Part shown: positions 1 to 32,000 of the stretch, piece after piece
How the letters are laid out: each line of letters opens with the position of its first letter
Numbering within the stretch: the stretch's first letter is position 1
Assembly (NCBI GenBank): GCA_963698035.1
Contig: OY969114.1
Location: 1-32,000 of the forward strand
Length of the DNA: 32,000 nucleotides
Origin: Candidatus Saccharimonadota bacterium
Lineage (GTDB): Archaea; Micrarchaeota; Micrarchaeia; Micrarchaeales; Micrarchaeaceae
Reading direction: 5' to 3'
Position numbers and translations under genes: made by a program
Notes under the pieces: generated by a model
Database searches by the model: none
What the model was told of the DNA's origin: nothing
What the model saw: the letters and a program-made list of their open reading frames with translations, nothing else

Positions 1-46
1 ACCCCCCCATCTCCAGATGTCAGGATAGGTATAAATATCTGGGAAA

Positions 47-805
47 ATGTCCATCATGATTATAGTTGAGCTATGCGCAGGAAAAACGGAGGGTAGTAGG
101 CCAAGCCGACGTAAAAAAATAGTGGTATCTTGATTTTGACGGAGTTTTAATAAAAGAGAAATCGTCTTGGTCATCCATGAAAAGAATACACAACATTCCT
201 GAGGTATACCCTCTTTTCAGAAGAGGTAAAATAAGTCTTCAGGAGTCACTGAGCTTCCTTGAATCTGCGGCGAAAGATGTAGGGCTATGCCGTTCCGACT
301 TTGTTAGCGCCGCAAACACGGCCCCGTTAGAGGACCATGCATCTGAGGTGGTCGAGAGCTGAATGCCGAAGGCGTAGGTCTTGACATAGCCACGTTTTCT
401 CCCACCATATACGCAAGAGTTGTTGCGAATAGAATTCACCCCCGGGCATTTTTAAGGCCGGTTATCTCCGTCGGCCCAGTTCCCATGAATGTTTATGGCA
501 GAACTACGGTTTTTGATTCGCAAGGTCAATATGTTAGCACATACGCGTATCCGAATGGCGCTGGCCAGCCTTGGGAAAACCAAAGAGATCTCAACAAAAA
601 GATAGTGCTAGATACTATAGCAGCAAGATGGAGGATAGAAAGCGGCAATATCCTATTCGTTAGCGATGGCGGGGACACTGAAGCTTCTTTATACTATCCG
701 ACAAATGGCTACAAGCATGCTGGTGACACCCTACGCACCATAGCCGAGATATCAGATCTCAGGGACCTGCTAAAAGATTCGTATAAGTTTCTTCAATTCT
801 TTTAG
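47..805 (+). pseudogene. HAD-superfamily hydrolase, decayed copy of the intact gene at 2907..3644
   Basis: Same sequence as 2907..3644 but broken into fragments (ORFs 177-362 and 485-805). There are several indels in 47-176, a 1-nt deletion near 357 (gtcgagag-ctgaatg versus gtcgagaggctgaatg), and a 2-nt insertion near 770. Confidence 0.85.
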
Positions 806-880
806 ATATGGGACACCTCCTGTATTTCCACTAATGATAGTATTAAATATCATATAGCGAAGAGTATATTTGGGGGTAAT
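784..880 (+). promoter_or_regulatory. Cassette junction module (T-rich box, GGGACACC..TTTCCAC box, TATA-like box, GGGGGT SD-like)
   Basis: Sequence is taagTTTCTTCAATTCTTTTAG atat GGGACACCTCCTGTATTTCCAC taatgatag TATTAAATAT ... GGGGGTaatATG. It is homologous to the modules at 1412, 3645 and 5585. Confidence 0.7.
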
Positions 881-1069
881 ATGCCATCGACTGTTTTTAA
901 ACGCGGAAGATTAGGTGGTCAACTGAGGGCTACAACAGATCCTGCCCTGGCTGCGTCTATGGTTGCAACATCGGCCGCTGTCATAGCCTATCTGGTGTAT
1001 CTGGCCAACGAGGAGGCCAAGAAATTTAAGCGGGACAATCCCGATCTCATGGCCAGCCTTAGAAAATAA
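881..1069 (+). CDS. Small single-pass membrane protein (62 aa), hypothetical
   Basis: Intact ORF with a hydrophobic core (AASMVATSAAVIAYLVYL) and a GGGGGT 4 nt upstream of the ATG. An identical copy sits at 2624-2812. Confidence 0.6.
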   Translation: MPSTVFKRGRLGGQLRATTDPALAASMVATSAAVIAYLVYLANEEAKKFKRDNPDLMASLRK

Positions 1070-1093
1070 TTCTCATAGCCCGGAACACTAGAA

Positions 1094-1414
1094 ATGACAT
1101 ACCGTGATAATATGAATAAAAGTTCAACTATCGCATCCGGAGACACTATACACGCAGAAGATAATCCTGAAAGAGTTAGACCTCTTTTAAGAGATTTTGG
1201 ATCAAGAGTCACGTCTCTTTTAAGAGACTATGGACTAGCAGCAACAATAGTAATTGTTACGACTACCAGTACCGTTGCCGGTGTGATTTATGAACCGGTC
1301 CAAGGTCTACCGCTCAACCCCGTAATCCAGGGAGCAGCAGTGGGATTTGTAGGACTTTTTCTTAGTGGTTTGGGGGCGGTCATTACAAATGCATTCCTAG
1401 AGGGCAAAAATTAA
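1094..1414 (+). CDS. Membrane protein (106 aa, two predicted TM segments), hypothetical
   Basis: ORF lies 24 nt downstream of the 62-aa gene. Hydrophobic stretches are AATIVIVTTTSTVAGVI and AAVGFVGLFLSGLGAVI. The copy at 2279-2599 differs by 1 aa. Confidence 0.6.
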   Translation: MTYRDNMNKSSTIASGDTIHAEDNPERVRPLLRDFGSRVTSLLRDYGLAATIVIVTTTSTVAGVIYEPVQGLPLNPVIQGAAVGFVGLFLSGLGAVITNAFLEGKN

Positions 1415-1512
1415 AACCTTCTTGGTCTTTCTTCAATTCTTTTGGCAAAGGGGACACCCCAATGTTTCCATAATTCATAAATACCTAATAATCATAATGT
1501 GAATGTGTTATT
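1412..1512 (+). promoter_or_regulatory. Cassette junction module
   Basis: Sequence is cttggtcTTTCTTCAATTCTTTTGG caaa GGGGACACCCCAATGTTTCCAT aa TTCATAAATACC, followed by ~30 nt and the ATG at 1513. Confidence 0.7.
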
Positions 1513-1767
1513 ATGGCAGCAACACAAAGCAGATCGGTGCGGCCCCAAAAAATATCAAGATTAATTCGTGAGGGCGAATTACCGTCAGGAAATTTAATGG
1601 ATAAACAACAGGTTATCAAAGAAATAGGTGAAAAAAACTGGGACGCTTTTCTTAAGTTTATGGAGGGCCAAACATTTAAGGTTGATTCCGAAGGACGTGA
1701 GAGCTACCATAGCACCGATGTTCAAAGTTTTCTACATAGACCAAAACCCAGATCTAGCCTTCTTTGA
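1513..1767 (+). CDS. Hypothetical protein (84 aa)
   Basis: ORF is duplicated at 1923-2180. The C-termini differ because of a 1-nt indel (RSSLL* versus RLALFD*). Confidence 0.55.
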   Translation: MAATQSRSVRPQKISRLIREGELPSGNLMDKQQVIKEIGEKNWDAFLKFMEGQTFKVDSEGRESYHSTDVQSFLHRPKPRSSLL

Positions 1768-1799
1768 TTAGATATACTTAGTTTTTCTTCAATTGTTTT

Positions 1800-1894
1800 C
1801 TTTCTTTTGAGGCGATCGCTCTGCTATTGGTTATTTACACGTGGTAACCTAGCATATCAAGACGCCTCAAAAGAAAGAGAAGACCATCTTTACT
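1800..1894. repeat. 95-nt unique centre of the inverted duplication, containing a perfect 15-bp inverted repeat (1800-1814 / 1863-1877) around a 48-nt loop
   Basis: CTTTCTTTTGAGGCG ... CGCCTCAAAAGAAAG read directly. The loop contains CACGTG. An 18-nt unpaired segment (1878-1895) makes the centre asymmetric. Confidence 0.85.
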
Positions 1895-1922
1895 AAAACA
1901 ATTGAAGAAAAACTAAGTATAT

Positions 1923-2180
1923 CTAATCAAAGAGGGCTAATCTGGGTTTTGGTCTATGTAGAAAACTTTGAACATCGGTGCTATGGTAGCTCTCACGTCC
2001 TTCGGAATCAACCTTAAATGTTTGGCCCTCCATAAACTTAAGAAAAGCGTCCCAGTTTTTTTCGCCTATTTCTTTGATAACCTGTTGTTTATCCATTAAA
2101 TTTCCTGATGGTAATTCGCCCTCACGAATTAATCTTGATATTTTTTGGGGCCGCGCCGATCTGCTTTGTGTTGCTGCCAT
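1923..2180 (-). CDS. Hypothetical protein (85 aa), paralog of 1513..1767
   Basis: Near-identical translation to 1513..1767. Confidence 0.55.
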   Translation of the reverse strand: MAATQSRSARPQKISRLIREGELPSGNLMDKQQVIKEIGEKNWDAFLKFMEGQTFKVDSEGRESYHSTDVQSFLHRPKPRLALFD

Positions 2181-2281
2181 AATAACACATTCACATTATG
2201 ATTATTAGGTATTTATGAATTGTGGAAACATGGGGGTGTCCCCTTTGCCAAAAGAATTGAAGAAAAACTAAGAAGGTTTTA
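2181..2281 (-). promoter_or_regulatory. Cassette junction module (mirror of 1412..1512)
   Basis: Minus strand reads cttAGTTTTTCTTCAATTCTTTTGG caaa GGGGACACCCCCATGTTTCCAC aa TTCATAAATACC. Confidence 0.7.
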
Positions 2282-2599
2282 ATTTTTGCCCTCTAGGAAT
2301 GCATTTGTAATGACCGCCCCCAAACCACTAAGAAAAAGTCCTACAAATCCCACTGCTGCTCCCTGGATTACGGGGTTGAGCGGTAGACCTTGGACCGGTT
2401 CATAAATCACACCGGCAACGGTACTGGTAGTCGTAACAATTACTATTGTTGCTGCTAGTCCATAGTCTCTTAAAAGAGACGTGACTCTTGATCCAAAATC
2501 TCTTAAAAGAGGTCTAACTCTTTCAGGATTATCTTCTGCGTGTATAGCGTCTCCGGATGCGATAGTTGAACTTTTATTCATATTATCACGGTATGTCAT
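2279..2599 (-). CDS. Membrane protein (106 aa), paralog of 1094..1414
   Basis: Translation differs from 1094..1414 at one residue (T to A). Confidence 0.6.
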   Translation of the reverse strand: MTYRDNMNKSSTIASGDAIHAEDNPERVRPLLRDFGSRVTSLLRDYGLAATIVIVTTTSTVAGVIYEPVQGLPLNPVIQGAAVGFVGLFLSGLGAVITNAFLEGKN

Positions 2600-2623
2600 T
2601 TCTAGTGTTCCGGGCTATGAGAA

Positions 2624-2812
2624 TTATTTTCTAAGGCTGGCCATGAGATCGGGATTGTCCCGCTTAAATTTCTTGGCCTCCTCGTTGGCCAGATACACCA
2701 GATAGGCTATGACAGCGGCCGATGTTGCAACCATAGACGCAGCCAGGGCAGGATCTGTTGTAGCCCTCAGTTGACCACCTAATCTTCCGCGTTTAAAAAC
2801 AGTCGATGGCAT
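2624..2812 (-). CDS. Small membrane protein (62 aa), paralog of 881..1069
   Basis: Translation is identical to 881..1069. Confidence 0.6.
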   Translation of the reverse strand: MPSTVFKRGRLGGQLRATTDPALAASMVATSAAVIAYLVYLANEEAKKFKRDNPDLMASLRK

Positions 2813-2909
2813 ATTACCCCCAAATATACTCTTCGCTATATGATATTTAATACTATCATTAGTGGAAATACAGGAGGTGTCCCATATCTAAAAGAATTGA
2901 AGAAAACTA
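2813..2909 (-). promoter_or_regulatory. Cassette junction module; begins with the TAG stop codon of the HAD gene
   Basis: Minus strand reads TAG TTTTCTTCAATTCTTTTAG atat GGGACACCTCCTGTATTTCCAC ... TATTAAATAT. Confidence 0.7.
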
Positions 2910-3644
2910 TACGAATCTTAGCAGGTCCCTGAGATCTGATATCTCGGCTATGGTGCGTAGGGTGTCACCAGCATGCTTGTAGCCAATTGTCGGATAGTAT
3001 AAAGAAGCTTCAGTGTCCCCGCCATCGCTAACGAATAGGATATTGCCGCTTTCTATCCTCCATCTTGCTGCTATAGTATCTAGCACTATCTTTTTGTTGA
3101 GATCTCTTTGGTTTTCCCAAGGCTGGCCAGCGCCATTCGGATACGCGTATGTGCTAACATATTGACCTTGCGAATCAAAAACCGTAGTTCTGCCATAAAC
3201 ATTCATGGGAACTGGGCCGACGGAGATAACCGGCCTTAAAAATGCCCGGGGGTGAATTCTATTCGCAACAACTCTTGCGTATATGGTGGGAGAAAACGTG
3301 GCTATGTCAAGACCTACGCCTTCGGCATTCAGCCTCTCGACCACCTCAGATGCATGGTCCTCTAGCGGGGCCGTGTTTGCGGCGCTAACAAAGTCGGAAC
3401 GGCATAGCCCTACATCTTTCGCCGCAGATTCAAGGAAGCCCAGTGACTCCTGAAGACTTATTTTACCTCTTCTGAAAAGAGGGTATACCTCAGGAATGTT
3501 GTGTATTCTTTTCATGGATGACCAAGACGATTTCTCTTTGATTAAAACTCCGTCAAGATCAAATACCACTCTTTTTACATCGGCTTGGCCTACTACCCTC
3601 CGTTCTCTTTCCTGCGCATAGCTCAACATAATCATGATGGACAT
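2907..3644 (-). CDS. HAD-superfamily hydrolase/phosphatase (intact copy)
   Basis: Contains HAD motif I (VVFDLDGVL) and a C-terminal acidic motif (FVSDGGDTE). The TATA box lies only ~9 nt from the first ATG, so the true start may be M4 or M6 (3635 or 3629). Confidence 0.7.
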   Translation of the reverse strand: MSIMIMLSYAQERERRVVGQADVKRVVFDLDGVLIKEKSSWSSMKRIHNIPEVYPLFRRGKISLQESLGFLESAAKDVGLCRSDFVSAANTAPLEDHASEVVERLNAEGVGLDIATFSPTIYARVVANRIHPRAFLRPVISVGPVPMNVYGRTTVFDSQGQYVSTYAYPNGAGQPWENQRDLNKKIVLDTIAARWRIESGNILFVSDGGDTEASLYYPTIGYKHAGDTLRTIAEISDLRDLLRFV

Positions 3645-3724
3645 TTCCAGATATTTATACCTATCCTGGGCGTTTGTGGAAATGCGGGGGTGGCCTTTTT
3701 GCTAAAGGAATTGAAGAAAAACTA
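3645..3724 (-). promoter_or_regulatory. Cassette junction module; begins with the TAG stop of 3722..4630
   Basis: Minus strand reads TAG TTTTTCTTCAATTCCTTTAG caaaa AGGCCACCCCCGCATTTCCAC aaacgcccaggatag GTATAAATATCTGG. Confidence 0.7.
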
Positions 3725-4630
3725 AGAAAGCTTTGATCGTGTCCTTCTTTCATTTGCATACGTTTGTTCAAAAATCGACCTTGCTTCTTGAAGGGTTTGC
3801 GCCTTTATTGCAGCTGGAAAGTGGAACCTCAAAAGGGAAAGTTTCCCAACATCATCTAAGCTTCCGCGCGCTGCCTGTCTTATAGCATCCTTATTAAGTA
3901 CGTCCAGAGGTGTCAACGAGCCACGTACTTCTGCATTAAAACCAAGTCGGGTGAGCTCATTTTCGAGATATTGCGCATGGCCAGCGCCTACTATCACAAC
4001 AACGCAGTGACTTTGTCCTGTCTTGCTTGCAACCGCTGCTATGTTGTCCCTCATCGCAGGCTCCCTTATAAGGTCGGCTTCGCCGAGAAGTCTTGCCTCT
4101 GTCATGCAACCTTGCAGTGCTTCATTAAATGAAGTAGTAGTCCGCAGCGTTTTTATCGCGGTTCTTTTCTCAATATACCTGCTTCTTATCCTTTCGTCAG
4201 TAATGTCGGCGTCTATTGGAATAATTTCAATTCCGGCAGCGCTTAGCTTGATCAATAATTCCATTAATGTTTTGTAATACCATCGAAGTTCTGGTCTTGT
4301 CATATTATTTACGTGCGCCTGGAGCTCCTCTTCTGTGATCTTTGGCATTGCTGCATAAAATGCACGTTTATTACTTGAGCTTTCAAAGCATACGCTTGTA
4401 ATCTCATACTCTTTAGATAGCGATAAGATGTCTGCGTATAAGGCAACAAGGCCTCCGGCACCCTCATTGCCGTGCCTGTCGGGGAATATCACTATTCTAG
4501 GTGCAGCTACCCTTACTAATCCCTTGATACCGGGTTCATCCCTCTTAGGAATCGGAATGGGCTTTGCGCCAATTTCACTAACTAAAGCCGTTCTTACAGC
4601 CGGGCCTCGATCTATTGTTAGATCAGCCAT
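3722..4630 (-). CDS. Tiki/TraB/ChaN-superfamily-like protein (302 aa)
   Basis: N-terminal FPDRHGNE and C-terminal VVVIVGAGHAQY resemble the two His-containing motifs of this superfamily. Recognised by eye only. Confidence 0.4.
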   Translation of the reverse strand: MADLTIDRGPAVRTALVSEIGAKPIPIPKRDEPGIKGLVRVAAPRIVIFPDRHGNEGAGGLVALYADILSLSKEYEITSVCFESSSNKRAFYAAMPKITEEELQAHVNNMTRPELRWYYKTLMELLIKLSAAGIEIIPIDADITDERIRSRYIEKRTAIKTLRTTTSFNEALQGCMTEARLLGEADLIREPAMRDNIAAVASKTGQSHCVVVIVGAGHAQYLENELTRLGFNAEVRGSLTPLDVLNKDAIRQAARGSLDDVGKLSLLRFHFPAAIKAQTLQEARSIFEQTYANERRTRSKLS

Positions 4631-4682
4631 ATCTTCACATTATACTGCGGGACTTCAGATATTTACGCATTTTTCTGCTATT

Positions 4683-5108
4683 CTAATCTCTTAATCTCAA
4701 ACGTCTGAACAAATCGATAGTCTCACCATAAGATAGATGCTCTGGCACGCTCTCCATCTTTGTTAACCCTATTTCTGACAATTCGTATACTTCCTTGCCC
4801 AGCTTCAATGCGTGTATGATTTCCGCGCCCATCCCTGCTAAGACAAATCCTTGAAATCGTGTGTAAACCAACAAACTACACCTTTCGATAATGCCCAAAT
4901 AAAAACCCATATCCCTTATTCCATAGTCTTTTACTGTTGCTGGATTGATTATTGCATAGTCTGGAAAGTGCTGTGCTATGATCTGCACTTGCGCTTTTTC
5001 TTCCTTTGTGCCGTATACCGGTTGTGCGTGCGCGAAATAGACCGTCTTCTCAGCGTTTGCCGGAAGCAGCTTGGCTGCTGCTTCATCCCATAGGCTCGGT
5101 CTTTTCAC
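4683..5108 (-). CDS. Nucleoside 2-deoxyribosyltransferase-like (DUF4406-like) protein, GTG start
   Basis: Pattern is VYFAHAQP ... IIERCSLLVY ... AGMGAEIIHALKLGKEVY, as in NDT-like Rossmann proteins. The start codon is uncertain. Confidence 0.35.
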   Translation of the reverse strand: MKRPSLWDEAAAKLLPANAEKTVYFAHAQPVYGTKEEKAQVQIIAQHFPDYAIINPATVKDYGIRDMGFYLGIIERCSLLVYTRFQGFVLAGMGAEIIHALKLGKEVYELSEIGLTKMESVPEHLSYGETIDLFRRLRLRD

Positions 5109-5173
5109 GTATATAGCGCCTCCAGTTACAGCAGTTAAACCTTTATTCGTATTATTGCCCCCTTTCCGAACGC

Positions 5174-5584
5174 TTACCTTACCAGCTTTCCGGCTTCGGA
5201 AGCAGCACTACCGCCTGGCTGCATTTTACTCAACCGATTCGCATACTCATCTTCAAAAAGCTCTTTCCACTCCTTTCTGCGCTGCATACCCTCCTCTGTC
5301 ACATACCAGCAGGGCTCACCGAGATCCGAAACTGTCAATGGCGCCTTAAGTTCTACTGCCAGCAATCTCTCATTTAACATTTCGTCGAAGCGGACAGAGA
5401 GCTTATGGAGGTTATTAAAAAACCTTTGGCCGCTAGATAGGCCCAAAGAGGCCGCGGCACCCAATATTATCTGTGTCTTATCGCTCAGCTCGCGCAAAAT
5501 CATCAGGTCTGTTATGAGCAATCCCAATAATTCTTGCTCTGAGAGCCTCCGTGCTGGTTTAGGAACTGTTGCGCTTCCCTGCAT
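5174..5584 (-). CDS. Hypothetical protein (136 aa)
   Basis: ORF is preceded by a full junction module with a TATA box. Confidence 0.5.
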   Translation of the reverse strand: MQGSATVPKPARRLSEQELLGLLITDLMILRELSDKTQIILGAAASLGLSSGQRFFNNLHKLSVRFDEMLNERLLAVELKAPLTVSDLGEPCWYVTEEGMQRRKEWKELFEDEYANRLSKMQPGGSAASEAGKLVR

Positions 5585-5680
5585 ATTGCCACAAAAATAT
5601 TCTGTTTGCCCAAATATTTAATATTATCATTTGTGGGAAGCAGAAGTGTCCCTTTAATGAAAGAATTGAAGAGAAACTAA
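5585..5680 (-). promoter_or_regulatory. Cassette junction module
   Basis: Minus strand reads TTAGTTTCTCTTCAATTCTTTC attaa AGGGACACTTCTGCTTCCCAC aaatgataa TATTAAATATTTGGG. No same-strand gene lies upstream of it. Confidence 0.7.
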
Positions 5681-5740
5681 TCGCCTCCTATCCTGTACAA
5701 GTTGCTTAAATACTTTTATCTTGCATTACCTCTGATCTGC

Positions 5741-6316
5741 ATGGAGCTTAGAACAAAAAGATTGGTATTAAGGCGGCCTAGGAAGAATGACCTACCCAAT
5801 CTAGTTAAAAACATAAGCAACATTCGGGTGTCAAAATGGTTGCTTACTGTTCCTTACCCCTATACTATTAAAGATGCACGATGGTACCTGAATCACAGTG
5901 CAAAGAAGTGGGGTGCTAGAAAGAAGACGGGATACGCATTTTTTATAGCCTTGAAAAGCAACAGGCATGTAATTGGTGGATGTGGTATAGATGGGATCAA
6001 CAAAAGTCAGGGTACCGCAGAGGTTGGTTACTGGCTCGGTGAAAAATATTGGCGGAGAGGATACGGAAGCGAAGCTCTTGATGCTATGTTAAAGTTTACT
6101 TTCAACAGCCTAAAATTGAGGAGAGTGTCGGCGCCTATATTTGCTGGTAATCCAAGCTCGGGTAAATTATTGGAGAAATACGGATTCAAAAAAGAGGGAT
6201 TGAAAAGAAAATCTGCCGTGTGCAAAGCCAATGGTAAAATAAGGGACGAGGTTGTTTACGGATTGCTTAAAGAGGAGTGGAAAGCTGACAAGAGAAAAAG
6301 GGATTTATTCTCTTGA
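5741..6316 (+). CDS. GNAT family N-acetyltransferase (RimJ/RimL-like)
   Basis: Contains MELRTKRLVLRRP, GYWLGEKYWRRGYGSEA and GNPSSGKLLEKYGFKKEG. A TATA-like GCTTAAATAC lies ~27 nt upstream of the ATG at 5741. The tracked ORF starts at the TTG at 5702. Confidence 0.8.
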   Translation: MELRTKRLVLRRPRKNDLPNLVKNISNIRVSKWLLTVPYPYTIKDARWYLNHSAKKWGARKKTGYAFFIALKSNRHVIGGCGIDGINKSQGTAEVGYWLGEKYWRRGYGSEALDAMLKFTFNSLKLRRVSAPIFAGNPSSGKLLEKYGFKKEGLKRKSAVCKANGKIRDEVVYGLLKEEWKADKRKRDLFS

Positions 6317-6601
6317 CAAAAGCCTGTACACTTTTATTTGTGTTCCGTAGATGTCCTTGTAGATGCTGTCTTGTATTTTTTCTTGAACAAAGCCGTCCGC
6401 TGCAAGCCTTGGCAAAAGCTTTTCAAGCACGTGTTTCGCTTCTTGATCGTCCATCCCTACATTTATGGAGCACATCGCACGCACAATCTCATGGGAATTT
6501 TTCCACCTTTCAGATAATGCGTTTGGTATCAGGTTCTTATTTTCTAGATCTGAGCCTATGTATGGTCTAGAAGCAACTGCCGTGGGCATATTTTCACTCA
6601 A
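6305..6601 (-). CDS. Hypothetical small protein (98 aa), possible winged-helix fold
   Basis: ORF lies 6 nt downstream of 6608..6970. Its 3' end overlaps the convergent GNAT gene by 12 nt. Confidence 0.4.
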   Translation of the reverse strand: MSENMPTAVASRPYIGSDLENKNLIPNALSERWKNSHEIVRAMCSINVGMDDQEAKHVLEKLLPRLAADGFVQEKIQDSIYKDIYGTQIKVYRLLSRE

Positions 6602-6607
6602 TAATAA

Positions 6608-6970
6608 TTACGGGTTATCCAGTTCGGAACCTATGGCCCTGAGTAATTTTGTGCACGCGGTCTCGGTTTCTGCTGGATACGTAAAACGCGAGGAAAGAAA
6701 TTCATGCACTGCACTCTCGGTTGCCGGCGTTGATTTGAGCTCTGCGGAGAGCATTTCTCCGGTGTGACTTATATCCTCAATAATACTTATTCTTCCATCA
6801 GACAATACGCCAATCGTCAAATCGAACGGTCTTTCTGCACCGGACTGAATTTCTGCGGTCTTTGGAGTTATGCGTACAATAGCAGCGTTGCGATCTGCGT
6901 GCGTGTCAATGCGCAGCTCTACTCCTGGAGTTATTACGGTTCGGCAAGCTGTTACCATTATATCACACAT
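6608..6970 (-). CDS. Hypothetical protein (120 aa)
   Basis: ORF has an upstream TATA (CCAGATATTTAAAGC at 6985-6999 on the plus strand). Confidence 0.45.
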   Translation of the reverse strand: MCDIMVTACRTVITPGVELRIDTHADRNAAIVRITPKTAEIQSGAERPFDLTIGVLSDGRISIIEDISHTGEMLSAELKSTPATESAVHEFLSSRFTYPAETETACTKLLRAIGSELDNP

Positions 6971-7047
6971 AATATAGCGTATTTCCAGATATTTAAAGCC
7001 TATGAATTACAGCAAAGTGGGGGTGTTTTATTATGCTTCTGTACCTT
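6971..7047 (-). promoter_or_regulatory. Partial junction module (G-string box and TATA only, no CTTCAATTC box)
   Basis: Plus strand 7010-7028 reads acagcaaaGTGGGGGTGtt. TTTAAATATCTGG lies upstream of the ATG at 6970. Confidence 0.5.
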
Positions 7048-7536
7048 TTAGACTAGTGTTCTTCGGACCTTCCCTTTGCAAATAGTACCGTTGTGACCGA
7101 TATCATGCAAAGTGTATTGTAGAATATACTCGAAGACCGGAGGCAAAGCGAAACTTGGCACTTCGCACTCCATTTCAAAAGCTTTGGTTTTACAATGGTT
7201 TATGCCATTAACATCAAATCTTATACATTTGTTTAATATCGCTTCAAAAGAAGTTTGTAGCTCCTCCGTTTTATCTGGCATACTGCGTGCTTCCCACGTT
7301 GAGTATGCTTTTTCCAGAAAAGGCATAACTTGCTGTAGCTGCAATCTTGCAATAACTTTCCTCTCCTCAACATCCGCTGCCATTCTCTTATAATCAAGTA
7401 CATTTGTTAGTGTTGATGACTCTGATGGTAAACTTCTGGTTCCCGTTTTCGTCACCATTTTATCGTATTTTAATATTTTAACTGTCTGCAACTGGGATCC
7501 ATCGTGCATTAACTTTTCGTGTGTTAGCGACGACAA
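7048..7536 (-). CDS. Hypothetical protein; true start possibly 7458
   Basis: The ORF overlaps the upstream gene by 59 nt. An internal Met (MVTKTG) at 7458 removes the overlap. Confidence 0.4.
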   Translation of the reverse strand: MSSLTHEKLMHDGSQLQTVKILKYDKMVTKTGTRSLPSESSTLTNVLDYKRMAADVEERKVIARLQLQQVMPFLEKAYSTWEARSMPDKTEELQTSFEAILNKCIRFDVNGINHCKTKAFEMECEVPSFALPPVFEYILQYTLHDIGHNGTICKGKVRRTLV

Positions 7537-7978
7537 ACCTTGCCGTTATTTCGTTTTCACCTGTAACTGAATAGTTTCCTATGGCAATGCTGTCTTTAAA
7601 AGCGAATATCGAGGTATGCATTTTCCTTTTGCCCTCAAAATATTTTCTGATCTCTTTCATTACCCCTTTCAGCTCTCCTTTGTCTGTAAGATCTACGCCG
7701 CTGATGGTGAATGCCATAGTGCCGCCGTGTGTAACCCATTCCTTCCGGCTATTGCTGGAGACCTCATGACCATAATGCATTGTGTATACTTTTGATACAT
7801 GTAGTTTTATATCGCTGTGATCGCTGTTAAAATTCAGCGCGCTTTGCGCAAACCTTTCAGAAATTTCGTCGGCCTGCCGCTTGATACTGTCTGCACTGTA
7901 CTCTACTAGTCCGGGTACGCTCCTTAAGAGCTTCCGTGTCGTAGGGCTTGCCTCTAAATTTTGAGAGATGGTTGACAT
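7478..7978 (-). CDS. Hypothetical protein (166 aa)
   Basis: ORF is preceded by a short junction module and an AT-rich TATA region. Confidence 0.45.
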   Translation of the reverse strand: MSTISQNLEASPTTRKLLRSVPGLVEYSADSIKRQADEISERFAQSALNFNSDHSDIKLHVSKVYTMHYGHEVSSNSRKEWVTHGGTMAFTISGVDLTDKGELKGVMKEIRKYFEGKRKMHTSIFAFKDSIAIGNYSVTGENEITARFVVANTRKVNARWIPVADS

Positions 7979-8037
7979 TTTATCACATTTTAATATTTTT
8001 ACTAGCAGAATTGAAGAAAACTAATATTTTAGTTTTA
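7979..8037 (-). promoter_or_regulatory. Short junction module (T-rich CTTCAATTC box fused directly to the TATA region)
   Basis: Minus strand reads TAA aactaaaata TTAGTTTTCTTCAATTCTGCTAG TAAAAATATTAAAAT gtgataaaATG. Confidence 0.6.
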
Positions 8038-8937
8038 TTGTCTCCTAAAGATATCACCCAGGAGCCTATTCCCAAGTTCGTCATTCCTTCTCAGCGCGCC
8101 TTCCACCAGCTCCAACTCCAGCCCTTCTATCATCTGCTTAATCTCACCTTGCTCTTCGACGCCGCCGAAGGTGATCGTGCCCTTAATCATCTCTTCCATG
8201 AGCCCCGAGAAGTGATTCAAGCTGCTTTTTAGAGTAGTGAAGTCTTTTGCATACTTCGATAGTATTGTGCCCACCTTGTGCATGTCCGGCGTGGGGACAA
8301 GAAGTGTCACAAGCCCTGCCACGTCTATAGGATCCTTGACCCTCGTGCTGTCCAAGGATAGCACAAGCTTCATTGCAAGCAGGGATTCTGTGTCGACCAT
8401 ACGGATCCATTGTTTCGAATATGGAATGACTCCCCTTACGCTATGCTCCGATAATACATCATCTGGCGGCATCAAGAGCCTGTCGCGCCTTTCTACATAT
8501 ACATCGATGTCTACCTCAGTTCCACTTGTGTCTTTGGCCTTTATCTCGTGCTTTTTAAGGATTGGATTGTAATTTATACCCCAACCGTTCTCGTTCGCCA
8601 TTCCCTGAAGTAGGGTCCAGCCGCCCTCTGAAACGGCAACATCTATGTCATGAGACTTCCTCAACCCGCACTTTGCAAATACCGCCCATCCTCCTATGAC
8701 CGCGATCATGGGCATATTGCCGCTGTCAGCCTCGCGCACCTCTTGCCTATTGAAGATCTGAGACATTATTTCTAGGCAGGCGCGTTCTTTTGCGGCATCC
8801 GACGTAACGGCCTGTGAAGCCTTGGCCTTGAGCGCGTTGCCTATCTCCCCTTTTGCGCTTCTAGGCATAATACCAAAAGCAGGCTCTGGGCTTCTGGCTG
8901 TTGTATTTGTTATATCCACCACAATTGGCATAATCAT
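8035..8937 (-). CDS. Nucleotidyltransferase-fold protein, AbiEii/DUF1814-like
   Basis: IGGWAVFAKCGLRKSHDIDVAV fits the GG..(R)xSxDxD minimal NTase motif. ESLLAMKLVLSLDSTRVKDPIDVAGL resembles the AbiEii C-terminal K/D motif. Confidence 0.45.
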   Translation of the reverse strand: MIMPIVVDITNTTARSPEPAFGIMPRSAKGEIGNALKAKASQAVTSDAAKERACLEIMSQIFNRQEVREADSGNMPMIAVIGGWAVFAKCGLRKSHDIDVAVSEGGWTLLQGMANENGWGINYNPILKKHEIKAKDTSGTEVDIDVYVERRDRLLMPPDDVLSEHSVRGVIPYSKQWIRMVDTESLLAMKLVLSLDSTRVKDPIDVAGLVTLLVPTPDMHKVGTILSKYAKDFTTLKSSLNHFSGLMEEMIKGTITFGGVEEQGEIKQMIEGLELELVEGALRRNDELGNRLLGDIFRRQ

Positions 8938-9119
8938 CTACTAATTTAGCGCTGGGGATGATATTTATGCTTATCGAGAGGGTGCGCTACCCGTCGCAGT
9001 TACGGCCCACTCAAGCCATCCCTTACCGCTTCAGTTACCATTTCCTAGCTTATGATGATACTCTCAGCCGTACTCTATTTACCAAAATATTTATGCCTGT
9101 CTAAGAGCATTTGCGGAAA

Positions 9120-9392
9120 CTAATCTTGCAATTTTGCAAGATACTCCTCCCCCTCGCGGGTGATTAGATAGGTCCTTGGAGGATTTTGGCGGGTATACTG
9201 TTCAGGAAATATCTGGTCTGATTCCTTGACGAACCCTCTTCCAACCAACGACTTAAGCGTTTTGCCTAATTCATCCTCTGCTGTGTTTGTAACGTGCCTT
9301 ATGTACTCCGGTGTCTCGCCTGGACTACCGCGCAAGCATTCAAGCACGCGTTCTTCAATAATTCTCGTAGGCATTCTCGTTGTTTGCATCAT
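9120..9392 (-). CDS. Small winged-helix DNA-binding protein (90 aa)
   Basis: ERVLECLRGSPGETPEYIRHVTNTAEDELGKTLKSLVGRGFV has a wHTH-like pattern. TATA box ATATTTATGC is at 9417-9431. Confidence 0.45.
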   Translation of the reverse strand: MMQTTRMPTRIIEERVLECLRGSPGETPEYIRHVTNTAEDELGKTLKSLVGRGFVKESDQIFPEQYTRQNPPRTYLITREGEEYLAKLQD

Positions 9393-9608
9393 ATTATCGC
9401 AAAATCGCTGTGTTTTACGTAATATTTATGCTTATCTTTCATCACAAAAGAATCAAAGAAAAAGTATAATTTTACTAAAGACCCCTATCTGTTAATTTTT
9501 TTCAAACTGAACTTTAATGAATCTTTAGTTAACAATAGTAAGCACCTTAAGATACTTAAGGCTTTGCTATGCACGGGCTTTGCACTTAAAATATGACTTG
9601 CACTTATT

Positions 9609-10253
9609 TTAATCACGGGCCTCTACATGTTGCAGTCCTTCTTGGCTGGGCGCTCCTGTAGACAGGATTCCTGTCGGTCTTCTCTGTTGCTTGAGTCTCC
9701 TTCTTTCATCCTTGCATCTTTCCTTTTGGTATCTAATAGTATCTTTCTCCGATCTAAAGATGCCGCCTTCGTATACACCTCCTGCGGCTTTAAAGACTCC
9801 GTTAAATGTTGAACCATCAGAGCGAGTGACATTTCCGTCCATCTCAATTGCACCATCTACAGTTGTATTAGTAATCACCTTCTGCCCATACGCACTGAGG
9901 CCATGTAACTTCGACTTGACAACCAATACTCCATTAGAAAGGCTGCCTCCATAAACTTCCGACCTCCCTAATATAACTGAGTCTCGATTTTGATTTACAT
10001 CAGACCAAACAAGAGATTCAGAGCCCGGTGTTACTTCATACCATCCTCCACCAGTAAGATTTCTCCTAAGCTGGTGCTCTGAACCGTTAGATTTAAGAAC
10101 AAATGTGGCTACCTTTTCTTCAATAGGTATTCTGGCTACCAGACCGGGTAATTCAAGAGCGGACTGAATGCTACCAATCTGTACGGCTATGGCCCTTTCT
10201 TGTGTTGTAAGGGAGGCGATTGTTAGACAAGTTTGTTGTGTTTTGAATGCCAT
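9609..10253 (-). CDS. Hypothetical protein (214 aa), Gly-rich beta-type repeats and a basic C-terminus
   Basis: ORF with its own TATA box. No family recognised. Confidence 0.45.
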   Translation of the reverse strand: MAFKTQQTCLTIASLTTQERAIAVQIGSIQSALELPGLVARIPIEEKVATFVLKSNGSEHQLRRNLTGGGWYEVTPGSESLVWSDVNQNRDSVILGRSEVYGGSLSNGVLVVKSKLHGLSAYGQKVITNTTVDGAIEMDGNVTRSDGSTFNGVFKAAGGVYEGGIFRSEKDTIRYQKERCKDERRRLKQQRRPTGILSTGAPSQEGLQHVEARD

Positions 10254-10296
10254 ATAATCATAAGTAGCTGCGATTTCCCAGATATTTATGCTTTTC
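10254..10296 (-). promoter_or_regulatory. Promoter half of a junction module split by the transposon
   Basis: CCCAGATATTTATGC at 10277-10291 (plus strand) lies ~25-38 nt upstream of the ATG at 10253. The transposon target duplication starts 6 nt beyond the TATA box. Confidence 0.6.
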
Positions 10297-10305
10297 CTGA
10301 AGCCT
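10297..10305. repeat. Target-site duplication, left copy (CTGAAGCCT)
   Basis: An identical 9-mer occurs at 14581-14589, immediately outside the two terminal inverted repeats. Confidence 0.75.
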
Positions 10306-10369
10306 AGCTTTGCTAATAAACCTTGCTAATTAATTTACTTTGTTAGCAGATTTAATTCTTTATTAGCAG
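10306..10369. repeat. Left terminal inverted repeat plus subterminal TTTATTAGCA-type repeats
   Basis: Copies are TGCTAATAAA (10311-10320), TGCTAATTAA (10324-10333), TTTGTTAGCA (10339-10348) and TTTATTAGCA (10359-10368). Confidence 0.7.
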
Positions 10370-10370
10370 A

Positions 10371-11612
10371 CTATTCTATTTTACCATCTAAGAGGTCTTG
10401 AACTGTCCTCAAAACTATCTCTAAGCCGTCTTGATTCTTAACTCTGGCTACCTCTTCTTTAGCACCACTACCAAAAGAAAAAGCAACTACATATCCTTTC
10501 TTTCTATTCATACGACGCATAGCCGTCTCAAAGTTATCTATCACATTTCTTCCAACATCAGGACTTTGCTTGACTTGTATAGGATAGCCACCAGTAACTT
10601 GTGGGGTAAGCCCATCAATTCCCATATCACCAGATTTTGTTCTGCTTATAGTCCCTAAGAACTTATCAACAACAACCCAGTTCTGAAACTCGAATGGTTC
10701 AAGCTTTTTGACATAGTTTATATCGACGTCGCCTTTTACCATCTGTGCGGTTATGTGATATTCTTTCTTCAATCGCTTAGCCATCAGTTTACACGCAGTT
10801 GGGCTTATGTCAATTCCTATCCACTTTCTACCATTTTTTTGTGCAGAAGATATAGCAGTTCCGCAACCACAGAAAGGGTCTAAGACCAATTCGTCTTTAT
10901 TAGAGCTTGCACTTATTATCCTATCCAAAAGTGCTACTGGTTTTTGTGTAGGATAACCCATGTATTCTCCAGTATTATTTATTGTCTGAAACGAAGGAAT
11001 GTCAGTCCATACTGTAGACATCGCTTTTCCTTTAGATTTATCCAAATAAACTATTCTTTTCTTTCCGTCTTTATCAAAATAGATTTTGTATTTCCTACCT
11101 TCGTCATCAGTTTTGTCATATCTTTTTATTGTCCTTTGATCTAATTCTCCATGTTCTTTATTGAAAGTATATTTGCTTGATTTAGAATAGAAAAGAATGG
11201 TGTCATGACCTCTAATCCATTTATTTGCTTGTGCTTTGAATCCAGACGAAGTTTCGTTTGACCATATGATTTCATTCTTAAAGTTCTTTTCACCAAATAT
11301 CTTATCCATTAAAATTCTAAGGTGTGCATTTGCATGATAATCGCAGTGCAAATAAATAGAGCCAGTTTCTTTCAGCACTCTCCAACATTCTCTTAATCGT
11401 GGCTCCATCCACGTTATATAAAATTCAATATCACCTTCCCATCTATCTTTAAAACTACGTATTTCTTCTTTATCATGCCAAATAACCTCGTAGTTTTTGT
11501 TAGTAAAGAAGGGAGGGTCAAGATAAATCAGGTCAATTTTATTATCTGGGAACTTGCTCATAATCTCCAGATTATCTCCCTCATAAATAGCATCAATTTC
11601 CATAGCTGACAT
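10371..11612 (-). CDS. DNA methyltransferase (beta-class, DPPF) fused to a C-terminal Mrr-like PD-(D/E)xK nuclease domain
   Basis: Motif IV (IYLDPPFF) lies near the N-terminus and motif I (DPFCGCGT) is later. The C-terminal GDMGIDG..YPIQVKQ resembles the Mrr catalytic core (GIDG...QxK). Confidence 0.75.
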   Translation of the reverse strand: MSAMEIDAIYEGDNLEIMSKFPDNKIDLIYLDPPFFTNKNYEVIWHDKEEIRSFKDRWEGDIEFYITWMEPRLRECWRVLKETGSIYLHCDYHANAHLRILMDKIFGEKNFKNEIIWSNETSSGFKAQANKWIRGHDTILFYSKSSKYTFNKEHGELDQRTIKRYDKTDDEGRKYKIYFDKDGKKRIVYLDKSKGKAMSTVWTDIPSFQTINNTGEYMGYPTQKPVALLDRIISASSNKDELVLDPFCGCGTAISSAQKNGRKWIGIDISPTACKLMAKRLKKEYHITAQMVKGDVDINYVKKLEPFEFQNWVVVDKFLGTISRTKSGDMGIDGLTPQVTGGYPIQVKQSPDVGRNVIDNFETAMRRMNRKKGYVVAFSFGSGAKEEVARVKNQDGLEIVLRTVQDLLDGKIE

Positions 11613-11620
11613 TATATCAT

Positions 11621-12853
11621 CTAAGCTTTAAAAACCTTATCAGAAAGCTCTGGAGTTATCCCAAGCTCATATATCGCACTTATCAAAACTGTTATGTTAT
11701 ATGCTATCAGTTTGCACATTAGCTCGTTGGTCTGCGATACAAAGTTTTTGTTCTTTAGACCATCGCCGAGCTTGGTCTTGATAGCCATATTCGTTGTCTC
11801 TATGTTAGACCTTTTGTGATAATGTTCCATAAATTCTTCTTGTTTGTATTGGAACAAATGGAACATATTACGCCACAAGCGAGACTTACCTCTTGGGTTT
11901 CCTACTGCGTTTGATTTGAAGGGAATGTAAGGCGTTATGCCCATCTCTTCCGCAAGAACGTAGTTAGCTCTTGAGCTATACGCTTTGTCCGCACTAATCT
12001 CTTGCACATTAAATCCATTCTTTGAAGTTGTTTGAAGCAACGAAGGAAAAGATAGCGTATCGTTTTCGTGTTCTGATGTTATCTCAACTGATGTTATCAC
12101 ATTCGTTTTAGTTCCTACGCACAAGTGAGCTTTTAACCAGTGATGCCCTTTGTTCGTTCCATATTTGTTATGGCAATACTCTCCGAACTTCGTGGTTCTA
12201 AATCCAGTGCTATCTATTGCGAACTGGGTCTCAACACTCTTTAAAGGCAACGCTGTAATCTCCAGCAGTTCCTTTAGCAGTGGCGTTATCTCTGGGTCGT
12301 TGAGCAATATGTTTATCACGTTATAATTAGGTGCTTTGCTTATCTGCTCCTTGCCTTGAGCGTTCCTATAAAGCGAATATGCACGTCTGCTTGATAGCTG
12401 GGAATAGACCTTTTGTATTGCACAGAATAAGCCCTCTCTCAAAGGCACTCTTGGTCTTCCTATCACTTGCACTGGCTCATTTATGTTTTGAACCAAGTCT
12501 CTTAGAAGCTCATCAAAGAGCTTTACCTCTTCGTTCTGTGCCTTAGTGTAAGCAGACCAGTTTTGAGGATAGGTTATCCTCTTGGTCGCTGTTATCGTAG
12601 TGCTACCATCTTTATTGACCTGTTTTTCTACTGTGATTTCTACTGCGAATATATGCTTACATTTGACCCCTCTGGTCGCATAATCTCGGCACGTGCATCT
12701 TGACCCATCAATCCTTAGTTCTACGCTATAAGATTGTCTTGGATTAGTCTGCGATGGCACTTGCCATATACCGTTCCTATTGACTATCTGTTTTGTCTGG
12801 GCTATTGCATAGCCCTTTTCTTTTCTCTTTTTTACCAGTTCTACTTGTTGCAT
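11621..12853 (-). CDS. DDE transposase, IS4/IS5 superfamily, with an N-terminal SWIM zinc finger
   Basis: SWIM motif is CTCRDYATRGVKCKH. DDE elements are FAIDSTGF, ISADKAYSS and the Y-x2-R-x3-E-x6-K signature (YHKRSNIETTNMAIK). The stop lies 8 nt from the methyltransferase start. Confidence 0.85.
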   Translation of the reverse strand: MQQVELVKKRKEKGYAIAQTKQIVNRNGIWQVPSQTNPRQSYSVELRIDGSRCTCRDYATRGVKCKHIFAVEITVEKQVNKDGSTTITATKRITYPQNWSAYTKAQNEEVKLFDELLRDLVQNINEPVQVIGRPRVPLREGLFCAIQKVYSQLSSRRAYSLYRNAQGKEQISKAPNYNVINILLNDPEITPLLKELLEITALPLKSVETQFAIDSTGFRTTKFGEYCHNKYGTNKGHHWLKAHLCVGTKTNVITSVEITSEHENDTLSFPSLLQTTSKNGFNVQEISADKAYSSRANYVLAEEMGITPYIPFKSNAVGNPRGKSRLWRNMFHLFQYKQEEFMEHYHKRSNIETTNMAIKTKLGDGLKNKNFVSQTNELMCKLIAYNITVLISAIYELGITPELSDKVFKA

Positions 12854-12869
12854 ATCAGCACCATATTGT

Positions 12870-12958
12870 TAGGCACCTAACTATATACTATTAGGCACCT
12901 ACAAGTATATATATCTATCGGTATGCTACCGCAAGGTTTATAAAGGAATAGGCACCTA
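12870..12958. promoter_or_regulatory. Three TAGGCACCTA boxes in the divergent promoter region between the transposase and the DUF488 operon
   Basis: Exact 10-mers occur at 12870-12879, 12892-12901 and 12949-12958, interleaved with TATA-like tracts (CTATATAC, GTATATATAT, TTTATAAAG). Confidence 0.65.
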
Positions 12959-12966
12959 ATAGTATT

Positions 12967-13764
12967 ATGAAGCTTCAAAAACGCTTTTCTCGTAAGGTAA
13001 ATGACAAGGAATACGTCAAGTGGATATTGACAATACCACCAGAGGACATAGAAAAAGTTGGCTGGAAAGAAGGTCAAGATGTTAATTCTGTTGTAGTGGC
13101 GGATGGATTACTCATAAAGAAAAGTGAATCTATCAATTACGTTGATTTCAAGAACCGCTTATATGCTCTCCTAAATGAAGGTTTTGGCTTTACTTGGAAC
13201 GAAATAAAAAGACGGTTGAACATAGAGCAAACCATTCCAAACAATAAATGGGTAAATGACCTTCAAAAAGACATTCAATTAAGGCGAAGAAAGATAGGAG
13301 CCACTACCTATTGGTATTTGGAAAAAGGTGGAACGCCGATTTATACGATTGGTTATGAAGGCAAAAGCGTAGAGGAGCTTATAGAAATACTCAAAAGATA
13401 TGGAATAAAACGCTTAGTTGATGTAAGGGAATTAGCACTTAGTCGTAAAAATGGTTTTTCAAAATCCGTATTGAAAGATAAGCTAAATGAAAATCATATA
13501 GGGTATCAGAATATATCCGAGCTTGGTTCTCCGAGAGTTTTGAGACATCAGCTATGGAACGACAAAAACTATGACGAGTTCTTCAAGAAATATTCAGAAT
13601 GGATTGATTCTATCAACTCAAAAACCGCTTTAGAAAACCTTGAAGGATTAGCACACATCAGAGCTACCGCAATAATGTGTTTTGAAAAGGATGTAGAAAA
13701 ATGCCATCGAAGTATAATCAAGAAAAGGCTAATTCAAGATGGCTTCAAGGTCGTTGATTTATGA
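12967..13764 (+). CDS. AbrB/SpoVT-like domain, winged-helix-like linker and DUF488 domain fusion protein
   Basis: The N-terminus ILTIPPEDIEKVGWKEGQDVNSVVVADGLLIKK matches the AbrB swapped-hairpin pattern. The C-terminal half (IYTIGYEGKS...VDVR...CFEKDVEKCHRSII) matches DUF488. Confidence 0.65.
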   Translation: MKLQKRFSRKVNDKEYVKWILTIPPEDIEKVGWKEGQDVNSVVVADGLLIKKSESINYVDFKNRLYALLNEGFGFTWNEIKRRLNIEQTIPNNKWVNDLQKDIQLRRRKIGATTYWYLEKGGTPIYTIGYEGKSVEELIEILKRYGIKRLVDVRELALSRKNGFSKSVLKDKLNENHIGYQNISELGSPRVLRHQLWNDKNYDEFFKKYSEWIDSINSKTALENLEGLAHIRATAIMCFEKDVEKCHRSIIKKRLIQDGFKVVDL

Positions 13765-14525
13765 CATCCACAAAAAAGCGAGTTATAATAGTAGCGAAAA
13801 CTTATCCTAATCTTAGCGAGAAATACGAGGAAACTGTATGCGTTGCTGGGATAGATATGGAGACTGGCGACTGGATTAGGATGTTTCCAATAGCCTTTAG
13901 AAAATTGCGTCCTTCACAGAAGTTTAGGAAATTTGATATTATTGAAGTGGAAACGGAACGATATAACGACAAATATACGAGAGTTGAAAATTATAGGGTT
14001 AGGGATAAAAGTATCAAAATCATAGAGCACAAATCAAATCCAGATTGGGAATCAAGAAAGGACATATTATTGCCTAAGTTAATTGATTCAGTAGAGGAAC
14101 TTGAAACTTCAAGAGACGCATCTCATAAGACATTAGGTTTGATAAAGCCGAGAGAAATCGTAGATTTTTATAAGAAAAATATAGATGAATGTAGAGACTG
14201 GGAAAAAGAATTGATTGAAGGGACACAAAGAACCCTTTTTGGAAATTATAGGACTCCATTAAAGAAAATCCCTTACTGGATGGGATATAATTTTCTCTGT
14301 AATGGTGCTAACTGCGGAGGGCATAATATGATGTGCGAAGATTGGGAATTGATGGAGCTATTTAGAAGTATGAAAAATAGGTTTGGTAATGAAGTGGGTT
14401 TTAGTAAGGTTAGAGATAAGTTCTTTGAATGGATGCAACAAAGGGATGTCTATTTCGTGCTTGGAACAGAAAGCAGATGGAATAGGTTTTTGATAGTCTC
14501 GGTGTTTTATCCGCCGAGAGAGTGA
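13761..14525 (+). CDS. Uncharacterised 254-aa protein with a Cys/His cluster (CNGANCGGHNMMCEDWE)
   Basis: ATGA start/stop overlap with the DUF488 gene indicates translational coupling. No family recognised. Confidence 0.55.
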   Translation: MTSTKKRVIIVAKTYPNLSEKYEETVCVAGIDMETGDWIRMFPIAFRKLRPSQKFRKFDIIEVETERYNDKYTRVENYRVRDKSIKIIEHKSNPDWESRKDILLPKLIDSVEELETSRDASHKTLGLIKPREIVDFYKKNIDECRDWEKELIEGTQRTLFGNYRTPLKKIPYWMGYNFLCNGANCGGHNMMCEDWELMELFRSMKNRFGNEVGFSKVRDKFFEWMQQRDVYFVLGTESRWNRFLIVSVFYPPRE

Positions 14526-14526
14526 G

Positions 14527-14580
14527 TTTATTAGCAACAATCAGACTTTATTAGCAGGAAGGTAGTTTATTAGCAAAGCT
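14527..14580. repeat. Right subterminal repeats (3 x TTTATTAGCA, 19-20 nt spacing) ending in the right terminal inverted repeat
   Basis: Exact 10-mers occur at 14527-14536, 14547-14556 and 14566-14575. Confidence 0.8.
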
Positions 14581-14589
14581 CTGAAGCCT
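14581..14589. repeat. Target-site duplication, right copy (CTGAAGCCT)
   Basis: Identical to 10297-10305. Similarity continues for 9 more nt (GGCTTTGCT versus AGCTTTGCT), because the flank resembles the element's own terminus. Confidence 0.75.
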
Positions 14590-14633
14590 GGCTTTGCTCA
14601 GAAAGTTCGTTCTGCCTCCTTGAAGAAAAACTA
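14590..14633 (-). promoter_or_regulatory. Terminator-side half of the junction module split by the transposon
   Basis: Minus strand reads TAG TTTTTCTTCAAGGAGGCAGAACGAACTTTCTGAGCAAAGCC, starting at the stop codon of 14631..15119. Confidence 0.6.
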
Positions 14634-15119
14634 AACCCTTCTTATTTTAGCAAGATCGCCTTTTTCCTCTAATACCAAATCCGTAACTACGGCGGGCACC
14701 TCTCTTACGTCTTTAACAATGTGTGCTACTGAAACCCTTCTATTACCATCAACGTCAACATAACATTCGGGCGCCTTTCTATCTGCCTTTCTGATCCTGA
14801 GCAAACATATTGGAGCGACCGGGTCGGGTGCGATGACCCTTAAGTCCATTGCGACCTCAAAAACATTCCACCACCTTCGATCTCTGCCTTTTGGCGTAGG
14901 ACTCCAGTTTTCATAATACTTGTCGGCATTGTCTAGTCGTGTGCCCACTATATCTGCCACCGGAACGGGTTGTTCTTTTGGATTTGCCCTTACACGACGA
15001 ACTTCGGGGTTGCTTTCTGAGAATTCGGGATGGTCCTTCTCTATTGCTCTAATAAGCTCTACCATAATCTCATCTATAATGATTATATTCTCGGGCGTCA
15101 GTCTTTGTTTCTTAACCAT
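14631..15119 (-). CDS. Hypothetical protein with a possible ParB/Srx-like domain
   Basis: PICLLRIRK...YVDVDGNRRVSVAHIV...VPAVV resembles the ParB N-terminal DGxxR(R) motif. Weak, by-eye call. Confidence 0.35.
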   Translation of the reverse strand: MVKKQRLTPENIIIIDEIMVELIRAIEKDHPEFSESNPEVRRVRANPKEQPVPVADIVGTRLDNADKYYENWSPTPKGRDRRWWNVFEVAMDLRVIAPDPVAPICLLRIRKADRKAPECYVDVDGNRRVSVAHIVKDVREVPAVVTDLVLEEKGDLAKIRRV

Positions 15120-15436
15120 GAAGTAATGCCGGTCAGTGCCGCTCCAGCAATACCCCCAAACAAGAAGGCGGCTGCAGCCGCATTTTCAACGACAGATACA
15201 TGAAGGCCCAGTTCCCTGACCTCGTACGCTGCGTAAGCGAGCGACGCCAGTAGGCCGCCTTCCGCAAACCCCAATATCATACCGCCAAGAACTGTAGTGG
15301 CGCTGACCACGCCTCTTTCCGAGCCGCGGATACTCCCCCCTCTTAGATGGATTCCTGAAAGGGCATTTCTGAGTAATAAATCGGGTTTCTGTTCAACATC
15401 ATCTGCTTGCGTCTTAGTTGGAGACACGGTTACCAT
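15098..15436 (-). CDS. Small Gly/Ala-rich membrane protein (112 aa)
   Basis: Two hydrophobic Gly-zipper-like segments. TATA box CAGATATTTATGC is at 15463-15475. Confidence 0.5.
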   Translation of the reverse strand: MVTVSPTKTQADDVEQKPDLLLRNALSGIHLRGGSIRGSERGVVSATTVLGGMILGFAEGGLLASLAYAAYEVRELGLHVSVVENAAAAAFLFGGIAGAALTGITSWLRNKD

Positions 15437-15525
15437 AATACCACATATATGTTGTGGCGTTTCAGATATTTATGCATTTATTTTGGTCGCCTCAAAGCCA
15501 AGGAAAAGAGGGAATTAAAGGAATG

Positions 15526-15597
15526 TGGGCCCGCGGAGAATCGAACTCCGTATCTTCACGTTGTCAACGTGACGTCTTACCAATCGACTACGAGCCC
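15526..15597 (-). tRNA. tRNA-Val (anticodon GAC), no encoded CCA
   Basis: Hand-folded cloverleaf: GGGCTCG TA GTCG-ATTGGTA-AGAC G TCACG TTGACAA CGTGA AGATA CGGAG TTCGATT CTCCG CGGGCCC A (72 nt). Confidence 0.9.
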
Positions 15598-16506
15598 CTA
15601 GATCGTTATCTGCATGCCGTCGTAGGCGGCATCGCTGTTCTTGAATATGCCCCTCGCCTCCTTTATCAGCTCGTCGGGCTTCCTATACCTTGCGCTCATG
15701 TGGAACATTATGAGCCTCTTGACCTTCGCCTTTTTCGCTATGGTGGCTCCTTCAGCTGCGGTAGAGTGCAGCCTCTGCCTTGCAAGTTCCTTCAGCTTTT
15801 CCGAGTATGTGGTCTCGTGTATGAGAAGGTCGGCGTTCTTCGCCGCGTTTTCGGTCGCCTCCACCGGCCTGGTGTCCGTCGCATAGACGATCTTCCTTCC
15901 TTCCTGCTTCTGCGCGACCTTGCCCAGGCTTATGGTCCTGCCCTTCAGCTTTATGGTGCTCCCGTCATACAGCTTCGAGTACATCTCGCCCCGGATGCCA
16001 AGCTTCTTGCATTTCTCCTTGTCGAAATGGTACCTCTCGTCCTCCTGGAAGACGTACCCGAACGTTGGAACCGAATGCTTCAGCCTGAAGGCACTTACGG
16101 AGAAGCCCTTCCCCTTCATGATAGCGCCCGGCTTTACCGACTTTATCTCAATCTTGTAGCCTATGAGCGCCCTGTCGAAAGTCAGCAGCTGGTTTATCTT
16201 CTTTTCCTCCCCAGCAGGCACGTATATGCCCAATGAATCCATCCTCTTGTTGAGCGCGAGCGTCCTGACGAGCCCTGCTACGCCTATGATGTGATCGCCG
16301 TGCATGTGCGTCAGGAATATCCCCCTTATGCGGTTGGGGTTTATCCCGTACTTCATCAGCTGCCTCTGCGTTCCCTCCCCGCAGTCAAAAAGGTAGACCC
16401 CTCCTTCATACTCTAGGGCAACGCTGGGGAGGTTCCTCTCCTTCGTCGGCGTGGATCCGGCGGTTCCCAGAAAAGTTATCTTTATCGGCAGCGGCATCTC
16501 AATCAA
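15598..16506 (-). CDS. rnz: Ribonuclease Z (tRNA 3' endonuclease)
   Basis: Metallo-beta-lactamase motif LTHMHGDHIIG, about 300 aa, and an N-terminal ITFLGTAGSTPT typical of RNase Z. Confidence 0.9.
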   Translation of the reverse strand: MIEMPLPIKITFLGTAGSTPTKERNLPSVALEYEGGVYLFDCGEGTQRQLMKYGINPNRIRGIFLTHMHGDHIIGVAGLVRTLALNKRMDSLGIYVPAGEEKKINQLLTFDRALIGYKIEIKSVKPGAIMKGKGFSVSAFRLKHSVPTFGYVFQEDERYHFDKEKCKKLGIRGEMYSKLYDGSTIKLKGRTISLGKVAQKQEGRKIVYATDTRPVEATENAAKNADLLIHETTYSEKLKELARQRLHSTAAEGATIAKKAKVKRLIMFHMSARYRKPDELIKEARGIFKNSDAAYDGMQITI

Positions 16507-17593
16507 TCTCTATGGTGAAGCTCTTCTTCTTAAGGTCGACCTCGAGGGTCTTCACCCGCCTGAACACCTCGTTCATCTCCTCCTTGGTTATCCTCCGGTT
16601 CTTCCTAGCTTCTGCTATCATCCTGTTTATCTCCTTCATATTCCTAAATACTATCTCTGCAACTGCTTTATTGCTTTCTATCTGCGGACCTATCCCCCCG
16701 ACGAGCGCCCTCTGCTTCTCTATGCTCGCGAAGAGCTCCCTCTCCTCCACGGACTCGTGCGGCATCTCCTTTTCAACGTAGAACCTCTCCAGCGCTTCCT
16801 GGAGCGTGCAGCGCTCCTGCTGCAAGGCCGCATACTTCTCTATCTCGCAGAGCGCGTAATCCTTCGGCCCACCATTCTCGAGGTAGAGGATGCAGCCGCC
16901 CCCACCAGCGAGCCTTATTTCGGCCTCTATCGCGCCTATCGCCTTTACCATGCCACTGGGCCCCAGCAAATGCAGCCTTGCCCTGGGGTCGATGCCCACC
17001 CTTCTGAGCGAATCCTCTAGGTATAGGGAACCGATGTTAAGGTTCCTTGCCAGGAATGACATCATGGTCGTCTCCTTTTCCGCCCCCTCCGCCCTCCCGA
17101 TAAGCTCCTCCATCGCACCGTATTTCACGAAGTCGTTCTTCGGCGGCAGGTACAGCTCCCTGACCCGCACGCTCCTCTCCCTGAAATCCTCCTGCAGGTA
17201 TGCGAGCGTTATTTTCATGTCCTTGTCGGTGATTATCAGGTTGCCCTTCCCCTGCATCTCGAGAATCAGCGATGCCTTGTCGTCCCTCTTCGACAGCCTG
17301 AACAGGATTATCCTGTCACCAGCAAGCTGCTCAACCGAGTCTATCGAGAAGCCGGAAATCCTCTTCCGCGCCGCCATCGCGAAGTTGCTCGGCCTCTCCG
17401 CCGCCTCCACCTCGGATGCCCTCCACGCCCCGCACTTCAGAGCGCAGATGAGGTCTGCCTTCTCCCCCCTCCTGCTCATCCTAATCCTGAATCTTCCTCC
17501 GCTTATCTCGTAGAACTTGTCTATATAGAAGTCTGCAAGCCACCCAAGTTCGTTCACGAGGGCCGAGAGCTCAGGGGTGGATATCTCCCTCAT
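16499..17593 (-). CDS. NFACT-N domain protein (Rqc2/FbpA-like), short form
   Basis: Matches the NFACT-N pattern (LVNEL...FYIDKFYEI...NFAMAARKRISG...DRIILFRL...LILEMQGKGNLIITD). The likely start is M16 (17593), which avoids overlap with the upstream gene. The tracked ORF extends to 17638. Confidence 0.65.
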   Translation of the reverse strand: MREISTPELSALVNELGWLADFYIDKFYEISGGRFRIRMSRRGEKADLICALKCGAWRASEVEAAERPSNFAMAARKRISGFSIDSVEQLAGDRIILFRLSKRDDKASLILEMQGKGNLIITDKDMKITLAYLQEDFRERSVRVRELYLPPKNDFVKYGAMEELIGRAEGAEKETTMMSFLARNLNIGSLYLEDSLRRVGIDPRARLHLLGPSGMVKAIGAIEAEIRLAGGGGCILYLENGGPKDYALCEIEKYAALQQERCTLQEALERFYVEKEMPHESVEERELFASIEKQRALVGGIGPQIESNKAVAEIVFRNMKEINRMIAEARKNRRITKEEMNEVFRRVKTLEVDLKKKSFTIEID

Positions 17594-17597
17594 CGCA

Positions 17598-18413
17598 TCA
17601 GAGCTTCTTGATTTTCTTAAGGCCCTCCTCCTTCGCAACCTTCGAGAGGCTGGATGCGGCCCTGTATGTCGCGTCGCCCCTTCCCGACTGGAAGGCGGTC
17701 CCCACCTGGACTATGTCGGCGCCGCTCGAGTATGCGGCCCTTAGGTCCTTGACGGTCCTTATCCCTCCCGCGACTATGTAGGGGACGCTGATCATGGACT
17801 TGACAGCGCGTATCATCTCTGGCGGTATCGGCCCTTCACCTTGCGACTGTGGGCTCGATCCCGTGTCCGTGAGTATGAACCTGAAGCCGAAGTACTCGCC
17901 CGTGAGCGCGAGCAGCGCGGCAATTGTCGGTTTTTCCCTTGGCACCAGGTTCGCATCGCTGATCCATGCGGCCGTGCCTCCAGGCGATATTAGTATGTAT
18001 CCCATGGGCAGCGGCTCTATGTTGGCTGCCCTGAGCACCGGCGCGGCAAGCAGCTGCGCCTGGGTGTGGAAGTAGGGGTTCCTTGAATTGAGCAACGAGA
18101 TGAAGTATATCGCGTCGGCATAAGTGGTGATGGTTGAGTTGTTGTTCGGAAAGAGCACAAGCGGCACGTCTATCTCCTCCTTTATGCTCTTCGCAACGCT
18201 GTCGAGCATGCTGCCCTGCACGCCTACGCTGCCCCCTATCAGCACCACGTCGGCTCCGCCCCTGACCGAGTCCTTCGCGGTCTTTACCGCTGACTTTTCG
18301 TCCCTGTAATCGACAGGGTCTATCAGCGAGAAGAGGAGCGCCCCCTTGCTCTCAAGCTGCTCGTTTATATAAATCTCTACCTTTCCGCTCTTCATATGAT
18401 CATCTTTTTCCAA
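17598..18413 (-). CDS. Geranylgeranylglyceryl phosphate synthase (PcrB family)
   Basis: Contains LIDPVD, GADVVLIGGS, LFPNN, LLNSRNPYF, VAGGIR and GADIVQVGTAF. Confidence 0.8.
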   Translation of the reverse strand: MEKDDHMKSGKVEIYINEQLESKGALLFSLIDPVDYRDEKSAVKTAKDSVRGGADVVLIGGSVGVQGSMLDSVAKSIKEEIDVPLVLFPNNNSTITTYADAIYFISLLNSRNPYFHTQAQLLAAPVLRAANIEPLPMGYILISPGGTAAWISDANLVPREKPTIAALLALTGEYFGFRFILTDTGSSPQSQGEGPIPPEMIRAVKSMISVPYIVAGGIRTVKDLRAAYSSGADIVQVGTAFQSGRGDATYRAASSLSKVAKEEGLKKIKKL

Positions 18414-18512
18414 TTCTTTTCCTTGTAAACAAGTATATAATGTCCAGTATCCCGAGCGTCTAGATGAGAGACTGCCATCCCTATCACGCTCCAGATTAAT
18501 CTATTCATGCGG

Positions 18513-19565
18513 TCATCTTTTTACTCCTCCATCCTTGTACCTCTTCATGAACCTCTCAACCATGCCCAGCCCGTCAACGTCCAGTCTTCTCACCGGCTCG
18601 TAGCCTAGTTCCTTCTTCGCTTTCGATATGTCGATGATCCTGTCGCTCGCCAGGAACTCGTACTCGTCGTAGTTTATGTTTATCGCTTTGACCATGAGCC
18701 TCGCCACGGTGGGGTTTATCGACTTGCTAGGCGGCTTCACCCCCATGAAGTTCGCGACCGCGCCGAAGAGCTCCTTCGGAGTGTGCGGCTGCCCGTCCGT
18801 GATATTGTATATCTGGTTCGCCGCAACCTTGGGCTTCTCCGCTGCCAGCAGCATCGCGTCCGCGGCGTCGGCGGAATGCACCAGGGTCAAGTGGTTTTCG
18901 CCCTTCCCTATGTACCGCATCCTGCCCTCCTTTACCAGCTTGAATGCCTTGAAGAAGGAGGGCTCCTCGTATCCGGGACCGTAGAGCGTCCCAAACCTCA
19001 TTATAGTGTAGGAAAGATGAGGGTGTGTCTCCGCGAAGCTCTCTATCAGGTGCTCCGCCATGTGCTTCGACTCGGAGTAGTGGCTGCCGGGATTGTCGCT
19101 GGAGCTTTCGTCTATCCTCTCCCCTCTTTTGTATCCGTAGACGGTCACGCTGCTCGCATAGATGAGCTGTATGCTCTCGCCGGATCTCTCGCAAGCGTCC
19201 GCCAGGCACTCGAGCAGGTTCTCTGTCGCTATTACGTTTATCTCTATCAGCTGGTCGTAGTTGTACTTGTAGTTGTATATTCCCCCTGCGAGGTGGAAGA
19301 CCTTGTCTACGCCTTGGCTCGCGCTCACAAGGTTTTTCTTGTCATCCTTATTCTTGAATGTGAGGTCGCATACATACGGTATCGCTCCGGGAGGCAGACC
19401 CTTCCAGGAGGTTCGCTCAGACGGAGGGGATCTTAATATAACCCTGACCTCGTCGCCCCTCGCCACCAGCCTGCGTACGACCGCCCTGCCTAAGCCTGAG
19501 GTCGCGCCGGTAACAAGGCTCACGCACTTCTGCGTGCCCTTAGATGCTGTCATCTTCACCGCCAT
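18513..19565 (-). CDS. NAD(P)-dependent epimerase/dehydratase (extended SDR)
   Basis: Rossmann motif VTGATSGLGRAVVRRL, catalytic YSESK, ~340 aa. Confidence 0.8.
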   Translation of the reverse strand: MAVKMTASKGTQKCVSLVTGATSGLGRAVVRRLVARGDEVRVILRSPPSERTSWKGLPPGAIPYVCDLTFKNKDDKKNLVSASQGVDKVFHLAGGIYNYKYNYDQLIEINVIATENLLECLADACERSGESIQLIYASSVTVYGYKRGERIDESSSDNPGSHYSESKHMAEHLIESFAETHPHLSYTIMRFGTLYGPGYEEPSFFKAFKLVKEGRMRYIGKGENHLTLVHSADAADAMLLAAEKPKVAANQIYNITDGQPHTPKELFGAVANFMGVKPPSKSINPTVARLMVKAININYDEYEFLASDRIIDISKAKKELGYEPVRRLDVDGLGMVERFMKRYKDGGVKR

Positions 19566-20442
19566 AGCCCTGCCCGTTCAGCAGCTTCAGTGCAACGCCG
19601 CGCAGCCTCGACCCAGCCAGACCGTATATAGCGTATGGCGTCCAATCCTTTCCGTATGGGACGTAGACGTCCAGCTTGAGCTTCATCTTCATGAGGCGCT
19701 TCACCTTCTTGCTGTTATAGCCAAATGGTATGCCAAATATTAAATCCCTTCGTTGCGCCTTGCCGTAGGCTGCGATCCTCGAGATGAGGTGGTCGTTCGA
19801 CTCCTGGATGCAGACCTTCGAGCTCCTGCGTATGAGAGACTGCACAGCCGCGAGGTACCTGTCGAGTGCGCCCTTTTCAGGCTTGGGCTCCTCTGCGAAA
19901 TCCGTCATGTGCTGGTTGGGGGTTATCCTTACTGCACCTTTCGGCTTTACCATCCCAGCTATTCTTTCAGGATTGCCGTAATGCGAAAGAGGTATCTCCA
20001 CCCCCATATTGTTGTAATCGTCCATCCTCTCCGAGTAGACAGCTATGAGCTGCTCTGTGCTGACACCGGCGCCGCCCTCCAGCCAGACCATCGTGCCGTT
20101 CTGCTGGGCACTGGCCACCAGCTCGTCCAGGTGCCTATCTGCGTAGCCATTGCCAGCGGCAAAGCCTATCTGGCTCAGCCTGACCGATACGGACGAGTCG
20201 AGGTGCAGCCTCGATATCTGCTTTATGAGCTGCATGTAGGTATTCGAATTGTACCTTGCCTTGAGCTGGTCATTGACGTGCTCGCTGAGGAAGGTGAGGG
20301 TCGTACCCATGCCCTTCCCGTTCAGCAGCTTCACCGCATTCAGCGCTGAGTTCATCGTGAATCCTGCGATGTGCCGCCTTACCAGCCTGAAGACAAGGTT
20401 CCTGATGAGCCTGTGCTCCTCCGCCAATAGTATCACTAACAT
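19540..20442 (-). CDS. Proline dehydrogenase-like (PutA PRODH barrel) protein, divergent
   Basis: GTTLTFLSEHV and the C-terminal DVYVPYGKDWTPYAIY match the Pro_dh layout. Several canonical motifs look substituted. Confidence 0.4.
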   Translation of the reverse strand: MLVILLAEEHRLIRNLVFRLVRRHIAGFTMNSALNAVKLLNGKGMGTTLTFLSEHVNDQLKARYNSNTYMQLIKQISRLHLDSSVSVRLSQIGFAAGNGYADRHLDELVASAQQNGTMVWLEGGAGVSTEQLIAVYSERMDDYNNMGVEIPLSHYGNPERIAGMVKPKGAVRITPNQHMTDFAEEPKPEKGALDRYLAAVQSLIRRSSKVCIQESNDHLISRIAAYGKAQRRDLIFGIPFGYNSKKVKRLMKMKLKLDVYVPYGKDWTPYAIYGLAGSRLRGVALKLLNGQGYGGEDDSI

Positions 20443-20497
20443 TAGCTTACAAATGGCAGGTATTTAAACATATTTATCATTAACAGAATGTGCTGGA

Positions 20498-20902
20498 ATG
20501 CCTAGCGACCTCAAGAGCCTTTCGATGGGGGAGCTCTTCTCAAAGCTCCACAACGCGATAGCGAACTTCGTAGAGACCTTAGACGAAACGATAGAGGAGA
20601 ACAGGCAGGTGGGCGCGGATGAGATCAGGGCATTGAGGGGGCACATAAGCGAGAGGCTGCAGAGGAACGAGGAGATAGATGACAACAAGAAACTGCTTAA
20701 GGTCCTGGACCTCTTCGCCTCAAACAGCGCCATAATGGAGCTGGTCAGGGAGGACGCGGACGACTGGCTCGACTTCATCGAGACTATCGAGAAGAGGATT
20801 CGGGAGAAAGGGACCGAGCAAGGGCTCGCAAAGGAGGAATTGGAAGACATAGAGAAGATGAAGGCGCTTACCAAGCAGATAAAGGCAATGATAAGGAAGT
20901 GA
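20498..20902 (+). CDS. Hypothetical acidic coiled-coil protein (134 aa)
   Basis: Helical-looking, Glu/Lys-rich ORF. The antisense ORF 20464-20874 is a Ser-rich low-complexity artefact. Confidence 0.5.
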   Translation: MPSDLKSLSMGELFSKLHNAIANFVETLDETIEENRQVGADEIRALRGHISERLQRNEEIDDNKKLLKVLDLFASNSAIMELVREDADDWLDFIETIEKRIREKGTEQGLAKEELEDIEKMKALTKQIKAMIRK

Positions 20903-22243
20903 TTATCTGGATGGCGGTGGCGGCGTGATTGTACTCTGCTTTGCTTCGGGGGCGATTACATGGCGCGCTTGTTTAAGCCCCCTGTAAATTTCTCCCCATA
21001 TAGTTTCGTCACCCATAAAGTAAGAGTCGTCTATGCCGCTCTCGATTTCTATATCCAGTTTCTTGATGTGCCTTCCCTTAAGCCCAGCTTTCGAGAGTTC
21101 TTCTGGTGTGAAAAAGCTGCTGTATGCAAAGAGCAATTTCTTTCCCAGTAGTTCTACATTCGACATATTGGCCGTGCCATCTATGTCGATGCTCATTATA
21201 CCCGCATTTCTCTTCACCACATCCGGGCTAATTCTGAGCCATTCTTTGGCGAGCAATTTATAAAGTGCCGCGGCATCGTCTTCGGCCATCCCTTTCCTGC
21301 TCTTGACAGCAAGACCGAGTGCATCCTTTAACGCTTTGTTTTCACTATCATTCAACAGCTCCTGCGCCCATGCATTCTCCGTTACGTACTCGTTCATGCT
21401 TACTGTAAATGTCATATCGGTCTTTGTTGATTTTGCCTTCCCGCCCCTCAGCTGCGTCGCAGCTACTGGGACTGAAGCAGCAGCATCAAACACTGATTTG
21501 ACGATCTGACCCACACGGTTCTCCTGCTGCGAGTTTGCATATGCAATGAGAGCATCTTTAATTTCTTCTACTGGGGTTCCACCCCTCTTTTCTTTAACAA
21601 CCCAGTCTCTTATCTTCGATTTGGTTAGCTCGGCAAAAAGGTCATCTATCCTCTGCTTCTCCGGAATAACACTTTTATCGTCAACGAACTGCCCCATTTC
21701 CTTTAGTATGCGCATTGCCAGCTTATCATAAAATATATCGCTGCCTGTTCGGCTTTTCTCTCCAAGGCGTTCGAGATGCCCTGCTATCTTGTCCAACGTA
21801 GCCTCCGAAGCAGTCTCGGTAGTAATGCTAGCGGTATCAATAGACTCTCCCGTCTCCTTTACGGCCCTTTCAGGTCCTCGGATGTTCATTAATTTTTCGG
21901 CGCTGACTCGGCAGTAATCCGCCACCCTCGGTTCAATAACCGCTTTATTTGGGGATTTTAATTTCTGTAAAAGTGAATCTATGTCATCTTTAAATGTGTC
22001 TTTCAGTGTCCCTGCACTCTCTAGGCTCAGGATTTCTTTTACTGTGGTTTCACCCTCCTTTTCTTTAACAGCTACAAACCTCGACGCCCTGACATGTCCT
22101 ATATTCGCCTTTATTGAATCAAGAGAAAGCCTAATATTCGAAATTCTGGCCTGGGCCTTCGCCGTATCGAATGTCACCCTGTCGGCTTCCGCGGGCTTAT
22201 TTGAGCTATTTGCATCCTTAAGGGCGCTTGCCATATTTACCAC
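20903..22243 (-). CDS. Hypothetical protein (446 aa), lower GC than its neighbours
   Basis: Long ORF driven by an island-type promoter. Its stop abuts the convergent stop of 20498..20902 (TGATTA). Confidence 0.6.
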   Translation of the reverse strand: MVNMASALKDANSSNKPAEADRVTFDTAKAQARISNIRLSLDSIKANIGHVRASRFVAVKEKEGETTVKEILSLESAGTLKDTFKDDIDSLLQKLKSPNKAVIEPRVADYCRVSAEKLMNIRGPERAVKETGESIDTASITTETASEATLDKIAGHLERLGEKSRTGSDIFYDKLAMRILKEMGQFVDDKSVIPEKQRIDDLFAELTKSKIRDWVVKEKRGGTPVEEIKDALIAYANSQQENRVGQIVKSVFDAAASVPVAATQLRGGKAKSTKTDMTFTVSMNEYVTENAWAQELLNDSENKALKDALGLAVKSRKGMAEDDAAALYKLLAKEWLRISPDVVKRNAGIMSIDIDGTANMSNVELLGKKLLFAYSSFFTPEELSKAGLKGRHIKKLDIEIESGIDDSYFMGDETIWGEIYRGLKQARHVIAPEAKQSTITPPPPSR

Positions 22244-22358
22244 TTACCCTCTATAATAAGGGGCGTCCCAGATATTTATACCTATCCCGGGCACAGCATA
22301 GGTGCCGAATAACCACTCTTTTGTGGAGAGTGCCGGGTGCATTCGGCTTGCTGTAAAA
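22244..22358 (-). promoter_or_regulatory. Island-type promoter/module copy between rpl11 and the 446-aa gene
   Basis: CCAGATATTTATACCTATCC (22268-22287) is identical over 20 nt to 3647-3666. TTTGTGGAGAGTGCCGGGTGC (22320-22340) parallels TTTGTGGAAATGCGGGGGTGG at 3673-3693. Nested stems are CACTCT/AGAGTG and GCCGAAT/ATTCGGC. Confidence 0.65.
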
Positions 22359-22826
22359 TCAGACTTTTATTTCGCCACTGTCTATCTTCTTTATTATCGC
22401 CTTCGGGTCCTCGTTCTCGCACTTGACGCCCATGCTCTTGCAGGTCCCGAGTATTTGCTTCACCCTGTCGGCCAAGGTCGCGCCGTACATGGAGGCCTCC
22501 TTCGCCTTCGCAACCTTCTTAACCTGTTCGATGGTCAGGTTGCCTACCGTCTCCTCCTTTGTCTTCGCGCCCGACTGCGCGCCTATCTCCTTGAGTATCA
22601 AAGCGCTCGTGGAAGGCGACCCTACCTCGACCCTGAACTTCTTTGTCACGGTGTCGACAAACACCTTTACCGAGATCTTCAACCCCTCGAATGCCTTTGT
22701 CTTTTCGTTTATCTCCTTTATTATGTCATTGACCGGCACCCCCAAGGGACCCAGCGCTGGCCCTAGCGGCGGGCCTCCGGTAGCCTTTCCTCCCTCAACC
22801 AGTCCCGATATTGCAACCTCTGCCAT
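22359..22826 (-). CDS. rpl11: 50S ribosomal protein uL11
   Basis: Contains GGKATGGPPLGPALGPLGV and KTKEETVGNLTIEQV. Confidence 0.95.
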   Translation of the reverse strand: MAEVAISGLVEGGKATGGPPLGPALGPLGVPVNDIIKEINEKTKAFEGLKISVKVFVDTVTKKFRVEVGSPSTSALILKEIGAQSGAKTKEETVGNLTIEQVKKVAKAKEASMYGATLADRVKQILGTCKSMGVKCENEDPKAIIKKIDSGEIKV

Positions 22827-22830
22827 ATTA

Positions 22831-23304
22831 TCAACTCTTTTGGGCTTTCTGTATTACCCGGGCGGTGCTCATCTTCGTGGTTATCGGTATTGGGACGACC
22901 ACGTCCATGAGCTCGACCGTCATCTCGCTCTTTACATCATCGACGCGCAGCACCTTCGCCTTGTATCCCTTGAACGGACCTGAGGCGAACTCAACGATAT
23001 CTGACTGATGGATCTCCAGCGCGTAGCTCTTCACCTCGAGGAGCTTGTCCATCTCCTGGTCTGTGAGCGGCTTGGGAAGTATCCCGCGTATGTTGCGCTC
23101 CTTCGTTATGAAGGTCCTGACGGTTATCTCGTCCTCTGCTTCTACTACTATGTAGCCGCGCATCCCATCTATGACTACTATCGAGTATATCGGCAGATTC
23201 TCCTTGGTCAGCTTGTTCTGCAGCATGTTGGCTGCGATTTTCTCTTGCCCGGATGTAACCTTTACGACAAAGAACATAAAACCACTCTTAATATTCTTAT
23301 CCAT
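22831..23304 (-). CDS. spt5: Transcription elongation factor Spt5 (NusG)
   Basis: NGN domain (FVVKVTSGQE) and KOW motif (GPFKGYKAKVLRVD), 4 nt upstream of rpl11. The likely true start is M10 (23277). Confidence 0.9.
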   Translation of the reverse strand: MDKNIKSGFMFFVVKVTSGQEKIAANMLQNKLTKENLPIYSIVVIDGMRGYIVVEAEDEITVRTFITKERNIRGILPKPLTDQEMDKLLEVKSYALEIHQSDIVEFASGPFKGYKAKVLRVDDVKSEMTVELMDVVVPIPITTKMSTARVIQKAQKS

Positions 23305-23321
23305 CTAACTTTACTGAAAAC

Positions 23322-24365
23322 ATGCACTATTATGCGAGAATAGGGACAAAGGGCGCGGAGCAGATGCGGTCTGCGCTTGCCAAGAAGGGTCTCCTCGACA
23401 AGAATTGGACCGTTTTGCATAGCGACAGCTATGTCTTATTTTCATTAAATGATACTACTGCAAAGGTTAAAAAGCTTATCAATGGGATGGGCGGAAGCGT
23501 TGTCCATGCGCCCAGGGGGAAAACAGCCAAAAAGCTGGCGAAAATCGGGAGGTTATCCGACATGCTATCCAAAAGGGAGATGCAATTCGTCGCAAGGGGA
23601 TACGACATAATGGGCAACATAGCGATAGTGGATATCTCAGGCATATCGGCGGAAAAGGAGCAAAAAATCGCGGGCGCGATCATGGTGGAGCATCCGAGCG
23701 TCAAGACTGTGCTCGCGAAAGCAGGGGCAGTCCATGGCAAGTACCGCACGAGGAAGCTGCGCTACATCGCAGGGAAGCGCCGCTACCTTGCAGATTACAG
23801 GGAAAATGGATGCCGCTTCGTTTTCGACGTCAGGAAGACCTTCTTCTCGAACAGGCTCTCCTTCGAGAGGGCGAGGATAGCTGCAATGTCAAGGAAGAAG
23901 GAGAGGGTAGTTGTCATGTTCGCAGGCGCAGGCCCATTCGCGATAGAAATCGCAAAGAAAAATCCGAAGGCACAGGTTGTCGCGATAGAGCTGAACAAGG
24001 ACGCCTACATCTACATGTGCGAGAACATAATGATAAACAGGGTGACCAATGTAACCGCGGTTCTGGGCGATGTAAGGAATGTCTCGCCCAGGTATCGCAA
24101 CTTTGCAGACCGTGTGGTGATGCCGCTTCCGGAGAGCAGCGCTGAATTTATCGACAGCGCGCTCCTCGTCTCGAATAAGAGGAGCACTATGCACCTCTAC
24201 ATGTTCGGCAAAATAGAAACGGCATGCGCAGACGCGTTGCGCATCCTGAGGGAGAAGGCGCGCGCGGAGGGCTACTCTGTGAGACTCATGGGATGCAGAA
24301 CCGTCAGGAACTACAGCCCGAAGGAGATAGAAATATGCGTTGACGCGAAACTGTCTCGTATTTGA
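23322..24365 (+). CDS. trm5: tRNA (guanine37-N1)-methyltransferase Trm5 (Met-10+ family)
   Basis: Contains GNIAIVD, FDVRKTFFSNRLSFERARI, VVMFAGAGPFAIE, AIELNKDA and ADRVVMPLP. The start may be the downstream Met at 23364. Confidence 0.85.
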   Translation: MHYYARIGTKGAEQMRSALAKKGLLDKNWTVLHSDSYVLFSLNDTTAKVKKLINGMGGSVVHAPRGKTAKKLAKIGRLSDMLSKREMQFVARGYDIMGNIAIVDISGISAEKEQKIAGAIMVEHPSVKTVLAKAGAVHGKYRTRKLRYIAGKRRYLADYRENGCRFVFDVRKTFFSNRLSFERARIAAMSRKKERVVVMFAGAGPFAIEIAKKNPKAQVVAIELNKDAYIYMCENIMINRVTNVTAVLGDVRNVSPRYRNFADRVVMPLPESSAEFIDSALLVSNKRSTMHLYMFGKIETACADALRILREKARAEGYSVRLMGCRTVRNYSPKEIEICVDAKLSRI

Positions 24366-24416
24366 CCGTCCCGATATGCTTTATAAAGTTTTTCATCTGA
24401 TATGAATTGAGGCGAA

Positions 24417-25127
24417 ATGGCGACAGCGGAGACGACCACCGCGGTAGTTTACCGTGAGCTGGACCTGCAGGAATTCGTACAGAACGCTACATGGAGGGAG
24501 CTTCTGGTGGAGCTCGTCTCATCGAACAGGCTCGACCCCTGGGACATCGACATAGAGAAAGTGGTGGACGGATACCTCGGCGCGATCAGGAAGATGAAGG
24601 TTCTGGACCTCAGGGTGCCCGCGAACATGGTGCTCGCCGCATCGATACTTCTCAGGATGAAGAGCGACTCTCTGCCTATATTCGCTATTCAGGAAGAGGC
24701 TCCCATGGGGGAGCAGCTGCTCGCAGGGCCTAGAGTGAGGCCAGAGGTGGAGCAGCTGGTGCCTAGAGGAAGAATGCAGCCGAGTAGGAAGGTGACCTTG
24801 AGCGAGCTGCTGTCGGCTCTGGACCAGGCGATGAAGATCGAGGTCAAGAGGCAGGTCGACCATGAGAGGATGACCGCACCGATAAGCATTGTGATAGAGA
24901 AGGAGGACATAGAGGAAAAGATGGACAAGCTTTTCGTGAGGATAAAGAAAGCCCTCGACCGCGAGAGGATGACGACCTTCGCGCAGGTGACTGGGGCATT
25001 CGGAGAATTTCAGAACCTGCTCCTAGACCTCTTCGTGCCGATGCTCTTCCTGGCGCACATGGGTAAGATCGCGGTATTGCAGGACACCTTCTTCGGCGAC
25101 ATACTGATAAAGGTTACGGGTGACTGA
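24417..25127 (+). CDS. scpA: Segregation and condensation protein A (kleisin)
   Basis: LDPWDIDIEKVVDGYLGAIRKM is typical of the ScpA N-terminus. The gene overlaps scpB by 8 nt. Confidence 0.8.
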   Translation: MATAETTTAVVYRELDLQEFVQNATWRELLVELVSSNRLDPWDIDIEKVVDGYLGAIRKMKVLDLRVPANMVLAASILLRMKSDSLPIFAIQEEAPMGEQLLAGPRVRPEVEQLVPRGRMQPSRKVTLSELLSALDQAMKIEVKRQVDHERMTAPISIVIEKEDIEEKMDKLFVRIKKALDRERMTTFAQVTGAFGEFQNLLLDLFVPMLFLAHMGKIAVLQDTFFGDILIKVTGD

Positions 25128-25611
25128 CTTGGCTGACGTCCAGAGCGACCAGGTGAGGGAGCAGATGAACACCGTAGAGGCCGCCCTCTTCGTTTCGGGC
25201 AAGGCGCTGAGCGCGCAGGAGCTCTCCCAGGCGATAGGCATCGCTTCCATAGGGCATGTAAAGAGGCTGGCCGACCAGCTCACGGAGGAATATTCCAAGA
25301 GGGGAGGCTCGCTATGCGTACTAAAGATAGGAGACAAATACATAATGAGCATAAAGGACAGCTACGCGGGCAGGGTCAGCAGCGTGGCGGGGAAGCCCGA
25401 GCTCACAAAGGGGTCGCTGCGCGTCCTCGCCTACATAAGCAAGAATGAACCCCTCATGCAGAGCAGCCTGGTCAGGGCGTTCGGCAGCTCCGTATATGAC
25501 CATGTCAAGGAGCTTGTCGGGGGCGATTTCGTAAGGGCGACCAAGGAGGGGAGGAGCAAGAGGCTGGAGACAACGCAGAAGTTCAGGGAGTACTTCAATC
25601 TGTCTGGCTAG
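25120..25611 (+). CDS. scpB: Segregation and condensation protein B
   Basis: GTG start. Contains EAALFVSGKALSAQELSQAIG and LRVLAYISKNEPLMQSSL (tandem wH ScpB pattern). Confidence 0.85.
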   Translation: MTDLADVQSDQVREQMNTVEAALFVSGKALSAQELSQAIGIASIGHVKRLADQLTEEYSKRGGSLCVLKIGDKYIMSIKDSYAGRVSSVAGKPELTKGSLRVLAYISKNEPLMQSSLVRAFGSSVYDHVKELVGGDFVRATKEGRSKRLETTQKFREYFNLSG

Positions 25612-26176
25612 GCGCATCTGTATCCTCGGCGTTGCTTCCCGTTTTCTCCACCCTTACACGCTTTATGTTTCCGGCCATGCCTTTGCTTTTAAGGTCCGTG
25701 AGCACCTGCGTTGCTTTCGGGTCTCCAGATCTGAGCAGCCATTCGATGATCCTAGGCGTTGAGAGTATTTCGAAGGGCTTCGCATCCACTCCGGCAGCAG
25801 AGAGAATCCCAGGCAACGGCACAGGAGGCTTTGGTTTGAGTTTGAGCCAATCATCAACAGTCACCTTTCGTCCATCAAGACCAACGACGATGCCGCCGTA
25901 AGGGGTTCTCGCAACATTCGCGCCTGCTCGGCGTAGTATCTCCAAGTTTGCTTTATCTGAGAGGAAGTCCTCCGCCCTCTTGTGCGCCGCTTCGACTTTC
26001 TCAAGGGCTAGGTTGATTGCCTCTCTGGCATCGATGCAGGCATTGATTTGTTCCAGGAAAGGTCTGACTAGGGCCCTGCAGGACCTATATGTGCTGTCTG
26101 ATTCTCTTAGCCTTATAGCATCCCAATAAGCGTCCATCTCGCGCACTTTGCTCTCCGGGGTCTTCCTGTGTCTCAT
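25595..26176 (-). CDS. Hypothetical protein (193 aa)
   Basis: ORF whose 3' end overlaps scpB by 17 nt (convergent). An AT-rich promoter region lies at 26190-26220. Confidence 0.45.
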   Translation of the reverse strand: MRHRKTPESKVREMDAYWDAIRLRESDSTYRSCRALVRPFLEQINACIDAREAINLALEKVEAAHKRAEDFLSDKANLEILRRAGANVARTPYGGIVVGLDGRKVTVDDWLKLKPKPPVPLPGILSAAGVDAKPFEILSTPRIIEWLLRSGDPKATQVLTDLKSKGMAGNIKRVRVEKTGSNAEDTDAPSQTD

Positions 26177-26246
26177 GCTACCGCTCTGTCCTGCAATTCA
26201 AGATATTTCAAGATATATATTGTTTGCTATCGGTTTGATTGATCCC

Positions 26247-26783
26247 TTAGTAGCTGGGATTTGACTCCTCTATGCCCTCTTTTCTGTTCATATAAAGAGC
26301 GCAGGCGAAGAGCAGCGAGGAGCACCTGTTCAGGAATGCAAGGAGCTGTGGGTTGAGCTGCTGGCTCTTTGAGAGGGAGACTGCGGAGCGTTCCGCCCTC
26401 CTCGCTACCGACCTTGCAAGATGGAGGTATGCGGCGGATACAGATCCTCCTGGCAGGACGAATTTCTTAAGCTCGGGAAGAGAAACGCTAATTCCCTCCA
26501 ATTCCTCTTCAACCCATCTCACATCGCCGGTCGTTATCCTCCTTGCAGATTTGTTGCTGGTGTTCGAAGCCGCATCCGCCCCGGCTGCGAAGAGCTTATT
26601 CTGAAGTTTCTTCAATATCATCGTTACGTGGTTGTCGGTCATCTCGGTTATCGCTACGCCTATGAAGCTGTTAAGCTCGTCTATGTCACCAAGCAGCTTT
26701 GCCAGAGGGCTCTCCTTTCCGACCCTCCCAAAGCCTACCGTATCGGTTTCGCCAGAATCCCCTTTCCCTGTAAAGAATCGCAT
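26247..26783 (-). CDS. ATP:cob(I)alamin adenosyltransferase, PduO type
   Basis: N-terminal FTGKGDSGETD and the helical-bundle motif RSVARRAER. Confidence 0.85.
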   Translation of the reverse strand: MRFFTGKGDSGETDTVGFGRVGKESPLAKLLGDIDELNSFIGVAITEMTDNHVTMILKKLQNKLFAAGADAASNTSNKSARRITTGDVRWVEEELEGISVSLPELKKFVLPGGSVSAAYLHLARSVARRAERSAVSLSKSQQLNPQLLAFLNRCSSLLFACALYMNRKEGIEESNPSY

Positions 26784-26839
26784 ACGATTATATATTATAA
26801 GAAAGAAGCTATTTTAAGCTGTTGGAGGAGAAATCCTAG

Positions 26840-26914
26840 GGGCTCGTGGTCGAATGGTAAGACGCCACCTTCACAAGGTGGAGATCAGGAGTTCGATTCT
26901 CCTCGGGCCCACCA
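26840..26914 (+). tRNA. tRNA-Val (anticodon CAC) with encoded CCA
   Basis: Hand-folded: GGGCTCG TG GTCG-AATGGTA-AGAC G CCACC TTCACAA GGTGG AGATC AGGAG TTCGATT CTCCT CGGGCCC A CCA. Confidence 0.9.
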
Positions 26915-26950
26915 TAAGATGAAAGTCCCACTCACAAGGGGATTAGCATA

Positions 26951-27154
26951 ATGACAATACCGCAACGATGGATTTCGAGCAGGGAGTTTGCCTTCAAAGA
27001 GTTAGACAAGGCGTTCTCCACACCAAAGGGCTTCACCACAGCCGAGCTGCTTCGCATGGGCCTCATAGAGCAGAGGAAGAATCCCGATACCGAGGAAATT
27101 GAATACAAGGTCACAGACTTAGGGTTTGAGAGCATGAAGCTTAAAAGAGCCTGA
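26951..27154 (+). CDS. Hypothetical small protein (67 aa)
   Basis: ORF in a lower-GC stretch directly 3' of tRNA-Val(CAC). Confidence 0.35.
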   Translation: MTIPQRWISSREFAFKELDKAFSTPKGFTTAELLRMGLIEQRKNPDTEEIEYKVTDLGFESMKLKRA

Positions 27155-27540
27155 GATGAAGAACAGAGAGAAAAGATAATGATATTGAAAGTGTTTTAAT
27201 GCCTAGACAAAAAAAGAAAGATATCGAAGAAATAGTCTTAGTCGCGAAGTTGAAACCCAAGGATGCCGCGCTTATAAGGAGGGGGGGCAAATCAACAATA
27301 TAGGGTGCAACTTAGGGTAGGGGAGGAAGCGAATATTTTAAAGATTATATTGCGAAAAAAGGAGCCCGAAAAAACTCCTGAAGCTTTGACTTATATTGCA
27401 TGAGGCAGGTATGACATCCTCCCGCCTCCAAAGAGGAATGTTTATTGCTAATTTGCCTGCTTCAGCAAACCGAAATGAAAACCGAAAGACCTACGACTCC
27501 TTTTTATAGATTCCCGAAAGATAATAACGTGATTGATACT

Positions 27541-28698
27541 ATGGGAAAAATGGGGGATACGAAGAATAGGATACTTGAGTTGCTTAAGCAGAAGAGGCAG
27601 ACCCTAACCGACATAAGCAACCAGCTGGACCTTGCTCCATCTACGGTCAGCCAGCACCTGCAGGAGATGTCGGAGGCGGGGCTTATAAGACAGCTCAACG
27701 ACAGACCCACAAAGTGGAAGTACTATGAGATAAACAACGGTGGCTACAATGTTGCAGTTGTAAGGAACGTACCTGGCTTTAGGAGAGTGATGCTGCCGAT
27801 CTCAATCATAATAATAGGGCTTATCGCAGCGTTTTCGATACTTTATGCGCTTTCAGGAGGCTCTTCAGCCGCATTTGCACAGCAGGTAATGCTTGCACCT
27901 GGCACTGCGGTGCCCTCTGGCGTTACCGTCTTTGCGATATCTGATGCCCCAACAGCTTATAATATAAGCGCACTCTACGTCACCATAGCCAATGCAAGCA
28001 TTCGTAGCTCTGCAGGCAAGTGGTACAGCATACCATTGCAGATGAGCACGTTCAACCTCGTGGCTCTCGACAATGTCTCTGCGATACTCTCCGGGGTCAA
28101 CTTGGGAAGCGGCAACTATACCGCGATAAAGCTCGGCATATCCAACGTGAGCGCGGTCCTCAATGGCACAGCCACCAACGTCTTCCTGCCCAGCAAGACG
28201 CTTCTTCTTGTGGGCAAGATCAACATATCTTCAAACACAACGAACTGGGTTAACCTCGATTTTGACCTGGGGCACTCGCTCTTCATAACCAGGAACGGCA
28301 GTATAGTGATGCTGCCTGTGATAGTGCTGAGAAACTCGAACGGGAGCGGCCTGAGGTCTAACCAGAACGGCGTACTGATACCGAATGGCCCACCGTGGAA
28401 CATAAAGGGATCCGCAGGGTTTGGGATGAACTATACCGGCAAGATGGTAAGCAACTTCACCCCGCCGCAGAACCTCTCAATAGAATCCGGTCCTGGAGGC
28501 AAGCTCGTCAGGGCCGGTGGTGGGATGCCGCCCCCGAGTATAATTCGGAACAGCAACGGCATATGGATAAACCAGAATGGCACTTGGCAGACTACAAACC
28601 AAAACGAGACGCAGAATTACACTGGCAGTCGTCCGCCTCAGGGTGGCTTCTTCTCGTTCTTCGGGGGCTTCTTTGGAAGGACGACGGTGGGAAGATAG
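27541..28698 (+). CDS. Membrane-anchored ArsR-type wHTH protein with a large extracytoplasmic DUF4382-like domain
   Basis: HTH is NRILELLKQKRQTLTDISNQLDLAPSTVSQHLQEMSEAGLI, followed by one TM segment (VMLPISIIIIGLIAAFSILYAL) and a beta-rich region with many N-x-S/T sequons. ATG 27541 is preferred over the TTG at 27445. Confidence 0.6.
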   Translation: MGKMGDTKNRILELLKQKRQTLTDISNQLDLAPSTVSQHLQEMSEAGLIRQLNDRPTKWKYYEINNGGYNVAVVRNVPGFRRVMLPISIIIIGLIAAFSILYALSGGSSAAFAQQVMLAPGTAVPSGVTVFAISDAPTAYNISALYVTIANASIRSSAGKWYSIPLQMSTFNLVALDNVSAILSGVNLGSGNYTAIKLGISNVSAVLNGTATNVFLPSKTLLLVGKINISSNTTNWVNLDFDLGHSLFITRNGSIVMLPVIVLRNSNGSGLRSNQNGVLIPNGPPWNIKGSAGFGMNYTGKMVSNFTPPQNLSIESGPGGKLVRAGGGMPPPSIIRNSNGIWINQNGTWQTTNQNETQNYTGSRPPQGGFFSFFGGFFGRTTVGR

Positions 28699-28747
28699 GC
28701 GAACGCAATTATTAAATATCATCAAAAAGAAGCATCTGGGGATAATT

Positions 28748-29287
28748 ATGGGAGCTGTAGCAACCAGGGTCCATGCTTCTGCCACGGATGATTTCCGCCT
28801 AGAGAGCATATTCGACCATGAGAGCAAGACGTACCAGATATCTGGCGAACTGTTTAAGGGAGGCAGCCTGGAAAAGGGCAAGGAGGAGCTCGAATTCAGA
28901 AAGGCGCTAGCCCCCTTGCTGAAGAAATTATTGGAGAGGGCGGAGAAGGCGAGGGTCTTCGATGAGATTTTGGGGTACTTTTTAGGCCCTGGAGGCGAGG
29001 TGGGGAATAGGCCTAACGTTCTTACGCGCATGTACGACGCCGAGCCTAGTGAGCTTGAGGGTCTTTATAGGGGCACCATAATATTACAAACCAGGCTGAT
29101 GTCCTCCGATTTCGATTCGCAATCAATTCGGATGATGGAAGAGGAAAGTCCGCCACATGAAGACAACATCCTGCTTGACGCGATGAAAGACACACTCAGC
29201 AGCTTTATTAGTGTAAATAACAGGAAGATCAGCAACCTCCAATCAGAATTGCACAGGCGCAGCCCGAGGGTTCTGGCGCCGAGGTAG
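28748..29287 (+). CDS. Hypothetical protein (179 aa)
   Basis: First ATG after the upstream stop. The tracked ORF start at 28577 overlaps the preceding gene. Confidence 0.4.
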   Translation: MGAVATRVHASATDDFRLESIFDHESKTYQISGELFKGGSLEKGKEELEFRKALAPLLKKLLERAEKARVFDEILGYFLGPGGEVGNRPNVLTRMYDAEPSELEGLYRGTIILQTRLMSSDFDSQSIRMMEEESPPHEDNILLDAMKDTLSSFISVNNRKISNLQSELHRRSPRVLAPR

Positions 29288-29419
29288 AGCGACCCGCAAT
29301 AGACCATATGCAACGCGTGCCTGTGCGTTTGTCAGCTTTTTCTTGATATATCAGCTAATATACACGCAAATAGTAAGATATTTATATCTTTAGCCCCATA
29401 ATATAAGGTTGGGGTATTC

Positions 29420-29836
29420 GTGGAGAAGATAGAGATACGAGCGATAGAGAAGCCCGACGAGAAAGACCCGGTTAAGATAATCAGGTGGTTCTGCGCCGCT
29501 TTCGGGCTCTCCGGCAACAATGAGGACAGTATAGAGGAGCAGATATTCAGGGATTTCGCCTTCTCGGCCCAGAAGGGCGAAGGACTCTCGAGCTCCGAGC
29601 TGAAGTTCGACAGGACGGTGGCAAGAAGCACAGTCATATACCACCTGAACAGGTTCATAGAGGTCGGCCTGATAGTGAAGAAGGGCAGGAGGTACTACCT
29701 GAGGGCCGCGGATATGAGCAAAGTGATAGAGGAGATAGAGTATGACATAGAGAGGGAAATGCAGAGGATGCTCGATACAGCAAGGGAGTTTGACAGGATA
29801 GTAGAGGAGCAGGGGAGCAGAAAAAGGAAGAGTTGA
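29420..29836 (+). CDS. Winged-helix transcriptional regulator directly upstream of grpE
   Basis: GTG start. wHTH-like LSSSELKFDRTVARSTVIYHLNRFIEVGLIVKKGRRYYL. The stop lies 4 nt before the grpE ATG. Confidence 0.55.
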   Translation: MEKIEIRAIEKPDEKDPVKIIRWFCAAFGLSGNNEDSIEEQIFRDFAFSAQKGEGLSSSELKFDRTVARSTVIYHLNRFIEVGLIVKKGRRYYLRAADMSKVIEEIEYDIEREMQRMLDTAREFDRIVEEQGSRKRKS

Positions 29837-29840
29837 TATT

Positions 29841-30341
29841 ATGGCAGAGGAGAAGAATGAAACAGGCAAGGAGGAAGCACTTCCAGAGGCCGGAGAGAAG
29901 CCTAAGGACGAGCAGGCGGAGATGAAGGAGCGGATGCTCAGGCTCGCGGCCGAGTTCGACAACTATAAGAAGAGATCGAAGGCAGAGATGGAGAAGGCCA
30001 AGGACGCAGGTAAGGCGGAGATGCTGTTGAGTGTACTCCCTGTCCTGGACGAATTCGAGCTCGCGCTAATCTCGCTCGGCACGATGCAGGATAAGAGCGT
30101 CGCAAGGGGCATAGAGATGGTATACGCGAACCTCCTGGATGCGCTGGAGCGCGAGGGGCTAATCGAGCTAGACACGGACGGGATATACGATCCGTACAAG
30201 CACGAGATAGTCGTATCGAGGGCGGACAGCAAGAAGAAGCCAGGCACGATACTCGAGGTCGTCAAGAAGGGATACACTTTCAACGGAATAATGCTCAGGC
30301 CAGCATCAGTCATAATATCAAAAGAGGAGGATAGGAAATGA
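29841..30341 (+). CDS. grpE: Nucleotide exchange factor GrpE
   Basis: Contains RLAAEFDNYKKR, VLPVLDEFELA and KKGYTFNGIMLRPASV. Confidence 0.9.
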   Translation: MAEEKNETGKEEALPEAGEKPKDEQAEMKERMLRLAAEFDNYKKRSKAEMEKAKDAGKAEMLLSVLPVLDEFELALISLGTMQDKSVARGIEMVYANLLDALEREGLIELDTDGIYDPYKHEIVVSRADSKKKPGTILEVVKKGYTFNGIMLRPASVIISKEEDRK

Positions 30342-30583
30342 AGCATCACAAGATGAAGCCCCACCATTACTTATACCACATATGGACTTCCGCGAAGACG
30401 GGCTACGATGAGTTTGCTTGGATATTCTTCATAGTCACGATAGGGACCATTATAGGCACGTCACTTAAGATAACTGGTGGGATTCTGACGATACTCCTCG
30501 CATTTGTATTATTCTACATCGCTGGAAGATTCCATACCAGATTTGAAAAGAAATTTAATAAAATAAGTAAGCAACAAAAATGA
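30338..30583 (+). CDS. Small membrane protein (81 aa) inserted between grpE and dnaK
   Basis: ATGA overlap with the grpE stop. Two hydrophobic segments (FAWIFFIVTIGTIIG and ILTILLAFVLFYIAG). Confidence 0.45.
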   Translation: MKHHKMKPHHYLYHIWTSAKTGYDEFAWIFFIVTIGTIIGTSLKITGGILTILLAFVLFYIAGRFHTRFEKKFNKISKQQK

Positions 30584-30598
30584 TATTTAGGTGAAAAC

Positions 30599-32000
30599 AT
30601 GAAAACGATAGGAATAGACCTTGGAACTTCAAACTCCGCGGCAGCGGTGCTTGAGGGCGGAAGCCCCGTCATAATACCGAGCAGCGAGGGCACCTCGCTG
30701 TACGGGAAGGCGTTCCCGAGCTACGTTGCATTCACAAAGGACGGGCAGAGGCTCATCGGCGAGACTGCGAGGAGGCAGGCTGTGGCGAACCCCGAGGGGA
30801 CAGTGACAGCATTCAAGAGGAAGATGGGGACCGAGTACAGATACAAGATATTCGGCAAGGAGTACACGCCACAGGAGCTCTCGGCGATACTGCTGCAGAA
30901 GATAAAGAAGGACGCAGAGGCGTTCCTTGGGGAGGCGATAACAAAGGCGGTCATAACGGTGCCCGCCTACTTCAACGACAACCAGAGGCAGGCTACCAAG
31001 GACGCAGGCCAGATAGCGGGGCTGGAGGTAGTCAGGCTTGTCAACGAGCCCACGGCAGCGGCGCTTGCATACGGGCTCGACAAGGCCGATAGAGGAGATG
31101 AAGATAATGGTCTACGACTTTGGAGGCGGGACCCTAGACGTGACAATCATGGATTTCGGAAAGGGGGTCTTCGAGGTCATGTCGACGAGCGGGGACACGC
31201 AGCTGGGCGGGACCGACATGGACAACGTGATAGTGGACATGCTGCTCAAGGAGGTAAAGGAGAAGCACGGAGCAGACGTGTCAAAGGATCCACAGGCTAT
31301 GCAGAGGCTCAGGGAGGCAGGAGAGAGGGCGAAGATAGAGCTCTCCACGGTGCTCAACTCCGAGATAAACCTGCCCTTCCTTGCGAAGGACGCGAAGGGC
31401 AACCCTGTGAACTTCACCTACACATTCACCAGGGCGAAGCTCGAGGCGCTCGTCGTCCCGATAATAGAGAGATCGGCAAAGTCGGTCATGCAGGCGCTGA
31501 AGGACGCGAAGCTGGAGCCCACCGCACTCGACAAGGTGATACTCGTTGGGGGGCCGACAAGGATGCCGATAGTGCAAAGGTACGTTGAGCAGCTTCTCGG
31601 GAAGAAGATAGAGCGCGGAGTCGACCCGATGGAGGCGGTCGCGCTCGGCGCGGCGATACAGGCTGGTGTGCTCACTGGGGAGGTGAAGGACATAGTCCTG
31701 CTTGACGTCACACCTCTATCGCTCAGTATAGAGACACTTGGAGGCGTAGCGACCAAGATAATCGAGAGGAACACAACCATACCGATAAAGAAGACGCAGG
31801 TCTTCTCCACTGCCGATGATTCCCAGACTGCGGTAGACATAGACATGGTGCAGGGCGAGAGGGTGCTCGCTAAGGACAACGTCGAACTGGGCAAGTTCAC
31901 CCTTACAGGGATACCGCCTGCAAGGAGGGGGGTGCCGCAGATAGAGGTGACCTTCGACATAGACTCCAACGGGATACTGCACGTGACCGCGAAGGACAAG
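30599..32000 (+). CDS. dnaK: Chaperone DnaK (Hsp70), apparent +1 frameshift near 31085-31094; runs off the window end
   Basis: Frame of 30599 gives [14 protein letters not shown]...[20 protein letters not shown]...[15 protein letters not shown]. The +1 frame from ~31092 gives [19 protein letters not shown]...[10 protein letters not shown]...DVTPLSL...[15 protein letters not shown]. Confidence 0.9.

Follow-up and report, generated by a model that had tools for sequence, protein, structure and literature searches.

Repeated, probable terminator–promoter junctions between orphan genes of an archaeal island: a possible analogue of phage PeSL cassettes

Within the window, the 32,000-nt stretch of a small archaeal genome analysed here, the spacers between the transcription units of a low-GC island are filled by one repeat of 55-110 nt, which combines a T-rich end signal (T), a conserved box (O) and a promoter (P). 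We propose that these spacers are portable terminator–promoter junctions flanking cassettes of orphan genes, and an archaeal counterpart of the PeSL (promoter-early stem-loop) cassettes of T4-type phages (Arbiol et al. 2010, PMC2839356; Comeau et al. 2014, PMC4122927), and that the island, reaching from 1808 to about 15500 beside a tRNA-Val gene, was horizontally acquired. To this reading as a whole we assign a probability of roughly 0.55. Most likely, T ends transcription of the upstream gene, while O is a putative, probable protein-binding site and P would restart transcription for the next gene, so that the junctions would insulate each foreign gene as a separate expression unit. As in PeSLs, the most likely history would be gain, loss and exchange of genes through recombination within the junctions or beside them.

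The island stands out from its surroundings by composition, with GC3 values of 0.29-0.56 for its genes versus 0.67-0.77 for core genes, and GC rises stepwise at 15.5 kb, where the tRNA-Val(GAC) gene lies. The nearest named relatives of the host carry the labels Marsarchaeota or Micrarchaeota. The ten island proteins that were looked up, in searches covering 15 billion sequences, are confined to their own lineage. Each transcription unit between modules holds 1-5 genes, among them a HAD gene (haloacid-dehalogenase-family hydrolase) and an NTase (nucleotidyltransferase) gene, and all-against-all BLASTP agrees with the sequence-only reading that the proteins flanking the modules are mutually unrelated. 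The strong GC contrast claimed among these genes turned out to be only moderate, all of them lying well below the core.

An nhmmer search with a profile from the four full modules recovered these modules at E = 1e-21 to 1e-28 and the partial copies 1887-1924, 7999-8025 and 14620-14646, and TAGTTTTTCTTCAATTCTTTT, the T part, has 7 matches with at most 3 mismatches against 0.00 expected from dinucleotide shuffles. The repeat is therefore real, but two of the eight copies first listed (784-880 and 1412-1512) are mirror duplicates, since 1-1807 is a fold-back of 1808-3660, and a T-only copy at 1895-1915, past the 85-aa gene, had been overlooked. Counted independently, there are four full modules (J2-J5), four partial ones with T only (J1, J6, the weak J7 and the split J8) and one O+P relic (J5b), all on the minus strand (Table 1). 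The two weaker relics first reported persist in altered form: 6971-7047 as O+P without T, and about 9441-9462 as a degenerate T.

Table 1. Coordinates of modules and neighbouring features in the window.
Feature	Position	Strand	Remarks
Fold-back (inverted) copy of 1808-3660	1-1807	+	Mirrors of J1-J4, incl. 784-880 and 1412-1512
J1, T only (TAGTTTTTCTTCAATTGTTTT)	1887-1925 (T 1895-1915)	-	13 nt past stop of 85-aa gene; last of array
J2, full T+O+P	2181-2281	-	Between 106-aa and 85-aa genes; nhmmer E = 4.8e-21
J3, full	2813-2909	-	HAD gene to 62-aa gene; E = 2.2e-23; TAG 2907-2909 is HAD stop
J4, full	3636-3724	-	302-aa gene to HAD gene; E = 7.5e-28; TAG 3722-3724 is stop of 302-aa gene
J5, full	5585-5680	-	Upstream of 136-aa gene; nhmmer E = 3.4e-21
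J5b, relic, O-like ACACCCCCAC..TGTAATTCATA (like J2) and TATA of 120-aa gene	6971-7047	-	Without T
J6, T (TAGTTTTCTTCAATTCT) fused directly to promoter of 166-aa gene	7979-8037	-	11 nt past NTase stop; without O
J7, degenerate T (TACTTTTTCTTTGATTCTTTT, ~9446-9466, 3 mismatches) and promoter of 90-aa HTH gene	9393-9466	-	
J8, downstream half: promoter (GCATAAATATCTGGG) of 214-aa gene	10254-10296	-	Split off by transposon
Cargo transposon inside J8	10306-14580	.	16-bp perfect terminal inverted repeat AGCTTTGCTAATAAAC
J8, upstream half: TAG (stop of 162-aa gene) and TTTTTCTTCAA, then diverged up to insertion	14590-14633	-	
tRNA-Val(GAC)	15525-15597	-	3' end abuts low-GC island; island/core boundary marker
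Core-gene promoter, sequence as P of J4	22266-22292	-	D9 96%; I23 22/22

The left arm is most likely a fold-back assembly artefact, because a short-read contig of an independent assembly (L001) matches 5111->1808 at 100% identity and then leaves for unrelated DNA; beyond J1 it shows about 480 nt of non-coding sequence, followed by a gene in convergent orientation that encodes a PLD (phospholipase D)-like protein. The arm itself is inverted and about 98% identical to 1808-3660 with indels (98.3% identity, 8 gaps; inverted repeats I1-I3 98-100% complementary), and the HAD gene is disrupted there. Could the whole array, then, be an assembly artefact or a recent local tandem duplication of no functional meaning? 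The two fold-back copies and the indel errors of this assembly, such as a DnaK frameshift, would fit such an origin, but 1808-15581 is reproduced at 99.9-100% by three independent contigs (L001, L021 and L022) from two other assemblies, the independent copies are only 70-86% identical to one another and surround unrelated genes, and homologous modules occur in other lineages. This explanation is already largely refuted and we consider it scarcely credible.

The three parts are as the sequence-only reading described them: a T-rich part, GGGACACC..TTTCCAC and a TATA box. T sits at the upstream stop codon or no more than about 14 nt from it (in 6/8 T copies it starts 0-14 nt past that codon), and three genes, those ending at 2907, 3722 and 14631, do take their stop codon from the TAG of the motif. 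T measures 18 nt and has two U tracts, UUUUU-CUUCAAUUC-UUUU, the U5 and U4 being 9 nt apart. In Methanococcus, two U4 tracts within 18 nt, in an element 18 nt or longer, form the minimal efficient terminator and aCPSF1-binding element (Li et al. 2021, PMC8716108). T is similar: on the coding strand and free of a hairpin, it places U5 and U4 in 18 nt right behind stop codons; two U4 tracts are found in 4/8 window copies and at least one in 7/8. However, ordinary terminators of this type are not conserved between genes, whereas the CUUCAAYUC core is kept here across genes and lineages, some T copies have no U4 tract (J5, and the copy in lineage L126, see below), and the same organism's core genes do not use T. 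In fact, conservation is higher in the CTTCAAYTC core than in the U runs and flanks, so that termination by itself does not account for the conservation of T. Taken together, T and P would act as terminator plus promoter, a reading that fits archaeal rules for U tracts and TATA spacing. We note as a counterpoint that T of J5 has no co-directional gene before it, a divergent GNAT acetyltransferase gene starting just beyond 5585-5680.

The O part, GGGACACC-N6-8-TTTCCAC(A)AAT, follows 10-12 nt downstream of T. P is a TATA promoter whose box starts at -36/-37 (about 8 genes) or -24/-26 (3 genes) relative to the start codon, in island and core genes alike. Boxes of the AAATATCTGG type precede core genes at 22268 and 20457 as well as the tRNA-adjacent gene at 15462, and the HAD promoter is identical to that of a core 446-aa gene over 22 nt. 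Since this core-region promoter has the P sequence of J4, P is the host's ordinary promoter and not specific to the module. Of the proposed modular unit, the stop-to-start junction between heterologous genes is supported, while its promoter third is the ordinary one of the host.

T and O, in contrast to P, occur at no core gene end in the window (16 kb of adjacent core), nor in 18 kb of sequence from the closest relative (L019), nor in L124. Judged over this sequence, about 50 kb that is core or related (the contig measures 776 kb), neither is thus a terminator consensus used generally by the organism. A ubiquitous terminator/promoter consensus, which had been named as the reading that would undo the cassette idea, would within that sequence describe P only.

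Homologues of the NTase cassette gave access to further lineages, and T-O recurs beside different genes in three related ones, L123, L126 and L128. In L123, T and then O follow directly behind a 79%-identical NTase, and the 15-mer CCCCCATGTTTCCAC of O is exact in both J2 and L123. In L128, TTTTCTTCAATTCTCTTGGCAAAA lies directly past a stop codon (E = 0.0013 with a profile from window copies only), and in L126, TTTCTTCAACTCTCTTAGCAAAACAGG matches J4 at 22/26 positions; with a T-only profile the T matches of L123 and of L126 are each marginal by themselves (E about 0.2). L123 and L128 also contain tandem "empty" modules, which enclose no gene. The neighbours of the NTase differ in all five contexts seen, on short contigs and for this one cassette, the sole one with homologues elsewhere, so within these limited data a fixed syntenic gene order is not what is observed. 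When J6 is aligned with its L123 orthologue, homology breaks immediately after T. These observations hint at gene shuffling at the modules. The three other same-strain contigs (L001, L021, L022) are all collinear with the window, and the comparisons turned up no direct recombinant, no circle and no polymorphism between strains.

An unlikely alternative is that T-O is a shared regulatory unit only, the operator or terminator of a one-factor regulon whose similarity is kept by binding selection and has no role in mobility. The factor could come from the host or be the island's own 90-aa HTH (helix-turn-helix) regulator (phrog_2440, E = 1.3e-8). Both the better-conserved core of T and the conservation of O across lineages, with the exact 15-mer in L123 and TTTCCGCAAAT in L126 and at window 9108-9119, would be expected of binding sites. 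Homology over the whole spacer, including leaders and 20 nt before the TAG, nevertheless exceeds what a binding site needs, and the O-to-TATA distance varies from 6-17 nt in the window to 30 nt in L123, which would be unusual for an archaeal activator or repressor whose action depends on position. A regulon also leaves unexplained why the neighbours of the NTase differ per lineage.

Comparison of the copies with one another shows that the modules are mosaic, their left and right halves having different closest partners. The left parts of J2 and J4 are alike (79% over 75 nt), with homology reaching about 20-22 nt upstream of the TAG, while the right part of J2 is closest to J5b, the right part of J3 (promoter and 5' leader) is homologous to J5, and the promoter of J4 differs very little from the core one at 22268-22292. 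The breakpoints fall at no single position: J6 departs after CAATTCT, J8 after CTTCAA and J1 after TTTTAGTAAAGATGG.

Such variable breakpoints speak against integron-like attachment sites, at which a recombinase encoded outside the window would insert cassettes as circles at T-O. The array does resemble integron arrays and CALINs (attC clusters lacking the integrase), which include archaeal integrons (Ghaly et al. 2022, PMC9668308): short unrelated genes stand in tandem, mostly co-oriented, with a repeated 60-120 nt site between them, and toxin-antitoxin-like cassettes are found in both. Direct repeats on a single strand with 1-5 genes between them, a TAG within the site that supplies three stop codons, geneless tandem sites and the tight T-to-O spacing all agree with attachment sites, and arrays without an integrase are common among integrons (PMC9668308). 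However, the modules form no hairpin on either strand (z-scores -0.9 to +0.5); they therefore lack the defining single-strand fold and are not attC sites. They show neither the R''/L''-L'/R' box symmetry nor any visible dyad symmetry typical of tyrosine/serine recombinase core sites, no island protein has a recombinase domain (Pfam, PHROGs, PADLOC), and no recombinase, IntI included, is encoded within the window. Every unit moreover carries its own promoter, unlike typical integron cassettes, and several units hold 2-5 genes. We regard this mechanism as distinctly improbable.

The closer parallel, in line with our preferred reading of portable junctions, is with PeSLs, an analogy missed when the architecture was not recognised as any described system. 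PeSLs run from stop codon through terminator and host-consensus promoter to start codon, and they are concentrated around orphan genes where the genome is plastic (PMC2839356). Similarly, the island modules are composite intergenic units with the same order of parts, repeated many times in one orientation in a plastic region of small orphan genes, and related genomes carry different genes between homologous modules. The two differ in setting (an archaeal chromosomal island, not a phage), in promoter (TATA-type versus sigma-70), in the terminator part, here a U-tract element without a stem-loop, and in the extra conserved O box. Recombination and mini-circles have been demonstrated experimentally for PeSLs, whereas for the island modules recombination is suggested by sequence comparison. 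The two share no sequence homology, which makes the island modules an analogue and not a member.

Correia elements of Neisseria are MITE-type intergenic repeats that carry promoters or terminators, and the island repeat is likewise short and able to supply transcription signals to its neighbours. That the modules are small non-autonomous elements of this kind, inserted intergenically and bringing a terminator and promoter with them, is very unlikely. The repeat is confined to intergenic DNA in several lineages, and an active DDE transposon resides in the same island, its end TTATTAGCAAAG resembling the T tail TTTTAGCAAAG. The modules nonetheless have neither terminal inverted repeats nor target-site duplications, keep a single orientation relative to the genes, and occur in separate parts (T only; O+P only); their homology takes up precisely the interval between stop and start codons, and its limits are graded instead of sharp. 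The transposon has both of the missing hallmarks. About 4.3 kb long, it stands between two copies of CTGAAGCCT (10297-10305 and 14581-14589), a 9-bp target duplication which confirms that the split pair 14590-14633 and 10254-10296 was one junction. The short-read contig L022 has the insertion as well, and the element encodes a DDE transposase, a methylase-Mrr fusion, a DUF488 protein and a DuOB-domain protein.

Alignments and flanking genes confirm that the repeated element of this region is a three-part module placed between the stop codon of one gene and the start codon of the next, as the sequence-only reading had proposed. The T part, a T-rich stretch at the stop codon, has the form TAGTTTTTCTTCAATTCTTTT; 10-12 nt past it lies the O part, a conserved box that reads GGGACACC-N6-8-TTTCCAC(A)AAT; and 6-17 nt past O follows the P part, a TATA box (A/T)TAAATATC(TGG) ahead of the next start codon. 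The independent copies all run with the genes, on the minus strand, and amount to 8-9 junctions within a 14-kb island. For T we find 7 matches at three or fewer mismatches, against 0.00 expected, with successive T parts spaced 355, 640, 814, 1955 and 2345 nt apart. The TAG of the motif is itself the stop codon in three genes, as had been claimed, and in three others the stop lies 11-14 nt upstream.

Junction modules and neighbouring features of the window (T, part at the stop codon; O, conserved box; P, TATA promoter part; full, T + O + P)
Feature	Parts or type	Coordinates	Strand	Remarks
J1	T only	1895-1915	minus	
J2	full	2181-2281	minus	nhmmer, E range 1e-21 to 1e-28 over J2-J5
J3	full	2813-2909	minus	nhmmer, E range 1e-21 to 1e-28 over J2-J5
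J4	full	3636-3724	minus	nhmmer, E range 1e-21 to 1e-28 over J2-J5
J5	full	5585-5680	minus	nhmmer, E range 1e-21 to 1e-28 over J2-J5
J5b	O + P only	6971-7047	minus	
J6	T only	~8003-8023	minus	
J7	T only, weak	9446-9466	minus	
J8	T only	14612-14633	minus	transposon-interrupted
Transposon	cargo transposon, 4,275 bp	10306-14580		interrupts J8; terminal inverted repeat and target duplication (10297-14589)
tRNA-Val(GAC)	tRNA	15525-15597		3' end toward low-GC side; marks island/core boundary

Eight repeated junctions had been listed from the sequence, and the repeat is real, but two of the listed copies are mirror duplicates. A repeat search finds 130-1753 to be 98-100% complementary to 1940-3562, within a fold-back of 1.8 kb (1-1807 against 1808-3660, 98% identical with indels) that pivots on TGAGGCG...CGCCTCA, a short inverted repeat of natural origin. 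The left arm matches the right arm at 98.3% identity with 8 gaps, and the gene for a haloacid-dehalogenase-family (HAD) hydrolase is broken in the left arm. An independent short-read contig of the same strain (run ERR10755947) is 100% identical to the window from 5111 to 1808 and beyond 1808 runs into different DNA, with ~480 nt of non-coding sequence followed by a PLD-like gene. The segment 1-1807 is thus most likely a fold-back artefact at the end of a long-read contig. Since it mirrors the right arm, the copies at 784-880 and 1412-1512 are the junctions 2813-2909 and 2181-2281, respectively. Outside the left arm the assembly of the island is solid: one same-strain contig equals the window from 15581 to 5436 at 100%, and another, from a different assembly, equals 5850 to 4127 at 99.9%. 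Exact-protein look-ups for strain variants returned collinear same-strain contigs only. We note that the assembly with the fold-back also carries a frameshift in DnaK (30599-32000), near 31040-31090, so that residues 1-165 and 147-467 fall in different frames; the split is either an indel error of the assembly or a pseudogene.

The window splits in two at ~15.5 kb. From 15,598 to 32,000 the GC content is 0.50-0.58 and the genes are archaeal housekeeping genes (RNase Z, archaeal RqcH, GGGP synthase, Trm5b, ScpA/B, L11, Spt5, GrpE and DnaK); from 1 to 15,500 it is ~0.36-0.46, and GC3 is 0.29-0.56 in island genes versus 0.67-0.77 in core genes. The closest named RNase Z homologues are at most 68% identical and come from MAGs labelled Marsarchaeota or Micrarchaeota, with one relative at 82%; such protein similarities place the host organism among the archaea whose MAGs carry these labels. 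None of 10 island proteins looked up exactly in a 15-billion-protein collection has a relative beyond this genome lineage, and the 302-aa protein, used as a homology query, retrieved only itself. The low GC and GC3 and the tRNA-Val boundary therefore mark the low-GC side as a horizontally acquired island. The genes between the modules, which encode a HAD hydrolase, an inverted GNAT acetyltransferase, an HTH regulator with an AbiEii-like nucleotidyltransferase (NTase) and orphans, were borne out as unrelated to one another; hidden paralogy among them was ruled out by protein comparison. Phage and defence annotation of the island proteins matched one HTH regulator and nothing else. This 90-aa regulator (phrog_2440) lies upstream of the 300-aa NTase (window 8035-9392), and the pair looks like a type IV toxin-antitoxin; the NTase homologues of other lineages have no HTH partner.

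The motif might simply be the general terminator and promoter consensus of the organism, and for the P part this is what we find. A P-type box also stands before a tRNA-adjoining gene (15462) and before core genes (22268 and 20457), and the promoters of the HAD gene (3647-3671) and of a core-region 446-aa gene (22268-22292) are identical at 24 of 25 positions, with an exact match over 22 nt. In island and core alike the TATA box starts at -36/-37 (short leader) or -24/-26 (leaderless) from the start codon, and its consensus (A/T)TAAATATC recurs in three relatives, L019, L124 and L126. The box being shared with core genes and relatives, P is therefore the ordinary promoter of the lineage. The 446-aa gene may itself be a variable gene, because its GC3 is island-like (0.49) and it shares just 32% identity with the gene at the corresponding position in the relative. 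T and O behave differently from P: neither occurs at any of the roughly one dozen ends of core genes in the window, and both are missing from L019, a contig of the closest relative, and from L124, an NTase-homologue locus of another lineage. A T profile built from the window only has no match in the 16-kb window core, L019 (an 18-kb core contig) or L124. Of the terminator, operator and promoter unit that had been read as copied between genes, T and O stand as special to the modules, and P does not.

T is best read as a putative terminator, which would end transcription after the upstream gene. Its place is the coding strand, immediately behind stop codons, and its U5 and U4 tracts stand 9 nt apart, a layout that corresponds to the minimal efficient archaeal terminator and aCPSF1-binding element, namely two U4 tracts within at least 18 nt with no need of a hairpin (PMC8716108). 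At least one U4 tract on the coding strand soon after the stop, as in archaeal U-tract terminators that need no hairpin, is found here: 7 of the 8 window T parts have a tract of U4 or longer, and 4 of the 8 have two. Conservation is stronger in the CTTCAAYTC core than in the U runs, so termination alone does not explain why T is conserved. O, whose distance from T is fixed and whose distance from the TATA box is variable, is probably a protein-binding box, and at P transcription would be restarted for the next gene.

The modules were compared with known classes of element. When J2-J5 were folded as single-stranded DNA on both strands, z-scores of -0.9 to +0.5 against shuffled sequence revealed no excess stability, which rules out attC-type sites and stem-loop terminators; a repeat search found no inverted repeat inside the modules. 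The array is superficially like an integron, and the spacing by which integrons and CALINs are recognised, two or more sites under 4 kb apart that separate short co-oriented ORFs, is present. However, the modules lack the defining attC fold with its R''-L''/L'-R' hairpins (PMC9668308), and the window proteins include no IntI tyrosine recombinase. We find a closer parallel in the promoter-early stem-loop (PeSL) cassettes of T4-type phages, which share the composite of stop codon, terminator, host-consensus promoter and start codon, the placement in plastic regions among orphan genes and the rarity in the core. In contrast to the modules, the PeSL terminator is a stable stem-loop, in place of which the modules have U tracts, the archaeal equivalent; the promoter type also differs and sequence homology is absent. 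By this analogy, the junction module is an element that would work like a PeSL but belongs outside the PeSL family. Other candidates were rejected as well: a known RNA family (in Rfam 15 two tRNAs alone pass the gathering threshold, with nothing at the modules up to E = 5), a MITE (no terminal inverted repeats, target duplications or sharp ends), a conserved micro-ORF on the opposite strand (frames and stops differ among copies) and tRNA-derived att repeats (no tRNA-Val fragment longer than 11 nt in the island or the short-read contig). In the literature searched, we came across no account of such modules from archaea.

Pattern searches for the module elsewhere returned chance-level matches. 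The pattern CTTCAATTC-N8-14-GGSMCAC-N4-10-TTYCCAC, too tight in its strict full-module form, in that a 1-nt deletion hid the L123 copy described below, gave 8 matches in GTDB species genomes and 4 in JGI metagenomes, about the chance number, and the variant TTCTTCAATTCYTT-N3-14-GGSMCAC gave 5 in IMG/VR. All of these were single matches in unrelated bacteria or viruses, about as many as expected by chance, and T-part patterns in two IMG/VR scans hit only coding regions, again by chance. The NTase, the sole island gene with homologues outside the lineage in the searches run, led to further copies. In L123, whose NTase is 79% identical to that of the window, the NTase stop gives way to TTTTTCTTCA-TTCTTTTGG and an O-like box; a second unit, which ends in GGGATGCCCCCATGTTTCCAC, comes next, and beyond it lie a TATA box and, as a different downstream gene, DUF7557; an exact 15-mer, CCCCCATGTTTCCAC, is common to L123 and J2, and the upstream neighbour is a GNAT-like gene, not the HTH gene. 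In L128 (NTase 54% identical), TTTTCTTCAATTCTCTTGGCAAAA lies right behind a stop codon (E = 0.0013, window-only T profile); beyond it come an O-like box, a decayed promoter and a second T-like unit ahead of the NTase promoter, and the downstream HIT gene has another T-like sequence, the third and diverged, behind it. In L126/L127 (52%), two spacers among small genes hold recognisable module parts, one with TTTCTTCAACTCTCTTAGCAAAACAGG, 22/26 identical to J4, and one with GGAGGCACCCTATGTTTCCGCAAATCATAAGGTATAAG, which resembles O and P of J2. Tandem T(-O) units share a single spacer in L128 (192-393) and L123 (1523-1658). In the former, the decayed promoter of the first unit is followed by ~25 nt ending in TAG, and the spacer looks like a cassette minus its gene. 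In L124, a Cas12f1-like/TnpB gene (2373-3455) is inserted in a variable region; that lineage also has the NTase homologue.

A fixed syntenic order in related genomes, which would speak against gene exchange, is not what the few contigs compared show: the neighbours of the NTase, a single cassette, differ in 5 of 5 contexts, and in one case, the alignment of window and L123, homology ends directly after T. T-O is therefore older or more mobile than this island, and it adjoins accessory genes and, at least once, a rearrangement breakpoint. Within the window, J2 and J4 have the left part in common, 22 nt ahead of the TAG included (79% over 75 nt), J3 and J5 share their right part through the 5' leader, and the J4 promoter equals a core promoter; judged by these shared stretches, the modules are mosaics. 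Such mosaicism, the tandem empty modules of L123 and L128 and the differing NTase neighbours form the pattern that recombination at or beside the junctions would produce, as documented for the PeSL promoter-terminator cassettes in hyperplastic regions of T4-type phages (PMC2839356, PMC4122927). Recombinants themselves were not seen.

The repeat and its spread over lineages are real and unusual, and support from the comparative data for possible mobility is thin. That T-O-P is an archaeal gene-cassette system of small DPANN-like genomes not described before, in which junctions of 55-110 nt express captured orphan genes and exchange them within the clade, is a reading we consider unlikely, at a probability of roughly 0.15. 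Exchange would then proceed by homologous recombination or by a dedicated recombinase recognising CTTCAAYTC...GGGACACC...TTTCCAC. If true, integrons and phage PeSLs would be joined by a third type of cassette platform, and very small archaeal genomes, which have few regulators and lack obvious integron machinery, would have a route to acquire and at once express foreign orphan genes; the mobile regulatory cassette principle, documented so far in T4-type phages, would then reach archaeal chromosomes. Should the modules be shared regulatory signals only, they would still yield the promoter consensus of the clade and mark a hypervariable island. For an uncultivated lineage, T would offer a candidate terminator that is compact and defined by its sequence, and O a candidate binding site usable as bait for its protein.

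The split pair noticed at J8 held up as a module interrupted by a transposon. The insertion is bounded by a perfect 16-bp terminal inverted repeat, AGCTTTGCTAATAAAC, and flanked by a 9-bp target duplication, CTGAAGCCT; several TTATTAGCA repeats lie subterminally, and the transposon end is similar to the tail of T (TTTTAGCAAAG). Its cargo comprises a SWIM+DDE transposase, an N6/N4 methylase-Mrr fusion, a DUF488 protein and a DuOB-domain protein, and its GC content, 0.36, is below that of the island. Stop codons of island genes (1808-15436) are nearly all TAA or TAG, with TGA in two listed genes at the array edges, and TGA is frequent in core genes (15598-26783). L019, the 82%-identical relative, has an arginase gene after its tRNA-Val(GAC) that is missing from the window. 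Compared with L019, the ~11-kb core segment between tRNA-Val(GAC) and tRNA-Val(CAC) is inverted (window 15525-26914), and these two tRNA genes form an inverted pair, 87% complementary over 77 nt.

Follow-up and report, generated by a model that had tools for sequence, protein, structure and literature searches.

The module and its copies in the window

The window, which is the whole stretch of 32,000 nucleotides analysed here, opens with a variable island of about 40% GC (1-15.5 kb), bounded by a tRNA-Val gene and followed by core genes of about 53% GC. The host of the island looks to be a tiny Micrarchaeales-like (DPANN) archaeon. Along the island runs a bipartite module of about 55 nt, cTTAGTTTTTCTTCAATTCTTTTAG-N~10-CACCCCC-N2-4-TTTCCACAAAT, of which the core described in the original prediction is the 3' half. 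Four independent full copies (A-D), all on the minus strand, and several partial copies were found. The features are listed below, where R1 denotes a sequence-only covariance model, built from 8 full copies and run with the filters off.

1..1807, no strand: inverted copy of about 1895-3700 (inverted-repeat analysis; comparison with contig L159)
1887..1916, minus: T-box-only copy F (R1 23.9 bits, E 2.6e-06)
2218..2271, minus: module A, full (R1 58.9 bits, E 2.8e-17; sequence; two alignments)
2858..2908, minus: module B, full (R1 51.4 bits; stop-codon context)
3673..3725, minus: module C, full (R1 54.4 bits; right-half PWM for the origin recognition box, ORB, 19.7 bits)
5629..5680, minus: module D, full but degenerate (R1 44.9 bits)
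7010..7040, minus: decayed core remnant ACACCCCCAC...AATTCATA (direct reading; no R1 match)
7998..8021, minus: T-box-only copy E (R1 15.1 bits, E 0.0015)
9107..9118, minus: core 3' remnant TTTCCGCAAATG (direct reading)
14620..14634, minus: shortened T-box TTAGTTTTTCTTCAA (R1 10.6 bits, E 0.037)
15525..15597, minus: tRNA-Val(GAC) (tRNA search; GC profile)

The T-rich box, which reads TTAGTTTTTCTTCAATTCTTTTAG along the genes and contains T5 and T4 runs, is the better-conserved half of the module. The invariant alignment columns lie within TCTTCAA and within TTTCCA, with a variable linker between the two blocks, and by direct reading of the copies the distance from T-box to core is nearly constant (14-17 nt). 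On the opposite strand the core reads GTGGAAAY-N3-5-GGGGT, that is, the right half of an ORB followed by a G-string. The T-rich box AGAATTGAAGAAAAACTAAG gave six matches at no more than three mismatches against 0.00 expected, and GTGGAAAYNNNGGGGGTG gave five against 0.85 expected, a number reached in 0 of 100 shuffles.

Module A consists of a T-box (2249-2272), an ORB-like core (2222-2243), and a TATA box at about 2210-2217, and lies 3' of a 106-aa gene and 5' of an 85-aa ORFan (1923-2180). In module B (core 2862-2883, TATA at about 2843-2852, 62-aa gene next), the TAG of the box is the stop codon of a HAD-like gene (2907-3644); in module C (core 3676-3695, TATA 3651-3660, HAD-like gene next), it is that of a 302-aa gene (3722-4630). 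Module D, with interrupted T-runs and the core GGGACACTTCTGCTTCCCAC, precedes a 136-aa gene (5174-5584) and has no co-oriented gene upstream, the GNAT gene there being divergent. Among the partial copies, F lies 3' of the 85-aa gene, the last of the array, with a conserved non-coding flank beyond it that is true sequence, as seen in L159. Copy E lies between a 300-aa and a 166-aa gene and is directly followed by an A/T-rich, promoter-like stretch, and the shortened T-box supplies the TAG with which the 162-aa gene adjoining the tRNA-Val gene ends. The remnant at 7010-7040, which lacks a T-box, lies upstream of the TATA box of a 120-aa gene and is by eye identical to the core and BRE of A at 20 of 27 positions. 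That at 9107-9118 directly follows the stop codon of a 90-aa wHTH-like gene and is itself followed by a TATA box.

All strings quoted in the original prediction were found at their coordinates, and the recurrence of its motif is real and non-random, with four independent full copies. Those it listed at 810, 1450, 7010, and 22323, in contrast, are not module copies of independent standing. The sites at 7010-7028 and 22323-22340 do not score as modules, as R1 gave no match to them at E<=10, and the latter is by eye identical to the core at only 14 of 21 positions. The mirrored copies at 810-831 and 1450-1471 sit in the left arm of a 1.8 kb inverted duplication, in which mirrors of the module occupy 788-835, 1422-1475, and 1778-1799. 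Over 3272 nt, the right arm matches the independent Logan contig L159 with 100% identity; L159 then runs on into unrelated DNA with no fold-back. The left arm shows 98.26% identity, with 18 mismatches, 8 gaps, and a broken HAD gene. Because L159 lacks the fold-back and the left arm carries these errors and the broken gene, the left arm probably arose as an artefact, by fold-back at the contig end during assembly, and its mirror copies, missing from the independent assembly, are not independent evidence. The convergence of the genes of both arms on the palindrome centre, to which the prediction had pointed, is attributable to the same artefact.

No secondary structure was found when five copies were folded as DNA on the gene strand, and three of these on the opposite strand as well (z-scores -0.9 to +1.0, no common stem), and no inverted repeat lies inside the module or at its ends. 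The module matched no Rfam family, the only matches in the window at the gathering threshold being two tRNAs, and an Rfam search of L159 and of two contigs from another source (L166 and L167) returned nothing at E<=1. No phage or plasmid match to the module was found.

Gene junctions and other loci

The module extends from the stop codon of the preceding gene, or a point just past it, to a position 5-52 nt short of the following TATA box. Of 12 junctions, 11 have a T-box beginning 0-10 nt 3' of the stop codon, and 4 use the TAG of the box as that codon. Once the artefactual arm is removed, all copies have the same orientation as the flanking genes and are spaced 0.6-2 kb apart, with genes in between. 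The position of the core just upstream of the TATA box, described in the original prediction as fixed, turned out to vary between copies (5, 5, 5, 11, 11, 17, 18, 38, and about 52 nt). Such a variable distance fits only awkwardly with a classical operator or activator site.

Three further Micrarchaeota-type sources carry the same module, again between genes that are unrelated:

L001: VFSW01248841.1
L038: Candidatus Micrarchaeota MAG JOPF183
L166/L167

The cargo of the arrays comprises ORFans, VapBC, MazE-PIN, NUDIX, and HAD genes; the cassette genes are not paralogues, and different loci have none in common except the HAD and MTase genes. Transposases are present in the module-bearing islands. 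The arrays of the window genome and of L166 end in a homologous non-coding flank and differ in cassette content. Upstream of the L166 HAD homologue, which has 45% amino acid identity, the core and TATA box are still in place, which argues for constraint or homogenisation. At two junctions (L001 copy 2 and L166 6230), the T-box lies 12-15 nt before the start codon with no TATA box; in that position a terminator that worked efficiently would shut the gene off.

In two contigs from these sources the contig breaks inside the module, as expected for a multicopy repeat. About 25 further loci of Micrarchaeales-like type, reached via IS and HAD genes, lacked the module, which is thus lineage- or island-restricted. 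No regulator candidate common to the module-bearing loci was found, nor any presence/absence polymorphism with breakpoints inside modules; the gene order is unchanged in L159-L161, which are the only other assemblies of this strain.

Likeness to origin recognition boxes

The ORB consensus has been given as CTTCCAGTGGAAACGAAAGGGGT (PMC4153887) and, in a second form, as GTTCCAGTGGAAAC-AAA----GGGGG (PMC1868953). The modules were scored with PWMs built from 10 Methanomassiliicoccales ORBs (PMC4153887, Table 2), one covering the full 22 nt and one the right 16 nt. With the right-half PWM, modules C (19.7 bits) and A (16.9 bits) were within the top three matches of the window, the second best (18.6 bits) being the mirror of C in the artefactual arm; for reference, the shuffle maximum was 13.5 +/- 2.0 bits and the range of real ORBs 22-25 bits. 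Of the 14 right-half matches of at least 14 bits in 306 kb of related loci, 11 were module cores. These results bear out the proposed match to the right half of the ORB and its G-string, GGGGT, which in an ORB stands 4-5 nt 3' of GGAAAY, being present at the right spacing in the cores.

In contrast, the full 22-nt PWM gave at most 9.5 bits at the modules, where real ORBs reach 20-35 bits and shuffled sequence has a maximum of 12.0 +/- 2.2 bits. As the original prediction had noted for the best copies, the left TTCCA dyad half (TTCCA-N-TGGAA, the mini-ORB core) is missing, and this holds for every copy, the corresponding sequence being (C)ATTT, AATT, or ATTA. The comparison with ORB profiles that the prediction had called for thus supports the right 16 nt and not the full 22-nt profile; since no significant full-profile match was obtained, a complete ORB was rejected.

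The prediction also held that the copies do not form an origin, and the data agree: they share one orientation, genes lie in the 0.6-2 kb that separate them, no AT-rich unwinding element (DUE) bracketed by inverted ORBs was found, and no orc1/cdc6 gene was seen among the window ORFs examined. The module is most likely a portable junction rather than a replication origin, and an Orc1/Cdc6-like binder of the core is possible.

Interpretation of the junction module

The occurrence of the same module beside unrelated genes in several genomes points to a portable regulatory cassette. The best explanation, which we hold with about even confidence, is a PeSL-like junction of terminator, protein-binding box, and promoter that would delimit accessory-gene cassettes in the tRNA-Val-adjacent island. 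The T-rich box adjoins or supplies the stop codon of the upstream gene, and its T5/T4 runs would most likely form an oligo-T terminator of the archaeal type. Some 15 nt beyond it, the conserved double-stranded DNA box CACCCCC-N2-4-TTTCCACAAAT would most likely be bound in trans by a protein whose gene lies elsewhere in the genome, the candidates being an Orc1/Cdc6 paralogue or a winged-helix factor beside the BRE/TATA. An ordinary BRE/TATA promoter at a variable distance would then drive the next gene. It is also probable that genes are gained, lost, and shuffled by way of the copies, which would act as homology patches. We infer these terminator, operator, and shuffling roles from the sequence.

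PeSLs (promoter-early stem-loops) are composite promoter/terminator repeats of T4-type phages, and have likewise been proposed as homology patches for gene shuffling (PMC2839356, PMC4122927). In both systems the repeats flank unrelated genes, and small composite repeats lie in hyperplastic regions, among co-oriented small genes that are mostly ORFans; the combination of terminator and promoter between ORFans is shared, with the two roles in the module being read from sequence. Unlike PeSLs, the module lies in an archaeal chromosome island, has an oligo-T box as the proposed terminator in place of a stem-loop, carries an additional conserved ORB-like box, and leaves its TATA box outside the conserved block at a variable distance. 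The intergenic repeats of halovirus HF2 (class I, 58 bp; class II, 29 bp), which carry promoters (PMC8707807), are also archaeal, of similar length, promoter-associated, and kept among relatives. However, they are viral and contain the promoter themselves, whereas the best-conserved parts of the module precede the promoter and adjoin the stop codon of the gene before. For the putative binder, Orc1-2 of the Sulfolobales, a non-initiator that regulates DNA-damage transcription at promoter motifs (PMC9738581), provides a precedent for an Orc1-family protein at promoters, and the box of the module also lies just upstream of the BRE/TATA; the motif and the lineage differ, and the binder here is only a candidate. 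A MITE or other small non-autonomous transposon was rejected, as terminal inverted repeats and target-site duplications are both missing, and so was a CRISPR repeat, with its spacers of 25-50 nt, as the start-to-start spacing here is 355-2345 nt with whole genes in the intervals.

A neutral or selfish repeat (a non-autonomous element or duplicated spacer) that recently spread among related archaea with only generic promoter function would agree with the patchy distribution, the many decayed fragments in the island, the contig breaks at copies, and the transposases in the same islands. We consider it unlikely, because, apart from the missing transposon ends, the two blocks are kept while linker and flanks vary freely, the copies hold to a strict orientation and placement with respect to stop codons and promoters, and HAD homologues with only 45% protein identity still have the core upstream. 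Capture of cassettes by an unrecognised, integron-like, hairpin-free system, whose recombinase would cut the T-box or core to insert and excise them, is somewhat less probable, even though the arrays resemble those of attC sites and CALINs, which are known in archaea (PMC9668308): short ORFs, often TA genes or ORFans, stand co-oriented in tandem, a repeat begins at or in the stop codon of each, and the repeats are more similar within a lineage. Also in favour of such capture, a lone T-box ends the array, T-box-only and core-only junctions resemble half sites, and the array is closed in two genomes by a conserved non-coding flank. An attC site was nevertheless rejected, since the imperfect palindrome or ssDNA fold essential for attC (PMC9668308) is missing (z-scores -0.88 to +0.99), as is the R''/R' core (GTTRRRY/RYYYAAC) on both strands of the consensus by direct reading. 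Neither block shows binding-arm symmetry, every cassette has its own promoter, and no IntI or other integrase/recombinase was found in the window island, which is part of a 777-kb genome, or in L166, L038, or L001.

A role of the module as RNA, either as an unstructured U-rich 3'-UTR element or as an antisense RNA from the quasi-symmetric TATA box, would suit a T-box within the likely 3' UTR and the ability of archaeal TATA boxes to fire both ways. It is very unlikely, given a fold not above shuffled controls on either strand and no Rfam family; moreover, the first T5 run comes before the core, which would therefore usually be left out of the transcript of the upstream gene. Most improbable is that the cores are genuine Orc1/Cdc6 replication sites, forming a dispersed or plasmid-derived origin or a datA-like initiator-titration cluster. 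Such sites would account for the ORB right half and, 3-5 nt on, the G-string GGGG(G)T, kept in all four sources, and for an island of horizontally acquired DNA beside a tRNA; origin-repressing ORB clusters have been described in Haloarcula (PMC4010727), and the adjoining T-rich stretch recalls the binding of Orc1 to T-rich ssDNA mentioned in one report (PMC8287685). Against this stand the non-significant full profile, the missing left half, the single orientation of widely spaced copies, the lack of inverted ORB pairs with an unwinding element and of an orc1/cdc6 among the window ORFs examined, and a strict tie to gene boundaries that is unexpected for origin function.

A bolder form of the portable-junction reading, which we regard as unlikely, is that an ORB-derived, Orc1/Cdc6-binding half-site and a T-rich box together make up a hairpin-less element of about 55 bp that controls and mobilises accessory cassettes of Micrarchaeales. 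If true, this would be an archaeal counterpart of integron and PeSL cassettes, in which an initiator paralogue or a new recombinase would read the junctions.

A bipartite module at gene junctions

When the intergenic regions were aligned in gene orientation, a module of ~55 nt with the consensus cTTAGTTTTTCTTCAATTCTTTTAGcAAAggGgaCACCCCCnnnTTTCCACAAAT was found, in which a T-rich box (T-box) is followed by a linker and by a core resembling the origin recognition box (ORB) of Orc1/Cdc6, with the BRE and TATA elements beyond. The invariant columns of the alignment form one cluster in TCTTCAA and another in TTTCCA, and the linker is variable. The core put forward in the original prediction is real, yet it covers only the 3′ half of this module, read as the reverse complement, and conservation is higher in the T-rich 5′ half. 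Exact-pattern controls upheld the non-randomness. Four full independent copies were identified by R1, a covariance model built from the sequences of eight full copies, which also found artefactual mirrors of full copies.

Copies and fragments of the module in the window (scores in R1 bits)
2218–2271, − strand: full copy A, 58.9
2858–2908, − strand: full copy B, 51.4
3673–3725, − strand: full copy C, 54.4
5629–5680, − strand: full copy D, 44.9
1887–1916: T-box only (R1)
7998–8021: T-box only (R1)
14620–14634: T-box only (R1)
After the stop codon of a 90-aa gene: core fragment TTTCCGCAAATG

Two sites listed as core copies in the original prediction, 7010–7028 and 22323–22340, gave no R1 match; by eye, the former is a decayed remnant and the latter is doubtful.

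Every copy points the same way as the genes. In 11 of the 12 junctions, the T-box starts 0–10 nt past the stop codon of the upstream gene; at B, C, 14631, and the first copy in L038 (a Candidatus Micrarchaeota MAG), four junctions in all, the TAG of the T-box is itself the stop codon. The distance from the T-box to the C-string is 14–17 nt, and that from the C-string to TTTCCAC is 2–4 nt, whereas the core–TATA spacing across copies is 5, 5, 5, 11, 11, 17, 18, 38, and ~52 nt. The near-constant spacing on one side and the variable spacing on the other indicate that the core forms a unit with the T-box rather than with the promoter. The promoter of the module, GATAGGTATAAATATCTGG, has the generic form seen in this genome, core genes included. 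In the short-spacing copies, CACAAWT occupies the BRE position, and in our own reading it resembles an archaeal BRE.

The module is a conserved bipartite element of the dsDNA type. An attC site, a REP element, and a structured RNA were each rejected, as folding on either strand did not exceed that of shuffled controls and no Rfam match was obtained; with respect to attC, GTTRRRY does not occur, and no integrase was found in the window island or in the three other module-bearing sources. The AATTGAAG tail resembles the end of a CRISPR repeat, but the spacing between copies is gene-sized, and the copies are therefore neither a CRISPR array nor its remnant. They are not MITEs either, because they are without terminal inverted repeats.

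The inverted arms at the window start

A repeat search of the window revealed inverted arms at ~20–1799 and 1895–3668, which join at a short natural inverted repeat, tgaggcg...cgcctca. Read at face value, the arms form a palindrome on whose centre the genes converge. However, L159, an independent Logan contig from the same strain, matches the right arm in gene content and is 100% identical to the window over 3272 nt, and at window ~1808 it runs on, without folding back, into unrelated DNA and a PLD-like gene. In addition, the left arm shows 98.26% identity, with 18 mismatches and 8 gaps, and its HAD-like gene is cut into two ORFs. The identity of L159 and the errors in the left arm argue against a genuine palindrome, and the 1.8-kb inverted duplication (1–1807 with 1895–3700) is probably a fold-back misassembly. 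Because the left arm is a probable artefact, no weight is placed on the copies at 810 and 1450 or on the converging arms, both invoked in the original prediction. A practical gain is that this misassembly is now flagged at the end of the 777-kb contig.

At the other end of the window, dnaK (30599–32000) is frameshifted near 31085, where nonsense follows ...AYGLDKA and the DnaK sequence resumes in a different frame. The gene either carries an indel error or is a pseudogene; the frameshift suggests that the assembly is prone to indels.

Likeness of the core to origin recognition boxes

Published ORB consensus sequences are GTTCCAGTGGAAAC-AAA----GGGGG (PMC1868953) and CTTCCAGTGGAAACGAAAGGGGT (PMC4153887). 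The ten Methanomassiliicoccales ORBs given in PMC4153887 were used to build a position weight matrix (PWM). With the full 22-nt PWM, the module cores reached at most 9.5 bits, compared with 20–35 for real ORBs and a shuffle maximum of 12.0 ± 2.2; since the cores score below the shuffle maximum, a full ORB match is not significant, and it is rejected; the dyad is absent. With the right 16 nt, the top-ranked sites of the window were C (19.7 bits), its artefactual mirror (18.6), A (16.9), and B (12.2), against a shuffle maximum of 13.5 ± 2.0 (largest 19.6) and 22–25 for real ORBs. In 306 kb of related DNA, module cores accounted for 11 of the 14 matches of at least 14 bits, and no canonical ORB was detected by PWM.

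These results indicate that the proposed likeness to the right half of an ORB and its G-string is real and conserved in all four sources, although the comparison motif was picked after the fact and, because the copies are homologous, the match amounts to about one event. The view that the region is not an origin also holds, as the context is not origin-like and there is no dyad. The ORB-half likeness is a lead. Orc1 proteins read DNA mostly through its shape and contact few bases (PMC3089459), and in Sulfolobales an Orc1 that is not an initiator acts as a regulator of promoters (PMC9738581). On these grounds, Orc1 binding at the module core is plausible but unproven.

Islands, cargo, and proposed role

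The module sits in variable islands rich in toxin–antitoxin (TA), restriction–modification (RM), and ORFan cargo. On the source contig (776,853 nt), tRNA-Val(GAC) at 15525–15597 divides the window into two parts. To its right, at ~53% GC, lie core archaeal genes (RNase Z, NFACT, GGGP synthase, L11, Spt5, Trm5, ScpA/B, GrpE, and DnaK). To its left is an island of ~40% GC with small − strand ORFans, a DNA methylase with an Mrr domain, a DDE+SWIM transposase, DUF488, DuOB, GNAT, and a weak HAD-like protein. Among named relatives, those closest to the transposase come from Candidatus Micrarchaeales (84% identity) and Micrarchaeota (56%).

Clusters of TT(T)ATTAGCA at 10311–10368 and 14528–14575 (five copies versus 0.41 expected) bracket the block of MTase, DDE+SWIM transposase, DUF488, and DuOB. 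A syntenic block in a Micrarchaeales MAG is likewise bracketed (L176, 8271–8318 and 12644–12701), and the bracketed block may be a composite mobile unit. A 446-aa ORFan (20903–22243) adjoins the L11/Spt5 genes; its promoter (22266–22292) shares 24 of 25 positions with the promoter portion of module C (3647–3671), more than expected from the generic promoter consensus, and the gene contains a 39-nt direct repeat (21561–21599 and 22032–22070, 87% identity).

Outside the window genome, the strict pattern matched one metagenome contig, L001 (VFSW01248841.1), which begins inside a core and has three junctions between three unrelated ORFans; the same pattern had no match in GTDB genomes. The T-box pattern gave mostly chance matches to AT-rich bacteria in GTDB genomes, the sole true match being L038, in which a T-box comes after VapBC and the contig end holds a full module. 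Through a HAD homologue (45% identity), L166/L167 was reached, with one T-box-only junction and two full modules, before MazE-PIN and before a NUDIX-like gene; it was the one new module-bearing locus among the HAD-homologue loci examined, of which the others (L162–165 and L180) were module-negative. The L166 island also carries PemK, HicA, an RM system, and a Y1 transposase fragment, as well as the same IS family as the window. In its array, a second family of junction boxes, TTAGAAATTCCAACTAAATCTTATTCT, absent from the window, takes the role of the T-rich box in four copies (8743–8773, 9492–9522, 9913–9943, and ~10752), one of which is fused to an ORB-like core and TATA before the HAD homologue.

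Beyond the last box, a non-coding flank is common to the window genome (L159, 3230–3600, outside the window because of the fold-back) and L166 (10780–11150), with 68% identity over 140 nt (E 2e-6). The arrays thus end at a homologous sequence, yet differ in gene content. This flank has no ORF and no Rfam match, and the consensus fold of its two sequences is weak. An array terminus, a leader, or an unknown RNA are possible identities.

The module was absent from ~25 other Micrarchaeales-like loci scanned with R1, among them all the scanned IS transposase neighbourhoods in other Micrarchaeales (L176–179, L181–189, L194, and L197–201). A virus or plasmid source was rejected, as blastn of 1846–8940 gave no match in phage and plasmid collections and pattern scans of IMG/VR gave chance matches or none. 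In all-against-all BLASTP, only HAD and MTase genes were common to module-bearing loci, with no other detectable homology among cassette genes within or between loci, which argues against a shared regulator encoded in the cassettes. The 85-aa cassette protein is an orphan and led to no further copies, and comparison of cassette proteins with defence-system profiles (PADLOC) gave nothing useful. Small winged-helix DNA-binding look-alikes occur among the cassette products (window 9120–9392, 6305–6601, and 5174–5584; L166 6263–6520), assigned by our reading of the sequences and, for the L166 protein, by weak MarR_2/HVO_A0261_N matches; BLASTP detected no homology among them.

The module is portable, recurring beside unrelated genes and in different genomes. 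Oligo-T is a termination signal for archaeal RNA polymerase, and the T5/T4 runs probably terminate the upstream transcript. The core would be bound by a factor whose gene lies outside the cassettes. The repeats could also provide homology for cassette gain, loss, and exchange, the same role as proposed for the promoter-early stem-loop cassettes (PeSLs) of T4-type phages (PMC2839356, PMC4122927). The chief points against this mechanism are the variable core–TATA distance and two T-boxes that lie directly before start codons. Overall, the original observation is partly confirmed and its interpretation partly supported. The module, for which literature searches found no earlier description, is best placed among the composite intergenic regulatory cassettes, as a new archaeal form that lacks a hairpin and carries an intriguing but unproven ORB-half box.

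How accessory genes are gained, lost, and expressed in the tiny genomes of DPANN archaea is poorly understood, and a conserved junction module would offer a handle. It would package unrelated genes (toxin–antitoxins, ORFans, and small enzymes) as ready-to-express units and, recurring in several Micrarchaeota lineages, would be a sequence tag by which variable islands could be picked out of metagenomes. If an Orc1/Cdc6 paralogue does bind the ORB-like box, the Sulfolobales precedent for transcription regulators of the initiator family would reach DPANN.

Follow-up and report, generated by a model that had tools for sequence, protein, structure and literature searches.

An intact IS903-type cargo transposon with candidate defence genes at a core promoter edge in a Micrarchaeota-like archaeon

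What is the 4.3-kb segment that separates gene 9609-10253 from the DNA upstream of it, and why does it lie at that point? The window, by which we mean the whole 32-kb stretch of DNA analysed, belongs to a DPANN-type (Micrarchaeota-like) archaeon, and the genes adjoining the island include the archaeal markers GGGP synthase, archaeal RqcH and Trm5b. The best joint explanation, which we consider highly probable, is an intact IS903-type cargo transposon carrying candidate defence genes and inserted at the edge of a promoter. The parts of the locus are as follows.

10283..10296, minus strand: core promoter of host gene 9609-10253, reading GAAAAGC-ATAAATAT (a BRE-like motif followed by a TATA-like one)
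10297..10305, no strand: left 9-bp target-site duplication CTGAAGCCT, from the sequence
10306..10368, plus strand: transposase-downstream end, with the 16-bp terminal repeat, one adjacent direct core copy and two inverted ones
10371..11612, minus strand: cargo gene 1, N6/N4 DNA methyltransferase-Mrr-type PD-(D/E)xK nuclease fusion, 413 aa (Pfam, PADLOC)
11621..12853, minus strand: transposase, 410 aa, with an N-terminal SWIM zinc finger and an IS903-like DDE core
12854..12966, no strand: divergent control region of the transposase and DUF488 genes, with TATA-like boxes and three exact copies of TAGGCACCTA
12967..13764, plus strand: cargo gene 2, DUF488 protein, 265 aa (Pfam DUF488 5.5e-29; PADLOC PDC-M19A 1.4e-35)
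13761..14525, plus strand: cargo gene 3, DuOB (dual OB-fold) protein, 254 aa (Pfam DuOB 1.8e-7; PADLOC PDC-M19B 1.4e-58)
14527..14580, minus strand: transposase-upstream end, with the 16-bp terminal repeat at 14565-14580 and two more direct core copies
14581..14589, no strand: right 9-bp target-site duplication CTGAAGCCT, from the sequence
14590..14605, plus strand: solo family-type terminus GGCTTTGCTCAGAAAG, adjoining the duplication and outside the element

The segment at 10306-14580 is a real, intact and non-composite unit transposon of 4275 bp, with four intact genes (for the methylase-nuclease fusion, the transposase, the DUF488 protein and the DuOB protein). The first-pass annotation had described perfect 16-bp terminal inverted repeats, a 9-bp direct repeat and subterminal repeats at both ends, and all three descriptions hold. 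The terminal repeat AGCTTTGCTAATAAAC at 10306-10321 has its exact reverse complement at 14565-14580 (inverted repeat I10, 100% complementary); allowing up to three mismatches, the 16-mer occurs three times against 0.39 expected, and 0 of 100 shuffles contained as many. The direct repeat CTGAAGCCT has only its two flanking exact copies in the window. With up to one mismatch the core TTTATTAGCA occurs nine times against 3.07 expected, a number reached by no shuffle, and seven of these occurrences lie within 63 bp of the element's two ends. Three are exact direct copies on the right at 14566 and, beyond the terminal repeat, 14547 and 14527 (spacing 19 and 20 bp); four are on the left in both orientations, at 10311(-) and 10324(-) and, inverted and 20 bp apart, at 10339(+) and 10359(+). 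This layout is family-wide: the core stands direct at positions 25 and 45 of the transposase-upstream end and inverted at 34 and 54 of the transposase-downstream end, at 13.0 per kb subterminally versus 0.28 per kb inside, its positions fixed while the motif sequence co-varies between elements. Both junctions, with their terminal and direct repeats, are reproduced base for base in the separate Logan assembly L001 (100% identity over 10,146 bp); this assembly and the window may share a sample of origin.

Relatives in other genomes, which sit elsewhere or carry other cargo, show that the whole unit moves. L004 carries the same four genes, with a transposase 84% identical, between other flanks and within its own duplication CAGAAGCGA; L005 is a sister element with the same ends around restriction-modification cargo. 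In addition, the copy in L003 is 86% identical and has another flanking sequence, and L099 and L101 hold one 4154-bp element at two sites, 95.7% identical. Further copies and an empty site had been proposed as tests in the first-pass annotation; copies were found at other sites (L003, L004), while no empty site for the window insertion appeared in the three collections searched, and the window itself holds no second copy. Members of the IS903 group usually measure some 1.05 kb and have one gene (PMC3281130), and this, with the absence of an empty site from those collections, could suggest an ordinary single-gene IS lying among resident genes, its outer repeats foreign or due to chance. We regard such an accidental unit as extremely improbable: no terminal repeats immediately flank the transposase gene, the gene order within the same ends recurs elsewhere with its own duplication (L004), the shortest of 70 delimited family members measures 2479 bp, and cargo identities run parallel to transposase identity (DUF488 55-64% and DuOB 39-81%, with transposase 53-84%).

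The family of the transposase was the point on which the first-pass annotation, which had called it IS4-type, proved wrong. Profile comparison places it in the IS5 family, as a DDE enzyme of the IS903 type that carries an additional SWIM zinc finger at its N-terminus. Pfam gives DDE_Tnp_1 at 5.9e-24 and SWIM at 7.8e-5, the zinc finger lying within an addition of about 97 residues in front of the IS903-like core. Residues 98-386 align by hhalign with the whole IS903B transposase (97.4% probability), with the DDE residues D214, D289 and E352 in register and the motifs DSTG, ADxAY and Y..R...E......K (Y345-R348-E352-K359; invariant columns). By tblastn the IS903B and ISPpa3 transposases were matched at 4e-10 to 1e-9, although only about 24% of residues are identical to those of IS903B; a fold search with the AF2 model matched DDE transposases and integrases. 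An IS10/IS50-like element of the IS4 family, transposing via hairpin intermediates like Tn5 and Tn10, would account for DDE_Tnp_1, an IS4-type Pfam domain, for the presence of YREK spacing, and for Tn5 transposase being among the best structural matches of the predicted fold (TM-score 0.42-0.45). Yet Tn5 transposase, with its large insertion domain, has 138 residues between D188 and E326; here the second D and the E are only 63 residues apart, so there is no room for a domain of that type. The best NCBIfam model, IS5_2, scores 136.6 bits, 3.4 bits under the NCBI cut-off, versus 31.4 bits for IS4_1, whose cut-off is 115, and the YREK spacing is identical to that of IS903B. The 9-bp duplication is equally diagnostic of the IS903 group (PMC3281130 Table 2) and of IS10 or IS50 (PMC2266710 Table 1). 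The family's ends, A/GGCTTTG, agree with the IS903B end GGCTTTGTTGAATAAATC and fit none of the IS4-subgroup consensi, which are CAT, CA, CT, CW and others (PMC2266710 Table 1). On these scores and ends the IS4 assignment was rejected, and we rate a hairpin-forming IS4 element as very improbable. The transposon group may already be catalogued in ISfinder.

Comparison with the IS903 type also shows how far the element departs from it. Both have a DDE core homologous across the whole IS903B protein, the Y-2-R-3-E-6-K spacing, a 9-bp target duplication (PMC3281130) and, with IS903B, termini that begin GGCTTTG (both termini here begin AGC, versus the GGC typical of IS903) and contain AATAAA. In contrast, IS903B is 1057 bp long with one gene, whereas the element has four genes, the N-terminal zinc-finger region and phased subterminal repeats that are arranged unlike at its two ends.

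As the first-pass annotation held, the transposase is a minor part of the element (1.23 kb of 4.275 kb), with about 3 kb of passenger genes. These would form two separately controlled modules, the methylase fusion behind the transposase and the DUF488 and DuOB genes transcribed divergently. A gap of 8 nt separates the transposase gene from cargo gene 1 downstream, and the two are probably transcribed together. The product of cargo gene 1 matches N6_N4_Mtase (8.4e-50), with a C-terminal nuclease domain (Mrr_cat, 7.3e-6) whose GIDG...QVK motif is visible directly in the sequence, and PADLOC MTase_II (1e-74); it is likely to be a single-chain restriction-modification enzyme or a self-protecting methylase. 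In the control region, TAGGCACCTA at 12870, 12892 and 12949 is a palindromic putative operator of the TTAG-N4-CTAA type; the layout is common to five related elements, and the operator centres co-vary (six elements in all). The DUF488 protein has an AbrB/MazE-like and winged-helix N-terminal part (weak Pfam match to MazE_antitoxin, 0.0066) before its C-terminal DUF488 domain, and its AbrB-like N-terminus probably controls both divergent promoters via the putative operators. The DuOB gene start overlaps the DUF488 gene stop (ATGA), and the pair is a candidate defence system. Adjacency, overlap and strong matches (1.4e-35 and 1.4e-58) are shared with PADLOC candidate PDC-M19; the added AbrB-like/winged-helix N-terminus and the location on a transposon are not. 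To our knowledge PDC-M19 is a candidate system only, and we know of no mechanism for it.

Cargo is the rule in this family. Each of the 70 delimited independent insertions, whose lengths run from 2479 to 7338 bp, has A/GGCTTTG termini, is framed by an exact 9-bp duplication and contains cargo, in most cases DNA methylases and restriction components. Among 146 proteins from 63 elements, with genes at related loci defined by crude ORF calls, we counted N6_Mtase 18, Eco57I 13, Methylase_S 8, N6_N4 7, MmeI_Mtase 7, DUF488 6 and NYN 4, plus restriction endonucleases. Tn7-like elements, whose cargo reportedly includes defence systems (Benler et al. 2021), and Tn3-family unit transposons embody the same idea of a defence-gene shuttle with a 'safe' target site. 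The window element differs from both in having one small DDE transposase without TnsABCD-type or resolvase machinery, and a target that is a class of sites (core promoters) rather than one attachment site. The 'transporter IS' of the IS231 subgroup of IS4, with sizes up to 5.4 kb (PMC2266710), likewise surround extra genes with one terminal-repeat pair and a single IS-type transposase; their transposase is of another family, whereas the group described here has cargo in every sampled member, mostly methylases and restriction components, on both sides of the transposase gene.

Removing the element and one duplication copy rebuilds a spacer of 93 nt (10254-10296, 9 bp and 14590-14630) that begins with a stop codon and TTTTTCTTCAA, as the first-pass annotation had correctly worked out. 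The sequence also supports its view that the insertion lies a short distance upstream of the TATA box belonging to gene 9609-10253: 7 nt separate the duplication from the TATA-like ATAAATAT, which precedes the ATG at 10253, and the promoter stands immediately outside the left duplication copy, directed away from the element. The motif GCATAAATATC occurs on the minus strand at 8960, 9086, 9421, 10281 and 15465, each time preceding an island gene, and agrees with the family's target consensus. The window copy fits an archaeal rule that is shown statistically, namely insertion at the upstream edge of a core promoter. Among surviving natural insertions, as distinct from de novo events, 33 of 35 in named archaeal genomes adjoin a BRE/TATA promoter directed away, compared with a share of 23% among candidate positions in intergenic DNA (p = 5e-19). 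In 38, 47 and 38 of 140 flanks an A/T hexamer begins 6-8 nt beyond the duplication (background 0.023 per position). The outward consensus is (G/A)AAA-SS-TTTAWATA, and an ORF of 100 aa or more with an ATG start begins 29-48 nt out in 18/41 promoter-side flanks versus 10/69 on other sides (p = 0.001). We found no published description of promoter-edge targeting by this transposon group, and it is the surprising aspect of the finding.

Promoter adjacency might instead arise without targeting, from a weak IS903-like flank preference (…N9-TRAAW) combined with survival only in the harmless intergenic DNA of compact genomes. Every insertion in the dataset is a natural survivor, and IS903 prefers WTTYA-N9-TRAAW (PMC2577343 Table 1), which is similar to the RAAA beside the duplication. 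We nevertheless find this quite unlikely. The hexamer starts are restricted to a 3-nt window rather than scattered through the spacer; a TATA-like run lies at the required distance in 94% of observed insertions, but in intergenic DNA only 18% of RAAA sites and 23% of candidate 9-mers have one there; the family's target logo is one-sided, whereas that of IS903 is palindromic (PMC2577343); and second insertions re-use an identical 9-mer beside an older terminus. The flank GGCTTTGCT at 14590 belongs here. The first-pass annotation rightly saw that it mimics the element's terminus; a better explanation is that a family member which had previously used the same promoter-defined 9-mer left its solo end there. 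The sequence GGCTTTGCTCAGAAAG agrees in register with the termini of L017 and L020 at 16/17 positions, and was probably left behind by an older insertion at this promoter-defined site; under the promoter rule by itself, the duplication copy of an older element is expected to serve as the next target. Terminus-like sequence also stands beside the duplication at L017, L027, L110 and L021, and at L105 two tandem elements are separated by a 13-nt spacer and two 9-bp duplications. IR-targeting is reported for some IS families, and these loci could be read as direct targeting of terminus-like sequence in place of re-use of a promoter-defined site. This seems unlikely to us, since the opposite flank has BRE/TATA at the canonical distance in all such cases, and about 60 of 70 insertions have no terminus-like flank yet have a promoter.

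Returning to the promoter-edge reading, we propose by analogy with IS903 that the transposase would bind the terminal repeat as well as the phased copies of its 9-bp core in the subterminal DNA, pair the two differently organised ends, excise the whole 4.3-kb unit and insert it through a 9-bp staggered cut. The target taken was the 9 bp whose last position coincides with the first base of the core promoter (BRE/TATA) of gene 9609-10253, and that promoter is left intact but cut off from everything upstream. Our best guess is that the cue is either the DNA of the BRE-TATA or the TBP/TFB complex bound there. The transposon was probably active recently.

Targeting of promoters has eukaryotic parallels: the Ty3 retrotransposon is targeted by TFIIIB, other elements also target promoters, and archaeal TBP and TFB are homologues of TBP and Brf1/TFIIB. 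The likeness to Ty3 is one of outcome only, a fixed, nucleotide-precise insertion distance from a TBP-bound promoter; the enzyme is of another class, and the window element inserts upstream of the BRE, not at the transcription start. The element would benefit from this choice of target by landing safely in a compact genome, and the host would benefit from portable defence genes.

The transposon at 10306-14580 is bounded by a 16-bp terminal repeat, AGCTTTGCTAATAAAC at 10306-10321, whose exact reverse complement occupies 14565-14580. The 9-bp duplication CTGAAGCCT lies directly outside both terminal repeats and has only these two copies in the window. Three near-copies of the terminal 16-mer were observed against 0.39 expected, a number never reached by shuffled sequences, and near-copies of TTTATTAGCA amounted to nine against 3.07 expected (shuffles never reach nine), with seven of the nine lying within 63 bp of the element's two ends. 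Every sequence feature listed in the first-pass annotation was recovered, position included, and the rebuilt intergenic spacer has the 93-nt length that it gave. On the minus strand this spacer starts after the TAG stop of the gene at 14631-15119 with TTTTTCTTCAA, and it ends with the TATA-like sequence ATAAATAT, approximately 30 nt before the ATG of the gene at 9609-10253.

Both junctions are reproduced in a separately built Logan assembly of the same locus (L001), which matches window positions 5436-15581 base for base. A third assembly, L002 (GCA_052916005.1, contig JBLFKZ010158361.1), contributes an internal fragment equivalent to window 10621-13298 and 99.9% identical to it; here a 1-nt gap splits the methyltransferase frame into 264 aa and 54 aa, which reflects either decay of this copy or an error in sequencing. 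The proposed search for further copies and for an empty site gave a divided result. Further copies exist (L003 and L004, described below), and the exact sequence GCTTTTCCTGAAGCCTGGCTTTGCTCAG was sought as the empty site in viral, metagenome and genome collections with no match in any of the three. The empty-site join across 10297/14589 would read ...TTTTCCTGAAGCCTGGCTTTGCTC...

The element is 4275 bp long and contains four intact genes in two divergent pairs:

Minus strand: transposase, 410 aa in a single ORF, with a SWIM zinc finger and a DDE_Tnp_1 domain
Minus strand, 8 nt downstream of the transposase gene: N6/N4 DNA methyltransferase, 413 aa, with a C-terminal Mrr-type nuclease domain
Plus strand: DUF488 protein, 265 aa, PADLOC PDC-M19 component M19A (PDLC04505, 1.4e-35)
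Plus strand, overlapping the DUF488 gene by 4 nt: DuOB protein, 254 aa, component M19B (PDLC04508, 1.4e-58)

The plus-strand pair is the adjacent M19A DUF488 and M19B DuOB arrangement by which PADLOC recognises PDC-M19, a candidate system for which no experimental report of virus protection was found in the literature searched. The methylase protein matches N6_N4_Mtase strongly, and the sole nuclease candidate is its fused Mrr_cat domain (E 7.3e-6), a predicted nuclease whose D...QxK motif, as read from the sequence, appears intact. Sequence searches of solved structures with the transposase, DUF488 and DuOB proteins returned nothing. We infer a restriction-modification or defence role for the cargo.

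In its make-up the element is a unit transposon, with one transposase gene plus passengers, one pair of terminal repeats, one duplication, and a unit that is seen at different sites. L004, in a Micrarchaeales genome, has the same four genes in the same order with a transposase 84% identical, is bounded by GGCTTTGCTAATAAAG and AGCTTTGCTAATAAAC, and lies among unrelated neighbouring genes within its own duplication, CAGAAGCGA. L003 is a copy 86% identical with a different flank again, and a single 4154-bp element (L099 and L101, 95.7% identical) occupies two different sites. The comparison of cargo between copies, recommended in the first-pass annotation, revealed different as well as shared cargo, with L005/L007 (transposase 79% identical, same end design, duplication GTGGTTAAG) carrying an HNH/MTaX1 protein and an N6/N4 methylase. 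On sequence comparison, these copies show the whole unit to be mobile. Relatives of the transposase are also encoded by 38 contigs of the IMG/VR viral collection (L171-L208); 17 loci in this set (16 distinct insertions, L186 and L187 being one element) could be delimited, giving elements of 3.1-6.7 kb that have the family's ends and duplications of 9 bp. The family therefore also rides on viral or proviral DNA, or is binned with such DNA.

The transposase has more than 4500 homologues in all. To define the ends of the family, 160 loci encoding relatives were collected and searched for a 16-bp inverted repeat with no more than three mismatches and an exact 9-bp direct repeat outside it. This delimited 70 independent insertions with A/GGCTTTG ends, of lengths from 2479 to 7338 bp, and therefore no bare insertion sequence among the 70. 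A 9-bp core, corresponding to positions 7-15 of the terminal repeat, recurs in direct copies at positions 25 and 45 of the end upstream of the transposase gene, and in inverted copies at positions 34 and 54 of the downstream end. The core occurs at 13.0 copies per kb in subterminal DNA versus 0.28 per kb in the interior. The subterminal repeats that had been noticed in the window follow exactly this family-wide layout, which shows the two ends to be distinct in function. The core sequence varies by element (GCTAATAAA, GCTCATAAA, GCTCCTAAA, GCACGTAAA and others) and the copies within one element change together, as co-evolving putative transposase binding sites would be expected to do.

The first-pass annotation had called the element IS4-type, and this assignment does not stand. 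With the NCBIfam model for IS4 (NF033592, transpos_IS4_1) the transposase reaches 31.4 bits where the cut-off is 115, and the best match by far is transpos_IS5_2 (NF033579), with 136.6 bits, just under its cut-off of 140. The IS4 family is defined by an unframeshifted DDE transposase with a Y-(2)-R-(3)-E-(6)-K signature (De Palmenaer et al. 2008, PMC2266710). This signature is present here, Y345, R348, E352 and K359 being invariant in 32 sequences; it does not separate the IS4 and IS5 families, because IS903B has the same spacing in the alignment. Similarly, a 9-bp duplication fits the IS4 range of about 7-13 bp and the IS903 group equally. IS4 subgroups have the terminal consensi CAT.., CA.., CT.., CW.., YT.. 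or -AATR (PMC2266710 Table 1), none of which matches AGCTTTGC in the window or GGCTTTGC or AGCTTTGC in the 70 relatives.

Several lines of evidence place the enzyme with IS903 instead. A profile of 32 homologues aligned to IS903B by hhalign with a probability of 97.4% (E 9.8e-12), bringing transposase residues 98-386 into register with IS903B 25-308, essentially the whole IS903B protein, together with the DSTG, ADxAY, RSxxE and Y..R...E......K motifs. The catalytic triad is D214, D289 and E352. In tblastn searches of plasmids the IS903B and ISPpa3 transposases were matched (4e-10), and the family ends, GGCTTTG (AGCTTTG in the window), resemble the terminus of IS903B from a Klebsiella plasmid, GGCTTTGTTGAATAAATC; terminal repeats of the IS903 group start with GGC. 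Duplications are 9 bp in the IS903 group versus 2-6 bp in other IS5 groups (PMC3281130 Table 2), and 9 bp in all 70 delimited elements. As a DDE enzyme should, the transposase in its AlphaFold model (pLDDT 82) resembles those of ISCth4 and Tn5 as well as retroviral integrases, and the closest transposases come from Candidatus Micrarchaeales/Micrarchaeota genomes. Elements of the IS903 group differ in being simple insertion sequences of ~950-1150 bp (1057 bp for IS903B) with one transposase ORF of ~307-322 aa, whereas the window's element has 4275 bp, four ORFs and a 410-aa transposase with an extra SWIM domain. By alignment, then, the predicted enzyme is an IS903-type core with an N-terminal zinc-finger region of ~97 residues. 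By analogy with IS903 it probably works by cut-and-paste, and the zinc-finger region may be the reader of the end repeats.

The insertions are not randomly placed with respect to promoters. An A/T hexamer starts 6, 7 or 8 nt outward of the duplication in 38, 47 and 38 of 140 flanks, respectively, over a background of 0.023 per position. In named archaeal genomes the hexamer pattern is found on one side of 33 of 35 insertions, against 23% of all intergenic candidate 9-mers at the same loci (p = 5e-19) and 18% of positions downstream of intergenic RAAA sites; in named bacterial genomes a TATA-like pattern accompanies 0 of 8. Read outward, the flanks give the consensus (G/A)AAA-SS-TTTAWATA; the duplication ends in C or G in 35 of 40 cases, and no conservation is seen on its far side. 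The consensus reads as a putative BRE followed by a TATA box, directed away from the element. ATG-initiated ORFs of at least 100 aa begin 29-48 nt out on 18 of 41 promoter sides versus 10 of 69 other sides (p = 0.001); a cruder test, in which any start codon and a length of 50 aa or more sufficed, did not tell the two kinds of side apart. The window obeys the rule, its minus strand beyond the duplication reading GAAAAGC-ATAAATAT with the ATG at 10253 following ~30 nt on, and the promoter word GCATAAATATC also stands upstream of four other genes of the surrounding island. Bacterial members retain the GGCTTTGC ends, the 9-bp duplication and cargo. Three metagenomic elements (L128, L131 and L133) sit in G- or C-homopolymer 9-mers beside a common GGAATCATCG motif, which hints at a different target rule.

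Adjacency to promoters might simply reflect the survival of insertions that do no harm. Such survival alone, however, cannot yield a peak three nucleotides wide. An inherent preference of the IS903 type is also a poor model for the pattern, since IS903 itself prefers the short, palindromic WTTYA-N9-TRAAW (PMC2577343), in contrast to the long, one-sided target logo of this family. Given the narrow peak and the one-sided logo, we take targeting of promoter edges to be real; that insertions are statistically associated with BRE/TATA edges is in any case directly observed. The similar flank of L004 and the window, TATTTATGCTTTT, raised the question of shared neighbouring genes, and tblastx revealed no homology outside the element; with unrelated neighbours, the likeness is due to the promoter consensus. 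DNA sequence, DNA shape and the TBP/TFB complex are all candidates for the targeting cue. In one possible mechanism, on balance less likely than not, the transpososome would be placed by TBP/TFB on the BRE-TATA region, or by the DNA shape that this complex imposes, and the 9-bp staggered cut would end at the first base of the BRE.

The same rule bears on the flank beyond the right-hand duplication, which had been noted as resembling the element's own terminus. This observation was upheld, in that GGCTTTGCTCAGAAAG at 14590, aligned in register with the termini of two relatives, L017 and L020, agrees with them at 16 of 17 positions. An intact older element starting at 14590 was considered and rejected, there being no matching inverted end, no second duplication (CTGAAGCCT having only its two known copies) and no subterminal core copies. 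Only the first 17 nt are family-like, so the sequence is a solo end. Terminus-like sequence adjoins the duplication on the non-promoter side at L017, L027, L110 and L021 as well, and at L105 two complete elements stand in tandem, separated by a 13-nt spacer and two 9-bp duplications. If the promoter fixes the 9-mer, a second insertion falls between the promoter and the first terminus and duplicates the same 9 bp, and the observed configuration is exactly that expected from such re-insertion. We consider direct attraction to terminus-like DNA the weaker alternative to promoter-fixed re-insertion. At 9560-9610, just downstream of the stop of the gene at 9609-10253, the window also contains two tandem family-type termini, GGCTTTGCTATGCACG and GGCTTTGCACTTAAAA, the latter with a core copy (GCACTTATT) at position 25, where true ends upstream of a transposase gene carry one. 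These termini point to earlier family members that left remnants within the island.

Cargo across the family was surveyed by HMM in 63 elements, on 146 proteins of 150 aa or longer. The commonest matches were N6_Mtase (18), Eco57I (13), Methylase_S (8), N6_N4_Mtase (7), MmeI_Mtase (7), DUF488 (6), NYN (4) and HSDR_N (4), joined by Mrr_cat, C5 methylases and the restriction endonucleases NgoPII, MamI and HNH; PADLOC type I, II and IIG models were also matched. Six elements carry the DUF488-DuOB pair, in each case immediately upstream of the transposase gene and in divergent orientation to it, and the identities of the pair track those of the transposase. The pair has therefore been long co-inherited rather than recently captured. 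No conserved small regulator stands beside the transposase gene: small upstream ORFs are heterogeneous, 3 of 39 being AbrB/MazE-like and the remainder a mixture of HTH and zinc-ribbon proteins.

Between the transposase and DUF488 genes of six elements (window 12854-12966, L004, L011, L016, L017 and L029), two TATA-like boxes are flanked by copies of a TTAG-N4-CTAA palindrome (the putative TTAGGCACCTAA operators). The window has three exact copies of TAGGCACCTA, at 12870, 12892 and 12949. The palindrome centre co-varies between elements, being GGTGCC in the window, GGTATC in L004, L011 and L016, and GACGTC in L029. The N-terminus of the DUF488 protein resembles an AbrB/MazE fold plus a winged helix, and stand-alone AbrB-like genes take the same position in some other elements. 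We infer that this N-terminal domain binds or controls the putative operators; the divergent promoter is compact and apparently autoregulated.

The surroundings of the element differ from the rest of the window. G+C is 0.32-0.41 in the element, ~0.42 in the surrounding 15 kb and ~0.55 in the remainder, where archaeal housekeeping genes are found (GGGP synthase, archaeal RqcH, Trm5b and RNase Z). The low-G+C stretch, 1-15450, ends 75 nt from tRNA-Val(GAC) (15525-15597) and looks like an acquired island. It encodes a weak AbiEii-like match together with acetyltransferase and winged-helix proteins; the 10 ORFs scanned included no integrase, and no repeat of at least 12 nt from the tRNA-Val region (15481-15610), such as an attachment site would leave, was found within 1-15400. 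The flanking 214-aa and 162-aa proteins have no relatives in viral contigs and no Pfam or NCBIfam matches. Positions 21-3668, outside the L001 coverage, form a near-perfect palindrome (96.8% identity to its own reverse complement over 3684 columns) with arms of ~1.8 kb meeting near 1845 and mirrored ORFs at 1094-1414(+) and 2279-2599(-), which may be a genuine foldback duplication or may have arisen in assembly.

Passenger-gene transposons as a kind, and the superfamily of this enzyme, are already known. Transposons with passengers were among the element classes that a 2019 survey of thaumarchaeal mobile elements gave as undetected in archaea (PMC6563490); here they number dozens, in Micrarchaeota, methanogens and other archaeal lineages. 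In the literature searched on DUF488/DuOB, PDC-M19, archaeal cargo transposons and promoter-targeting insertion sequences, with ISfinder outside its scope, no description of the group was found. What is new is a SWIM-bearing, IS903-like clade of obligate carriers of defence-type cargo, the wealth of its members in archaea, and its nucleotide-precise insertion at core promoters. We put forward only tentatively, as a possibility with the balance somewhat against it, the joint reading of a large, apparently undescribed IS903-like branch whose members are obligate carriers, mainly of restriction-modification and defence genes, and whose archaeal members read the basal transcription apparatus.

Nucleotide-precise insertion at the upstream BRE/TATA edge would be a new target choice for a prokaryotic DDE transposon. 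Placement by TBP/TFB or by the shape it imposes would, if true, be a prokaryotic counterpart of Ty3-TFIIIB targeting and would explain the stacking of successive elements at the same 9-mer. Insertion at the promoter edge would also open a way to learn how transposases read promoters of the TBP/TFB type, and the co-varying end repeats and putative operators offer ready-made specificity pairs for biochemistry. Promoter-edge insertion would be a natural ‘safe-harbour’ strategy, and one that might serve to tag or perturb archaeal promoters. More generally, the group is a simple one-enzyme vehicle by which restriction-modification and candidate defence genes can spread horizontally, even to the very small genomes of DPANN archaea.

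Follow-up and report, generated by a model that had tools for sequence, protein, structure and literature searches.

A 4,275-bp IS5-like transposon occupies positions 10306-14580 of the 32,000-nt window (the whole stretch of archaeal genome analysed here, whose numbering is used throughout), and it carries a DDE transposase gene, the two-gene operon A-B in divergent orientation, and a gene for a methylase-Mrr fusion. Protein A joins an AbrB-like domain and a winged helix to a DUF488 domain, and protein B is a DuOB protein. Our favoured explanation, to which as a whole we give a probability of about 0.5, is that the transposon carries A-B as conflict cargo under the IS's own AbrB repressor, with DUF488 as the enzyme and DuOB as the binder. 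What is new here is the combination, across 12 of 12 lineages, of a divergent transposase with a lineage-specific four-box control region, together with the existence of IS copies that have a stand-alone 55-aa AbrB gene.

The transposon, its transposase and its neighbours

The element is bounded by perfect 16-bp terminal inverted repeats, AGCTTTGCTAATAAAC on the left (10306-10321) and GTTTATTAGCAAAGCT on the right (14565-14580), which are 100% complementary, and an identical 9-mer, CTGAAGCCT, directly abuts both of them as a target-site duplication in direct orientation (10297-10305 and 14581-14589), an arrangement of IS5 type. Subterminal TTTATTAGCA-type repeats were found at 10311-10368 on the left (two inverted and two direct), presumed to be transposase-binding sites, and at 14527-14575 on the right (three copies of TTTATTAGCA, + strand); allowing at most one mismatch, TTTATTAGCA has nine matches in the window against a chance expectation of 3.07, and seven of the nine are at the two transposon ends. 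A similar terminal repeat and a 9-bp duplication are present at locus L012, and inverted ends were also sought at L001, L002 and L010, where they were not definable and where the ends carry different subterminal repeats. The GC content of the region is low, at 0.36 compared with 0.55 for the host.

The transposase gene (11621-12853, - strand) encodes a 410-aa IS5-like DDE protein with an N-terminal SWIM zinc finger (SWIM, 7.8e-5), which passed the Pfam DDE_Tnp_1 model (5.9e-24; 85.4 bits, cut-off 23), fell just under the cut-off of the NCBIfam IS5 model NF033579 (136.6 bits, cut-off 140), and has the conserved residues D214, D289 and E352 with the signature Y-x2-R-x3-E-x6-K. Upstream of A, in divergent orientation, all 12 of the AbrB-winged-helix-DUF488 lineages examined have a homologous transposase gene (one copy truncated). 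The A-B pair was present beside only 2 of 64 testable transposase relatives and absent from the other 62. The truncated copy, at L076-L079, is reduced to profile positions 76-272, with A, B and the boxes of the control region intact beside it, and that A protein was read on 13 contigs.

Within the element, the passenger gene at 10371-11612 (- strand) encodes a 413-aa fusion of an N6/N4 DNA methyltransferase to an Mrr-type nuclease fold (N6_N4_Mtase, 8.4e-50; Mrr_cat, 7.3e-6; PADLOC MTase_II, 1e-74). A full-length homolog of this fusion follows A-B in a distant element, L080 (32% identity, E=6e-72), and 8 of 11 distinct elements have a DNA methylase or restriction-modification gene no more than about 3 kb away. 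In the wider B family, a methylase was near 4 of 66 loci in a phmmer search of limited sensitivity; an obligatory methylase partner for the whole family was rejected on this count, the link being confined to the transposon-borne clade. The preliminary description of this DNA had placed the two genes on a transposon next to a methyltransferase-nuclease fusion, as the ends and domain matches confirm, within an island that was said to hold an AbiEii-like gene as well; a match for the latter does exist at 8035-8937, but it is weak (E=0.0022) and under the Pfam cut-off.

The divergent control region

The transposase gene (- strand) and A (+ strand) are separated by a 113-nt divergent region (12854-12966), in which four palindromic boxes, all on the + strand, are interleaved with two TATA elements, TATATA on the transposase side (12882-12887) and TTTATAAA on the side of A (12937-12944). 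Box 1 (TAGGCACCTA, 12870-12879) is flanked by the start codon of the transposase gene and the TATA on the transposase side, box 2 (TAGGCACCTA, 12892-12901) is on the opposite side of that TATA, and box 4 (TAGGCACCTA, 12949-12958) is between TTTATAAA and the ATG of A. Box 3 (12919-12931), which immediately precedes the A-B operon's TATA, is degenerate, reads CGGTATGCTACCG, and has an intact counterpart in the alignment at L001, L002, L010 and L012. The preliminary description had counted three exact boxes, starting at 12870, 12892 and 12949 (the third being box 4), and these proved to be the only exact copies of TAGGCACCTA in the whole 32 kb, compared with 0.05 expected by chance and with three or more copies in 0 of 100 shuffles. 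Both the transposase gene and A appear from the sequence to be leaderless.

Control regions were compared by aligning four related loci first and then twelve regions in all. The TATA before A was invariant and the box positions were kept across the compared regions, the four boxes having fixed positions and lineage-specific sequences (TAGGCACCTA, TAGGCGCCTA, TAGGTGCCTA, TAGGTACCTA, TAGrTAyCTA, TAGACGTCTA, TTGGTACCAA and TGGGTACCCA). The possibility that the boxes are transposon-end sequences was considered and rejected, since they are unlike the terminal repeats. Some IS copies (L094, L100 and L119) have, divergent from related transposases, a stand-alone 55-aa AbrB gene that lacks the winged helix and DUF488, and boxes of the same kind adjoin these genes, so neither the winged helix nor DUF488 is needed to explain the boxes. 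The N-terminus of A in this clade is homologous to the small AbrB-type protein that these related IS copies encode alone. Given the transposase in every one of the 12 lineages, the lineage-specific boxes and the stand-alone AbrB copies, we read the boxes and the AbrB domain as a repressor circuit that seems to belong to the IS family itself, and onto which DUF488-DuOB has been grafted. The earlier suggestion that the boxes are operators through which the AbrB domain regulates its own gene is supported, as regards operators, by their fixed positions, their changing sequences and their presence beside stand-alone AbrB genes, but autoregulation of a cargo operon was too narrow a reading, as the AbrB domain and boxes appear to be the regulator of the IS transposase.

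In the mechanism that we propose, the AbrB domain would bind the four palindromic boxes (TAGGCACCTA in this element) as a dimer or tetramer, possibly with a contribution to box binding from the winged helix or from the N-terminus of the transposase. Because the boxes bracket both of the two back-to-back TATA boxes, bound AbrB would repress the transposase and A-B together and couple their doses. Capture of a passenger module by in-frame fusion to the IS's own repressor is an unusual evolutionary route, and as a consequence of this fusion the transposase and its passenger would switch on together.

The DUF488 and DuOB proteins

Protein A (265 aa, 12967-13764, + strand) consists of an AbrB-like domain, a winged helix and DUF488, as the preliminary description had read it. 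Residues 1-55 (12967-13131) were assigned to the swapped-hairpin DNA-binding domain of AbrB/SpoVT/MazE type by the AlphaFold2 (AF2) topology, which is strand-strand-helix-strand-strand over ~50 residues and includes the motif 'IP....L....G', by hhalign against AbrB/Abh/SpoVT/MazE (probability 64%, E=6.5e-5, residues 21-55 on AbrB 16-50), and by Foldseek, which matched SpoVT/AbrB phage proteins (TM 0.5-0.6) and SymE at a probability of about 1.0. The match to the Pfam MazE/AbrB model PF04014 was under the cut-off (16.8 bits, E=0.0066, cut-off 24.7), and the same model matched 7 of 33 close homologs at E<0.01. Among other DuOB-linked DUF488 proteins, 5 of 34 matched PF04014 (MazE; best E=1.1e-7), 4 of 34 had a SocA/Panacea N-terminus and 1 of 34 an XRE helix-turn-helix. 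Residues 56-121 (13132-13329) form a winged helix by AF2 secondary structure and Foldseek, the matches being the RPC34 winged helix (probability 1.0, TMt 0.65) and ScpB.

Residues 122-265 of A (13330-13764) are a Rossmann-like DUF488 domain of the DUF488-N3a 'active' subclade, above the cut-offs of both Pfam models (DUF488 PF04343, E=5.5e-29, 101.7 bits, cut-off 22.2; DUF488-N3a PF22751, 30.6 bits, cut-off 27). The large DUF488 family has members in bacteria, archaea and viruses, and the DUF488 protein of Halogranum tailed virus 1 also supports the assignment of the domain in A. Twelve residues of the domain are invariant in 61 DuOB-linked proteins (G129, Y130, D152, R154, S159, Y180, G187, C238, E240, C246, H247 and R248). 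In the AF2 model, Cys238 closes strand 234-238 and C246-H-R248 open the next helix, giving the spacing C238-x7-C246-H-R248; the canonical phosphatase C-x5-R loop is absent. The Foldseek matches to tetrapyrrole-type methylases and PTP-fold phosphatases were weak (E 0.008-0.1, TM 0.2-0.3, with E 0.02-0.13 given for the PTPs), and both are groups that Burroughs and Aravind (2023) reportedly placed in the same superfamily as DUF488. Sequence searches of solved structures with A, and likewise with the AbrB-domain profile, gave nothing significant. DUF488 would belong to the rhodanese/phosphatase type of Rossmann-like fold and would work as an active enzyme that depends on cysteine; the account of Burroughs and Aravind (2023) is said to agree with this. 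Its probable target is the terminal phosphate or sugar of a nucleic acid, a DNA end being the likeliest.

Protein B (254 aa, 13761-14525, + strand) is translationally coupled to A, the stop of A and the start of B overlapping by 4 bp (ATGA) as described earlier. The preliminary description had found a Cys cluster in B, which lies at residues 180-196 (CNGANCGGHNMMCEDWE), and had left the protein without a family. It has one: B matched the Pfam model DuOB PF22557 (dual OB fold) at 1.8e-7 (31.8 bits, cut-off 27), albeit over profile positions 1-104 of 210 only, and its AF2 model (pLDDT 88.5), which has two OB folds, was matched by Foldseek to the tandem-OB proteins RPA70-AB, Teb1 and HIN-200, and to LEF-3. 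A sequence search of solved structures with the B profile gave nothing significant. Residues C27, C180, H188, D194, W195 and E196 are invariant, and 3,082 cluster representatives belong to the family at E<=0.001. DuOB may be a tandem OB protein resembling RPA, with a probable zinc site, that would bind DNA, either single-stranded or at its ends, and provide target recognition. When pairwise identities were compared (45 non-independent pairs from 10 elements), transposase and DUF488 were correlated at r=0.82, as were the two halves of B with each other, whereas either half of B against both of the former gave |r|<0.2. We infer from these identities that elements have swapped the B gene on its own, which would fit a role as a specificity module.

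The pair had been put forward as a candidate novel two-gene system, but a PADLOC scan identified it as PDC-M19, with A matching the PDC-M19A model PDLC04505 at 1.4e-35 (residues 122-258 on model 148-284 of 294) and B matching the PDC-M19B model PDLC04508 at 1.4e-58 (residues 5-253). The PDC-M19B model was also matched by 25 of 25 diverse B homologs. On these profile matches, DUF488-DuOB is a conserved pair already listed by PADLOC as a candidate defence system, and not a new one. The two genes do co-occur elsewhere: of the 66 genome loci with a B relative, 60 have a DUF488 gene next to it, usually with the stop and start codons overlapping. A contig end truncates five of the remaining six, and the last contains just a partial B. 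All-against-all clustering of the ORFs at the 66 loci found no third conserved gene near B, the neighbours varying by locus, and the pair is self-contained and spread across archaea and bacteria. No relevant paper on PDC-M19 or DuOB was found in the literature searched, and the eLife 2020 paper on conflict systems makes no mention of DUF488.

Function of the pair and its relation to known systems

A-B is most likely conflict cargo directed against viruses or other mobile elements, travelling with DNA-modification genes, and no part of the transposition machinery. Cargo is favoured over a transposition factor by the low frequency of the pair among transposase relatives (2/64) and by the survival of A, B and the boxes beside the truncated transposase of L076-L079. 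The methylase and restriction-modification genes near most of the elements compared speak for a conflict context. Our best guess for the biochemistry is a cysteine-dependent enzyme that processes nucleic-acid ends and is guided by an RPA-like DNA binder.

The constant adjacency of the transposase and its co-divergence with DUF488 (r=0.82) could reflect a functional tie deeper than cargo. DUF488-DuOB might be a transposition accessory working with the DDE transposase in a three-component transposon, where its role might be to protect or process the ends or single-stranded flaps of DNA that excision and integration produce, to repair the donor site, or to limit transposition. This reading, which we consider rather unlikely, accounts for the transposase found in all 12 lineages and for the control region common to transposase and A-B, and an OB-fold DNA binder with a predicted end-processing enzyme would suit DNA-end chemistry. 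To our knowledge, the link between E. coli yeaO and IS4 is the only phenotype reported for a DUF488 gene. When yeaO was deleted in E. coli, CRISPR spacers were acquired almost only from the IS4 transposase gene insG, and the authors proposed that YeaO restrains IS4 (bioRxiv 10.1101/2024.05.24.595836); the transposase link seen here, if functional, would connect to that phenotype. However, the pair occurs at about 56 other genome loci without this transposase, the 62 of 64 transposase relatives that lack A-B indicate that transposition does not need it, B has been swapped independently of the transposase, and the pair persists where the transposase is truncated. A stronger form, in which DUF488-DuOB is a dedicated partner of DDE transposases (a Cys-dependent DNA-end enzyme with an RPA-like end or flap binder) that polices or completes transposition, is in our judgement doubtful. 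In this archaeal IS family the dedicated partner would have been wired into the transposase's own repressor, and this, if true, would together with the yeaO/IS4 observation make transposon control the ancestral job of the widespread DUF488 family.

Improbable as well is an addiction module of toxin-antitoxin type that stabilises the transposon or island, in which A would be an AbrB-type autorepressor and antitoxin-like protein and either B or the DUF488 domain of A itself would harm cells after loss of the element. The layout does resemble that of type II systems with AbrB-fold antitoxins (MazE, PrlF, VapB) in having an AbrB/MazE-like domain at the N-terminus of the first gene product, a bicistronic 4-bp overlap and palindromic operators; the MazE, SocA/Panacea and XRE N-termini of other DuOB-linked DUF488 proteins are typical of antitoxins, and the pair is mobile and self-contained. 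Unlike those systems, the locus has no recognisable toxin, neither A nor B matching a known toxin family in Pfam, NCBIfam or PADLOC, and the conserved, catalytic-looking residues sit in an enzyme domain of the 'antitoxin-like' A rather than in B. We know of no tandem OB folds that act as toxins, and a simpler account of the AbrB domain, which also exists alone beside related transposases, is that it is the regulator of the IS itself. Very improbable is that A and B are ordinary host regulator or repair genes lying by chance beside an IS, with the boxes serving the transposase promoter only, since, for all that the DUF488 family is broadly distributed and has members, E. coli yeaO among them, that are chromosomal single genes, and that Foldseek assigned no defence-specific fold to A or B, the two genes lie inside the inverted ends and target duplication, the arrangement recurs in at least 12 lineages, the neighbours differ between loci and the GC content departs from that of the host.

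The locus is a compact, testable version of the DUF488-DuOB pair. It brings together two back-to-back archaeal promoters, apparently leaderless, and an enzyme domain with 12 invariant residues, and its 10-bp palindromic operator, which varies by lineage, offers a ready specificity test for the AbrB domain.

Among known systems, the locus agrees with PDC-M19 (PADLOC-DB v2) in that A and B match both models and are adjacent on the same strand, and differs in that the match of A is limited to its DUF488 half, so that the PADLOC model has a different N-terminus from the AbrB and winged-helix one seen here; nor is PDC-M19 known as transposon-borne or co-regulated with a transposase. DUF488 is said to have been placed by Burroughs and Aravind (2023) in the rhodanese-phosphatase superfamily's RapZ-C-DUF488-DUF4326 clade, and the likeness to their DUF488 and DuOB extends from both Pfam models exceeding their cut-offs here to a Rossmann-like domain with an invariant Cys at a strand end, a loop and a helix starting C-H-R, the classical C-x5-R of the superfamily being replaced in A by C-x7-C-H-R. 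The transposon resembles IS4/IS5 elements with passenger genes (the 'transporter IS' of ISfinder) in its DDE_Tnp_1 transposase with a Y-R-E-K signature, its 16-bp inverted ends and its passenger genes within them, and the IS903 group of IS5 in its 9-bp target duplication, but it scores 136.6 against 140 on the NCBIfam IS5 model, its transposase has the N-terminal SWIM finger, and its divergent AbrB regulator gene is fused in frame to the passenger. In Tn3-family transposons, one transposon protein binds several sites between the divergent tnpA and tnpR genes and represses both. The present locus differs from the tnpA/tnpR region in that it has no recombinase, its promoters are of archaeal TATA type, its binding is predicted, and the fold is AbrB-like instead of the helix-turn-helix of a serine recombinase; the two are alike in having several sites in a short divergent region between the genes of the transposase and a regulator, and in that the regulator is itself an enzyme or is fused to one.

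The transposon and its setting

The 4,275-bp element is a real transposon. It is bounded by a perfect 16-bp inverted repeat, AGCTTTGCTAATAAAC (10306-10321 and 14565-14580), outside which the 9-mer CTGAAGCCT is directly duplicated (10297-10305 and 14581-14589), and it holds four genes: a methylase-Mrr fusion gene (10371-11612; N6_N4_Mtase 8e-50, Mrr_cat 7e-6), a transposase gene on the minus strand (11621-12853, 410 aa; DDE_Tnp_1 6e-24, SWIM 8e-5) and, divergent from it on the plus strand, gene A for the AbrB-winged-helix-DUF488 protein (12967-13764, 265 aa) and gene B for the DuOB protein (13761-14525, 254 aa). Against the NCBIfam IS5 model the transposase scored 136.6 bits, below the cut-off of 140. 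Repeats of the TTTATTAGCA type are clustered immediately inside both ends; they are asymmetric, the left end (10311-10368) having two inverted and two direct copies and the right end (14527-14575) three direct ones, and three-fold subterminal repeats of other sequences were seen in the related loci L010 (TTTATGTGCA), L002 (ACACAAAAG) and L001 (GTGTTTAAAAAGTC). The related locus L012 has similar inverted ends with a 9-bp duplication, GATGGATCT, enclosing only a transposase gene, A, B and one small ORF. Immediately 3′ of the right target duplication, GGCTTTGCTCAGAAAG (14590-14605) is similar to the transposon's terminal repeat and matches the L012 repeat at 10 of 16 positions; possible readings are a leftover end and a preference of the element for inserting beside such sequences.

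The element has a GC content of ~0.36, compared to 0.55 in flanking host DNA, and lies within a low-GC stretch (~1-15,000) that ends near a tRNA-Val(GAC) gene (15525-15597). This gene marks the point at which GC climbs from ~0.40 to 0.55, which suggests that the stretch is an integrated island adjoining it. The host is an archaeon, since GGGP synthase/PcrB, NFACT and TYW2 are encoded. Elsewhere in the window, a near-perfect inverted repeat (130-1799 and 1895-3562; 98-100% identity, arms of ~1.67 kb, spacer of ~95 nt) contains a 106-aa ORF twice, at 1094-1414 (+) and 2279-2599 (-), the two differing by one residue; the alternatives are a genuine large palindrome within the island and a fold-back artefact of assembly. 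The AbiEii-like gene (8035-8937, -) that the preliminary description placed in the island is a weak assignment (E=0.0022; 18.4 bits against a Pfam cut-off of 22.5). Just beyond the transposon, a 162-aa ORF (14631-15119, -) gave a weak PADLOC match to PD-Lambda-5_A (E=6e-4) and no family in a Pfam search.

The two proteins and their distribution

Protein A passes the Pfam DUF488 (5.5e-29) and DUF488-N3a (30.6 bits, cut-off 27) models, and its AF2 model (pLDDT 86.6) has three parts: a strand-strand-helix-strand-strand domain (residues 1-52), a winged helix (58-118; Foldseek matches to RPC34 and ScpB) and a Rossmann-like domain (124-264). The N-terminal domain fell below the Pfam cut-off for AbrB (E=0.0066). 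Profile comparison with AbrB/Abh/SpoVT/MazE (probability 64%, E=6.5e-5), Foldseek matches to SpoVT/AbrB phage proteins and SymE, and significant MazE matches in other DuOB-linked DUF488 proteins (best 1.1e-7) support reading it as a putative AbrB domain. In such proteins the N-terminus varies, being absent, a short extension, MazE/AbrB, SocA/Panacea, ParB-N with a helix-turn-helix, or an XRE helix-turn-helix; among 34 from other lineages, SocA/Panacea was found in four and XRE in one. The Methanoregulaceae protein at L003:6862-7902 carries N-terminal ParB_N and HTH_ParB, and an archaeal ParB-DUF488 fusion has been reported as CTP-binding (bioRxiv 10.1101/2025.10.10.680097).

Twelve DUF488 residues (G129, Y130, D152, R154, S159, Y180, G187, C238, E240, C246, H247 and R248) are invariant in 61 DuOB-linked DUF488 proteins, which argues for a probable active enzyme. 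The domain has a Cys/His/Arg constellation at a strand end and helix start, and weak Foldseek matches connect it to PTP-fold phosphatases and tetrapyrrole-type methylases. Burroughs and Aravind reportedly placed DUF488 in the rhodanese-phosphatase superfamily in 2023 and predicted DNA-end processing; the canonical C-x5-R loop is absent, so membership of that superfamily is tentative. Protein B is a Pfam DuOB protein (1.8e-7; 3,082 family representatives at 50% clustering, E<=0.001), and its AF2 model (pLDDT 88.5) is similar to the tandem-OB DNA binders RPA70-AB, Teb1, HIN-200 domains and LEF-3. All 25 diverse homologs compared keep C27, C180, H188, D194, W195 and E196, which likely form a zinc site.

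A scan with the B profile against one genome per species gave 66 loci in DPANN archaea, Thermoplasmata, Methanomicrobiales, Methanocaldococcus, Bacteroidota, Actinomycetota and others. A DUF488 gene adjoins B in 60 of them, mostly immediately upstream with stop and start overlapping; the other six comprise five truncated by a contig end and one with only a partial B. No further conserved neighbour gene was found around the pair in the 66 loci. A PD-(D/E)xK (PDDEXK_1) protein of ~390 aa, encoded immediately 3′ of B in two distant transposon-borne elements (L080:6600-7778 and L081:6618-7808) and with a close homolog near the pair at L005:5863-7026, may be an optional third component.

A control region common to transposase and pair

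The preliminary description of the layout was accurate: A and B overlap at ATGA, the divergent region is 113 nt (12854-12966), and the only exact TAGGCACCTA boxes of the window start at 12870, 12892 and 12949 (0.05 expected; three reached in 0 of 100 shuffles). We examined 12 lineages with the AbrB-winged-helix-DUF488 architecture, which has >400 homologs, mainly in DPANN metagenomes: the window, L001, L002, L010, L012, L144 and the contigs encoding P0083, P0089, P0100, P0145, P0124 and P0174. All 12 have a homologous DDE transposase gene divergently upstream of A and four palindromic boxes of 10 bp whose positions are conserved; in the window the third is degenerate (12919-12931). The box sequence differs by lineage (TAGGCACCTA, TAGGCGCCTA, TAGGTGCCTA, TAGGTACCTA, TAGrTAyCTA, TAGACGTCTA, TTGGTACCAA or TGGGTACCCA). 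Two A/T-rich TATA elements have boxes on either side. The element preceding A reads TTTATAAA in the window, and most relatives have TATATAAA there; it is ~26 nt 5′ of the ATG, implying a predicted leaderless mRNA. The last box lies between this TATA and the A start codon, with a mirrored layout on the transposase side.

The most telling evidence came from a reverse search, which gave 80 metagenomic transposase relatives (43-60% identity), 64 of them with >=400 bp of upstream DNA. About 15-20 of these 64 have a small divergent ORF (49-90 aa) with an AbrB/SpoVT motif, and in L094, L100, L119 and L123 its product resembles A residues 1-53 (E=1e-20 to 1e-27). Boxes of the TAGGTACCTA/TCGGTACCTA type or TAGGTGCCTA/TCGGCACCTA are at the equivalent place in L094, L100 and L119. 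We conclude from these stand-alone genes and their boxes that the IS family probably owns an AbrB-type regulator with predicted operators, and that in one clade the regulator gene appears to have been joined in frame to a gene for winged-helix-DUF488, with DuOB coming next. The L094 contig holds a full A-B pair and, ~2 kb away, a transposase accompanied only by a stand-alone gene for a 55-aa AbrB protein, with four TAGGTACCTA/TCGGTACCTA boxes (65-1650 and 3733-5188), so both forms coexist in one genome. These comparisons point to the AbrB domain as the predicted binder of the boxes; the earlier idea of AbrB autoregulation is thus supported as to the operators, but its meaning differs, as the circuit would also control the transposase.

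Cargo or transposition partner

We favor DUF488-DuOB as conflict- or defense-type cargo, with a probability of about 0.5. Of 11 distinct elements, 8 have a DNA methylase gene or restriction-modification genes within ~3 kb of the pair, of several kinds (N6/N4 with Mrr or lacking it, MmeI-like, or a C5/NgoPII/Vsr set), which counts for cargo; a full-length homolog of the window's methylase-Mrr fusion is 3′ of A-B in the distant element L080, and the methylase link is absent from the wider family (4 of 66 loci). That the pair is a transposition partner is unlikely, although linkage to the transposase is strict in this clade and deletion of E. coli yeaO (DUF488) restricted CRISPR spacer uptake almost entirely to the IS4 transposase gene (bioRxiv 10.1101/2024.05.24.595836). 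The pair occurs in about 56 genome loci without the IS5-like element's transposase, and 62 of the 64 testable transposase relatives lack it, A-B being present in only two. It also outlives transposase decay: the P0174 lineage, whose A protein was found on 13 contigs, has a C-terminally truncated transposase (profile positions 76-272 only, E=1.8e-61) but intact A, B and boxes. In pairwise identities, which are 45 non-independent pairs and descriptive only, the transposase tracks DUF488 (r=0.82) and the winged helix (r=0.65), as a partner might, but B co-diverges with neither transposase nor A (|r|<0.2) while its own halves track each other (r=0.82), indicating that the B gene is exchanged as a unit. 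An addiction module is less probable again, and something else is a further alternative.

We infer a mechanism in which AbrB dimers on the four boxes would hold off both leaderless promoters, and lifting of repression would produce transposase, A and B together. As a tandem OB protein of the RPA type, DuOB would engage single-stranded DNA or a DNA end and either present it to the DUF488 domain or activate that domain. The domain may act in a thiol-dependent manner on the terminal phosphate or sugar of a nucleic acid. This chemistry is suggested by the Cys/His/Arg constellation, the weak Foldseek neighbors and the superfamily grouping and DNA-end processing reportedly put forward by Burroughs and Aravind. 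The locus offers a useful way into DUF488 and DuOB biochemistry, and its interest would rise much if the transposase link proves functional.

The pair had been put forward as a novel two-gene system, but it is already known as a candidate in PADLOC and Pfam: A matches PDC-M19A (1.4e-35) and B matches PDC-M19B (1.4e-58) in PADLOC-DB, so it is already catalogued as a candidate defense system, and our literature search found no paper on PDC-M19. What is new here is a DUF488 domain fused to a predicted repressor that the IS encodes, four predicted, lineage-variable operators common to A and the transposase, the strict residence of the AbrB-winged-helix-DUF488 clade on an IS5-like element in the 12 lineages examined, and the independent exchange of B.
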